Shown here piece after piece: positions 1 to 32,000 of a DNA stretch of 32,000 nucleotides. The first letter of the stretch is position 1. Every line of letters begins with the position of its first letter. The position numbers were made by a program, and so were the translations under genes. The stretch comes from Microcoleaceae cyanobacterium (lineage in GTDB: Bacteria; Cyanobacteriota; Cyanobacteriia; Cyanobacteriales; Microcoleaceae): NCBI GenBank assembly GCA_049647265.1, contig JBARXJ010000061.1, positions 28,750 to 60,749 of the forward strand, read 5' to 3'. The notes below the pieces were generated by a model. The model saw only the letters and a program-made list of their open reading frames with translations, made no database searches and had not been told where the DNA came from.

Positions 1-19
1 TACAGAAAAAAGTTTAAAT

Positions 20-1414
20 TTAAAATCGCATAAATTCTGGACTTCCTAACATTAAAGCAGCTTGTAAACGGTCAGGATTTTGATTAATAATATCTAAACT
101 ATTTGTCGATAATAAACCTTCTAAAGTTTGAGCTAGTTTCTCTTTATCAATTGGTTTGCTATCCTGTAATAACCCATTGGATAAAGGTACAGATAAGCTA
201 CTGCGCCGAATCATTGCATCTGGGTTAAGCCATGCATCTTCTGTATTTTTATAGCCGTCTGGAGTCGGACATTCATAAAGCGGCATTCCGAATTGATTTA
301 AAATGCCATTGATGGGTTTAAAGTTATTTACTGTGCCAATACTTCGCATCACAGACGTAATATAGCGGTAGGGAGTTTTAAATTTATTATTATAATTTTG
401 AGTATCCCAAAACTCATCACTTTTAAACAAAGTTTTAAGAACTGCTGCAATATTACCATCGGTTTCTAAAAACCGCTGAGATAGTTTTTTAACAATTGAT
501 TCAGGCGGATAATCTGATACAAATAATTGAGCCAGTTTATAACTAATAAATTTCGCTGTAGAAGGATGACTTGCCAGTAAATCGAGTGCTTCTTCTCCTT
601 CTTCAATTCCCCGCCCTTTTATCGTTTTTCCAAGTAATACTTTATCGGTAAAATCATGGCGCTCTGCATCAAAATTAAATCCATCTTCATCGGTTGAACG
701 TTTCGGATTATTGGGTAATCCCCACCCCGTTAAAATCCGAGCCAATTCCATTACATCTGTTTGAGTATATCCACCATCAACACCTAAAGTATGCAATTCT
801 AATAGTTCTCTAGCATAGTTTTCATTAATTCCTTTAAATCGTCCTTTTGCCTTTTTACTTTTTGGATCAGTATTTTGCCAGTTATCCAGATAATATAACA
901 TCGCCGGATGATGAGCCGTTGCCCCTAAAAGCTGGCGAAATTTTCCGAGTACATGGGGTCGAATTGCAAGTTGTTCATAAGAACTAAATAAAAGTTTAGC
1001 GGCTTCTCCTTTTGAGGCAAATACATTAAAATGGTTATACCAAAAATCCACCATCACTTCTTCTAATTGACGGGGGCTTTCTAAAGCTAGTAATAATCGA
1101 CCCTGACGAGCTTGTTGCAGAATTTTTTGCTCTAATTTTCTCCGAATCTTTCTTGTCTCTTGACGATTAAGTTTCAATTCTTTAGCCGTCTTTTCTATCC
1201 GCTGTTTTTCCTTATATGCTTTTGCAGGAGTAAATCTTAAAGTATCTAGCGCCTGTAGTTTTTGCTTTAACTCCGCAGAATAGTTACTTTTTTGAGGTTG
1301 TAGCTGAGATTGAATATAAGCCTCAATTCCCTGTTGTTCAATCTGTTGAATTTGTTCTAGTTTAGGGCCTAAACTAATGCGATTAATCAGATGAAAAACT
1401 TTTTTATCTGTCAT
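20..1414 (-). CDS. DUF1800 domain-containing protein
   Basis: 464-aa ORF. HLINRISLGP near the N-terminus and NENYARELLELHTLGVDGGYTQTDV plus FDAERHDF match the DUF1800 signature as I know it. The usual DUF1501 partner would lie downstream, off the left edge. Confidence 0.7.
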   Translation of the reverse strand: MTDKKVFHLINRISLGPKLEQIQQIEQQGIEAYIQSQLQPQKSNYSAELKQKLQALDTLRFTPAKAYKEKQRIEKTAKELKLNRQETRKIRRKLEQKILQQARQGRLLLALESPRQLEEVMVDFWYNHFNVFASKGEAAKLLFSSYEQLAIRPHVLGKFRQLLGATAHHPAMLYYLDNWQNTDPKSKKAKGRFKGINENYARELLELHTLGVDGGYTQTDVMELARILTGWGLPNNPKRSTDEDGFNFDAERHDFTDKVLLGKTIKGRGIEEGEEALDLLASHPSTAKFISYKLAQLFVSDYPPESIVKKLSQRFLETDGNIAAVLKTLFKSDEFWDTQNYNNKFKTPYRYITSVMRSIGTVNNFKPINGILNQFGMPLYECPTPDGYKNTEDAWLNPDAMIRRSSLSVPLSNGLLQDSKPIDKEKLAQTLEGLLSTNSLDIINQNPDRLQAALMLGSPEFMRF

Positions 1415-1538
1415 AACAATCCACTCAATAGTATGAATTAAAAGTAAAAGTTGAGCTATTTTATGATAAAATCATTAGTCAATATACAATTAATGATTAT
1501 TAAAATATATTATAGTTAATTATAGAAGATACTTCTTC

Positions 1539-2174
1539 ATGATATCGAGAAATCTTTGGAACGCCAACTCAGACCTAAAAACTGCTTGTTTGCAACATCC
1601 TTTTGTCCAAGGAATTGCCACAGGAACCCTACCCCTAGCTTGTTTCCGCTATTATGTGAGTCAAGATGCCTTTTTTCTGACTGCTTTTGCCCGCGCCTAC
1701 AGTATTGCTGCGGCGAAAACCCCTGACTGGGAAGGCTTTACTACTTTCCATAGTTTAGGAGATGGAGTCGTAGAAGAATTACGTTTACACCAAAGTTATG
1801 CTGCCGAATGGGAAGTGGACTTACAGCAAATACAACCTGGCATTGCCACCCGCCGCTATACAGACTTTCTGTTAGCAACTGCCTGGGGTAAAGATGTCGG
1901 TTTAACTACAGCCGCGATGACACCCTGTTTGCGACTCTATGCCTTTCTCGGTCAAAGTTTAGCACAGTCTCAAACTTCAGCCCATCAATATAGTGACTGG
2001 ATAAAGACTTATAATGATGCTGCCTTTGAAACATTAGCGCAACAATTAGAAGATTTAATGAACCGTTATATTACCTATCAAGAAACAGAAGCAAGTTCAA
2101 TTTACCGCTATGCAATGGAATGTGAACTAGAGTTTTTTGAAGCGGCTTGGTGTAGTCAATCATCGAATTTTTAA
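1539..2174 (+). CDS. tenA: TenA/thiaminase II family protein (aminopyrimidine aminohydrolase-like)
   Basis: 211-aa ORF with an ATG start. HPFVQGIATGTLPLACFRYYVSQDAFFL and TPCLRLYAF (conserved Cys context) fit the TenA family. Confidence 0.7.
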   Translation: MISRNLWNANSDLKTACLQHPFVQGIATGTLPLACFRYYVSQDAFFLTAFARAYSIAAAKTPDWEGFTTFHSLGDGVVEELRLHQSYAAEWEVDLQQIQPGIATRRYTDFLLATAWGKDVGLTTAAMTPCLRLYAFLGQSLAQSQTSAHQYSDWIKTYNDAAFETLAQQLEDLMNRYITYQETEASSIYRYAMECELEFFEAAWCSQSSNF

Positions 2175-3082
2175 GAATAACGACTCACACTAAAAATAAT
2201 ATAATTGTAAGGGATTAATTCAGTTCGATCATAATCATTCACAATTTGACCTGTTTTGGGATCGTATAACCACTCCTCCCAGTCCCATAACCGAGACTTA
2301 TTTTCAGGAATTTGAACCGCAATATAAGATCCTTCTGCTAAACGGGCGCGAGTCGCAATATGACTAAAATCAAGACCCATATAAAAATCTTGAACAGGTT
2401 CGTTTTTATGACGGTTTGCCATTGCTTTTGTTAAGCCTAATGCCATATTTGATAACGGTGCAATTGCAGGTTGAACGGTTTCAGCTAATTGAAGTCCTGC
2501 TTTAAATACATCGGATTCTAAAAAACTGAGGGCATCTTCGTCTTCTTGATTTTTAATATTAACCGTAAAACATTTAAACGCTACCCCTTCTGTTCCTACG
2601 TTCAAGCCAATAAAAATAGGATAACCAACAATAGCAGCTTGCTGACCTTCTCGGACTCGATAAGTACTATTAAAATGGAGATGTTCAATCTGACCCGCTA
2701 CTTGATTTTGAGCATAGAAATCAAATAAGATATGATGGGTTCCACTCCCTGGATAATCTGCAACTCGCAGCCGATCTAAAGTAATTTTAATCCGAGAATT
2801 TTTTAGGCTATTGTCAGGTGTAATATTACTCGCCGATTGAATTGGAATAGCTTGCGAACTTTCAGGAGTGGGAGGAATATAACCAAAACTATGGGCAGTG
2901 CTTTGCCAAATTTTAGACTGAAATAATCCGATATTATAAGTTTTTGCTTGGCTTTCTAAGCTGTTAGTATTTTCAATTTCTCTGGCGGTTTCTTCGTCTC
3001 CCATTTCCCTTAATTTAGCCGCTATTTCTTCAGGGGGTAAGCTGCCAATTACAGATATATGATCAAACCAATTTTCTGTCAT
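2171..3082 (-). CDS. hypothetical protein (orphan, no recognisable domain)
   Basis: Uninterrupted 303-aa ORF with an ATG start. The only competitor is a 60-aa antisense ORF. The N-terminal ~100 aa are E/S/P/T-rich and the C-terminal ~200 aa look beta-rich (ITLDRLRVADYPGSGTHHILFDFYAQ...). No TM segment was seen. Confidence 0.6.
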   Translation of the reverse strand: MTENWFDHISVIGSLPPEEIAAKLREMGDEETAREIENTNSLESQAKTYNIGLFQSKIWQSTAHSFGYIPPTPESSQAIPIQSASNITPDNSLKNSRIKITLDRLRVADYPGSGTHHILFDFYAQNQVAGQIEHLHFNSTYRVREGQQAAIVGYPIFIGLNVGTEGVAFKCFTVNIKNQEDEDALSFLESDVFKAGLQLAETVQPAIAPLSNMALGLTKAMANRHKNEPVQDFYMGLDFSHIATRARLAEGSYIAVQIPENKSRLWDWEEWLYDPKTGQIVNDYDRTELIPYNYIIFSVSRYS

Positions 3083-3175
3083 TTTAAACTTTCGTGTTTT
3101 ATACTTTACTTATTTTATCTTAATCCAGTAAACTAAAATAAAGTAGAGCTTTATCATAAGTTTTGGTGTAATAAA

Positions 3176-3406
3176 ATGAAGCAAATCCCACGCATTACTA
3201 TGGACTCAGAGGTTATGGGAGGGAAACCCTGTATTAGAGGAATGAGAGTAACAGTCGGTATGATTTTAGGTTTAATGGCTTCTGGATATTCTCACGACGA
3301 TATTTTACGAACTTATCCTTATTTAGAACCGGAAGATTTAACAGCATCTTTAGCCTATGCAGCATGGCGGGTAGAAGAAGTTGAAATCCCTTTAAAAGTG
3401 CGATGA
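3176..3406 (+). CDS. DUF433 domain-containing protein (antitoxin-like)
   Basis: 76 aa. GGKPCIRGMRVTVGMILGLMASGYSHDDILRTYPYLEPEDLTASLAYA is the DUF433 signature. Its stop overlaps the next start (ATGA at 3403-3406). Confidence 0.8.
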   Translation: MKQIPRITMDSEVMGGKPCIRGMRVTVGMILGLMASGYSHDDILRTYPYLEPEDLTASLAYAAWRVEEVEIPLKVR

Positions 3407-3768
3407 AAATTTTGATTGATATGAATCTTTCACCGGATTGGATCAATGTTTTCGCCCAGCATGATATTGAAGCAGTTCATTGGTCATTTGTAGGCAATCC
3501 TTCCGCAACCGATCAAACTATAATGCAGTGGGCTAGTATAAATGGCTATATTGTTTTTACCCATGATTTGGACTTTGGGACTTTACTGGCAGCGACTAAA
3601 GTAAGTAGTCCTAGCGTCATCCAAGTTCGTACTCAAAATGTTTTACCAGATTACTTAGGAAATACTGTTATAACTGCTATTAATCAAACTCGTAATTTTC
3701 TAGAAAATGGTGCTTTAGTTACAGTAAATGAAACCCAGTCCAGGGTTCGCATTCTACCTTTTTCCTAA
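3403..3768 (+). CDS. DUF5615 family PIN-like protein (toxin-like partner of DUF433)
   Basis: 121 aa. The MKILIDMNLSP N-terminus and FTHDLDFG acidic motif are typical of DUF5615 (Mut7-C/PIN-like) proteins encoded downstream of DUF433. The 4-nt overlap suggests translational coupling. Confidence 0.75.
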   Translation: MKILIDMNLSPDWINVFAQHDIEAVHWSFVGNPSATDQTIMQWASINGYIVFTHDLDFGTLLAATKVSSPSVIQVRTQNVLPDYLGNTVITAINQTRNFLENGALVTVNETQSRVRILPFS

Positions 3769-3837
3769 GCTATTCCTCGGAATCAACAGATTCGATATGG
3801 AATAAAATAAAATAAGATAGGCAGTAACCGGGACGTT

Positions 3838-6800
3838 ATGACTGTTATTAATATTCGCGAACTCAATACCACCGAAACAGGATTTGCAGCCGAACTCTCT
3901 TTTGATGGACATACTCGTATTCCTATTAAAATTGACGACCCTTTTAACGCCAAAGAAGAACGTCGGTTAGAGTGGTATTTTGAAGGATGGTTACAACATC
4001 CCATGCTGGAAACTCACAAGGCAGAAGCTGCTGCAAATAGCGTTAAAACCTATGGTGAAAAACTATTTGAACAAGTCTTTAATAATCGCCAAGCTATACG
4101 AGAATATGAGAAAATAAAGTCTAAACTGAGTCAGGTTCAGATCGAAATTGAGAACCGTAACCCTGAGTTTCAAGCGTTGCATTGGGAAGCGATCAAAGAT
4201 CCAGAACTGCCGAGACCATTAGCGGTAGACTGTATAATGTTGCGGAAATATTGCGAACTTGCCCCGATATCTGCGGCGGTTGAATCTTTTCCCTATATTA
4301 ATGTATTGGTGGTGGTTGCCCGTCCGGATGAAGACAAAGATGTCAGTTATCGAACCATTTCTCGACCCTTAATTGAAGTAATTGAAACCAGTCATTTACC
4401 CGTTAATGTCGAGTTATTGCGTCCGGGAACTTATCAAGCCCTGTCGAAACATTTGGAAGAAAAAGGGGCAGGATATTATCACATTCTTCATTTTGACGGA
4501 CACGGGGCGTTAATGGACTATCAACAGGTTCAACAACCCAATAAACCCCAACGATATTATTATAAAGGACGCTACGGACGCAGCGATATTGAGGAATTTG
4601 AGGGGGTAAAAGCGTTTCTCTGTTTTGAACAAGAAGAAGCAGGCAAAGTAGACTTAGTGGAAGCCACGGAATTTGCTAACTTACTCACTGGAAAAAGTAT
4701 TCCGGTTTGTTTACTCAATGCTTGTCAGTCGGGGAAACAAATAGACAACGTAGAAGACTACCGCGAAACCAGTTTAGGCAGTCGGTTGATGGCGGCAGGA
4801 ATGCAGATGGTGGTGGCAATGGGATATAGTGTGACGGTGTCGGCAGCCCAGAAAATGATGCAACAATTGTATCAGCATTTATTAACCGGAAAAGAAATTA
4901 CAGAAGCCATTCGTTTAGGACGACTCGAACTCTACAATGATAAGGAACGTCAGGCTTATTTTAATCAAACCATTGAATTAGAAGACTGGCTATTGCCTGT
5001 TGTTTATTTCAACCAAACTGTTAATTTTAACTTACGACCATTTACCCCAGAAGAAGAAGAAAAATATTGGGAAAAACAGGGCAGTCAATACCATTTTTCG
5101 TTGCCAGAATATGGTTTTGTCGGTCGAGATTTGGAAATTCTTAAAATTGAAAAAGCTTTACTACGCCACAATATTTTATTATTACGGGGGATGGGTGGAA
5201 CCGGGAAAACCACCTTATTAAATTATTTACGGGAATGGTGGCAAACTACCCATTTTGCCGAAAACGTGTTTTATTTTGGCTATGACATCAAAGCCTATAC
5301 AGTTAATCAGATTTTACATGAAATCGGTCAACAGGTTTATGACAGATTTGAACAGGCAAAATTTCAAGCCATGAACCCTAACGCCCAGATGCCGAAATTA
5401 GTTCAGAAGCTAAAAACAGAATCCCATATTTTAATATTAGATAACTTAGAATCTGTTACCGGGCAAGAATTGGCAATTCAGAATACCTTATCCGCCGACG
5501 AACAACAAAAACTGAAAGACTTTCTTAACCGCTTAGTTGGGGGAAAAACCAGAATTGTATTAGGATCTCGCAGTGGGGAAGACTGGCTACGAAATGACAC
5601 CTTTAGAACCAATCTTTATCCCCTGCAAGGGTTAGACACACAAGCCCGTTCTCTGCTGGCTGAACGCATTCTTAACCGTCATGCTGCGGGGAAAGTTGAA
5701 GTTATTAAAGCAGACGATAACTTTAAACGGTTAATCAAACTATTGGCGGGGTATCCGTTAGCAATGGAAGTGGTACTCGCCAACCTGAAAAGACAATCTC
5801 CATCAGAGATTTTAACCGCATTGCAAGCCGCCGATATTAATTTAGATGAGGACAGTGAAGACAAGACAAAAAGTATTCTAAAATGTGTAGAATATTCCCA
5901 TAGTAATCTCTCGCCCACAGCCCAGAAATTGTTATTATGTTTAGCCCCATTTAGTGGGTTCATAGTTCGTTCTGCAATTCCAGAGTATGTCAAACAACTC
6001 AAAGAATTAGAACCATTTCAGGATTATGAATTTGATCAGTTTGATGATGCCATTCAAGAAGCGATAAACTGGGGATTACTATCTGTCCGGTTTGAAGAGA
6101 ATCCTCATCTACTTAACATTCAACCAGTATTTCCTTACTTCCTCAAAACAAAATTAAACGCATTAAATGCAGCCACCTATAAGGTATTACAAAAAGGCTT
6201 TAAACGTCACTATCAAGGGTTAGCAGGTGATTATCAACAATTAATGAAATCAAAAGAAGCGGACAAACGACAGATCGGCATCTTCTTGTGTCGTTTAGAA
6301 TACGAAAACCTCTACAATGCCCTAGAAATTAGTTTACAGCAACAAGATTCCGTTTCGATTGTCTATTGCTTGAGTATCTATCTTGATTTAACTGAAGATG
6401 TTCAAACCCATCTAAAGTTATTAGAATGGGTAATTGAAGCCCAAACTGCCTATCCAGATGAGATGCGTACAGGTGAAATAGGCTTAGATCTTATCCAGAT
6501 CCTTGGGTTATTGGCAACCTGTTATTTAAAAAATCAAAATTACCGAAAAGCTAAGCAATTTTACAATAAGGTAATTGATCTAACCCAACTACTTGAGGGT
6601 GTATCTGAAGAACAAAAACAGTTTACAATTGCCTGCACTTACCATTATTTGGGAAGAATTGCTTTTGAACAACGACAATGGCAGCACAGCCAACGCTACT
6701 GCAAAGACGCTCTCAATATCTTTATTAAATACGATAATCAATCTCAACAAGCTTCTATTCACCATACTTTAGGAAGAGTTGCTGAAGAACAACGACAGTG

Positions 6801-7722
6801 GCAGACAGCTCAAACATACTACCAAAAAGCCCTTGATATATACATCAAATACAGTGATCGCTTATCACAAGCCTTTAACTATTATCACCTGGGAAGGGTA
6901 GCAGAAGAACAACGACACTGGCAAGCGGCTCAAACATACTACCAAAAATCTCTTGATATTAAGATCGAATACGGCGATCGCCACTCTCAAGCCTCTAGCT
7001 ACCACCAATTAGGAATGCTTGCCCAACAACAACGGCAATGGCAAGATGCTAAAACCTACTACCAACAAGCCCTTGATATCAAAATTGAATACGGCGATCG
7101 CCCCTCTCAAGCTTTAACTTACAATAATTTGGGAATGCTTGCCCAACAACAACAACAATGGCAAATTGCTAAAACTTACTACCAACAAGCAATTGATATC
7201 TACATTGAATATGGCGATCGCTACTCTCAAGCTTTAACTTGCCACAACTTGGGGATGGTTGCCCAAGCACAACGACAGTGGCAAGATGCTAAAACCTACT
7301 ACCAACAAGCTCTCAATATCAAAATTGAATACGGCGATCGCTACTCTCAAGCCTATACCTACCATCAATTAGGAAGGGTTGCCGAGGAACAACGACAATG
7401 GCAAATTGCCCAAACTTACTACCAACAAGCCCTTGATATCTATATTGAATATAGCGATCGCCACTCTCAAGCTTTCACCTATGGGCAATTGGGTTTATTG
7501 GCAGAAGCACAGGAAGACTGGGAAACAGCAAAAACCAATTCGTTGCAAGCGTTAGAGATTTTTGCTGAGTTTGAGGATCAGCATTATCTAGATATGACTC
7601 TCAGAAACTTGGCTCGACTTTATCACACCACTGAGGATGAGAGTCTGTTAACCTCGGTTGCCTCTATATTTGGTGTTGAGGTTGAGGAGGTGCAGCGTAG
7701 GTTTGAGGAGTTACGGGAGTGA
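3838..7722 (+). CDS. CHAT (caspase-like protease) - NB-ARC/STAND P-loop NTPase - TPR repeat protein
   Basis: 1294-aa ORF. The CHAT dyad contexts are HILHFDGHG (His222) and LLNACQSG (Cys296). NTPase motifs are Walker A GMGGTGKTT (aa 451-459), Walker B ILILDN (Asp535), LGSRS, and LLAGYPLAMEV (GLPLA-type motif of NB-ARC). The C-terminal ~400 aa consist of 40-aa TPR-like units. Confidence 0.9.
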   Translation: MTVINIRELNTTETGFAAELSFDGHTRIPIKIDDPFNAKEERRLEWYFEGWLQHPMLETHKAEAAANSVKTYGEKLFEQVFNNRQAIREYEKIKSKLSQVQIEIENRNPEFQALHWEAIKDPELPRPLAVDCIMLRKYCELAPISAAVESFPYINVLVVVARPDEDKDVSYRTISRPLIEVIETSHLPVNVELLRPGTYQALSKHLEEKGAGYYHILHFDGHGALMDYQQVQQPNKPQRYYYKGRYGRSDIEEFEGVKAFLCFEQEEAGKVDLVEATEFANLLTGKSIPVCLLNACQSGKQIDNVEDYRETSLGSRLMAAGMQMVVAMGYSVTVSAAQKMMQQLYQHLLTGKEITEAIRLGRLELYNDKERQAYFNQTIELEDWLLPVVYFNQTVNFNLRPFTPEEEEKYWEKQGSQYHFSLPEYGFVGRDLEILKIEKALLRHNILLLRGMGGTGKTTLLNYLREWWQTTHFAENVFYFGYDIKAYTVNQILHEIGQQVYDRFEQAKFQAMNPNAQMPKLVQKLKTESHILILDNLESVTGQELAIQNTLSADEQQKLKDFLNRLVGGKTRIVLGSRSGEDWLRNDTFRTNLYPLQGLDTQARSLLAERILNRHAAGKVEVIKADDNFKRLIKLLAGYPLAMEVVLANLKRQSPSEILTALQAADINLDEDSEDKTKSILKCVEYSHSNLSPTAQKLLLCLAPFSGFIVRSAIPEYVKQLKELEPFQDYEFDQFDDAIQEAINWGLLSVRFEENPHLLNIQPVFPYFLKTKLNALNAATYKVLQKGFKRHYQGLAGDYQQLMKSKEADKRQIGIFLCRLEYENLYNALEISLQQQDSVSIVYCLSIYLDLTEDVQTHLKLLEWVIEAQTAYPDEMRTGEIGLDLIQILGLLATCYLKNQNYRKAKQFYNKVIDLTQLLEGVSEEQKQFTIACTYHYLGRIAFEQRQWQHSQRYCKDALNIFIKYDNQSQQASIHHTLGRVAEEQRQWQTAQTYYQKALDIYIKYSDRLSQAFNYYHLGRVAEEQRHWQAAQTYYQKSLDIKIEYGDRHSQASSYHQLGMLAQQQRQWQDAKTYYQQALDIKIEYGDRPSQALTYNNLGMLAQQQQQWQIAKTYYQQAIDIYIEYGDRYSQALTCHNLGMVAQAQRQWQDAKTYYQQALNIKIEYGDRYSQAYTYHQLGRVAEEQRQWQIAQTYYQQALDIYIEYSDRHSQAFTYGQLGLLAEAQEDWETAKTNSLQALEIFAEFEDQHYLDMTLRNLARLYHTTEDESLLTSVASIFGVEVEEVQRRFEELRE
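6661..7560 (+). repeat. Tandem 120-bp (40-codon) TPR-unit repeat, about 7.5 copies, inside the CHAT-STAND gene
   Basis: gaacaacgacaRtggca recurs at 6667, 6787, 6907, 7027, 7147, 7267 and 7387, with a degenerate copy at 7507. The phase is exactly 120 nt. GCGATCGC occurs at 6974, 7094, 7214, 7334 and 7454. Confidence 0.9.
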
Positions 7723-7732
7723 AGCGCTGCAC

Positions 7733-7770
7733 GCAAGTCAGCAAGTCAAAAGTCAGAAAGTCAGAAGTTA
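7733..7770. repeat. Short tandem repeat (7-8 nt unit, RAAGTCA-like, 5 copies)
   Basis: gcaagtca gcaagtca aaagtca gaaagtca gaagtta, 10 nt after the CHAT-STAND stop codon. Confidence 0.6.
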
Positions 7771-7800
7771 GATCTTTAAACTAACAATATTAAGGACTTT

Positions 7801-7965
7801 GAGTTATTTACTCCCTCCTGTTCCCCGTTCCCTCTCTTACAAAGTTGCTCTACGCAGGCGAACCCCCTAGCGTAAGCCTGATTCGTAGCCATGGGCTTTA
7901 GCCCTATTGCCCGTAGGGCTATAGACCGCACTTTGCGCCGTTCCCCGTTCCCTCTTCCCTGGCGC
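7801..7965. repeat. Intergenic GC-rich dispersed repeat element with 16-nt direct repeats
   Basis: gttccccgttccctct occurs at 7820-7835 and 7940-7955, exactly 120 nt apart. Internal hairpins include tagccct/agggcta. cgcaggcgaacccc (7853-7866) is the exact reverse complement of 19787-19800. Confidence 0.5.
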
Positions 7966-7971
7966 TAGGCG

Positions 7972-9231
7972 CTATAACATTTGACTAAAAAATGCGATAG
8001 TTTCCTTTAATACCTTGACAAATTGATCGACTTCATCACGGGTATTATAGAAGTAGAAACTTGCCCTTGCTGTCGAACTAACACCGAGATATTGATGTAA
8101 AGGTTGGGTACAATGATGCCCGGTACGAATAGCAATTCCGGAGTCATTTAATAGCGTTGCTAAGTCATTGGCGTGAATTTCGCCCGCAGTAAAGGTGGCT
8201 AATGCTGCCCGTCCTTCTCCCTCTGAATTGGGTTGGGGGCCATATAGGGTAATTTCTGGAACTTCTTTTAATTTTTCGTATAAATAAGCCGTGAGTTCCT
8301 GTTCGTAAGTATGGATATTCTCCATCCCAATTGCCATTAAATAATCGACTGCTGCACCGAGGGCAATAGCTTCACCAATGGCAGGGGTTCCGGCTTCAAA
8401 TTTATGAGGAAGTTCACCCGTTGTAAACCCTTCTAGAGAAACCGTTTCTATCATTTCTCCACCGCCTAAAAAAGGAGGCATTTCTAATAGTAAATCTTTC
8501 TTACCATAGAGAAAACCAATCCCAGTCGGCCCACACATTTTATGTCCGGAACCCACTAACCAATCACAGTCCATTTTCTGTACATCGATGGGTAAATGAG
8601 GTAAACTTTGACAAGCATCAATTAATACTTTTGCGCCACAATTGTGGGAAATATTAATAATTTCTTCAACTGGATTAATGCAGCCTAACGTATTAGAAAT
8701 ATGAAGTACTGATACCAGTTTAGTTTTGTCTGAAATTAATTTTTTGAATTGTTCTAAATCAAATTCTTGAGTATCAGTTAATTCAACAAACTTTAAAACC
8801 GCCCCTGTTTTTTGGGCTATCATTTGCCAAGGAACAAAGTTACTATGATGTTCCATTACGGTTAAAATGATTTCATCTCCGGGTTTGAGATTATCTAAAC
8901 CCCAAGAATAAGCGACTAAATTAATTGCTTCGCTGGCATTACGAGTAAAGACAATTTCTTGATAGGAATTAGCGTTAATAAATTTAGTTACTTTTTGACG
9001 GGCAGCTTCGTATTCATCCGTTGCTTTGGCGCTTAATGCATGAATACCGCGATGCACATTAGAATTATATTGTTGATAATAATCCTGAATTGCATCTAAT
9101 ACCGCTAATGGTTTTTGAGAGGTTGCCGCATTATCGAGGTAAACAAGAGGATGGTCATTGACTTTTTGATGCAGAATTGGGAAATCTTGACGAACTTTAT
9201 CAGCTAATGTTTTTTCTTGAATTAATGTCAT
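7972..9231 (-). CDS. sufS: cysteine desulfurase SufS
   Basis: Class V aminotransferase motifs: [12 protein letters not shown] (PLP Lys) and [12 protein letters not shown] (catalytic Cys). It is the last gene of the sufBCDS cluster. I prefer the ATG at 9231 over the upstream TTG at 9264 used by the ORF track. Confidence 0.9.
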
Positions 9232-9331
9232 TTTTATCAATCCTTTTGTTTGGGCTAGGAACAATTTAGTAGTAAGTATACGAATGAAATTTAGGAGAAT
9301 AGAGACATTGATTAAAACGCCTCTATTGAAG

Positions 9332-10678
9332 TTAAAAACTCCGGCAGGCTACACAACGAGATAGCATTTGTCGTAAAGATTTTAAGGGCAACTGATTGAT
9401 AATTTCCCCAGCAAACGCATCAATTAACAGTTGACGACTGCTGGTATCATCTAAGCCTCGACTGCGTAAATAGAAGAGTTCATCTTCTTCTAACTGGCTG
9501 ATGGTTGCGCCGTGAGAACATTTAACGTCATCGGCGGTAATTTCTAGTTGCGGCTTGGTATTAACTCTGGCTTTCGGTGATAATAATAAGTTACGGCTGA
9601 GTTGATTTGCATTGGTTAATTGGGCGGCTTGCGGCACAACAACTCGACCATTAAATACCCCGTGGGCGCTATCATCTAAAATAATTTTATGGATTTGATT
9701 CAAAGTACCATGAGGATGATTTAACAGTAAGTTACTATGGGTATCAGCTAACTGTCTTTGTTCAATTGCCGTTAAACTATTGAGAGTAGTTTCGGTTGCT
9801 TCTCCCGTTTGATTAATATCAACTTCATGGCGGGATAATTTTGCGCCTAAACTAATGGCATGACCAATATAACGGCTATTTCTAGCTTGAGAAACCGCTG
9901 TTTTACCAATATGAAAGGCACTGCCACCATCGCGTTGTAAACGAATATGCTTTAATTCGGCATTCTCTTCTAGCCATATTTCACTCACAGTATTAGTTAA
10001 ATAGGGAGAAGTCTTTACCTTGTCAGAACAGCCCATTGTTAGGGTAGCATAGTGTTCTACAATTGTGGCAGCGCTGCCCGGTTCTGCGACGACTAAAACA
10101 CGAGGATGAGAAATGGTTGAGGTTTCTCCACTGCTGGAAATAAATAACAGATGAATTGGGATTTCTGCGACTTTATTTTTTCTCACCCATACCACAGCAA
10201 CATCATTTAAAGCAGCAGTGTTAAGGGCGCTAAATGTGGCTTTTCCACCGGGTTGACAGGCGAGATAATCACCTAAATGACTTTCTAAGTCGGCTGGAAT
10301 TTGTTCTAAATTTCCAACAAAAACATCTTCAGTAATATCGGCAACAGCGGATAAATTGGGCGCATATTGTCCGTCTACAAATACCAGGCGTGTTTTATCA
10401 CATTCGGGTAAAATTAAAGGCGCAATAGCTTCAGCATCGAGTTGAACTTTTCCAGCAGATTGGAATTTAATCTCTAATAAAGAGGATATATCTGTAAACT
10501 GCCAATCTTCATCTTTTTTCGTGGGAATGGCTAATTCTTTCGCCCAAGTTGCAGCATTGTCTCGCAACGGTTGCAATATATTAGCAATTTTACGATTAGA
10601 AATTGATGTTTCTGAAGCTAAACTAAGCAATTGCTTGAGATATAGAACTTCCGGTTTATCTTGAACTGTTGTTACCAT
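9332..10678 (-). CDS. sufD: Fe-S cluster assembly protein SufD
   Basis: ~448-aa ORF between sufC and sufS. The C-terminal [23 protein letters not shown] is SufB/SufD-fold. An ATG at 10678 follows the TTG at 10681, directly after the sufC stop. Confidence 0.9.
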
Positions 10679-10681
10679 CAA

Positions 10682-11464
10682 TTACACTCCTGCTGTTGCC
10701 GCTTCAATTACATCGTCATAGCCTTTTTCTTCTAATTCTAAGGCAAGTTCTTTTGTACCCGTTTTAATAATCCGTCCATCGGCGACAACATGAACATAAT
10801 CCGGCACAATATAATCTAATAAACGCTGATAATGAGTAATCACTAACATTGAATTGGTTTCATTTGCCAGTTGATTAACGCCATTGGCAACAATTCTTAA
10901 AGCATCAATATCTAAGCCAGAATCTGTTTCATCTAGAATCGCTAAACGCGGTTCGAGTAAAGCCATTTGTAAGATTTCATTGCGTTTCTTTTCCCCGCCA
11001 GAAAAGCCTTCATTTAAACTTCTTTCAAGAAATTCTGGCTTCATTTTAACAACATCTAACTTTTCCTGAATTAAATCATCAAAGTCAAATGCATCTAATT
11101 CTTCTAACCCTTTACTTTTTTGTTTAGCATTATAAGCCGCCCGCATAAAGTCAAGATTACTCACCCCCGGAATTTCTAAAGGATATTGAAACGCTAAAAA
11201 GATTCCCGCTAACGCCCGTTCATTCGGTTCAAGTTCTAATAAATTTTGTCCTAAAAAGCTAATTTCTCCCCCGGTAACTTCATAAGCCGGATGACCCGCT
11301 AATACTTTAGAAAAAGTACTTTTCCCCGAACCATTCTGACCCATAATGGCGTGAATTTCCCCGGCTTTTATTTCCAGGTTAAAGCCTTTGAGAATCGGAG
11401 TGTCGTCAATATTGGCGGTTAAATTATTAACCGATAAAATTACTTCGCTATTTTCTTGAATCAT
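10682..11464 (-). CDS. sufC: Fe-S cluster assembly ATPase SufC
   Basis: 260 aa. Walker A is GQNGSGKST, the ABC signature is FSGGEKKR, and Walker B is [12 protein letters not shown]. Confidence 0.95.
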
Positions 11465-11539
11465 TGGTTTGTATCTTTTCAGCTATTGATTGAGGTAGTT
11501 CATTTATACTGAACTGAGGTTGTGAGGTTGAAGAACTGA

Positions 11540-12976
11540 TTATCCCACACTTCCTTCTAACTTCAGACTCAATAATTGGTCGGCTTCAGCGGCAAATTCC
11601 ATGGGTAACTTATTGAATACATCTTTACAGAAACCACTGACAATCATGGAAACTGCATCTTCTTCAGAAATTCCCCGTTGAGTTAGATAAAATAATTGGT
11701 CTTCCCCAATTTTAGAAGTAGAGGCTTCATGTTCAACTTTCGCCGTATTATTATCGACTTGAATATAGGGGAAAGTATTGGCTTGAGATGTATTCCCAAT
11801 CAACATTGAATCACATTGAGAATAATTTCTTGCGCCTTTTGCTTTCGGCCCCATTTTGACTAAGCCGCGATAACTATTAGAAGATTTTCCGGCAGAAATC
11901 CCTTTAGAAATAATTGTACTGCGGGTGTTTTTGCCAATATGAACCATTTTAGTTCCCGTATCGGCTTGTTGCATATTATTCGTCAAGGCAACAGAATAGA
12001 ATTCCCCAACGGAATTATCTCCGACTAATACACAGCTAGGATATTTCCAAGTAATCGCAGAACCTGTTTCTACTTGTGTCCAAGAAATCTTAGAATTAAC
12101 GCCTTTACACAATCCTCGTTTTGTCACGAAGTTGTAAATTCCGCCTTTACCGTTTTTATCCCCGGCAAACCAATTTTGCACTGTAGAATACTTAATTTCA
12201 GCATTATCTAATGTTACCAATTCTACAACGGCTGCGTGCAATTGATTGGTATCAAACATGGGCGCAGTACAACCTTCGAGATAAGTAACAGAAGCACCTT
12301 CTTCTGCTACAATTAACGTCCGTTCAAACTGTCCAGAATCTCCGTTATTAATCCGGAAATAAGTAGACAAATCCATCGGGCATTTTACCCCTTTAGGAAT
12401 ATAGACAAAAGACCCATCACTAAATACAGCAGAGTTCAAGGCTGCAAAGAAATTATCTCCAACCGGAACAACACTACCGAGGTATTTTTCTATCAATTCT
12501 GGATGGTCTTTGACTGCCTCAGAAATCGAACAGAAAATGACTCCATCTTCTGCTAATTTTTCTTTAAAAGTTGTGGCAACTGAAACACTATCAAATACCG
12601 CATCAACCGCAACATTGGCTAAGCGCTTTTGTTCTGATAAAGGAATTCCCAACTTTTCAAATGTATCTAATAGCGTCGGGTCAACTTCATCTAAACTGCC
12701 CTTTTTCTCTTGCAGTTTGGGGGCAGAATAATAGATAATTTTTTCGTAGTCAATTGCCGGATAATGAACATGGGGCCAGGTGGGTTCCTCCATCTTCAAC
12801 CATTGGCGATAGGCTTTGAGTCGAAAGTTCAGCAAGAATTCTGGTTCATTTTTCTTAGCCGAAATCAGACGAACCACATCTTCGTTGAGTCCGGCAGCAA
12901 TAGTATCTGACTCAATATCGGTAACAAAACCGTATTTATAAGGTTGGTTAACTAATGTTTTAACAGACGCGCTCAT
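11540..12976 (-). CDS. sufB: Fe-S cluster assembly protein SufB
   Basis: 478 aa. It has an N-terminal YKYGF and a C-terminal [23 protein letters not shown], and is the first gene of the operon. Confidence 0.95.
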
Positions 12977-13161
12977 AAGCTTTATAGTGTTAGTGTTCGA
13001 TTCAGGGATGTTCTCAAAGGAAATAGGGTTTATTGTTGGTTGGCGCGTTATTCGTCATTTGTGACTCGTTGGCGCAGAACAGAGAAGACAAAACGCTGTA
13101 ACTGCCGTCCCAAAAGCTGGAAACCAACCGATGACAAAGAACTAATGACAAAGGACTAAAA

Positions 13162-13215
13162 CAACACATTTGTTTCTTATGTCTATTTTAAGCTACATTA
13201 ACAACAAGTGAATTG
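13162..13215. promoter_or_regulatory. Two candidate SufR operators (CAAC-N6-GTTG-like half-palindromes) in the sufR/sufB divergent region
   Basis: CAAC acattt GTTT lies at 13162-13175 and CAAC aagtga ATTG at 13202-13215. Both sit in the 270-nt gap between sufB and sufR. The Synechocystis SufR operator is reported as CAAC-N6-GTTG. Confidence 0.4.
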
Positions 13216-13246
13216 TCAAAGTCCAAACCTGTAAACTTTTGTTAAG

Positions 13247-13906
13247 ATGATGGCCACCTCCCAGCAGCATTCCACAAAACAAGACATCCTACAACAGTTG
13301 TTAAAACAAGGTTCTGTCACATCCATCGTGTTGGCAGAGTCCCTCGAGATTACACCCCAGGGTATTCGTCGCCATCTCAAAGACTTAGAAGCAGAAGGGT
13401 TGATTGAGTATGAGTCTGTTCAAGTGGGGATGGGACGACCTCAACATCTTTACCGCCTCACTCCCCAGGGACATAACCAATTTCCCAACCGTTATGATGA
13501 GTTTGCCATTTCTTTTCTCGATACCCTCAGCGAAACGATGGGACGAGAACAGGTTAGTCAAATTCTGCAAAAACAATGGCAACGTAAAGCAATAGAATAT
13601 CGTCATCAAGTCGGAAATGGTTCGGTTAAACAACGGGTAATTAATTTAGTAGAATTGCGAAAAGCAGAAGGATACATGGCAGAATGGTATGCGGTTGAAC
13701 CTCAAACTTCAGATGCAGGCCTGCAACAGTATATTTTAACTGAACATCATTGCGCGATTTCTAACGTCGCTGAGTCATTTCCTAGCGTTTGTGGTCATGA
13801 ACTCGAAATGTTTAGTGCTGTACTGTCTGATTGTACTGTAGAACGAACTCACTGGATTGTTAATGGTGAACATCGCTGTGGTTATTTAATTACGCCAAAA
13901 AGTTAA
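13247..13906 (+). CDS. sufR: iron-sulfur cluster biosynthesis transcriptional regulator SufR
   Basis: 219 aa, divergent from sufB. It has an N-terminal winged-helix DeoR-like HTH (LAESLEITPQGIRRHLKDLEAEGLI). The C-terminal Cys pattern is C-X12-C-X13-C-X14-C (CAISNVAESFPSVCGHELEMFSAVLSDCTVERTHWIVNGEHRC). Confidence 0.85.
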   Translation: MMATSQQHSTKQDILQQLLKQGSVTSIVLAESLEITPQGIRRHLKDLEAEGLIEYESVQVGMGRPQHLYRLTPQGHNQFPNRYDEFAISFLDTLSETMGREQVSQILQKQWQRKAIEYRHQVGNGSVKQRVINLVELRKAEGYMAEWYAVEPQTSDAGLQQYILTEHHCAISNVAESFPSVCGHELEMFSAVLSDCTVERTHWIVNGEHRCGYLITPKS

Positions 13907-13958
13907 GTATTTTTGCTTAAATTAAATTGATATTTGCTTTTATTTTAATTCAATTAAT

Positions 13959-14330
13959 ATGGAATTTTTAACACAAGAAGAAGTGATTCAAGTCGATGCT
14001 GCGTTATTGTCATCTAAAGAAAAGTTTTCAACTCGGCTAGCACTTTACGCCAAAAGATGTTTACAGCAAATTTCTAAAGAAAAACAAATTGATATTGAAT
14101 CGATTCAATCCGAACAAATTCAAGCTTGGATTCGACAAGATGAAGTGATTCAAAAACAAATAGAACTCGATAATAGTTTTGAAGCCTTTTTTACCAAGTT
14201 AGTGATATCTTCATTAAAGCCGTTGAGGCAAATTGCCAGCGAAGAAAATCAACCGGTTGAAAGTTTAACTGTTAAACAAGTTATCGCCTGGTTTGAACAG
14301 CAAAGCAAAAAGAATTTAGCAATTGAATAA
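13959..14330 (+). CDS. hypothetical protein
   Basis: 123-aa ORF with an ATG start. Its stop abuts the next start (TAAATG). An internal duplication is visible: IESIQSEQIQAWIRQDE versus VESLTVKQVIAWFEQQS. Confidence 0.5.
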   Translation: MEFLTQEEVIQVDAALLSSKEKFSTRLALYAKRCLQQISKEKQIDIESIQSEQIQAWIRQDEVIQKQIELDNSFEAFFTKLVISSLKPLRQIASEENQPVESLTVKQVIAWFEQQSKKNLAIE

Positions 14331-15215
14331 ATGTTTCCTTTTTTTCTTCCCCCAGAGGTAAACAGTTTAACAGAATATACCTCGATTAATTTAGCAAAAA
14401 ATATTAAAAGGTCTCTGATTTCAACCCCCTTTTATCCACCCGGTATTCAAACGGCTTATACTTGTCAGGGCAACGATTCACCCCCGATTCTCTTCTTACA
14501 TGGATTTGATAGTTCTCTGTTAGAATTTAGTCGAATTATTCCCTTTATTTCCCCTCAATATCAAACTTGGGCAATTGATTTACTGGGGTTTGGTTTTACT
14601 CAAAGAATTCCTGAAATTAATTATAATCCCGAAACCTTAAAATCCCATCTTTATTACACTTGGAAAACCTTAATTAATCGCCCAATCATTTTAGTCGGTA
14701 CATCAATGGGAGGCGCGGCTGCAATTGATTTTGCTTTAACCTATCCTGAAGTCGTTCAAAAGTTAGTTTTAATTGATAGTGTGGGATACTCTGGTAGCTT
14801 TCCCATTGGTATGTTATTAATTCCGCCCATAGATTCTATCTCGATAGAATTCTGGCGACAACGCAAACAACAAGCCTTAAACTTTGCACCTTTTTTATGG
14901 ATTAATGCCAGTCAAATAGAAGCGATTAAATTTACCTCACTTCACTTAAAAATGCCTTATTGGCAAGACGCGATGATATCGTTTATGAAAAGTGGAGGAT
15001 ATGGGGATATAGCTGCCAGAATCTCTCAAATTAAACATCCAACCCTAATTTTATGGGGTGATAAAGATGAAACCTTAGGCACAAAAGATGCAATATTATT
15101 CCATCAAAATATAGCGAATTCTCAACTGATTTGGATGAAAGATTGTGGTCATGTTCCCCATTTAGAACAGCCTGAGCGAACAGCAAAAGCTATTTTAGAA
15201 TTTTTATCGTCTTAA
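14331..15215 (+). CDS. alpha/beta fold hydrolase
   Basis: 294 aa. LFLHGFDSS (oxyanion region), the GTSMGG nucleophile elbow, and the CGHVPHLEQPE catalytic His motif are present. Confidence 0.85.
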   Translation: MFPFFLPPEVNSLTEYTSINLAKNIKRSLISTPFYPPGIQTAYTCQGNDSPPILFLHGFDSSLLEFSRIIPFISPQYQTWAIDLLGFGFTQRIPEINYNPETLKSHLYYTWKTLINRPIILVGTSMGGAAAIDFALTYPEVVQKLVLIDSVGYSGSFPIGMLLIPPIDSISIEFWRQRKQQALNFAPFLWINASQIEAIKFTSLHLKMPYWQDAMISFMKSGGYGDIAARISQIKHPTLILWGDKDETLGTKDAILFHQNIANSQLIWMKDCGHVPHLEQPERTAKAILEFLSS

Positions 15216-15389
15216 AATATCGATCTTGATGTCTTGATAATTTATTCACAGGAAGAGGGCGAGTCCAGAGTCGTATATTTTTTGCCGAGATGCAGCGCTA
15301 TCACTCTATTTTCGGTATAATCATCAAGAGATTAAATCTTAATCGACTTCGTATTTTTCACACATCAAGAGTATTATCTCTATTAGTAT

Positions 15390-15896
15390 ATGAATTATCT
15401 AGTTGCTGTGCTGAGCGATCGCATCTTGGCTGAAGGTGCTTCAGTTGCTTTAGAAAAAGAAGGGTTACCGAGTCAACAAGTTTCTATCCTCGGGAAAGGG
15501 TATCAAAGTGCAGATGAGTTTGGCTTAATTGACCCGAACGAAACGGCTATAAAACAAGTGAAGTTGATGGCTTCGTGGCTGATTCCGTTTGGGTTTGCCG
15601 CCGGTTTTACATTCAGTTTAATTACAGGACTCAATACCTTTGCCTGGGCAGGAGAATTTGGGAATCATGTAATTGGGGGATTATTGGGTGCAATGTCTGG
15701 TGGCATGGGAAGTGTGGTTGTCGGCGGGGGTGTCGGCTTAATTATCGGTGGTGGAGATGCTTTACCCTACCGCAACCGACTCAAAGCTGGGAAATATTTA
15801 GTGGTGGTAACGGGTTCAGAAAGTTCGACTCGCCAAGCCACTCGCATTCTCCGGCAGTTTGAACCAGAGACTCTTCAAGGGTATCAAAGTCCTTAA
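15390..15896 (+). CDS. glycine-zipper membrane protein with YflT/general-stress-like N-terminus (hypothetical)
   Basis: 168 aa. The N-terminal VAVLSDRILAEGASVALEKEGLPSQQVSILGKG weakly resembles YflT-type domains. Central Gly-rich TM segments are present (GGLLGAMSGGMGSVVVGGGVGLIIGGG). Confidence 0.55.
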   Translation: MNYLVAVLSDRILAEGASVALEKEGLPSQQVSILGKGYQSADEFGLIDPNETAIKQVKLMASWLIPFGFAAGFTFSLITGLNTFAWAGEFGNHVIGGLLGAMSGGMGSVVVGGGVGLIIGGGDALPYRNRLKAGKYLVVVTGSESSTRQATRILRQFEPETLQGYQSP

Positions 15897-16038
15897 GCAG
15901 AGATTTAATAGGGGGTGTCAGAGTGTTTAAGCTTGCCAAGCCGGAAGCAATGGTCAACTATCAAAAGTATAATCTTTGATTATTTTTGTTGCTCATGACC
16001 TGCTTCTAGTATTCCATTTTTTATGGAGTGAGATTGAG

Positions 16039-16422
16039 TTAAATACTTTCTGGTAACATCATAAAAAATACAGGAATTCTTAAGAAAATTCTTCCCAGTT
16101 GAGAGATTCCAAACTTAATCTTTAATTCAGGGGGTAATGCTGTCCAAGAAATGGGTAAAAATCCAAAATAATGGTAATATTGTTTTAGTTTTTTTCCTAA
16201 GCATTCTAAATACAGCGGTCGAGTCGATTGCTGGATTAAATGCTGTACTAAATAACTTACCTTACCCTGATGACGTTGGTGTGGTGCAACCACTAAACTC
16301 CCTAATTCTTGCACCGTTCCATGACAGCGTAACTGTCCGCAAGCAATCAAAAATCCCTCTCGTTCAATGATCCAAAATTGTTGCCAGCGTAACTGAGTTG
16401 GATCGAGTTTTGCTTGCCACAC
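16039..16422 (-). CDS. GNAT family N-acetyltransferase (start uncertain or N-terminally truncated)
   Basis: GNAT motif A context is QELGSLVVAPHQRHQGKVSYLVQHL. The frame stays open upstream to 16473 and encodes TLRQATPQDLKAIRGLV (a typical GNAT N-terminus), but has no ATG. GTG at 16422 is the only plausible start. Confidence 0.6.
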   Translation of the reverse strand: MWQAKLDPTQLRWQQFWIIEREGFLIACGQLRCHGTVQELGSLVVAPHQRHQGKVSYLVQHLIQQSTRPLYLECLGKKLKQYYHYFGFLPISWTALPPELKIKFGISQLGRIFLRIPVFFMMLPESI

Positions 16423-16496
16423 TAAGCCACGAATGGCTTTAAGATCCTGTGGCGTAGCTTGACGAAGTGTACATCAATAACGGTAAATCCTGTCTC

Positions 16497-16853
16497 ATGA
16501 TCAATTTCAATACAAAATGGATTGCGCGTTCGCTTTTTACTCATTTAATCGTACTCAGTGGATTATGCGTCTTTCAAAATGCTTCTCACGCTGAAAATTT
16601 ATCTGACTCTCATCAATATCCAGAAGCTGAACAACAAGCCTATTTGAGTGCCTGTCAACAAGTCACAGTAGAGCAAGGCTTTTCGCAACAGCAAGCTCAA
16701 AACTTATGTGTCTGTACTTTAGACCAATTTAAAACAAAGTATAGTTTAGAACAATTTAGAGAACTGTACAAAGCCGCTAATCAAAATAATGAAGTGCCAT
16801 CAGAATTTATTAAAGCTGGTATTTTTTGTGCCGCTCGATTAAGCTTGAAGTAA
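16497..16853 (+). CDS. small secreted Cys-containing hypothetical protein
   Basis: From the ATG at 16497 the product begins with a signal-peptide-like MINFNTKWIARSLFTHLIVLSGLCVFQNASHA, followed by a mature ~86-aa region with 4 Cys. The ORF track starts earlier at the GTG at 16467. Confidence 0.5.
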   Translation: MINFNTKWIARSLFTHLIVLSGLCVFQNASHAENLSDSHQYPEAEQQAYLSACQQVTVEQGFSQQQAQNLCVCTLDQFKTKYSLEQFRELYKAANQNNEVPSEFIKAGIFCAARLSLK

Positions 16854-17089
16854 TGCTTCAGACGAGATTGGGTTGAAGATTTATATATTGTTTGAAAGTA
16901 GGGTATGGGTTGTCAGCAATTGGCAAAGTTATAGCTAATTCGCTCAAGCCTGCCTCCGTAAAAATGGGTGTTAAAAGCATAAAGGTTAAGGTTTAAACCC
17001 ATCACTTTTAACTGAAATACCCTACTTCTATTCTCCAATATTTCCTCATCCATTAAACAACATCTCAAAACGTGACAAAAAACCGACCG

Positions 17090-18772
17090 CTAATGTCCCA
17101 GCGCCTGAACTAATCGGTTACGGTGAGCGATCGCATCAGAATGATTCGGTTGCAATTCTAAGGCAACACCATAAGAACGAAAGGCTTCTTCATACTGATA
17201 GATTTGTTCAAACGTCAAACCTCGACGCACCCAGGCTTCACTAAAATCGGGTTTACGGTGAATCAGACGATCATAGACTTTCAAAGCATCCTGATACCAG
17301 CGAGCAGCTTCTAAGGCTTGGCCGTATTTTAAACTGACAGCTTCGTTATCTGGCCAAATTCCTAAAGCCTGTTCATAGGCTTCGACTGCTTTAGTGGGTT
17401 GTTGAGTTTTCTCAAATACTGCTGCCAGTTGTAGCCAGGCTTCAAAGTGATTGGGTTGGGATTGAACCACTGTTTCATAAGCCGCGATCGCTTCTTCGTA
17501 TCGTTGTAAGCGTTCCAGGGCCTCTCCCCGTTGTAATCCGGCTTGAGTGGCGAGGGCATGATCTCCAGACGTGTACAGCAGCACTTTATCATAAGCCACT
17601 AACGCTTCTTCATAGCGGCCTAATTGGTCTAAAGTTCGTCCTCGATAGTTCCAGGCTTCTAAAAAGTCGGGCTGAATTTGCAAAGCATTATCAAAGGCAA
17701 TAATCGCTTCTGGATAATGTTCAATTCCAGATAAGGCAATCCCTCGCCCCAGCCATGCTTCCGGGTAGTTGGGATTAACTTGAGTAGCCCTGTCAAAAGC
17801 TGCGATCGCCGATTCATGCTGTTTCAAATCCAGTAAAATTTGACCCCGACTGATCCAAATGGCTGCCGAGTCTGATTTAATTTGTAGGGCAGAATCAACC
17901 GCAGCCAACGCCGCTTCTGGCCATTTAGGTTTCAGGGCCATTGCTTTGTACAGCCACGCTTCATGATCTTCGGGTTGCAGTTGAATCACTCGATCGTAAG
18001 AAGCCACTGCTTCGGGGTAACGGTGTAATTTTTGTAGGGCAATTCCCCGGTTAAACCAAGCTGCATAGCTTTCCGGTTGGAGGCGAATGGCTTGATCGTA
18101 AGAATTGATCGCATCTCCATAGCGATATTGATTCATCAACATCTCTGCCCGGTTAAACCAAGCTTCGTAGTTACCCGGTTGCAGTTGTAAAGAGCGATCG
18201 TAGGCTTCCACTGCATCAGCATACCGTTCTTCGTTCATCAAGGCATTACCCTGGTGATACCAAACCGCTGAGAGATCGGGTTGAATTTCAATCGCCCGTT
18301 TATAGGAAGCCGCAGCCGCTTTGAACTGAAACGTTCCTTCAAAGGCTAAACCCCGTTCGTACCAGGCTTCAAAGTTCTCTGGATCGATTTTTATTGCTTT
18401 GTCAAAGGAGGCGATCGCTTCTTCGTATCGTTCTAATTGAGACAGGGCAATGCCTCGAAATGTCCAACCCCAGTAATCATTCGGCTTAATTTTAATCGCA
18501 TGATTATAGGAAGTCAGGGCATCTTTATACCGTTGAAGCTGTTTGAGGCTATTTCCCCGCCGCAGCCATGCATTGTACCAGTCTGGTTTTTTTTGAGTGG
18601 CGATATCGTAGTAACTGTATGCGCCTTCGTAGCGTTCTACTTGATAAAGTCGATTGCCTTTCTGATAGGCTGGATATGCCCACAAAATACCAAGTAACCT
18701 AAACGGGGCGAATGAAATTGTATTTTGTGCATTCGGGGGAGCAAAGGTCATAGAGGTTACTTCTTCAGCCAT
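17090..18772 (-). CDS. tetratricopeptide (TPR) repeat protein
   Basis: 560 aa made of at least 14 consecutive 34-aa TPR units (AWxxRGxALxxLxRYxEAIAxYDxAIxIxP). Confidence 0.85.
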   Translation of the reverse strand: MAEEVTSMTFAPPNAQNTISFAPFRLLGILWAYPAYQKGNRLYQVERYEGAYSYYDIATQKKPDWYNAWLRRGNSLKQLQRYKDALTSYNHAIKIKPNDYWGWTFRGIALSQLERYEEAIASFDKAIKIDPENFEAWYERGLAFEGTFQFKAAAASYKRAIEIQPDLSAVWYHQGNALMNEERYADAVEAYDRSLQLQPGNYEAWFNRAEMLMNQYRYGDAINSYDQAIRLQPESYAAWFNRGIALQKLHRYPEAVASYDRVIQLQPEDHEAWLYKAMALKPKWPEAALAAVDSALQIKSDSAAIWISRGQILLDLKQHESAIAAFDRATQVNPNYPEAWLGRGIALSGIEHYPEAIIAFDNALQIQPDFLEAWNYRGRTLDQLGRYEEALVAYDKVLLYTSGDHALATQAGLQRGEALERLQRYEEAIAAYETVVQSQPNHFEAWLQLAAVFEKTQQPTKAVEAYEQALGIWPDNEAVSLKYGQALEAARWYQDALKVYDRLIHRKPDFSEAWVRRGLTFEQIYQYEEAFRSYGVALELQPNHSDAIAHRNRLVQALGH

Positions 18773-19302
18773 AATTAGATCTGACTCCTGAGAATTAAAT
18801 TTAAGTCGTTTCCTATAATTTTTTTATTTTAATCGGATTGAGTCTGATTTTAAACTCATTTCTGTTTTAGAGCTGTTCTTCTACATTTTGTCAATCCCTT
18901 AAATATAATTTTTTCTTATGTAATACATAGGTTTCATTTATAGTTTCGATTAAGATTTTGTTACAATCTATCTTTGTTTGAGGCACAATCATTGATGGCG
19001 GGATAAAACAGTCCGATCATTCTTGAGGAATTTAAGCTCACGATTTATCTGCGCTGTTGTGTCTCTACTGAACTGAAATTGAGAAGTTATTCTGATCGCC
19101 CTTAGGAGAGACTGTACACCAATCATAAGAGTTTCCATTAGCTGAGTATCCATCCATCATGTGTAGGCTATAGATTTATCAAGCTAATCGCCCGACTGCA
19201 TCAGTTATGAATGACCTACTTTAGCGAATGGTGTTACTGCAATGCATAACCACTATTGTCAAGAGTTTCAACACCTGAGCGCCTGATCTGAGGAATTAGA
19301 TA

Positions 19303-19677
19303 ATGAATATCGCACACCATACCATATCTCGTTTAACTATCGCGAATTGGGTTCGGTCTCATACGCCAATTCGTTCCATTCGCACTCGTCTTACTCGTCT
19401 TTCTCACAGATTACAAGGCTTGCACTTCAAGTCTCAGCTTACCCCCTTCAAACCCCTACGACAGTGGCTGAATCAGATAGAAGTGAAAAATCCTCAACTC
19501 GCTGAGTTATTTTGTCACCTGATTCCTGCTCAATGTCCATTCGCACGCGAAATTCGCTTTCATGGCAAGCTCTTATTTGAGATTCCGCCGATGTGTAAAA
19601 TCAATCCTTTGTATGAAGAACTGATGTATCTGCGGTTCCGAGCGATGTGTTATCTCGCGGATGAATGCGGTGGTTAA
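19303..19677 (+). CDS. Mo-dependent nitrogenase C-terminal domain-containing protein (family name only; function unknown)
   Basis: 124 aa. LIPAQCPFAREI...IPPMCKINPLYEELMYLRFRAMCYLADECG matches my memory of the conserved cyanobacterial Mo-nitro_C family. Confidence 0.6.
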   Translation: MNIAHHTISRLTIANWVRSHTPIRSIRTRLTRLSHRLQGLHFKSQLTPFKPLRQWLNQIEVKNPQLAELFCHLIPAQCPFAREIRFHGKLLFEIPPMCKINPLYEELMYLRFRAMCYLADECGG

Positions 19678-19778
19678 AGCAATCTAAGATTTTATCACTG
19701 ATTGTTATAGCGCGATCGCGCCTGGGAACAATGCAAGCTGTCTTGTGCTGCGAAGACAACGTTGCTAGGGGAGACTGA

Positions 19779-19890
19779 GTAAGAGAGGGGTTCGCCTGCG
19801 CCCTCGCAACTGCCGTGGTTCCCACGGGGTATATAAAGGTCGCGGGTTCAAGAGCGCTCCCCAGCCCCTCCCCATTCCCTGTTGCCTGAA
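19779..19890. repeat. Intergenic copy of the GC-rich dispersed repeat family
   Basis: ggggttcgcctgcg (19787-19800) is the exact reverse complement of 7853-7866. A ccgtgg-ttc-ccacgg hairpin is present. gagcgctccccagcccctccccattccct resembles the reverse complement of the GAGGGGCTGGGGGTGAGGG arm of the 28.4-29.1 kb repeats. Confidence 0.45.
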
Positions 19891-19932
19891 AGCCCCATAT
19901 CATCGTTTGGGGGCATTCAAGACAATACACAT

Positions 19933-21225
19933 TCAAGCGGACATCATTGACGGTTTGGGATTAGGCGTTATCGTTTCCGTCTGAATGATATCCTGATGTT
20001 GCTTTCCCTGCAAACACCCCCTCGCTTCAGCCATATCTCTTTTTGTGGCTTCCCTAAGCTGTTCTCGCAGTGCAGGCATTGCGGCTAATGCTCTGGTCCA
20101 ATCCGGAATTTGAGCACCCGCAGGATTTTCAAAAAACAGTTGTCCCGCTTCTGCAATCACTTGTTCAAATACTTCCACAATCACTTCTTCCTGATGACGG
20201 TCATAGCTTAAATTATTAAAACGAGCATCAACAAAATATTGTCGGCTAAAATCTTGAGCTTCTCGACGAAATTTAATTCGTAGTGCATGAATATGTTCTA
20301 TGCCAATGACGACTCTTTCCGTCTCAGTCAGGGTGCGTAGAATTGAGCGAAAAATATCTCGGCACATTTTTCGTAACCCTTCGTTACTCGATTCACCAAT
20401 GGGTTGATGTTTGTGATCAAATATTCCTAAATCAATTTGAGCAATTCGTTTTTCAGCCACGTTACGATAGACTTCACCCAGTAGACCTATTTCTAGACCC
20501 CAGTTTCCTGGAATGCGAGTATTCAATGCGAGATCATTGGTTAAAGCAAACTCTCCAGAAAGGGGATAACGGTAAGCACTGAGATAACGTAGATAATTTT
20601 GGTATCCGAATAAATCCGTCAAAGCACAGAGTAAAGGAATAACAAATAAACGCATCACTCGCCCATGGAAACATAACGGTTCACCGCCAATACGAGCGTA
20701 ATAGGCTTTATTAAATGCAATGCCTAAATCTTTTTCGATTAATGGAAACAGTAGCTTCAGTGGGTAAGATTTATCGTATGTGATGATATCGGCATCATGC
20801 AATGCAATTGCCTCAGCTTGTAAAGAAGCAATACCGAGGCCAATCCAAACAGCTTGACCTTTCCCTTTAAACCGCAGTAAATCTAAACCTTTGGTTCTGA
20901 GTTTTTCTAAAAGCTGAGTCACTCGAGAACCATTTTCCCAAATTACAAAAGTAGTTTGAGGCAAAGCACTGAAAAATTCTACCGCGTGAGCATATTGTTC
21001 TTGAGTTTGAGCATTCACTGCCACCACAACCGTATTGACAAACTGACATAAAGCCAGTTCATTCCGAATTTTAGTTAAGGCAGGACGTTCTAATTCTTCG
21101 TATAAAGCGGGAATCAGAACTGCGGTTGGGGCTGTTTCAGTCAGTTGGGTGAGTCGAGCTTCCAATAGCTCTAAATCACAGCCAAAATCGTGAATTGTTG
21201 TAATTAATTCTTGTTTGTAGTCCAT
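19933..21225 (-). CDS. glycosyltransferase (GT-A fold; glucosyl-/mannosyl-3-phosphoglycerate synthase-like, family assignment uncertain)
   Basis: 430-aa ORF. It has a DXD-type motif in ALHDADIITYD preceded by a beta-alpha Rossmann-like region (VLIPALYEE...VVVAVNA). The specific family call is from memory only. Confidence 0.6.
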   Translation of the reverse strand: MDYKQELITTIHDFGCDLELLEARLTQLTETAPTAVLIPALYEELERPALTKIRNELALCQFVNTVVVAVNAQTQEQYAHAVEFFSALPQTTFVIWENGSRVTQLLEKLRTKGLDLLRFKGKGQAVWIGLGIASLQAEAIALHDADIITYDKSYPLKLLFPLIEKDLGIAFNKAYYARIGGEPLCFHGRVMRLFVIPLLCALTDLFGYQNYLRYLSAYRYPLSGEFALTNDLALNTRIPGNWGLEIGLLGEVYRNVAEKRIAQIDLGIFDHKHQPIGESSNEGLRKMCRDIFRSILRTLTETERVVIGIEHIHALRIKFRREAQDFSRQYFVDARFNNLSYDRHQEEVIVEVFEQVIAEAGQLFFENPAGAQIPDWTRALAAMPALREQLREATKRDMAEARGCLQGKQHQDIIQTETITPNPKPSMMSA

Positions 21226-21703
21226 AAAAAAACACCCAACTTCCTTAATTTCAACGATATAGTATTGATTATAAAGGGTTTGGAGTAATAGAAATGCATA
21301 AAGTTATACCACTGTTGTTGTAATGCATTCTCAATTCTCCTGCTTCAATCTGATAAGCTATAACCAGAGGCTTATTACAAATCGATTGATCGCGGAACTC
21401 AAATGATGATCTGTATGTTTTTATTATAAAAGATAAAAAATTACTCCTATCTTCTCAATAAAATAGAACATTTATACTCAAAAGTTTTTAATTGATATAA
21501 AAGTGTCTATTATACTCCCTCACTTCAGCTCAAATGTGCTATTCTCTCAAAGGCGATGATGCTATTAAACCGATTCAGAATTTAACTGAAAATCCGGTCA
21601 TTGATAATCGCTATATTGATGAGTGCTTAGAATTTTGCAGTTAGACTATTGGTATTTTACTTAATCAATTCAAACAAAATTTATCCTCAATAAACCACCG
21701 ATC

Positions 21704-22654
21704 ATGAAAGCAGTCATTTTTAATCAGTATGGTGAAGCTGATGTCCTCCAATATCAAGATGTAGCCGAGCCTCAAATTCAACCCGATCAATTATTATTAA
21801 AAGCTTACGGCACAAGCGTCAACCCAGTAGACTGGAAAATTCGCTCCAGACAGCTTCAACTCTTATCCGGGTTTAACTTTCCAAAATCCATAGGATCTGA
21901 TGTTTCCGGCGTTGTTGTTGCAATTGGGGAAAAAGTCACGGAATTTAAAGTAGGTGATTTAGTGTATACCTTTCTAAATCCTTTAGTTGGGGGAGCTTGC
22001 GCCGAATATGTTGCTGTCCCTGCCGCCACCACCGCCTTAAAACCTGATAATCTTTCTCACACCCAAGCTGCCGCCGTCCCTTTAGCCGGACTCACCGCAT
22101 TACAAGCATTACTCGATATTGGTAAAATTCGAGCAGGACAAACCGTCTTGATTAACGGCGCGTCTGGGGGTGTGGGGAGTTTTGCGGTACAAATTGCCAA
22201 AGTGTTGCAAACCACTGTAACAGGAGTTTGTAGCAGGGCGAATTTAGAGCTTGTCAAACAACTCGGGGCTGATGTGGCAATTGATTATACCCAAACCGAT
22301 TTTACCCAGCAGCCAATCCAATATGATGTGATTTTTGATGCAGTCGGCAAACAATCTTTTTATCGCTGTCAAAATATCCTCAAACCAGACGGGATTTATA
22401 TCTCAACCCTGCCTACCCCGGAAAATTTAGCCGCAGTCGCTCAAACAGCACTATTTCCGGGTCAAAAAGCCAAATTGATTCTAGTACAGCCCAATCGTCG
22501 AGATTTAGAGGCGCTACGAGCATGGATTGAAGCCGATCAAATCCAAGTTATTATTGACAAAACTTATCCCTTATCTGAAATGATTCAAGCCCACCGTCAA
22601 AGTCAAACCGGACGAACGGTTGGTAAAATTGCGATCGCTATAGCGCCAGAGTAA
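21704..22654 (+). CDS. NAD(P)-dependent quinone oxidoreductase / zinc-type alcohol dehydrogenase superfamily (MDR)
   Basis: 316 aa. Has a GroES-like N-terminus (VNPVDWKIR), the Rossmann motif INGASGGVGSFAVQIAK, and a C-terminal GRTVGKIAI. Confidence 0.85.
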   Translation: MKAVIFNQYGEADVLQYQDVAEPQIQPDQLLLKAYGTSVNPVDWKIRSRQLQLLSGFNFPKSIGSDVSGVVVAIGEKVTEFKVGDLVYTFLNPLVGGACAEYVAVPAATTALKPDNLSHTQAAAVPLAGLTALQALLDIGKIRAGQTVLINGASGGVGSFAVQIAKVLQTTVTGVCSRANLELVKQLGADVAIDYTQTDFTQQPIQYDVIFDAVGKQSFYRCQNILKPDGIYISTLPTPENLAAVAQTALFPGQKAKLILVQPNRRDLEALRAWIEADQIQVIIDKTYPLSEMIQAHRQSQTGRTVGKIAIAIAPE

Positions 22655-22813
22655 ACAGTTCACTTAACCACCCAGAAAATTAAAGTCCGTCTCAATTTCC
22701 TATTTGCCTTTTGCCCTCTGCCTTCAAAGGCTATAGCTAAATTGATCGAGTTTCAACAATTGCAGAATCAGGGAACTCTACGGGAGTTAATCTCGTCTAC
22801 AACAGTATTAGAT

Positions 22814-23491
22814 ATGGCCCGCCCGATTCTATCCATGAGTCAATCTGCATTTCTGTCTTGGTCTACAGTAAAAACCGTTAACCCACCGTCTCAGCTCCCA
22901 CCCGAGAAGTTATCCAATGATGAACTGATCTTGCGATGTCAAGCTGGACTCCATCCTGACAAAGCCGCCTTTAGTGAGTTGTTACGCCGATATCAGTCTC
23001 ACGTTGAGAAGGTTTTATATCACCTTGCCCCAGATTGGCAAGATCGAGCTGATTTAGCTCAAGAGATTTGGATTCGAGTCTATCGCAATATCAAGCGATT
23101 ACAAGAACCGAAGAAATTTCGGGGATGGCTGAGCCGAATTGCCACCAATTTATTTTATGACGAATTACGCAAGCGCAAGCGGGTACGACCCCCGTTGTCT
23201 CTAGATGCTCCTCGCAGCTACGATGATAGCGACATGGATTGGGAAATTCCGGCCGATGTTCCAGGGCCAGATGAGAATCTGAGTACTCGGGAATTTTACG
23301 ATCAACTCCAAGATGCGATCGCGGATTTACCCGAAGCATTTCGCGTTACCATTGTATTGCGAGAAATTGAAGGTTTAGCCTATGAAGAAATAGCAGAAAT
23401 TACTGGAGTTTCTCTAGGAACCGTTAAATCAAGAATTGCCAGAGCCCGTCAAAGATTGCAATCTCAGCTCAAAAATTATATCCGTGACTGA
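22814..23491 (+). CDS. ECF-type RNA polymerase sigma-70 family factor
   Basis: Region 2 is DLAQEIWIRVYRNIKRLQEPKKFRGWLSRIATN. The region 4 HTH is LAYEEIAEITGVSLGTVKSRIARARQRL. I prefer the ATG at 22814 to the TTG at 22742 in the ORF track. Confidence 0.85.
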   Translation: MARPILSMSQSAFLSWSTVKTVNPPSQLPPEKLSNDELILRCQAGLHPDKAAFSELLRRYQSHVEKVLYHLAPDWQDRADLAQEIWIRVYRNIKRLQEPKKFRGWLSRIATNLFYDELRKRKRVRPPLSLDAPRSYDDSDMDWEIPADVPGPDENLSTREFYDQLQDAIADLPEAFRVTIVLREIEGLAYEEIAEITGVSLGTVKSRIARARQRLQSQLKNYIRD

Positions 23492-23567
23492 GAAAGCCGT
23501 CACTTTTTAATTTTAATCAAAAACAGTTAAGCATCCCTCAGATTTGAAGTAATTAGGGGGTAAGACT

Positions 23568-24122
23568 ATGAGCAACTCAGATCAATTTCCAGATAATATA
23601 GCAGCCGATAGTAACAGAGAAGCATCCGTGGATCGCGATCAGTCCGAGAAGTACGAATTATTAAGCGCTTATTTAGATGGGGAAGTCACCCCAGAAGAAC
23701 GCCATCAAGTCGAACAATGGATGGCAAACGATCCACAGTTTAAAGCAATGTACTTTGAGTGGTTACAGGTACGCTCTCAGTGGCGTTCTATGCCGATTCC
23801 ACAGTCTACCATTGCCCCTGACGAACTGGCTGAACAGGTGGTAAAACAATTCCACCGCAGAACCCGTAAAACCTTAGTTTGGAAAGGGGCGGCGGTTGCG
23901 TCGGTGTTGATGGCAGCGATCTCAGGGTGGATGTATGGAGGATTGCCTTGGGGTTTAAGGCAACAACTCAGTCAGTCTTCTGAAATAGAACCCCTCAGAA
24001 TTGCGCTTCATGAACCCGTTGTTCCGATTGTCGATCCAGAAGCAGTCAGTATTAGCGTAGATCAACCGTTAATTCAAATTCCTAAAGCCACCCATTCTCG
24101 AAACTTACCACAACAGCCTTAA
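23568..24122 (+). CDS. anti-sigma factor (single-pass membrane)
   Basis: 184 aa, directly downstream of the ECF sigma gene. The anti-sigma N-terminal helix motif is LLSAYLDGEVTPEERHQVEQWMANDP, and there is one TM segment (AAVASVLMAAISGWMYG). Confidence 0.65.
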   Translation: MSNSDQFPDNIAADSNREASVDRDQSEKYELLSAYLDGEVTPEERHQVEQWMANDPQFKAMYFEWLQVRSQWRSMPIPQSTIAPDELAEQVVKQFHRRTRKTLVWKGAAVASVLMAAISGWMYGGLPWGLRQQLSQSSEIEPLRIALHEPVVPIVDPEAVSISVDQPLIQIPKATHSRNLPQQP

Positions 24123-24523
24123 GCTGAACTCCAACAGCCTGTTGGAATTAAAACAACTCCCTTGAACCGTTGAAGTGACTTAAGTGTCATGGTATAAGCC
24201 CAAACTCGGCTGAGGGGTTGACGCTCGACGTTGTAAGTTTGAATCTGTTGTCGTTGGTATTCGTTCTGTTCGGGAGGGCGTTGGGGATCGTAATCTTCCA
24301 ATCGATCTAAAGCTTGTAAAATGGAAGCATCAGCAAAAGATAAAATCACTCCTTGAACGACTCCCTCTCCCGGAACCATTGCTGGATAACCCATGGGTAA
24401 CTGGAATAATTGACCCGAAGCGATCGCGGCTTGAGTGTGAACAACGTACGGTTGACAATAGTGTTGGTAGTTGCGTTCTCCAGGTTTGAGGGTTCCGTAA
24501 ACAAATACTCTTGTCCAATTCAT
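24119..24523 (-). CDS. gamma-glutamylcyclotransferase (GGCT/AIG2-like) family protein
   Basis: 134 aa. The VFVYGTLKPGERNY N-terminal motif plus LDRLEDYD are typical of GGCT-like proteins. Confidence 0.8.
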   Translation of the reverse strand: MNWTRVFVYGTLKPGERNYQHYCQPYVVHTQAAIASGQLFQLPMGYPAMVPGEGVVQGVILSFADASILQALDRLEDYDPQRPPEQNEYQRQQIQTYNVERQPLSRVWAYTMTLKSLQRFKGVVLIPTGCWSSA

Positions 24524-24618
24524 CTTGAATGCCAGCGGTTGAAAGCCTATATTTTTGTTAACATTAAAGTATTAAGATAGAATCTATTCATTTCAGTTGT
24601 TCACCTTCAAATGAGTTC

Positions 24619-25209
24619 ATGGTTGTCATCAGCAGTTTAGATTTATCGCTGTATTTTCTGCCTTTGAGTGCGTTGATACCTGCCCTGGATAGTTTATTTT
24701 CCACTCAAGGGGTCATGGTGATGTTATTGGCTGCCTACGCCGTCGCCATGTGGATGTTCCTCACCAGCGCCCCGAAAGTATACACGGTTATGGTTAGCGA
24801 TATGGGTCAAGCCAGACAATTCTATGAAGGAATCTTGGATTTACCTGTCGCCGATGTTCCGCTTCACTATTATTACAACTATGAACAAACCTTAGGGGCG
24901 ACAGGGATCGATCCGTTATATATGTCTACAACCACTGTACCTGCCTCTGCTGGACAAGATCCGAGTGGTGCAGATGGGTTATGGTATCAACTGATGAAAA
25001 ATACTCAGTTGCATATTATTAGTGGTGCCAGCTACGGTTCAAAAAATCGACAGCGCCATGTTTGTTTTGATCATGACTGCCTCGAACAAATTTTAATGCG
25101 GGTTCAACTTCGAGGGATTAAATTTAAAATTCGCAGTGAAAAACCTTTAAACTTTTTAGTAAAAGATTTTGACGGTAAAGTAATTGAAATGGTAGAAGTT
25201 AAAAATTAA
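24619..25209 (+). CDS. VOC (glyoxalase/bleomycin-resistance/dioxygenase) family protein with hydrophobic N-terminal extension
   Basis: YTVMVSDMGQARQFYEGILDLPV, HVCFDHDCLEQILMRVQLRGIKF and FLVKDFDGKVIEMVE resemble the paired beta-alpha-beta-beta-beta VOC modules. The start is uncertain. Confidence 0.5.
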   Translation: MVVISSLDLSLYFLPLSALIPALDSLFSTQGVMVMLLAAYAVAMWMFLTSAPKVYTVMVSDMGQARQFYEGILDLPVADVPLHYYYNYEQTLGATGIDPLYMSTTTVPASAGQDPSGADGLWYQLMKNTQLHIISGASYGSKNRQRHVCFDHDCLEQILMRVQLRGIKFKIRSEKPLNFLVKDFDGKVIEMVEVKN

Positions 25210-25386
25210 ATCAATTGTTAGAGCGTTATTTGTTCTTTGTTTTTGTTGCTAGAACAATATAATAACTATTGAATAATGATGAAACACTGTATCATTGACC
25301 GACTACGTCGTACGGAAGAGGGTGATAGGGAAGAGGGAGGAAGTGTAGTGAATATAACCATTCATGGATACAAGCCCCAAAATTAA

Positions 25387-27405
25387 TTAATGAGGTTCCC
25401 TTCTTCGGTCTTCCAACTTCGGTCTTCCTTCGTTAATCTTCTTTTTACAAATAACTCGGTGAATATTGACTAACTGCCGCTTTCCTTTCAACGGAAGTGG
25501 CCCCCAAGATTCTGTTTCAAATTCTCCTTCAATATATTGTAACGTTTGCTGAGCAATTAAAACCCGACATAGACTGGATTGTCGATCTTTATAACAGCTT
25601 TCTAAGCGAGACGCAATATTTACACTATCGCCGAGTAATCCATATTCTAAGCGCTCTTTTCCGCCTAAACTCCCCGCAACAATAGGGCCTGTAAAAATCC
25701 CCACGCGCATTTGAATTATGGGCAAACCTCGCTTTTTCCAGTCTTTATTGAGGCGTTTCAACTGTTCGCCAAACTCCAAACCACAATTAACAGCATCTCG
25801 GGCATTAGTGGCAATATCATCTTCTGATTTTTGAGGAATTGGCACACCAAATGCTGCCATAATTCCATCTCCTGTAAACTTATTAATAATACCATCATGA
25901 CTCTGAACACAATGGGTTAAAATCCCTAAATATTCATTCAGCCATTCCATCAATTTTTCGGGGGGCATCTGTTCAGAAACAGTACTAAAATTTTTAATAT
26001 CTGTAAACAGCATCGTCGCAATTAATCGTTGTCCGGGTAAAATACCATCTGATAGTAAGTGATCCCGATTATCCCACAACGCTTTAGCAACCTGAGGAGA
26101 AGCATTTTGTCCCAGTAAGCGCATCATCATTTGTTGCTGTCGCTGGGCTCGAAATGCCCGGTAGGCAATGACTAAACCCATTGTAAACAAGAGAGCTAAA
26201 CTCGGACTAACAATAGGAATCCATTGATGACGTAAAAAGCAAAGATAACAAAACGATAATAATAAACCGAGTAATACTGGAATTCCTAAGCCTAAAGCAA
26301 TCGGATTGCGGCTCCATATCCCTAAACTTGCCCCCAACATTACCCAAGCAACCATCCAACAGATTTCAATCCATTCGGGCCAGAACTTAAACAACGGACG
26401 TGTGCCTTTAACCGCATCTAAGATGTGACTCACCATATGAGCATGAATCATAACCCCCGGCATTCTAGGGCTTTCTGTCTCTGTAGGACTATAAGGCGTG
26501 AGAAACAGATCTTTACCACTAGGGGCAGTAGTTCCAATTAAGACAATTTTATCTTCAATCCAACTCGATTCAATGCGCCCATATAAAACCTGAGTAATAG
26601 TAATAGTACGGGCTACATTTTTAGGCGAACGATAATTTAATAACTGTTGATATCCTCGCTCATCAATGGTTTGAAATCCGCCATCTGTTTTATTGAGGGG
26701 TGAAAATGCGGCTTTTCCCCATAAAATAACATCAGGATCGGTTGAACTATTTTCTGGATAAATCTCTCGATCAGTTAAATATTTTAAAGCGAGTTGTAAA
26801 GCAAATGAATAAAAGTTTCCCGCTTCTGTTTGAGCAAATAATAAACTCCGACGAACAACACCATCTGGATCGGTAACTAAACTATCATTAAAGCCAATTC
26901 GTTCGGCTGGCATCCCTCGTGGTGCAGCAATTTGGCTGGTTTCTCCATTCCCCAAAGTTTGAATCGCGATGATATTATTATTCTTTTCAAACTGTTCCTG
27001 TAACAGTTCAGCTCCCGGCTCATACTGAATATCTCGATAGATATCTAACCCTATCACAGCCGGCTCATATTGGGATAATTTCTCAATCAATCGAGCAATG
27101 ATTTCATCGGACAAAGGCCAGTCATTGAAGGCACGAATATCTTCTTCTGTTACTTCCACAATTAACAGTCGAGAGTCTGCACCCAAATCAGGCTGCCATC
27201 GAACCATTTGATCGTAAAATAGCAGCTCTAACGGTTGTAATAAACCCAATTGAGTCACAAGCAGCAGAAAAATACTACAAAAAATTGTCGCGGTTGCAAC
27301 AACTTGCTTGCCGTTTAAATCAGGCCATTTTTTGATCCATTGTCTTAAGGTTGAAATCCCCACAGGCATCCTTAATCCTTTGCCAACCCAACACAATTGT
27401 GACAT
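25387..27405 (-). CDS. CHASE2 sensor domain-containing class III adenylate/guanylate cyclase
   Basis: 672 aa. It has an N-terminal TM, a periplasmic CHASE2-like region, a cluster of about 3 TM segments (aa ~340-420), and a cyclase domain with the metal-binding Asp motifs MLFTDIKNFS and FTGDGIMAAFG. Confidence 0.85.
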   Translation of the reverse strand: MSQLCWVGKGLRMPVGISTLRQWIKKWPDLNGKQVVATATIFCSIFLLLVTQLGLLQPLELLFYDQMVRWQPDLGADSRLLIVEVTEEDIRAFNDWPLSDEIIARLIEKLSQYEPAVIGLDIYRDIQYEPGAELLQEQFEKNNNIIAIQTLGNGETSQIAAPRGMPAERIGFNDSLVTDPDGVVRRSLLFAQTEAGNFYSFALQLALKYLTDREIYPENSSTDPDVILWGKAAFSPLNKTDGGFQTIDERGYQQLLNYRSPKNVARTITITQVLYGRIESSWIEDKIVLIGTTAPSGKDLFLTPYSPTETESPRMPGVMIHAHMVSHILDAVKGTRPLFKFWPEWIEICWMVAWVMLGASLGIWSRNPIALGLGIPVLLGLLLSFCYLCFLRHQWIPIVSPSLALLFTMGLVIAYRAFRAQRQQQMMMRLLGQNASPQVAKALWDNRDHLLSDGILPGQRLIATMLFTDIKNFSTVSEQMPPEKLMEWLNEYLGILTHCVQSHDGIINKFTGDGIMAAFGVPIPQKSEDDIATNARDAVNCGLEFGEQLKRLNKDWKKRGLPIIQMRVGIFTGPIVAGSLGGKERLEYGLLGDSVNIASRLESCYKDRQSSLCRVLIAQQTLQYIEGEFETESWGPLPLKGKRQLVNIHRVICKKKINEGRPKLEDRRREPH

Positions 27406-27615
27406 CGTTTCCGACTTAATTCCAATACCTTATTAATCCGGTGGCTAAACACCTCAATCTGGGTAAAATTGAAATTTAGTAGCGATCGCGCTTGTTTAAC
27501 ATTTAAAGTAGCCTATGAGAGTTAAACTTCGGATCAGTCGCTATCATGAAGGATGGTTGTTTGCATCCCAACTGGCAAGCATTGAACTGGTTAAGTGCAG
27601 CGAGAGTTATATTTT

Positions 27616-29355
27616 ATGAATGCAGTTGAAATCGAAGAAGCCGTTTCCCAACTAGCGCAATCCCCTTTTGACCCAGAAGAATTTCCCTTTGCCTTCCTCG
27701 AAGCCTTCGGCAATAAGTCAACCACCATTAAACGGCTTAAAAGTAAACGCAGTAACTCAACAAATAAATCAGACCTCGGTGGTGTACTCCAGCGTCATAA
27801 TATCCATATCAAGGTTTGCCCGGAAGGCGAAGTAACGGCTACTCTCACAGCATTACGAGAAAGCCCTGCTACGACGAAACATAAAGCTAAGTTTATCCTC
27901 GCGACTGATGGCAAAACCTTAGAAGCAGAAAATATTACTGACGGGGAGACCATTGCCTGCGACTATCCCAACGTTGCTGACCACTTCGGATTTTTCCTAA
28001 TGCTGGCGGGCATTACAACCGTTAAACAGATTCGGGAAAATGCTTTTGATATTAAAGCCACGGGTCGCCTCAACCGCCTCTACATCGAACTACTCAAGGA
28101 AAATCCTGACTGGGACACAGCAGCACGTCGGGAGGAAATGAACCACTTTATGGCGCGGTTAATCTTCTGTTTCTTTGCTGAAGATACAAATATTTTCCAT
28201 AGTAATAACCTCTTCACAGACACTATTGCACAGATGAGTGCGAAGGATTCCTCGAATACCCACGAGGTGCTGTCAGAGCTGTTTAGAGCCATGTGTACGC
28301 CGCAAAAAGAGCGCGTAGGGTGGGGGATTCGTAATTGGGCTAATTGCTTTCCTTATGTGAATGGGGGGCTGTTTAACCCTCATCCTCTAACTCCTTCTCC
28401 CAAGCCAGAAGAAGAGCTATTTCACCCTCATCCCCTAACCCCTTCTCCCAAGCCAGGAAAAGGAGGACAAAGTTCGGCTCCCCTCTCCTCTTCTGGGAGA
28501 GCGGGTGGGGGTGAGGGCACATACTGGGAAATCTCTCCTGCCCTTAAAAAGAAAATGACTGAGGTTGCCCGTCAATTTCGTAAAGAACCAACTCCTAGTG
28601 AAAAAATCCTCTGGCAAGCCTTGCGCGGACGCAAACTAGAAGGACGAAAGTTCAGACGACAACAGCCGATAGGTGTTTTCATTGTTGACTTCTTTTGTGC
28701 AGCCGAGCGGGTGATTGTGGAAGTAGATGGAGGCGTACATAACTCACAGCAACAAGCAGACCAACAACGGCAGGAGTTGCTGGAGTCCTTGGGCCTGAGA
28801 GTGGTTCGTGTCAGCAGTGAGTTGGTCGAAAGAAATTTAGATGAAGCATTGGCTATCGTGCAACAAGCGTTTAGCCCTCATCCCCTAACCCCTTCTTCCA
28901 AGCCAGGAGAAGGGGAACAAGATCTGGTTTTTCCTAATTCTCTAACTTCTTCTCCCAAGCCAGGAGAAGGAGGACAAAGTTCGGCTCCCCTCTCTTCCTC
29001 TGGGAGAGGGGCTGGGGGTGAGGGTTTTCAATCTGGAAAAGGGGAACAAGATCCGGCTCCCCTGTCCTCTTCTGAGAGAGAAGCGGGAGATGAGGGCATA
29101 GCAGTACCCCGTTTTAGTAAAATTGCCCGCTCTTATTTGCTGCACGTTGGCAGTCTTGACTGGAAGCAGATCAATCCCGATATCTTTGGCTCGATGATTC
29201 AGGCAGTGGCGGATGAGGAGGAACGAGGGGCGCTGGGAATGCACTATACCAGTGTACCGAATATCCTCAAAGTATTAAATCCGCTATTTTTGGATGATTT
29301 GCGTTGGCGAAGCCTCTCACGAGTGAGAATCGCAACTGAAAACCGCAGAAAATAA
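27616..29355 (+). CDS. MmeI-family type IIL restriction-modification enzyme, N-terminal (nuclease-like/helical) part carrying an in-frame DUF559 insertion; likely a fragment of a disrupted gene
   Basis: It is colinear with MmeI as I remember it: MARLIFCFFAEDTNIF, FPYVNGGLF, SLDWKQINPDIFGSMIQ, GMHYTSVPNILKVLNPLFLDDL. 240 extra codons are inserted after FPYVNGGLFN. The frame ends at TAA 29353-29355, just before the conserved region continues in another frame. Confidence 0.8.
   Translation: MNAVEIEEAVSQLAQSPFDPEEFPFAFLEAFGNKSTTIKRLKSKRSNSTNKSDLGGVLQRHNIHIKVCPEGEVTATLTALRESPATTKHKAKFILATDGKTLEAENITDGETIACDYPNVADHFGFFLMLAGITTVKQIRENAFDIKATGRLNRLYIELLKENPDWDTAARREEMNHFMARLIFCFFAEDTNIFHSNNLFTDTIAQMSAKDSSNTHEVLSELFRAMCTPQKERVGWGIRNWANCFPYVNGGLFNPHPLTPSPKPEEELFHPHPLTPSPKPGKGGQSSAPLSSSGRAGGGEGTYWEISPALKKKMTEVARQFRKEPTPSEKILWQALRGRKLEGRKFRRQQPIGVFIVDFFCAAERVIVEVDGGVHNSQQQADQQRQELLESLGLRVVRVSSELVERNLDEALAIVQQAFSPHPLTPSSKPGEGEQDLVFPNSLTSSPKPGEGGQSSAPLSSSGRGAGGEGFQSGKGEQDPAPLSSSEREAGDEGIAVPRFSKIARSYLLHVGSLDWKQINPDIFGSMIQAVADEEERGALGMHYTSVPNILKVLNPLFLDDLRWRSLSRVRIATENRRK
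28377..28518. repeat. Left block of palindromic GC-rich repeat units (one partial and one full ~95-nt unit)
   Basis: The block reads ccctcatcc(c)ctaac(c)ccttctcccaagccag... The full unit at 28424-28518 ends in ctgggagagcgggtgggggtgaggg, an imperfect reverse complement of its own 5' arm. Confidence 0.8.
28873..29096. repeat. Right block of palindromic GC-rich repeats: one unit nested inside another
   Basis: The outer unit has arms at 28875-28924 and 29054-29096, interrupted by a complete inner unit (28925-29038). aaggggaacaagatc is duplicated at 28910-28924 and 29039-29053. Confidence 0.75.
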
Positions 29356-29368
29356 TAGCCGCAAGTTA

Positions 29369-31165
29369 TTGAATTTACGGTCTCGAATTGCGCGAATTCG
29401 GGTGTTTGACCCCGCTTGTGGATCGGGTAATTTCCTGGTCATTGCTTACAAAGAAATGCGCTCAATAGAGGCAGAAATTAATCGTCGTCGAGGAGAAGAA
29501 AATCGGAAGTCAGAGATTCCTTTAACCAATTTTCGCGGGATTGAAATTCGCCATTTTGCCGCAGAGATTGCCCGGTTAGCGTTGATTATTGCGGAGTATC
29601 AATGTGATGTATTGTATCTGGGACAACTTACAGCTTGCGAACTGTTTCTGCCACTGAAGCAGGATAACTGGATTACCTGTGGCAATGCCTTACGGTTAGA
29701 TTGGTTAAGTCTTTGTCCGCCAACGGGAACCGATGTAAAGGTGCAAGGTGAGGATTTATTAAGTTTGTTGCATGATGAAGCGGAGATTGAGTTTGAGAAT
29801 GAAGGAGGGGAAACTTATATTTGTGGAAATCCGCCCTATTTGGGTTCTACTTGGCAATCGAAAGAACAAAAAGACGATCTCAAACAAATCTTTAGTGGAC
29901 GAACTAAAACCTGGAAATCCCTCGATTATGTGGCAGGTTGGTTTATGAAAGCGGCAGACTACGGAACACAGACAAAATCTGCGGCGGCGTTTGTATCTAC
30001 TAATTCAATCTGTCAGGGGCAACAAGTGCCAATTTTATGGCCGTTAATTTTTAAGACAAAACACGAAATTGCTTTTGCTCACACTTCTTTTAAATGGGCA
30101 AATTTAGCCAGTCATAATGCAGGGGTAACGGTAGTTATTGTCGGAATTTCTAATCATGCTGAAAAAATTCGACAGTTATTTTCTATTGATGAAAACGGTG
30201 AGACAGTTGTAAAAGAAGCTGAGAATATCAATGCTTATTTGGTGGCTGGGTCTAACGTTATTGTTGAAAAAGCGATGAAGCCGTTAGATGGCTTCTTTGA
30301 AATGAGTTTTGGTAACAAACCTGTTGATGGTGGAGGTCTTCTGCTCACATCAGATGAAACAAGGCTACTTCGCAAACAAAATGAGACCGCTTATCAAGAC
30401 TTCGTTCGACCTTACCTGGGATCGGAAGAGTTGATTAATGGAAAATTACGTTTTTCCCTTTGGATTTCTGACGATGAAGCTAAAGAAGCGATAAAGTATT
30501 CTTTTATTACCGAGCGACTAGAAAAAGTGCGAAAGATGCGAGATTCCAGTAATAAAAAACAAACGAGAGAGGCTGCATCTTGGCCACATCGCTTTGGTGA
30601 AATTCGGCATCAACCCAGTAAATATTCAATTGTTGTTCCTCGTGTTAGCTCTGAAAACCGAGAATTTCTTCCTGTAGGTCTTGTTCAAGCTGGGACAATT
30701 ATCGGCGATCGCAACTTCGCCCTCTACGATGCCCCTCTGTGGAATATGGCACTCATTGCCTCCCGCCTCCATTGGGTCTGGATCGGCACTGTTTGCGTCC
30801 GGCTTGAAATGCGTTTCTCCTACTCCAATACCCTTGGCTGGAACACTTTCCCCGTCCCCACCCTCACCGAGCAAAACAAAACAGACCTTACCCGTTGTGC
30901 TGAGGATATTCTGCTAGCAAGAGAGCATTATTTCCCTGCCACTATTGCCGATATGTACGATCCAAAACGTATGGATAACGAGTTTCCTTTAGTTCGAGAA
31001 GCACACGATCGCAACGACGAAATCTTAGAGCGAATTTATATCGGTCGCCGCTTCAAAAACGATACGGAGCGATTGGAGAAACTGTTTGAATTGTATACTA
31101 AAATGACCAGACAAATAGCGTCATCGAAAAAGTCTGCAAAAAGGAAAACTCAAGGAGGCAAATAA
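29369..31165 (+). CDS. MmeI-family N6-adenine DNA methyltransferase / target-recognition part (C-terminal two thirds of the split R-M gene)
   Basis: 598-aa ORF with no ATG (TTG at 29369). Motif I is VFDPACGSGNFLV and motif IV is GNPPYLG (NPPY at 29828-29839). TRD and C-terminal blocks match MmeI blocks from memory: FGNKPVDGGGLLLT, SSENREFLPVGLV, YSNTLGWNTFPVP, DMYDPKRM. The frame is open upstream to 29327 and there encodes NNSRKLLNL, matching the MmeI region before motif I. Confidence 0.85.
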   Translation: MNLRSRIARIRVFDPACGSGNFLVIAYKEMRSIEAEINRRRGEENRKSEIPLTNFRGIEIRHFAAEIARLALIIAEYQCDVLYLGQLTACELFLPLKQDNWITCGNALRLDWLSLCPPTGTDVKVQGEDLLSLLHDEAEIEFENEGGETYICGNPPYLGSTWQSKEQKDDLKQIFSGRTKTWKSLDYVAGWFMKAADYGTQTKSAAAFVSTNSICQGQQVPILWPLIFKTKHEIAFAHTSFKWANLASHNAGVTVVIVGISNHAEKIRQLFSIDENGETVVKEAENINAYLVAGSNVIVEKAMKPLDGFFEMSFGNKPVDGGGLLLTSDETRLLRKQNETAYQDFVRPYLGSEELINGKLRFSLWISDDEAKEAIKYSFITERLEKVRKMRDSSNKKQTREAASWPHRFGEIRHQPSKYSIVVPRVSSENREFLPVGLVQAGTIIGDRNFALYDAPLWNMALIASRLHWVWIGTVCVRLEMRFSYSNTLGWNTFPVPTLTEQNKTDLTRCAEDILLAREHYFPATIADMYDPKRMDNEFPLVREAHDRNDEILERIYIGRRFKNDTERLEKLFELYTKMTRQIASSKKSAKRKTQGGK

Positions 31166-31494
31166 TGAATATCGCAATCGAGCTTCCGATGAATAAAATT
31201 ACTGAATTTTGTCAAAAATGGCAAGTAATAGAATTTGCCCTATTTGGCTCAGTTTTGCGCGATGACTTCTGCCCTGACAGCGATATTGATGTGATGGTGC
31301 AATTTCATCGAGATGCTCACCCCAGATTTAGTACTCTAGATCGGATGGAAACAGAACTCAAAATCATATTTGATCGCGATGTTGACCTAATTACCCGTCA
31401 GGGTATTGAGACCAGCCGCAATTACCTACGCCGTCACGAAATTTTATCTTCTGCCCAGGTAATTTATGCAACGAGATCTACAATTTCTGCTTGA
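31165..31494 (+). CDS. mntA: nucleotidyltransferase family protein (MNT/MntA-type antitoxin)
   Basis: 109 aa. LFGSVLRDDFCPDSDIDVMV is the GSxxRGx(n)SDxD minimal nucleotidyltransferase motif. Its ATG overlaps the upstream stop (TAATG at 31163-31167). Confidence 0.85.
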   Translation: MNIAIELPMNKITEFCQKWQVIEFALFGSVLRDDFCPDSDIDVMVQFHRDAHPRFSTLDRMETELKIIFDRDVDLITRQGIETSRNYLRRHEILSSAQVIYATRSTISA

Positions 31495-31804
31495 TATGCT
31501 GCAATCGGCAGAACTAATTATCACCTACACAAATCAGTGCGAAAAAGATGAGTTTATTAACAATATTCAGCTTCAAGATGCAGTTATTCGGAGACTTTTG
31601 GTAATTGCTGAAGCCGCTAGACGAGTTTCAGAAACGACTCAACAAACTTTACCAAATATTTCTTGGCAAGAAATCAACGGCATGAGAAATCGATTAGTTC
31701 ACGAATATGATGATGTTAATCTTAATATCGTTTGGGATGTGGTTCAGTTCGAGATACCGCAGTTGATTGAAACTTTAAAGGTTAAGATTCCACCTGAACC
31801 TTAA
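31466..31804 (+). CDS. hepT: HepT-like (DUF86) HEPN ribonuclease toxin
   Basis: 112 aa. MRNRLVHEYDDVNLNIVW carries the HEPN Rx4H motif. It overlaps the MNT gene by 29 nt, the typical MNT-HEPN arrangement. Confidence 0.85.
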   Translation: MQRDLQFLLDMLQSAELIITYTNQCEKDEFINNIQLQDAVIRRLLVIAEAARRVSETTQQTLPNISWQEINGMRNRLVHEYDDVNLNIVWDVVQFEIPQLIETLKVKIPPEP

Positions 31805-32000
31805 CGATTGGGTGGTTAATGCCTCAGCAAGTTAAAATCGAAATCAGATCCTCGCAGGATAGAATAATGATTTCAGTTCCGAGTGATTCACCACGGAATA
31901 TACAGACGTGGCTACAATGCTAGAAGCGTGGCGGGTGGAGAAATATATGTGAATAAAATGTTCAATTCTCGTATCCATCAATGACTACGCTCATTATAGA

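Follow-up and report, generated by a model that had tools for sequence, protein, structure and literature searches.

Protease-gated effectors are emerging as a dominant logic of prokaryotic immunity and parallel the caspase/gasdermin and NLR pathways of eukaryotes. In the type III-E Craspase, Cas7-11 works with the TPR-CHAT protein Csx29, which is activated by crRNA-guided RNA binding and cleaves Csx30, a sigma-factor regulator. The Pepco proteins (Trypco1/2), which are about 117 aa in length and form beta-barrel oligomers, are activated by removal of a C-terminal tail. Avs and other NLR-like STAND proteins are built from an N-terminal effector, a STAND NTPase and C-terminal repeats, and most characterised Avs carry the killing domain in the same protein. 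The bacterial gasdermins, in turn, are encoded beside a caspase-like or CHAT protease, often with an NTPase or repeats, and are activated by cleavage (Johnson et al., bioRxiv 10.1101/2021.06.07.447441). EACC1 proteins of ~100-115 aa have one conserved transmembrane helix rich in Gly and small residues and are encoded 5' of a caspase gene (Kaur et al. 2020, PMC7159879); removal of their N-terminal autoinhibitory piece yields a membrane-active fragment (Kaur et al. 2020, PMC7159879; Evans et al. 2025, PMC12642450).

In the window (the whole 32,000-nucleotide stretch of DNA that was analysed), we compared with these systems a block that starts with a gene for a 303-aa protein on the minus strand (2171-3082; ORF list). 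A divergent intergenic region of 93 nt (3083-3175, read from the sequence) separates it from three genes on the plus strand, which encode a 76-aa DUF433 antitoxin-like protein (3176-3406; Pfam PF04255, E 3.1e-24), a 121-aa DUF5615 PIN-like, toxin-like protein (3403-3768; Pfam PF18480, E 8.5e-25, with a weak PIN_10 match) and a 1294-aa CHAT-STAND-TPR protein (3838-7722; ORF list and Pfam). The two small genes overlap by ATGA (3403-3406), and 69 nt (3769-3837) lie between the DUF5615 gene and the CHAT-STAND gene. The ORF list and the sequence thus bear out the layout given in the initial annotation, including the overlap and both gaps, and Pfam agrees with the flanking genes it had named: tenA (TENA_THI-4; 1539-2174) on one side and sufS (class-V aminotransferase/SufS; 7972-9264), followed by sufD, sufC and sufB, on the other. 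The short repeats noted at the right border are also present, within the CHAT-STAND/sufS intergenic region (7735-7955). Tandem Repeats Finder located an AAGTCAG(A/C) tandem repeat at 7735-7772, and two exact copies of a 16-nt direct repeat, GTTCCCCGTTCCCTCT, lie at 7820-7835 and 7940-7955 (chance expectation 0). This border repeat was not found in any fetched locus, and its interpretation as a shared mobile-element end was rejected. No Rfam family matched between positions 2000 and 8100, and no tRNA genes were found in the whole window. A promoter-like match in the divergent region (3076-3105, plus strand) was not significant; promoter-like sites were rarer than in shuffled sequences, and the promoter/terminator scan is therefore uninformative. 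Related genomes keep the frame DUF1800-tenA-X-sufSDCB-sufR with a varying cargo at X, and in L159 the same CHAT-STAND gene is found only as a truncated remnant. The block is accessory: the slot between tenA and sufS in which it lies is variable, and in a close relative the block has decayed.

The 1294-aa protein gave Pfam matches to CHAT (E 8e-19), to NTPases of the NB-ARC/AAA_16/nSTAND6 type and to TPR_12 (E 3.9e-56). An N-terminal domain (aa 1-105) precedes the CHAT protease domain (aa ~106-400), whose dyad pairs Cys296, in the motif ACQSG, with the His of HFDGHG (218-223). Next comes the STAND NTPase, with the Walker A motif GMGGTGKT (451-458) and the Walker B motif ILILDN (531-536); it is followed by a helical domain and then by the C-terminal TPR_12 array. 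In the DNA, this sensor region appears as a tandem repeat array (6769-7481, plus strand; Tandem Repeats Finder) of about six 120-bp (40-aa) repeats that are ~79% mutually identical. Both the His-Cys dyad and the P-loop are invariant in 17 homologues. Judged by these motifs, the protein possesses the catalytic dyad required of a CHAT/caspase-fold protease, and it fits the STAND/NLR-like (Avs-type) build, with CHAT as the N-terminal effector, a Walker A/B NTPase and TPRs as the C-terminal repeats. In contrast to most characterised Avs, a second conserved protein is here linked to the protease. PADLOC returned no match to an Avs model, and CHAT is not mentioned in a large survey of Avs (PMC13581612).

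That second protein, the product of the 303-aa gene, had been taken for an orphan, which is incorrect: in a 90%-clustered database it has 1,257 homologues (E<=1e-3), and the family forms 639 clusters at 50% identity. The protein is a member of a large, unnamed and highly conserved family found in bacteria and some archaea, the members of which are labelled 'hypothetical protein' in RefSeq. No match was obtained with Pfam, NCBIfam or PADLOC models, and the Pfam search was empty even at E<=10. A hydrophobic segment is absent (maximum KD19 of 1.32). Identity across distant phyla is ~60-65% (mean ~61%), compared with 51% for the protease; such conservation is atypical for known defence effectors and could mean that the family has another role.

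Homologues of the 303-aa protein were expected to neighbour CHAT or STAND genes, and this expectation held. A CHAT gene was found at most 4 kb from the family gene in 33 of 45 assessable GTDB-species loci, the other 12 having none within that distance, and in 23 of the 33 the family gene immediately follows a CHAT-STAND gene on the same strand, often overlapping it, at gaps of -47 to +99 nt. The association spans Cyanobacteria, Proteobacteria, Chloroflexi, Acidobacteria, Planctomycetes, Bacteroidetes and Actinobacteria, and in an Asgard-archaeon MAG a family gene adjoins CHAT-SIR2, nSTAND1-FHA and C25-like genes. The neighbourhoods vary in content: housekeeping genes are numerous, and some TIR, EAD1, STAND and integrase genes occur among them. 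In addition, the 303-aa and CHAT proteins co-evolve (Mantel r=0.72; 0/5,000 permutations as high), and one protein, P0232, is a fusion of the 303-module with CHAT. The family is thus a widespread, strongly conserved neighbour of CHAT-STAND genes that co-evolves with them. Together, the 33 loci, the co-evolution and the fusion support the 303-aa protein as a partner of the CHAT protease, plausibly its substrate or effector. The module is also found fused to a C25-like peptidase (P0126), to a lipase-like hydrolase, to a PLC-type phosphoesterase and to a LysM+VgrG3-C peptidoglycan hydrolase, and further fusions place it beside sensor-type LRRs.

The final AlphaFold2 model of the 303-aa protein, built from 99 sequences (pLDDT 92.5, pTM 0.91), replaced a mediocre model based on 35 close homologues (pLDDT 74). 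It predicts that aa 1-43 form a docked helical module at the N-terminus, followed by a variable linker of low confidence (aa 44-58) and then by a core (aa 62-301) that folds as a beta-sandwich and contains a helical insert (aa 179-222). As modelled, helices, linker and beta core would give the protein the anatomy of a substrate. Five of the six lineage-specific changes at otherwise conserved positions fall in residues 20-85. Foldseek found no match of the model in the PDB at E<=1e-3, and the best similarity, to a C2-like fold, was weak and not significant (E 0.017, TM ~0.3). Combined with the fusions to envelope enzymes, this similarity gives a hint that the module may be directed to the envelope. 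Remote homology to solved structures was rejected, since the sole match when PDB sequences were searched with a profile, ribosomal L17 at E 0.15, is spurious.

Among the described systems, EACC1 shares with the 303/CHAT-STAND pair a small non-enzymatic partner that is tightly linked to a protein made of a caspase-fold protease, STAND and repeats, and that is more constant than this protease-sensor protein. The N-terminal release of EACC1 also matches the layout predicted for the 303-aa protein. Unlike EACC1, however, the 303-aa protein is ~300 aa long, soluble, a beta-sandwich and usually encoded 3' of the protease, with no sequence or Pfam relation; its identification as an EACC1 was rejected on size, hydropathy, gene position and lack of matches. 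Bacterial gasdermins resemble it in length (~250-300 aa), in their position beside a caspase-like or CHAT protease and in the logic of activation by cleavage that we propose, whereas the candidate inhibitory segment is N-terminal in the 303-aa protein and C-terminal in gasdermin. An adjacent CHAT protease, as in bacterial gasdermin systems, was found here (33/45 loci), and the gasdermin sequence and fold were not; a gasdermin identity was rejected, as there was no Pfam or PADLOC match and no gasdermin among the Foldseek PDB top 50. In Craspase, a TPR-bearing CHAT protease cuts an exposed linker of a neighbour protein that has its own gene; for the 303-aa protein such a cleavage is only proposed. 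Craspase differs in being activated by crRNA-guided RNA binding instead of through a STAND NTPase and in its TPR-then-CHAT order, and the window block, unlike Craspase, has no CRISPR context. A Pepco identity was also rejected, given the different size and predicted monomer fold and the lack of a Pfam match, as were hydrolase zymogens (MBL-fold, alpha/beta-hydrolase, metallophosphoesterase), given the beta-sandwich fold and no Pfam, NCBIfam or PDB-sequence match. CATRA/CATASP were compared with the family solely through absent Pfam and NCBIfam matches and the RefSeq 'hypothetical protein' labels.

We put at roughly 0.55 the probability that the block is an accessory, horizontally mobile module of CHAT-STAND and 303-aa genes, with a TA pair inserted, in which the protease cleaves the 303-aa effector and the cell dies. 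We regard the 303-aa family as most likely a new family of protease-partnered effectors that works in an NLR-like cell-death module; its members are probably cell-killing substrates of the CHAT protease, with a cleavage and toxicity that we infer. In this scheme, the C-terminal TPR array would sense a trigger, for which a phage protein or stress signal is the probable candidate, and the NTPase would drive oligomerisation and thereby activate the CHAT protease. The protease would then cut the 303-aa protein in its exposed variable linker (~aa 44-58), which would remove the docked N-terminal helical module, and the freed beta-sandwich core would act on the cell envelope or membrane so that the cell is arrested or killed. 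The DUF433/DUF5615 pair would be an independent selfish or stabilising passenger.

The window differs from the typical arrangement in its protease. Its CHAT-STAND belongs to a different deep clade than the usual protease partners of the 303-aa family and is only 19-29% identical to these canonical partners in every domain; it is no closer to them than are its solo relatives. A mosaic protease with a protease domain from the canonical clade was rejected, since identity is uniformly low in all four regions. The initial annotation had linked the two genes also from the side of the protease, and here the expectation mostly failed: beyond relatives that are at least 82% identical, the CHAT-STAND orthologues have unrelated neighbours. 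The nearest relatives outside that group (L076-L083 and L085) lack a 303-aa neighbour, and across the clade such a neighbour occurs in only 1 of 37 assessable loci, that locus being of the canonical clade. A small upstream partner shared by related CHAT-STANDs was rejected as well, as only the small ORFs of L079 and L081 are mutually related; the small ORFs 5' of these genes have no Pfam match, and none is present in the window. Because the other members of the clade lack a 303-aa partner, the protease partner has been swapped in the window lineage, where a divergently oriented CHAT-STAND gene of another clade replaced the original protease gene. Since then, the 303-aa gene and its new partner have been co-inherited under purifying selection. 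We found the same divergent pair in the window, L001/L009, L010 and L156, with a different outer gene on the 303-aa side in each (tenA, PGM, a gene for a 1359-aa protein and Uma2, respectively). The spacer of the relatives measures 106-142 nt where no TA pair is present, or holds a HicBA pair. Ratios of dN/dS amount to 0.12-0.14 in the 303-aa gene and 0.10-0.22 in its CHAT-STAND neighbour, and dS is matched between the two genes for each lineage pair. As the CHAT-STAND clade lacks 303-aa synteny, the link in the window therefore rests on this co-inheritance in four lineages and on purifying selection; the genes are divergent and so are not co-transcribed.

It could be argued from the same data that the adjacency is a relic, in which the window CHAT-STAND works alone, as its solo relatives in the clade do, and the 303-aa gene, a survivor of a lost canonical operon, has no tie to it and acts alone or with a protease encoded elsewhere. 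The single 303-aa neighbour in 37 clade loci, the divergent orientation and the 12 of 45 family members without a CHAT neighbour are in keeping with this, and the window CHAT-STAND shows no domain-level gain in similarity towards canonical proteases. We nevertheless consider it unlikely, because the pair has stayed adjacent in four lineages despite differing outer flanks and different TA pairs in the spacer, purifying selection acts on both genes and their dS values match, and a chance landing beside a full-length homologue of the normal partner is improbable. The low identity of the window CHAT-STAND to canonical partners, its nearest relatives without a 303-aa neighbour, the divergent genes and the family members without CHAT within 4 kb also count against the preferred reading, that of a cleaved effector.

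We are similarly doubtful that the 303-aa protein serves the CHAT-STAND protein as a regulator, adaptor or co-sensor subunit, such as an inhibitor, chaperone or guarded decoy, and has no role as a cleaved death effector. A mean identity of ~61% across phyla against 51% for the protease would fit a protein with several interfaces or one engaged in mimicry, and the 303-aa protein has neither a membrane segment nor a significant likeness to a known toxin or pore former. However, the occurrence of the module beside sensor-type LRRs or envelope-degrading enzymes in fusions rather suggests a role in output or targeting, known protease-effector pairs have a similar gene order and coupling (PMC12642450), and a quarter of the family members have no protease neighbour at all. 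The insignificant C2-like similarity, the missing hydrophobic segment and the unusually high conservation are further observations that count against the cleaved-effector reading.

The DUF433 and DUF5615 genes overlap and belong to the expected Pfam families, as in VapBC-like and HicAB pairs, and from sequence they appear to constitute a type II TA pair. The suggestion that the module comprises four genes, with this pair as a built-in layer of addiction or regulation, found no support and is very improbable: the pair lies upstream of and in the same direction as the CHAT-STAND gene with no terminator-like site between, and HicB/HicA has the equivalent position and orientation in L001/L009, but the TA family thus varies among close relatives, L010 and L156 have no pair, none of the canonical loci has one between the 303-aa and CHAT genes, and phmmer searches of the 75 first-fetched loci gave no DUF5615 homologue and only one of DUF433. 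Since its presence is not conserved along with the module, the pair is mobile cargo in the spacer, a passenger outside the conserved core.

In conclusion, the general design of the module is already known, and its 303-aa family is without a Pfam, NCBIfam, PADLOC or PDB match. Our boldest proposal, which we hold tentatively and at somewhat less than even odds, is that the family forms an eleventh class of death effectors licensed by a protease, undescribed so far and new in fold, which is kept latent by its docked N-terminal helices and released by CHAT to attack the membrane or envelope. Such a class would have spread by horizontal gene transfer across at least eight bacterial phyla and archaea, would have a structural relative in a giant virus, and could be re-paired with unrelated CHAT-STAND sensors, as in the window. 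The window is a natural experiment in which one partner is combined with a protease of another clade, and it provides a handle on how protease-substrate specificity is rewired. If the 303-aa protein is an effector or a regulator, protease-gated immunity would gain with its family an executioner of new structure or else a new regulator.

We confirmed in the window four ORFs at the positions from which the initial annotation had assembled a candidate module: a gene for a 303-aa protein on the minus strand (2171-3082) and, on the plus strand, a DUF433 gene (3176-3406, 76 aa), a DUF5615 gene (3403-3768, 121 aa) overlapping it by ATGA, and a CHAT-STAND gene (3838-7722, 1294 aa). A divergent spacer of 93 nt and a gap of 69 nt before the CHAT-STAND gene were likewise confirmed. 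Pfam upheld the DUF433, DUF5615 (with a weak PIN-like match) and CHAT assignments, and in the CHAT-STAND protein also gave NB-ARC/AAA_16-type NTPase hits and a strong TPR_12 array. The catalytic dyad (His in HFDGHG, 218-223, and Cys296 in ACQSG) and the two Walker motifs, A at 451-458 and B at 531-536, are intact, and none of them varies across 17 homologues. The sensor region contains about six TPR-coding 120-bp tandem repeats (6769-7481) with ~79% mutual identity; rapidly diversifying NLR sensors likewise show high internal repeat conservation. As described initially, the block is flanked by tenA on one side and sufS on the other, the latter followed by sufD, sufC and sufB, and the repeats at its right border are genuine. 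An exact 16-nt direct repeat, GTTCCCCGTTCCCTCT, lies at 7820-7835 and 7940-7955, 120 nt apart (0 expected by chance), with a 14-nt imperfect hairpin (7893-7927) between the copies; this repeat was not found in any of the loci fetched for comparison. Elsewhere in the window, two adjacent ORFs (27595-31165) together encode an MmeI-family type IIL restriction-modification enzyme, the first specifying MmeI N-terminal and helicase-spacer domains followed by DUF559 (Vsr-like endonuclease), and the second the methyltransferase, target-recognition and C-terminal domains.

The 303-aa protein had been called an orphan, a label that proved wrong. At E<=1e-3 the homologues number 1,257, and the best 120 of them are full-length (~300-315 aa) and 60-88% identical to it, and an exhaustive profile search resolved the family into 639 clusters at 50% identity. 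Sources include Methylobacter, Acidobacteria, Chloroflexi, Planctomycetes, Bacteroidetes, Actinobacteria, many cyanobacteria and archaeal MAGs. Searches against Pfam, NCBIfam and PADLOC, even at E<=10, yielded no model for the protein. Among fusion proteins carrying the module (P0123, P0201, P0175, P0194, P0257, P0126 and P0232), the whole module is joined to a CHAT domain in P0232 and to a C25/caspase-like peptidase in P0126; other partners are LRRs, a lipase-like alpha/beta hydrolase, a PLC-type phosphoesterase, and LysM with a VgrG3-C peptidoglycan hydrolase. A confident structure model built from a 99-sequence alignment (pLDDT 92.5, pTM 0.91) predicts helices docked on the core (aa 17-26 and 30-43), a variable low-confidence linker (~aa 44-58) and a beta-sandwich (aa 62-301) interrupted by a helical insert (179-222). 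A search for a hydrophobic segment found none. Against the PDB the model gave no significant match (best E 0.017), with weak C2-like matches only. Its only significant structural match was an uncharacterised protein of comparable length (323 aa) from the giant virus Hokovirus HKV1 (BFVD A0A1V0SF49; Foldseek E 2.4e-7, TM 0.42), with 10% identity.

The first three homologue loci inspected all adjoin a CHAT gene of ~1,200-1,300 aa, and the co-occurrence that the initial annotation had proposed to check was borne out more widely. Our neighbourhood sample comprised 67 loci from one-genome-per-species contigs, 45 of them with enough flank to judge. A CHAT gene lies within 4 kb of the 303-aa gene in 33 of these 45 (73%) and was absent from that distance in 12. 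The CHAT-STAND gene stands directly upstream on the same strand, hereafter the canonical layout, in 23/45, with gaps of -47 to +99 nt and frequent overlap; it is upstream with a wider gap in two and divergent, as in the window, in two, and a CHAT gene is downstream in six. In 20 canonical pairs, the pairwise distances of one protein are correlated with those of the other (Mantel r=0.72; 0/5,000 permutations reach r), mean identity being 61% for the small protein versus 51% for the CHAT+NTPase region. The 303-aa protein is thus firmly placed in a large CHAT-protease-linked family. Because the neighbourhoods are mixed, with some TIR, EAD1, STAND and integrase genes and many housekeeping genes, a defence role for the family is plausible, no more. 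Two loci (L039:6370-14559 and L028:2323-10008) combine a single 303-aa gene with a pair of paralogous CHAT-STAND genes of the canonical clade, placed around or beside it, and in a Hodarchaeota MAG (L163:618-7386) an archaeal family member adjoins a split set of CHAT-SIR2 (692 aa), nSTAND1-FHA (729 aa) and C25-like (481 aa) proteins.

The reverse association did not hold for the window's protease. Among 80 metagenome loci picked for similarity to the window CHAT-STAND, only 1 of the 37 with adequate flank carries a 303-aa homologue. The window protease is only 21-27% identical to canonical partners, and in a distance tree all 303-associated CHAT-STANDs form one clade, the window protein and those of L009 and L010 forming a separate deep clade whose remaining members (L076-L083, L085; 41-65% identity) have unrelated neighbours. 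Per-domain identities reveal no mosaic. P0004 and P0005, which come next in similarity to the 303-aa protein (70% identity), are found in the canonical layout with canonical-clade proteases. These sequence comparisons are most simply explained by an exchange of the 303-aa gene's protease partner in the window's lineage. Directly 5' of two window-clade CHAT-STAND genes are small ORFs of 100 and 140 aa (L079:5695-5997 and L081:5575-5997), mutually homologous (E ~1e-12), with only eight close homologues and no Pfam match. Both combine a single hydrophobic helix, rich in Gly and small residues, with C-terminal strands, a layout that tentatively resembles the published description of EACC1.

The divergent pair was seen in four lineages. 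In the window, the DUF433/DUF5615 pair occupies the spacer (3083-3837), with tenA on the 303-aa side and sufS on the CHAT-STAND side; in L001/L009 the same spacer (L001:7185-8000) was entered by an unrelated toxin-antitoxin (TA) pair, HicB/HicA, accompanied by a 66-aa ORF, with PGM and folE on the respective sides. Both pairs are oriented like the CHAT-STAND gene. L010 and L156 have spacers of 106 and 142 nt without a TA pair, next to a 1359-aa protein and Uma2, respectively, on the 303-aa side and the contig end on the other. No canonical locus has a TA pair between the two genes. The TA pair had been put forward as a possible addiction or regulatory layer of the module; differing between close relatives or missing from them, it is passenger cargo. 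The block itself is accessory cargo of a variable slot: a DUF1800-tenA-[X]-sufS-sufD-sufC-sufB-sufR frame is kept in relatives with 93% and 84% identical tenA, and cargo X varies. In the closest, L159 (a Microcoleaceae MAG, tenA 93% identical), the slot (L159:10784-14530, corresponding to window 2175-7971) holds an M23 peptidase gene and a truncated CHAT-STAND remnant. This remnant, a '637-aa' ORF, covers ~aa 650-1294 of the window's protein (78-85% nucleotide identity to window 5784-7722); fused straight onto it are 71 bp that stem from the catalytic-His region, and the M23 gene replaces the rest. Since the remnant derives from the same gene, the module was present in the common ancestor and later decayed in L159. 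Defence-type genes commonly decay.

Purifying selection acts on both genes of the divergent pair, with dN/dS at 0.12-0.14 in the 303-aa gene and at 0.10-0.22 in the CHAT-STAND gene, and their dS values agree in each lineage (0.50 vs 0.45, 1.04 vs 1.18, 0.85 vs 0.97). Co-inheritance of the swapped pair favours a functional unit. In the 303-aa protein, positions that are otherwise conserved carry lineage-specific replacements at 20, 29, ~53, 61 and 85, clustered in the N-terminal module and linker, and elsewhere (the remaining 218 residues) only at 176, a pattern that fits re-adaptation to a new protease. A 2025 preprint (PMC12642450) catalogued ten protease-associated effector families, four of them latent killers freed by site-specific cleavage. 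The design itself, with a STAND sensor, a caspase-fold protease and a separate conserved partner, is already known. The 303-aa family matches none of the effector families compared, CATASP being left out of the comparison, and within that scope both partner family and fold appear new. We propose that the 303-aa protein would be cleaved in its linker and may act on the cell envelope. It is likely that the window's 303-aa protein and CHAT-STAND protease form a working protease-effector pair that persisted after a partner swap.

Follow-up and report, generated by a model that had tools for sequence, protein, structure and literature searches.

Introduction

NLR-like proteins of multicellular bacteria in which a CHAT protease, a NOD and a repeat array are joined in one chain were reportedly described by Koonin and Aravind in 2002. 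CHAT is listed among the effectors of the 'all-in-one' NLRs of multicellular bacteria (Dyrka et al. 2020, bioRxiv 10.1101/2020.01.06.895854). A preliminary description of the locus treated here stated that the class is catalogued but has no known trigger or substrate, and a literature search agrees, having turned up neither a trigger or substrate for a CHAT-NB-ARC-TPR protein nor experimental data on phage protection. The window, a stretch of 32,000 nucleotides from a Microcoleaceae cyanobacterium, encodes a protein of this kind, here called CHAT-NLR, with the domain order and phyletic setting of the 'all-in-one' CHAT-NOD-repeat NLRs. Taken alone, its gene is a member of the catalogued class. 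The surveys treat such proteins as self-contained, whereas the window CHAT-NLR has a dedicated neighbour. For the two partner genes considered below, P303 and P151, no description was found in the survey texts searched (the class of Dyrka et al. 2020).

What other systems does the window protein resemble? The top fold matches of its NOD are NB-ARC STAND proteins, those of the Apaf-1/CED-4 apoptosome and the plant CNL/TNL resistosomes, which have in common with it a GxGGxGKTT P-loop and a GLPLA-like motif. Their common logic runs from a repeat sensor through nucleotide-dependent oligomerisation to proximity activation of a caspase-family protease. The window protein differs in that the protease is fused, and not recruited via CARD as in Apaf-1/CED-4, in that the sensor is TPR and not WD40 or LRR, and in having DN in Walker B and IQP at the putative MHD position.

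In Craspase and SAVED-CHAT, a CHAT protease activated by an upstream sensor has a dedicated protein substrate; in the type III-E CRISPR Craspase (gRAMP with the TPR-CHAT protein Csx29) this dedicated substrate is Csx30, which Csx29 cleaves. SAVED-CHAT is also the nearest solved CHAT fold to the window protein by Foldseek. These systems lack a STAND module, and the sensors that activate them are of the RNA-guided or cyclic-oligonucleotide kind.

The gasdermin-protease systems of bacteria and fungi offer a second precedent. In Runella a CHAT protease cleaves the gasdermin encoded beside it, and NACHT, TPR, LRR or WD40 domains occur in many of the proteases linked to gasdermins (bioRxiv 10.1101/2021.06.07.447441). 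In Runella zeae bGSDM with Roc-COR-CHAT (Johnson et al.), CHAT shares its chain with a nucleotide switch and/or a repeat sensor, as in the window, and cleavage of the neighbour leads, in the known case, to cell death. The neighbour is about 250-300 aa long, and the window too has a partner of about 300 aa beside its sensor-protease. The window sensor is NB-ARC plus TPR instead, and P303 varies far less from phylum to phylum than gasdermins do.

The membrane-associated EACC1-caspase system, as set out by Kaur et al. (2020, PMC7159879), likewise has two genes, one for a small, constant, partly hydrophobic protein and one for a caspase-superfamily protein in which STAND or repeats are possible, and on that account it resembles the P151 version of the module. 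EACC1 there has a single TM segment, and its gene, which occurs mainly in actinobacteria, lies 5' of that for the caspase, whereas P151 has eight helices, is usually convergent and downstream, and is specific to cyanobacteria.

The locus had also been likened to the Avs and bNACHT antiphage NLRs. The likeness holds for the effector-STAND-repeat layout but not for membership: PADLOC matched neither Avs nor bNACHT to the CHAT-NLR, giving nothing beyond generic TPR models and one weak match, to SAVED_CHAT, and NACHT scored 17.3 bits, below the Pfam cutoff of 26.7. Many Avs do have TPR-like sensors (bioRxiv 10.64898/2026.01.04.697583). Known Avs are single genes with nuclease-type or other effectors, and their irregular, shape-complementary sensor contrasts with the window repeats, which are regular and evolve in concert.

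Results

The features of the locus, in window coordinates, are these.

2171-3082, minus strand: partner gene P303, 303 aa, uncharacterised family; divergent from and upstream of the CHAT-NLR gene (linkage)
3126-3777, plus strand: toxin-antitoxin cassette between the two module genes (Pfam, blastn breakpoints)
3176-3406, plus strand: DUF433, in the toxin-antitoxin cassette (Pfam)
3403-3768, plus strand: DUF5615/PIN-like, in the toxin-antitoxin cassette (Pfam)
3838-7722, plus strand: CHAT-NB-ARC-TPR NLR-like protein, 1294 aa, complete intact ORF
3838-4158, plus strand: N-terminal domain (aa 1-107) with a DPF...LEWYFEGWL motif (invariant alignment columns)
4159-4968, plus strand: CHAT caspase-like protease domain (aa 108-377) (Pfam, invariant dyad, Foldseek)
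5113-6165, plus strand: NB-ARC-type NOD (aa 426-776), including the winged-helix region (Pfam, Foldseek, motif conservation)
6166-6486, plus strand: helical spacer from NOD to TPR (aa 777-883) (AF2 helices 778-877)
6487-7590, plus strand: TPR array, about nine units of 40-43 aa (aa 884-1251) (Pfam, TRF, repeat HMM)
7591-7719, plus strand: C-terminal tail after the TPR array

The architecture proposed earlier, CHAT followed by an NB-ARC-type STAND module and TPR, is borne out by profiles, conservation and fold, both CHAT and NB-ARC scoring above their Pfam cutoffs. Ahead of CHAT lies a domain of three beta-strands and three helices (AF2 secondary structure) that is without a Pfam family, nothing in Pfam rising above noise; its motif is kept as LRWYLEDYLQ in relatives at 27% identity. 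The CHAT profile PF12770, which belongs to the clan CD peptidases of caspase-hemoglobinase fold, matches aa 108-377 with 68.5 bits against a cutoff of 24, over profile positions 33-274 of 289. The His/Cys dyad stands where it had been placed, with H222 in LHFDGHG (codon CAC, 4501-4503) and C296 in LLNACQSG (codon TGT, 4723-4725). In sets of 20 and of 40 cyanobacterial orthologs these two residues never change, nor do G453-T459, D535, R578 or G638-A642; M643 is constant among the 20 and nearly so among the 40. The dyad is still invariant after addition of relatives at 31% identity from an acidobacterium and Roseofilum, and K457 and GYPLAM are likewise kept down to about 30% identity. An AF2 model of aa 1-880 (pLDDT 73.7) puts H222 (GHG) just after beta-strand 216-220 and C296 (NACQSG) just after 290-294, as in caspases. 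Foldseek matched the model to SAVED-CHAT (8tl0 chains A-D, E 3e-6 to 7e-6). In a separate, weak alignment (E 0.2-0.4) C296 falls on the AC motif of PDB 8rot. The CHAT domain is predicted to be a catalytically competent caspase-like protease.

For the NOD, NB-ARC (PF00931), of the AP-ATPase clade of STAND NTPases, is a marginal pass, with 25.0 bits against 23.5 and only profile positions 10-109 of 248 covered; AAA_16 of Pfam matches too. In fold, the best Foldseek matches are the NB-ARC domains of plant NLRs (9h2l, 8xuo, 6j5t, 8bv0), Apaf-1 (1z6t) and CED-4, with E from 8e-11 to 1e-7. Walker A GMGGTGKTT (5188-5214, with the K457 codon AAA at 5206-5208), Walker B ILILDN (D535 at 5440-5442) and LLAGYPLAMEV (aa 635-645, GYPLAM being aa 638-643) all lie at the residues and coordinates first given for them, and a sensor-I-like GSR motif contains R578. 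Among cyanobacterial orthologs GMGGTGKTT, GSR and GYPLAM are invariant or nearly invariant. Walker B departs from the usual pattern, its second acidic residue being Asn (D-N and not D-D/E, against hhhhDD). The site where alignment inspection would tentatively place MHD has an invariant I761-Q762-P763 and no His.

Pfam recognises the array as TPR_12 (187.6 bits), and also as TPR_2, TPR_10 and TPR_1; TRF finds a 120-nt period repeated 5.9 times at 79%. An earlier count of at least ten TPR-like units was slightly generous, as a repeat HMM finds eight units of 40 aa in the window protein (two to ten across the family), and about ten are reached only by also counting a C-terminal cap and, at the N-terminal end, one or two degenerate units. 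Units are 69% identical within a protein versus 54% between orthologs, with unit positions 2, 9 and 31 hypervariable, and the array is thus regular, with a 40-aa repeat that evolves in concert. Concerted evolution with few hypervariable positions is reported for fungal NLR repeats (PMC10907252), and it is this pattern that the window array appears to follow, not obviously that of a shape-specific Avs-type sensor.

The preliminary description took the CHAT-NLR for a self-contained single-protein system, and missed the P303 gene, linked to it in what sequence comparison indicates is a portable, conserved two-gene module. The pair is kept together in three related genomes, with L003/L006 and L007 among the loci compared, in which the flanking genes otherwise differ; blastn of the window against L003 or L007 finds homology exactly at 2171-3125 and 3778-7719, and none outside, its outer limits falling precisely on the ends of the two genes. 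In L007 the two genes are directly divergent, about 106 nt apart, with the slot between them empty, and in L003 HicBA occupies the identical site, as the blastn breakpoints show. The toxin-antitoxin cassette of the window is an insertion that splits the divergent pair and lies outside the conserved module. In the window the module is flanked by metabolic genes (TenA, suf operon), and no CRISPR or CBASS gene is found among the annotated window ORFs.

What is P303? The protein has no match in Pfam, PADLOC, PHROGs, NCBIfam or PDB sequences, none of 27 family members has a Pfam match at E up to 5, and the family profile finds no match among PDB sequences. It lacks a transmembrane segment, its most hydrophobic 19-aa window reaching 1.32 on the Kyte-Doolittle scale, and no similarity to gasdermins or known effectors was found by Pfam, PADLOC or the PDB profile. 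A gasdermin identity, considered for P303, was not detectable by these means, and an EACC1 identity, considered for P303 and P151, found no match in Pfam scans run to E 1 or 5. In PADLOC the two genes gave no match to a defence-system model that would pair them.

The P303 family comprises at least 1257 proteins from many bacterial phyla and one archaeal MAG, 60-70% identical across phyla, and P303-CHAT modules occur in Acidobacteriota, Chloroflexota, Gammaproteobacteria and the archaeal MAG. P303 homologs adjoin CHAT-NOD-TPR homologs in three of three genomes inspected, from Acidobacteriia (L086), Ca. Angelobacter (L087) and Roseofilum (L088/L089), where a CHAT protein of 1150-1230 aa precedes P303 on the same strand and 1-76 nt separate the two. 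The L086 and L088 CHAT proteins, 27% identical to the window protein over about 720 aa that include the N-terminal domain, CHAT and the P-loop, are full-architecture homologs. A restriction-modification gene lies near the L086 module. In a metagenome sample of 80 P303 loci, 22 were too short to judge; a same-strand CHAT-NOD homolog is present in at least 38 of the 58 informative loci and is the immediate neighbour in 26, while seven loci that extend 3 kb or more to either side lack a nearby CHAT homolog. In one protein (P0481) the P303 domain is fused to CHAT. It is also fused to lipase-like, phosphoesterase, peptidoglycan-hydrolase and LRR domains, standing C-terminal to the varied enzymatic domains. 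From its position and by analogy with the systems described above, P303 is the predicted partner of the CHAT-NLR and probably the target of its protease.

Most cyanobacterial orthologs of the CHAT-NLR are paired with P151, a 151-aa helical protein unrelated to P303, with eight helices and a two-helix hydrophobic hairpin. Of 67 informative cyanobacterial loci, 49 have P151 beside the CHAT-NLR gene; three arrangements of the two genes occur, with P151 usually 3' and convergent. The P151 family numbers 429 proteins, all from cyanobacteria. In an NJ tree the window clade is nested among the P151-paired orthologs. Since most of the cyanobacterial orthologs have this unrelated partner, the window clade has swapped partners, and since P151 fills the partner position in them, P303 and P151 look like interchangeable downstream components of the CHAT-NLR. 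Neither partner is nearby in the remaining 18 loci, which include all those of Microcystis; there the CHAT-NLR may act alone or with a partner in trans.

All members of the CHAT-NLR subfamily come from cyanobacteria. Many of the hosts grow as filaments or colonies, and unicellular Crocosphaera and Microcystis have members as well. Orthologs are 56-67% identical over 880 aa across cyanobacterial orders. Their distribution is patchy and sometimes multi-copy (Mastigocoleus has three paralogs and one P151), and their genomic position differs in every genome inspected. One relative carries an N-terminal PNP_UDP_1 domain. No relative was found in the viral contigs searched, a result that is uninformative for defence.

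Discussion

How might the two genes work together? Our main reading, to which we give a probability of roughly 0.5, is that window positions 2171-7722 are a portable two-gene NLR-like module for conflict or cell death, in which a ligand-activated protease processes P303. The CHAT-NLR would be a single-chain sensor-executioner, with a TPR solenoid, an NB-ARC-type switch and a CHAT protease behind the conserved N-terminal domain. A trigger would bind or perturb the TPR array, ADP/ATP exchange would allow the NOD to oligomerise, proximity would activate the CHAT protease, and the protease would process P303, which would carry out a toxic or defensive output. The processing of a partner would resemble that in the gasdermin-CHAT systems, P303 being no detectable gasdermin. 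The observed parts of this reading are the domains with their invariant catalytic residues, the linkage of the two genes and the change of partner; a role of P303 as substrate or effector is suggested by its position and by precedent. Against the reading count the seven metagenome loci and the 18 cyanobacterial loci in which the pairing is missing, the lack of a transmembrane segment or of any gasdermin or effector similarity in P303, the negative PADLOC result, and the Asn of Walker B together with the narrow NB-ARC score. A conflict-system flavour is given by the patchy, multi-copy spread, the identity of P303 across phyla, the toxin-antitoxin insertion, the PNP_UDP_1 relative, the P303 fusions and the concerted evolution of the TPR units.

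The conservation of P303 is unusually high for an effector, and it could be a regulator, chaperone or adaptor instead. One may ask, then, whether the CHAT-NLR is self-sufficient and cleaves host or invader proteins directly, with P303 or P151 not its substrate but a regulator, such as an inhibitor or antitoxin-like brake, a chaperone, an adaptor or a guarded bait. The 18 partnerless loci and the three Mastigocoleus paralogs with their one P151 speak for this, and conservation across phyla is easier to understand for the interface of a regulator or adaptor than for an effector, which would evolve fast; the position of the P303 domain C-terminal to varied enzymes is also that expected of an adaptor or regulatory module coupling effectors to a constant component. 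It is, however, two unrelated proteins that occupy the partner position of a single NLR lineage, which interchangeable outputs explain more easily than a specific inhibitor of one protease, and the known CHAT systems with a dedicated neighbour, gasdermin and Csx30, use that neighbour as substrate. We consider a self-sufficient CHAT-NLR unlikely, though a serious competitor of the two-gene reading.

The repeats raise a different issue. The greater likeness of TPR units within than between orthologs, their varying number and the few hypervariable positions are the signature of fungal NLR repeats, and the subfamily is confined to cyanobacteria of which many form filaments or colonies. Might the module serve self/non-self recognition or developmental cell death in filaments or mats, like fungal HET-type NLR allorecognition, with the TPR array sensing a polymorphic cellular protein, and not phage defence? 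Such a role seems improbable to us, as the subfamily is present in unicellular Crocosphaera and in Microcystis, P303-CHAT modules extend to Acidobacteriota, Chloroflexota, Gammaproteobacteria and an archaeal MAG, and the inserted toxin-antitoxin cassette and the restriction-modification gene near L086 fit mobile defence loci. That the CHAT-NLR is a housekeeping or regulatory protease-scaffold, its TPR array an assembly platform and its neighbours incidental, with no role in death or defence, is very hard to credit: its identity across cyanobacterial orders is high for a conflict gene and the window flanks are metabolic, but the spread is patchy and sometimes multi-copy, the genomic position changes from genome to genome, the module has discrete boundaries, and the partner linkage persists across phyla.

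Returning to the two-gene module with a processed partner, we advance, as a tentative proposal, that P303 and P151 might be two new families of protease-licensed executioners, non-gasdermin outputs exchangeable below one CHAT-NB-ARC-TPR receptor lineage. If this is true, the window would hold a ready receptor-protease-substrate pair with which a bacterial caspase-type NLR could be dissected biochemically for the first time.

The receptor-protease

Three features of the window concern us here:

2171-3082, minus strand: gene for P303, a 303-aa protein
3126-3777: 652-nt cassette with a DUF433/DUF5615 (PIN-like) toxin-antitoxin pair
3838-7722, plus strand: gene for the NLR, a CHAT-NB-ARC-TPR protein

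The preliminary description of the third as a CHAT protease joined to an NB-ARC-type switch and a TPR array is confirmed as a whole. The frame is intact (1294 aa), and the residues singled out lie where they were placed: H222 in LHFDGHG (codon CAC, 4501-4503), C296 in LLNACQSG (codon TGT, 4723-4725), the P-loop GMGGTGKTT (5188-5214, K457 at 5206-5208), Walker B ILILDN (D535) and LLAGYPLAMEV (aa 635-645). By Pfam, CHAT scores 68.5 bits (cutoff 24) over aa 108-377, and NB-ARC, confined to the first 100 profile positions, 25.0 bits (cutoff 23.5); TPR_12, TPR_2, TPR_10 and TPR_1 match strongly over aa ~880-1250, and NACHT scores under threshold. The H222-C296 dyad and the P-loop do occupy conserved positions, being invariant when 20 or 40 orthologs are aligned, as are D535, R578 and, within GYPLAM, the GYPLA core, with M643 nearly invariant among the 40. 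The dyad is still invariant after relatives from other lineages, at 31% identity, are added, and the CHAT domain is predicted from its sequence to be catalytically intact.

Sequence searches of PDB chains with aa 1-880 and with the CHAT region, single and profile, returned noise or a weak match to the CHAT protein 8rot, so that a fold search was needed. In the AF2 model of aa 1-880 (mean pLDDT 73.7), H222 and C296 directly follow core beta-strands, in caspase-like fashion. The top PDB matches of the model are the NB-ARC domains of plant NLRs, Apaf-1 and CED-4 (E 8e-11 to 1e-7), and its protease part matches SAVED-CHAT 8tl0 (E 3e-6). A second acidic residue in Walker B is usual in STAND NTPases; here the motif reads ILILDNLE (5425-5451, aa 530-538), with Asn536 invariant and an invariant E538 two residues on. 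Asn536 may make for slow or altered hydrolysis. That the architecture is CHAT, an NB-ARC-type switch whose Walker B (DN) is deviant, and a repeat array, we regard as practically certain.

What of the sensor end? The repeat region has a 120-nt period, in which a repeat HMM finds eight regular 40-aa TPR units with degenerate flanking units; the array proposed earlier thus stands, the count of at least ten being slightly generous. The number of units varies from 2 to 10 across the family. Units are 69% identical within a protein versus 54% between orthologs, and the variation within a protein falls mostly at positions 2, 9 and 31, less at 39, 6 and 13. To judge from these comparisons, the units are in concerted evolution with a few hypervariable sites, the pattern described for the repeat domains of fungal NLRs (as summarised in PMC10907252). 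The Avs-type sensor, in contrast, is irregular (bioRxiv 10.64898/2026.01.04.697583).

Distribution and genomic setting

The NLR is identical to a protein of a 'Microcoleaceae cyanobacterium' MAG, and more than 1470 database proteins match its aa 1-880; among the matches listed, identities of 58-67% are found in Nostocales, Microcystis, Pleurocapsales, Coleofasciculus and others. When one genome per species was scanned, 247 relatives came up, and the 80 loci kept from these are cyanobacterial except for four labelled 'uncultured bacterium', 'uncultured Lyngbya' or 'Clostridia'. Lyngbya is a cyanobacterium by name, and the 'Clostridia' label is probably due to a mis-binned MAG. Mastigocoleus, Prochloron and one Crocosphaera MAG carry multiple copies. 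The gene lies at a different position in each genome inspected, and its flanks in the window are ordinary, with DUF1800 and TenA upstream and sufSDCB and sufR downstream. MmeI is normally a single polypeptide; at 27595-31165 the window encodes an MmeI-type (type IIL) restriction-modification enzyme as two ORFs:

27595-29355: MmeI_N, helicase spacer and DUF559 (Vsr-like endonuclease)
29369-31165: MmeI methyltransferase, TRD and C-terminal domains

A Xenococcaceae protein (P0112, locus L030, 3258-7829) has an extra PNP_UDP_1 (PF01048) nucleoside-phosphorylase domain N-terminal to the whole CHAT-NOD-TPR, NOD being the nucleotide switch, and has no partner gene nearby. In a Microcystis locus (L002, 13712-14625 and 12007-12666) the NLR gene, also partner-less, is followed by small ORFs lacking Pfam domains, which from their sequences we read as a toxin-antitoxin pair. 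A DUF433 gene and two short genes with TIR domains follow it as well, a setting that resembles a defence island.

P303 and the NLR as a two-gene unit

The NLR-like reading, reasonable as it was, was incomplete, since it missed both the partner gene in the window and P151, the unrelated partner of most cyanobacterial orthologs. Searches of Pfam, PADLOC, PHROGs, NCBIfam and PDB sequences returned nothing for P303, whose gene lies divergently upstream of that for the NLR in the two nearest relatives as well (L003/L006, 88%; L007, 80%). At the DNA level the window is homologous to these loci over precisely 2171-3125 and 3778-7719, the homology ending at the two gene ends, and the genes outside the pair differ among all three genomes. 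In L007 the two genes are ~106 nt apart and the slot between them is empty (7938/7944); in L003 (7224-7944) a HicB/HicA pair sits at a breakpoint identical to that of the window's cassette. The ~106-nt divergent intergenic region thus acts as a cassette slot. Since the slot is empty or refilled and the homology stops at the gene ends, the unit is the P303/NLR pair and the DUF433/DUF5615 pair a later insertion, and we rejected the latter as a member of the system. It is very likely that P303 and the NLR form a discrete two-gene unit. Scanning 2000-8100 for promoters and terminators was uninformative, since shuffled sequence gave more promoter-like sites than the real one.

One might think that the linkage is mere synteny of close relatives, an explanation we reject because the flanks are not the same and the linkage is met again in other phyla. 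At least 1257 proteins belong to the P303 family; their identity to the window protein is 60-70%, and they fall into 639 clusters at 50% identity; the listed hosts are Methylobacter, Acidobacteriia, Herpetosiphonaceae, Anaerolineae, a MAG named Ca. Angelobacter, a Hodarchaeota MAG and cyanobacteria. Three distant contexts were inspected (L086, Acidobacteriia; L087, Ca. Angelobacter; L088/L089, Roseofilum), and in each a P303 homolog follows a CHAT protein of 1150-1230 aa on the same strand, after a gap of 1-76 nt. The L086 and L088 CHAT proteins have the NLR's whole architecture, with 27% identity over ~720 aa spanning the N-terminal LxWYxExxLQ domain, CHAT, the P-loop and the GxPL motif; that of L087 is of another type, with TPR N-terminal and CHAT C-terminal. 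On the same L087 contig, 2.4 kb downstream of the CHAT/P303 pair, a second TPR-CHAT gene (1218 aa) is followed by a 292-aa gene and a Trypsin_2 gene (10312-14865 in all); the 292-aa product, 19% identical to the window P303 in the family alignment, was not counted as a member.

With the P303 profile we fetched 80 metagenome loci, 22 of them too short to judge. A same-strand CHAT-NOD homolog is present at 38 of the 80 (23 upstream, 15 downstream) and is the immediate neighbour at 26; at seven loci whose flanks reach at least 3 kb on each side there is no such homolog. One family representative (P0481), as called from metagenome sequence, fuses a P303 domain to a CHAT domain, and no P303 relatives were found in viral contigs.

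Exchange of partners

Neighbouring ORFs were called and clustered in 74 loci with a complete NLR gene. A single recurrent family emerged, the ~151-aa P151, at 49 of the 74, or 49 of the 67 with adequate flanks. P151 mostly lies downstream in convergent orientation, at a distance of a few hundred bases; Pseudanabaena and Tumidithrix have it downstream in same-strand orientation, and Crocosphaera, Stenomitos and Phormidesmis upstream and divergent. Since their closeness survives rearrangement, the arrangement argues for functional coupling of P151 to the NLR. The window does not encode P151, and in some other clades, all sampled Microcystis among them, neither partner is near the NLR. Mastigocoleus testarum BC008 has three NLR paralogs (L037, L039, L056), only the last adjoined by P151, so one partner may serve several receptors in trans. 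In four genomes of two orders, the NLR/P151 pair is followed, 1.5-2 kb downstream, by genes for a glyoxalase-family protein and a large serine recombinase (L004, 14181-16027; L005, 12791-14664; also L009 and L023), which hints that some copies are on an integrative element.

All 429 database members of the P151 family are 'hypothetical' and lack Pfam domains. The AF2 model (pLDDT 81, pTM 0.76) is an eight-helix bundle whose last helices (92-108, 115-135) are strongly hydrophobic (Kyte-Doolittle up to 2.16), and it has no significant Foldseek match in PDB or BFVD. Sequence searches of Pfam, PHROGs, NCBIfam, PADLOC and PDB gave nothing apart from a weak match of one member (P0121, aa 58-137; E 1.5e-3, 16.7 bits) to the PADLOC candidate PDC-M35B, spanning the linker and hydrophobic hairpin. 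The NLR has no PADLOC match to PDC-M35, and no mention of the name PDC-M35B was found in the literature searched.

How did the window clade come by P303? The two partner profiles are unrelated (hhalign probability 0.4). In a neighbour-joining tree of the first ~900 aa of NLR relatives, rooted on the L086 and L088 proteins, P151-linked genes account for the deepest branches, and for most branches, of the cyanobacterial subfamily, and the P303-linked clade of the window and L003 is nested within them. On the simplest reading, this clade would have exchanged P151 for a P303 gene typical of a more distant CHAT-NOD-TPR subfamily. One receptor-protease lineage has two apparently interchangeable, uncharacterised partner families, a module variant that is new as far as we can tell.

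Comparison with known systems and a possible mechanism

CHAT-NOD-repeat proteins are among the nearest bacterial counterparts of the apoptosome. The 'all-in-one' CHAT-NOD-repeat NLRs of multicellular bacteria have been catalogued (bioRxiv 10.1101/2020.01.06.895854), and the NLR belongs to that class, so that the gene by itself is not a new kind. Model matching places it outside both Avs and bNACHT. A recent survey describes bacterial Apaf-1 orthologs with N-terminal caspase-like proteases, the closest in cyanobacteria; these have WD40 sensors, whereas the window NLR has a TPR array. The P151 version of the module recalls the EACC1-caspase two-gene system of Kaur et al. 2020 (PMC7159879), with differences in the topology of the partner, in gene order and in taxonomy; no EACC1 profile match was found in it. 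In the literature searched, with subscription-journal papers mostly outside it, we found no description of P303 or P151, so that an earlier one is possible, and no trigger or substrate for the CHAT-NOD-repeat class.

What might the pair do? A CHAT protease cuts a neighbouring gasdermin, and gasdermin-linked proteases frequently carry NACHT, TPR, LRR or WD40 modules (bioRxiv 10.1101/2021.06.07.447441). From this precedent and the STAND paradigm of Apaf-1, plant NLRs and Avs, we infer that a trigger would act on the TPR array, that nucleotide exchange and then oligomerisation would follow, that proximity would activate the CHAT protease, and that the protease would process P303, with a toxic or defensive output. 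The P303/NLR module would work like a gasdermin-protease pair, though P303 fails every sequence test for a gasdermin. We put the probability of the whole proposal at only about one half, because the substrate-effector step is much less certain than the architecture and the two-gene unit.

The main rival holds that P303 is a regulator or adaptor, and not the substrate-effector of the protease. It accords with the extreme conservation of P303 and with the varied enzymatic domains behind which the P303 domain is found: in metagenome gene calls it is C-terminal to a C25-like peptidase, an LCAT-type alpha/beta-hydrolase, a PF04185 phosphoesterase, a LysM and VgrG3-like peptidoglycan hydrolase, or LRRs. 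The cut gasdermin beside a CHAT protease speaks for processing of P303. Allorecognition in place of phage defence is compatible with processing of P303 and would leave the mechanism unchanged.

With a discrete two-gene unit and two alternative partners in hand, the question of the protease's substrate becomes a direct experiment. P303 and P151 are two sizeable protein families outside current defence-system catalogues, and P303 is a very conserved, unannotated partner in a unit with an apoptosome-like receptor-protease.

Follow-up and report, generated by a model that had tools for sequence, protein, structure and literature searches.

An in-frame cassette of hairpin repeats and a predicted DUF559 nuclease within a putative YeeA-like methyltransferase gene of a cyanobacterium

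Introduction

How does a gene of the MmeI family come to hold 240 additional codons, made of palindromic repeats and a nuclease-like domain, without any loss of phase at either end of them? The question is raised by a locus in the 32-kb stretch of DNA analyzed here (the window, to which all coordinates refer). A sequence-only reading of this DNA had offered three answers: a recent MITE-like or homing-type insertion that kept the frame by luck, a repeat family selected to be translatable and hence tolerated within genes, or the genuine acquisition of a second nuclease domain by a restriction-modification enzyme. The segment is one member of a family of translated cassettes in which a Vsr-like (DUF559) ORF lies between GC-rich nested-hairpin units. 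The family is widespread and apparently undescribed; no published account of such cassettes was found in the literature outside subscription journals.

Results

Position and anatomy of the insert

The insert occupies positions 28378-29097 on the + strand and measures exactly 720 nt. Translation bore out that its 240 codons are free of stops and in phase with the host gene on both sides; the coordinates first proposed for it (28377-29096) had the right length and were one base off. In order, its three parts are a stretch of GC-rich hairpin repeats, the DUF559 (Vsr-like) nuclease core, which is intact and 117 codons long, and further repeats. The features of the locus are as follows.

27616-28377, + strand: 5' part of the host gene, MmeI_N-like and helical-spacer domains, ending in ...FPYVNGGLFN
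28378-28521, + strand: left flank with three repeat arms, reading PHPLTPSPKP...APLSSSGRAGGGEGT
28378-28417 (degenerate A), 28426-28465 (A) and 28478-28517 (B), + strand: arms of the left flank, by repeat family
28522-28872, + strand: DUF559 (Vsr-like PD-(D/E)XK) nuclease core by Pfam, 117 codons, YWEISPALKKKMTEVARQ...AIVQQAF
28873-29097, + strand: right flank with four repeat arms, reading SPHPLTPSSKPGEGEQ...SSSEREAGDEG
28876-28915 (A), 28933-28972 (degenerate A), 28985-29024 (B) and 29057-29096 (degenerate B), + strand: arms of the right flank
29098-29304, + strand: host gene resumed in frame, IAVPRFSKIARSY...LDDLR, start of the methyltransferase domain
29305-29329, + strand: 25-nt insertion TGGCGAAGCCTCTCACGAGTGAGAA, holding the small palindrome TCTCAC-GA-GTGAGA
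29330-31165, + strand: remainder of the host gene in the +1 frame, MmeI_Mtase, MmeI_TRD and MmeI_C (called ORF 29369-31165)

Uninterrupted homologues, about 83% identical to the 5' part of the host, read ...FPYVNGGLFSG(S/C)VEVPRFSKIARSY... with nothing intervening, and the sequence of the cassette-free allele is ...NGGLFSGSVEVPRF.... The 5' part aligns to residues 104-262 of MmeI (5HR4), and the segment 29098-29304 is colinear with the homologues and with MmeI residues 267-335. The insert is located in a loop of the host protein between the helical spacer and the methyltransferase domain, after the NGGLF motif. The host frame is the only one that stays open through both flanks. Only 1.2% of mononucleotide shuffles of the flanks, and 0.04% of random sequences of window composition, remained open across them, in agreement with the earlier estimate that so many repeat-derived codons are unlikely to stay open by chance. 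A Logan assembly contig of the window locus begins at position 29013, within the right flank.

The host gene

Pfam identified MmeI_N at residues 1-161 (E=6.5e-35) and MmeI_hel at 173-253 (E=3.8e-26), both ahead of the insert, while MmeI_Mtase, MmeI_TRD and MmeI_C (E=1.5e-116, 1.4e-82 and 6.2e-14) were located in the second ORF. The series N-hel-Mtase-TRD-C is therefore complete and spread over two ORFs, and the part at 29330-31165 also matched the PADLOC model REase_MTase_IIG (E=7e-200). Colinearity with MmeI, which had been described up to 29300, holds as far as it was read; missed was the break of the host gene just beyond, at 29305-29329. The 25 extra bases shift the frame: the first ORF stops at 29355, and ORF 29369-31165 holds the methyltransferase, TRD and C-terminal domains. 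The closest relative, contig L012, reads LDDLRSQLETAENNSRKLL at this site; its gene is 93-96% identical and the 25 bases are extra in the window version. They occur once in the window and are also present in the Logan contig L001. The host gene is unbroken in the relatives L012, L003, L005, L021 and L022, and the window copy is probably inactive because of this separate frameshift.

The first reading had called the host an MmeI-family restriction-modification gene. Membership in the MmeI family stands; a classical MmeI restriction enzyme it is not, as its first ~100 residues could not be aligned to MmeI. Neither single-sequence nor profile alignment to 5HR4 placed these residues on the PD-ExK region (D70, E80, K82), a profile of the host N-terminus reaching MmeI only from residue 104 onward, and phmmer gave no match of the N-terminus in the PDB. 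In our own residue mapping, the stretch expected for the catalytic motif reads D53...H64-I-K66, and K66 varies among homologues. Taken with the literature, this non-alignment fits a host that lacks the PD-ExK motif of MmeI. A "second set" of the MmeI family, the YeeA-like proteins, has no PD-ExK motif and has helicase and GIY-YIG-type neighbours (Morgan et al., 2009). With its motif-less N-terminus and with DEAD helicase and T5orf172 (GIY-YIG-type) genes downstream, the host is best assigned as a YeeA-like MmeI-family DNA methyltransferase of this set. It shares with that branch the domain order MmeI_N, hel, Mtase, TRD and C, the absence of an alignable PD-ExK motif and the two downstream genes. 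It differs from it by the 240-codon cassette, by the 25-nt insertion that splits the gene, and by a toxin-antitoxin pair and a DUF4258 gene between host and helicase.

The DUF559 nuclease core

The proposal that the middle 118 codons are an intact DUF559 domain was right as to the domain, the core spanning 117 codons. Its match to Pfam PF04480 is strong (E=3.6e-32, 110.9 bits against a cut-off of 20.6) and covers model positions 2-106 of 109. In the Pfam scan of the insert, only DUF559 and MTES_1575 were found, and no NUMOD-like DNA-binding region. By sequence, the core matched 3HRL in the PDB (E=8.7e-19). The AlphaFold2 model of the core was confident (pLDDT 82-96), and with this model Foldseek returned 3HRL (TM 0.85) and I-Bth0305I (3R3P; TM 0.75-0.77, E about 1e-4, sequence identity to the core 17-18%), with the Vsr structures 1CW0 and 1VSR also among the matches. 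For the model, the nearest characterised structure is the catalytic domain of the homing endonuclease I-Bth0305I, ranking behind the uncharacterised 3HRL. The DUF559 and EDxHD homing-endonuclease (I-Bth0305I) families were grouped together previously (Steczkiewicz, 2012). Residues D104, E115, D117, H121 and D128 (insert numbering) were invariant in 81 relatives, and E115, D117, H121 and D128 are the composite E-D-x-H-D residues of the EDxHD type. The core is predicted to be a nuclease of the DUF559/Vsr-like PD-(D/E)XK family with a restriction-endonuclease-like fold.

The core is intact, and its dN/dS of 0.02-0.15, mostly 0.03-0.06, shows strong purifying selection. In the same pairs, core and host had similar dS (0.41 vs 0.29, 0.36 vs 0.23 and 0.66 vs 0.85), so that inheritance within the host gene family seems to have been mainly vertical, or shared with the host gene.

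Two ideas about the core were dropped. Separate translation from an internal start at an invariant Met (M60 of the insert) was set aside, since conservation as protein reaches further upstream, to W-x-I-P-x-x-L-x-x-K. Vsr-type T:G mismatch repair, which is tied to 5-methylcytosine, was rejected because the host methyltransferases belong to N6-adenine families, into which all of those identified presumably fall.

The flanking hairpin repeats

The palindromic nature of the flanks, noticed at first sight, was confirmed. The repeated units at 28378-28521 and 28873-29097 fold far better than shuffled sequences, with -57.8 kcal/mol (z=-5.8) for the left and -100.1 kcal/mol (z=-6.5) for the right flank under RNA parameters. 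As protein, the left flank had AlphaFold2 pLDDT values of 50-59 and no secondary structure, and the flanks are predicted to be disordered linkers rich in proline, serine and glycine. Third codon positions of the proximal arms were 73-100% identical between lineages, compared with 45-62% in the core. The arm stem was 91% paired over 31 distinct arms, two pairs displayed compensatory U-A to C-G changes, and the observed score of the hairpin was reached by none of 500 shuffles. As DNA, the flanks are thus preserved as hairpins, more strictly than adjacent synonymous sites. In the repeat units, more than one reading frame is free of stops.

All 71 repeat arms found were in direct orientation on the cassette strand, and the outer termini of the cassette are inverted (CCCTCA(T/C)CCCC ... 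GGGG(G/T)TGAGGG). The junctions are much diverged, with no recognisable target-site duplication or clean terminal structure, and two codons stand for four host codons. No intein/Hint domain was detected in the insert by Pfam at E<=0.01, no intron or other RNA family by Rfam apart from a chance H19 match, and no PADLOC model fits the cassette.

Full, empty and solo alleles at the same site

The cassette was found in frame at the identical host site in at least ten further cyanobacterial contigs. Unbroken cassette-bearing host frames extend over 1146 codons in L003, 1123 in L005, 1153 in L021 and 1241 in L022, and further in-frame copies at this site occur in L023, L002+L012, L007, L008, L006, P0020 and P0122-P0125. 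Among the 120 closest host homologues, the site was pristine in 88, carried a full cassette in two and a solo repeat unit in four, one of the latter with a different junction in the same loop (P0042). The 240 residues are therefore missing from 88 of these 120 proteins, as the reading of the insert as a mobile element had anticipated. With the strong DUF559 match and the repeat copies found elsewhere, every refuting condition set by the first reading came out on the side of a mobile element.

One solo allele can be compared with its full counterpart. Contig L018 is syntenic with L005 and 98% identical, and is shorter by exactly 534 nt between two 41-nt arms, which is the deletion expected from recombination between the two flanking repeat arms. 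L018 is a short-read Logan contig, in which repeats may have collapsed during assembly; the solo units in P0008 (JGI), P0036 (NCBI) and P0042 (JGI) are independent of it.

A recent insertion that stayed in frame by luck can be rejected, since orthologous in-frame copies of the cassette are spread over many diverged cyanobacterial lineages; it is further contradicted by the core, which has diverged at synonymous sites as much as the host, and by the low dN/dS given above. The window copy is an old, inherited one. Its core has stayed intact, several repeat arms show decay, and the host was later broken by the unrelated 25-nt insertion.

Other hosts and dispersed repeat units

Related cassettes also occur in frame in several unrelated genes, for the most part DNA methyltransferases of defence systems but housekeeping enzymes as well. 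A Type III Mod gene is the host in L009, with an unbroken frame of 912 codons, as well as in L004 and P0121, and a BREX PglX gene is the host on a complete plasmid of the cultured Pseudanabaena galeata CCNP1313, where it is annotated as one intact CDS of 1621 aa. Other hosts encode a DUF1156 protein, Eco57I/TaqI_C, Type ISP, a NACHT protein, MetH, PurL, a GlgB-like enzyme and a CCA-adding enzyme. In the close cyanobacterial relatives, nearly every identifiable host is a defence-type DNA methyltransferase (YeeA-like, Type III Mod, PglX, DUF1156/HmaB or Type ISP). Free-standing copies were found within Hma operons between HmaB and HmaC. DUF559 relatives with similar flanks recur in cyanobacteria, Chloroflexi and other phyla; no copy of the cassette was found in phages.

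In a bootstrapped neighbour-joining tree (116-column alignment), the cores from YeeA-like and Mod hosts formed one clade, and a separation by host appeared in fewer than 2% of 300 bootstraps. The branching order inside this clade was without support, and for this reason no number of transfers is claimed. Near-identical cassettes at different loci were not seen.

Within the window, the repeat unit is confined to the cassette locus. Other copies do exist: 58 places were detected in 22 cyanobacterial plasmids, with 11 and 10 places on two plasmids of one strain. A scan of contigs with the single insert protein and narrow peptide patterns yielded at least 12 loci. The repeat-peptide consensus matched nine short hypothetical ORFs only in the protein database, probably as a result of composition filtering. 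Solo units are intergenic in L003, L005, L009 and L014, and lie in frame within a DISARM methyltransferase CDS, a 3'-5' exonuclease CDS, a PglX-like ORF (P0168) and YeeA-like alleles. From these intact ORFs, we infer that solo units inside host genes are translated. The suggestion of a translatable repeat family tolerated in genes has thus been upheld, as the unit is multi-copy, dispersed, both intergenic and in frame in intact CDSs, and is found alone at the window host site in other alleles.

Discussion

Comparison with known elements

Rickettsia palindromic elements (RPEs) are short, dispersed, multi-copy palindromes that lie in frame in unrelated genes and are translated and tolerated (PMC10969869). 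The solo hairpin units resemble them and intragenic MITEs in being multi-copy, dispersed, palindromic and in frame in unrelated genes. RPEs, however, have no enzyme ORF, whereas a conserved nuclease gene lies between two units here and is translated within the host protein. Nor are the sequences or the taxa (cyanobacteria, Chloroflexi) related, and defence methyltransferases are the preferred hosts here.

EDxHD homing endonucleases such as I-Bth0305I share with the core model the Vsr-like catalytic fold and the composite E, D, H and D residues. As with homing-endonuclease genes in inteins and introns, the cassette sits in conserved host genes and displays presence/absence polymorphism at a fixed site, and its niche (MetH, PurL, methyltransferases) is that of inteins. 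In contrast to EDxHD enzymes, it has no self-splicing intron or intein and no NUMOD region; it is flanked by hairpin repeats, its ORF is fused in frame to the host instead of standing free beside a target, and, judging from this open frame, it appears to stay in the protein.

REP/RAYT elements (REPtrons) provide another parallel: copies of a hairpin repeat stand on either side of an enzyme gene, and many solo copies are scattered over the genome. By analogy, this likeness suggests an autonomous/non-autonomous pair. RAYTs belong to the HUH/Y1 transposases and lie outside genes, together with the inverted REPs that flank them. The cassette enzyme is instead a PD-(D/E)XK nuclease, its repeat units run in direct orientation, and many copies lie inside ORFs.

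Explanations for the cassette

The explanation that we prefer, at a probability of about one half, is a selfish, translated, non-splicing cassette akin to homing endonucleases, with repeats that code for flexible linkers. It would occupy the niche of an intein or homing-endonuclease gene without splicing, borrow transcription and translation from the host gene, and be read through in the host's frame as part of a loop of the host protein. The host would tolerate it because the repeats serve as flexible linkers in a surface loop. Spread and persistence could come from nuclease-stimulated recombination, in which cassette-free alleles or solo units are filled by homing or gene conversion, and from riding along with horizontally mobile defence genes. 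Recombination between the flanking direct repeats would delete the core and leave an in-frame solo unit, and in defence genes selection for a working methyltransferase would enforce the reading frame. A bolder version is offered tentatively and may well be wrong: a distinct class of mobile element, autonomous, intein-like and never spliced, whose minimal Vsr-like homing nuclease would be made solely as a domain inside the host protein. In such a class, the hairpin units would act both as DNA recognition or recombination sites with homology arms and as protein linkers, and solo units would be its non-autonomous offshoots, which that nuclease mobilises or converts, much as MITEs relate to their parent insertion sequences.

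Several results weigh against a selfish cassette. The core has only ~117 residues and lacks the NUMOD-type DNA-binding modules of I-Bth0305I, which makes recognition of a long target hard to explain. Core and host are alike in synonymous divergence, and near-identical cassettes at separate loci are missing. Classical homing-endonuclease genes tend to decay once fixed, and long-term purifying selection would suit a host-beneficial role equally well. Simple selfishness would not predict that close relatives so strongly favour defence methyltransferases as hosts, a bias for which we account only by inference.

That bias speaks for domestication, in which a DUF559 domain first brought by a repeat-flanked element became an effector or extra nuclease of a defence system, tethered in a sequence-specific methyltransferase. 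Purifying selection on the core, as strong as that on the host over long co-divergence, the free-standing copies in Hma operons, and a YeeA-like host without the catalytic motif region of MmeI would agree with it, and a functional nuclease domain, one of the three original answers, fits both the selection and the enrichment in defence methyltransferases. The wording "second nuclease domain" was mistaken, for it would be the first nuclease motif of the host polypeptide. As a general explanation, acquisition of a nuclease domain is opposed by in-frame cassettes in MetH, PurL, the GlgB-like enzyme and the CCA-adding enzyme, where no nuclease role is obvious, and by the 88 of 120 closest host homologues that do without one, the solo-unit alleles showing that loss is tolerated. 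The systems also retain nucleases of their own (T5orf172 here, Res in the Type III locus), conservation of the flank hairpins as DNA with compensatory changes would be superfluous for mere linkers, and in the window the core is still intact although the methyltransferase frame is broken. We regard domestication as rather unlikely. A MITE-like origin, with hairpin units moved in trans by a transposase or recombinase, the DUF559 ORF as trapped cargo of a composite element and in-frame copies as survivors of selection, accounts for solo units that far outnumber cassettes and lie between genes or in other genes without DUF559, for P0042 as an independent solo-unit insertion with another junction in the same loop, and for units that are open in more than one frame. 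Yet unneeded cargo would not keep a dN/dS of about 0.04, and similarly flanked DUF559 relatives turn up repeatedly in cyanobacteria, Chloroflexi and other phyla, which indicates a long-standing partnership instead of an accidental capture; no transposase was found next to the cassettes, and no target-site duplication was seen at the diverged junctions. Trapped cargo appears improbable to us. A one-off chance insertion, an intein or an intron has very little left in its favour. The insert is open and a multiple of three, as an intein would be, but it is orthologous across many lineages, with saturated synonymous divergence, and had neither a Hint/intein domain in Pfam nor an intron in Rfam. It starts with PHPL (Pro), ends with GDEG (Gly) and is followed by Ile, so that the splicing nucleophiles and His-Asn are missing, and an element spliced as RNA would need no open frame across flanks of variable length. 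Orthology, the missing splicing residues and the empty Pfam and Rfam scans refute these possibilities.

Implications

The message of the window itself is the smaller one, its host gene being probably inactive through a separate frameshift. If the selfish-cassette explanation is true, it would describe a widespread bacterial parasite with a third way of living in essential genes, through neither RNA nor protein splicing, which brings its own flexible linkers and remains in the protein. It would account for many overlong "DUF559 domain-containing" methyltransferase annotations in cyanobacteria, and would provide a concrete candidate mover for a large family of GC-rich hairpin repeats. The insertion sites would chart, as a natural catalogue, which loops tolerate insertions in methyltransferases of the MmeI, Type III, BREX and DISARM types and in other enzymes, MetH among them. 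It also raises the question of whether such cassettes may be a route by which methyltransferases gain nuclease domains, and thus an origin of fused restriction-modification enzymes.

The insert and its host gene

A DUF559 nuclease domain had been proposed, from the sequence alone, to lie within an in-frame insert of an MmeI-family restriction-modification gene. Pfam recovered this domain, and 240 additional in-frame codons separate LFN from IAVPRF, although the insert is offset by +1 base from the proposed 28377-29096. Homologues with about 83% identity read ...FPYVNGGLFSG(S/C)VEVPRFSKIARSY... at the insertion point, which on the MmeI structure 5HR4 falls in the loop after F262, at the boundary of helical spacer and methyltransferase domain.

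Features of the host gene and insert (window coordinates)
27616-29355, + strand: ORF1 (MNAVEIEE...), ATG at 27616, by ORF reading
ORF1 residues 1-161: MmeI_N (Pfam)
ORF1 residues 173-253: MmeI helical spacer (Pfam)
ORF1 residues 313-417: DUF559 (Pfam, E=1.3e-31)
28378-28521: left flank of insert
28522-28872: core of insert, 117 codons
28873-29097: right flank of insert
29369-31165: second ORF, in a frame other than that of ORF1; methyltransferase, TRD and C-terminal domains (Pfam)

The MmeI_N and helical spacer domains agree with the proposed MmeI-family host, but the first ~100 residues could not be aligned to MmeI. The unalignable N-terminus and the downstream DEAD helicase and T5orf172 genes match the YeeA-like "second set", which lacks the PD-ExK motif and in which endonuclease activity was not observed (Morgan et al., 2009). 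The host is thus no classical MmeI enzyme and fits the YeeA-like set. A nucleotidyltransferase/HepT toxin-antitoxin pair and a DUF4258 gene are located between the methyltransferase gene and its helicase/T5orf172 partners (window 31165-31804; 2969-6842 of L001, a Logan contig of the same locus), and the arrangement in L012, a contig of a related Microcoleaceae MAG, is identical. About 300 nt of the target-recognition domain (30272-30573; L012 1337-1635) lack nucleotide similarity while the surrounding gene is 93-96% identical, and this stretch looks like a swapped specificity module. Elsewhere, a 1294-codon ORF (3838-7722) contains at least six tandem 120-nt units of 65-70% identity (6631-7530); its product looks like a repeat protein.

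NCBI lists ORF1 as protein P0075 of a Microcoleaceae MAG. The sequence-only reading overlooked that the host gene is split into two ORFs. The closest relative (the MAG with contigs L002 and L012, DNA identity 92-96%) reads LDDLRSQLETAENNSRKLL without interruption, while the window contains 25 additional bases at 29305-29329 (TGGCGAAGCCTCTCACGAGTGAGAA), including the palindrome TCTCAC-GA-GTGAGA, which shift the frame of the methyltransferase gene. The insertion interrupts a short host palindrome at its middle (TTGCG/TCGCAA) and has no counterpart in L012, where the gene is 93-96% identical. No second copy of the 25-mer was found within the window; it also occurs in a Logan assembly contig, possibly from the same sample. 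The 25-mer may be a tiny element or a footprint, or may have arisen by a replication error. The window copy of the cassette therefore sits in a broken host gene.

Conservation of the cassette at the same site

In-frame cassettes at the same site were detected in Elainellaceae (L003, uninterrupted frame of 1146 codons), Coleofasciculus (L005, 1123 codons; L007), Spirulinaceae (L008), Leptolyngbyaceae (L006), Neosynechococcus (P0124), four further proteins (P0020, P0122, P0123, P0125) and metagenomes (L021, 1153 codons; L022, 1241 codons; L023). The number of repeat arms varied among lineages, and the frame was preserved regardless. The dN/dS of the core was 0.02-0.15, mostly 0.03-0.06 (Nei-Gojobori), and the dS of core versus host N-terminal part in the same pairs was 0.41 vs 0.29, 0.36 vs 0.23 and 0.66 vs 0.85, deeper pairs being saturated. 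Residues D104, E115, D117, H121 and D128 (insert numbering) were invariant in 81 relatives. The low dN/dS, together with a core dS close to that of the host, indicates that the cassette has long travelled with the host gene and that the nuclease, whose activity is predicted, has been maintained in a working state. A recent insertion that kept the frame by luck, as once considered, is rejected on the similar dS values and the many lineages carrying the cassette.

Empty, filled and solo alleles

Site states were scored by pattern among the 120 closest host homologues. The uninterrupted allele sought by the earlier reading was abundant: 88 sites were pristine (SGSVE, SGGVE and similar), two carried a full cassette, four an in-frame solo repeat (P0005, P0008, P0036, P0042) and four other short inserts that were not repeat units (P0006, P0029, P0035, P0076); 22 were unclassified. 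The contig of P0005 (L018) shares synteny and 98% identity with the cassette-bearing L005, and is missing exactly 534 nt bounded by two 41-nt B arms. Recombination of the flanking direct repeats would give this product, with a short-read assembly collapse as a less likely alternative for L018. P0042 retained the original GLD residues with a different junction and therefore represents a separate solo-unit insertion in that loop. When host N-termini were compared by neighbour joining, cassette-bearing genes branched in two places, and L003 adjoined one pristine and one solo-unit allele. Such a pattern requires that alleles recombined or that the cassette was gained more than once.

Other rearrangements were observed in these contigs. 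A 102-nt element (ends TAGCAA...TTGCTA, central palindrome GTAGAGACGCGCCATGGCGCGTCTCTAC) is present only in L005 of the Coleofasciculus pair (4975-5075; L018 ~2773); it is another small mobile repeat, distinct from the hairpin unit and polymorphic for its presence. Downstream of the intact gene frame in L003 (9450-9800) are two additional copies of the host 3' end (...RFKNDTERLEKLFELYTKMTS*) with solo hairpin units between them, pointing to duplication mediated by the repeats or to leftovers of additional alleles. Internal deletions or replacements affected the methyltransferase/TRD region of several alleles (L018 4264-4723 vs L005 7100-8190; C-termini of P0020 and P0004), and decay appears to affect many genes of the host family, which is highly conserved and has spread horizontally.

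Cassettes in other genes

Closely related cassettes (55-75% identity, flanks of the same type) shared one ORF with Type III Mod (L009, 912 codons without interruption and followed by Res; L004; P0121), with Eco57I/TaqI_C, PglX-like and DUF1156 methyltransferases, with the C-terminus of YeeA-like proteins and with a NACHT protein. Free-standing copies followed a NACHT gene or separated HmaB from HmaC. In the cultured strain Pseudanabaena galeata CCNP1313, a complete plasmid carries an intact 1621-aa CDS, annotated between brxC and pglZ, that encodes the BREX methyltransferase with an in-frame cassette directly before motif I, which rules out MAG assembly artefacts as the source of such fusions. 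The cores from YeeA-like and Mod hosts formed one clade without a stable inner branching order (host-wise separation in <2% of 300 bootstraps). At least one whole-cassette transfer between unrelated genes is needed. Uma2-family ("putative restriction endonuclease") genes adjoin cassette- or unit-bearing defence methyltransferase genes at four unrelated loci (L005 8725-9291; L009 4188-4793; L101 3903-4604; L102 7006-7611), and in L009 Mod is separated from Res by XisH and XisI genes.

Sampled more widely across metagenomes (80 loci, 37-70% identity), DUF559 ORFs were mostly small and free-standing, and usually followed conserved housekeeping genes closely and in the same orientation, for example IMPDH, CarB (the same neighbours twice) and molybdopterin oxidoreductases. 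Two different metagenome contigs, L050 and L071, have a free-standing DUF559 ORF flanked by carB and a class-II glutamine amidotransferase gene (in L071 directly after the carB stop codon in the same frame), and in L030 the neighbours of such an ORF are the IMPDH gene and moeA; these are conserved positions at housekeeping-gene 3' ends. Ten of the 80 loci were embedded in large frames, and P/G-rich "PLTPxP..GEG"-type flanks accompanied most of these, housekeeping hosts included.

Hosts of the ten embedded DUF559 copies
YeeA-like: 3
DUF1156: 2
Type ISP: 1
MetH, between B12 cap and B12-binding domain: 1
PurL: 1
GlgB-like enzyme: 1
CCA-adding enzyme: 1

Repeat arms and solo units

Arm A is CCTCATCCCCTAACCCCTTCTCCC-loop-GGGAGAAGGGG, translated PHPLTPSPKxGEG, and arm B is CTCCCCTCTCCC-loop-GGGAGAGGGGCTGGGGGTGAGGG, translated PLSxxGRGAGGEG. 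Every arm contains a 10-11 bp hairpin, and the outer ends of the A+B unit are mutually complementary; degenerate arms begin in the window at 28378, 28933 and 29057. The palindromic nature claimed for the flanks was borne out by folding much stronger than that of shuffled sequences (z=-5.8 and -6.5), as was the improbability of their openness: only the host frame is stop-free across both, and 1.2% of shuffled flanks were open. Third codon positions of the core-proximal arm were 73-100% identical between lineages versus 45-62% in the core of the same pairs. Stem pairing reached 91% over 31 distinct arms, with compensatory U-A to C-G changes at two stem pairs, and none of 500 shuffles matched the observed covariation score or the count of doubly changed cells. 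AlphaFold2 modelled the core confidently (pLDDT 82-96, residues ~50-165) and the flanks as unstructured (50-59). The flanks are thus constrained as nucleic acid, beyond any role as linkers.

The 94-nt unit consensus gave matches at 58 places across 22 plasmids, most of them cyanobacterial; two P. galeata plasmids had 11 and 10 of these places. Most copies were in unannotated DNA, and some were in frame within intact CDSs (a DISARM methyltransferase, a 3'-5' exonuclease), which supports the suggestion of a translatable repeat family tolerated in genes. Intergenic solo units also occurred beside host genes (L003, L005, L009, L014). More than one frame of the unit is free of stops (e.g. GRGAGGEG or GEGLGVRE), and solo units match the behaviour described for Rickettsia palindromic elements (PMC10969869).

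Nature of the element

The sole PDB relative of the core by sequence was 3HRL, an uncharacterised Neisseria protein (E=8.7e-19), which also ranked first by fold (TM 0.85), followed by the catalytic domain of I-Bth0305I (TM 0.75-0.77) and, lower, Vsr. Vsr, DUF559 and the homing endonuclease I-Bth0305I were placed in one group (Steczkiewicz et al., 2012). I-Bth0305I has an extra DNA-binding region and is encoded in a group I intron, whereas the cassette resembles it in catalytic fold and has neither. Pfam found no intein domain and Rfam no intron in the insert, and its ends lack splicing residues. One cyanobacterial genome paper mentions a DUF559 gene in passing as a possible EDxHD homing endonuclease.

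We consider the insert a putative selfish, translated, non-splicing cassette of homing-endonuclease type (probability about 0.5). Such a cassette would borrow host expression, would be tolerated thanks to repeats that serve as linkers within the host loop, and could be lost by recombination between its own repeats. The main rival, a nuclease domain domesticated by its host, seems rather unlikely; genuine acquisition of a functional second nuclease domain, as proposed earlier, is possible. A MITE carrying the nuclease as cargo ranks third and seems slightly less probable still. For the homing-type cassette, the bias towards defence methyltransferases may reflect the horizontal mobility of such genes, an ability of theirs to tolerate loop insertions and selection for a working methyltransferase while the partner nuclease is active.

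The finding combines known kinds, in-frame palindromic elements and homing-type nucleases, and it is doubtful that the cassettes form a distinct class of element. Full-text literature searches found no description of such cassettes. The copy in this window leads to a widespread, testable and apparently undescribed phenomenon.
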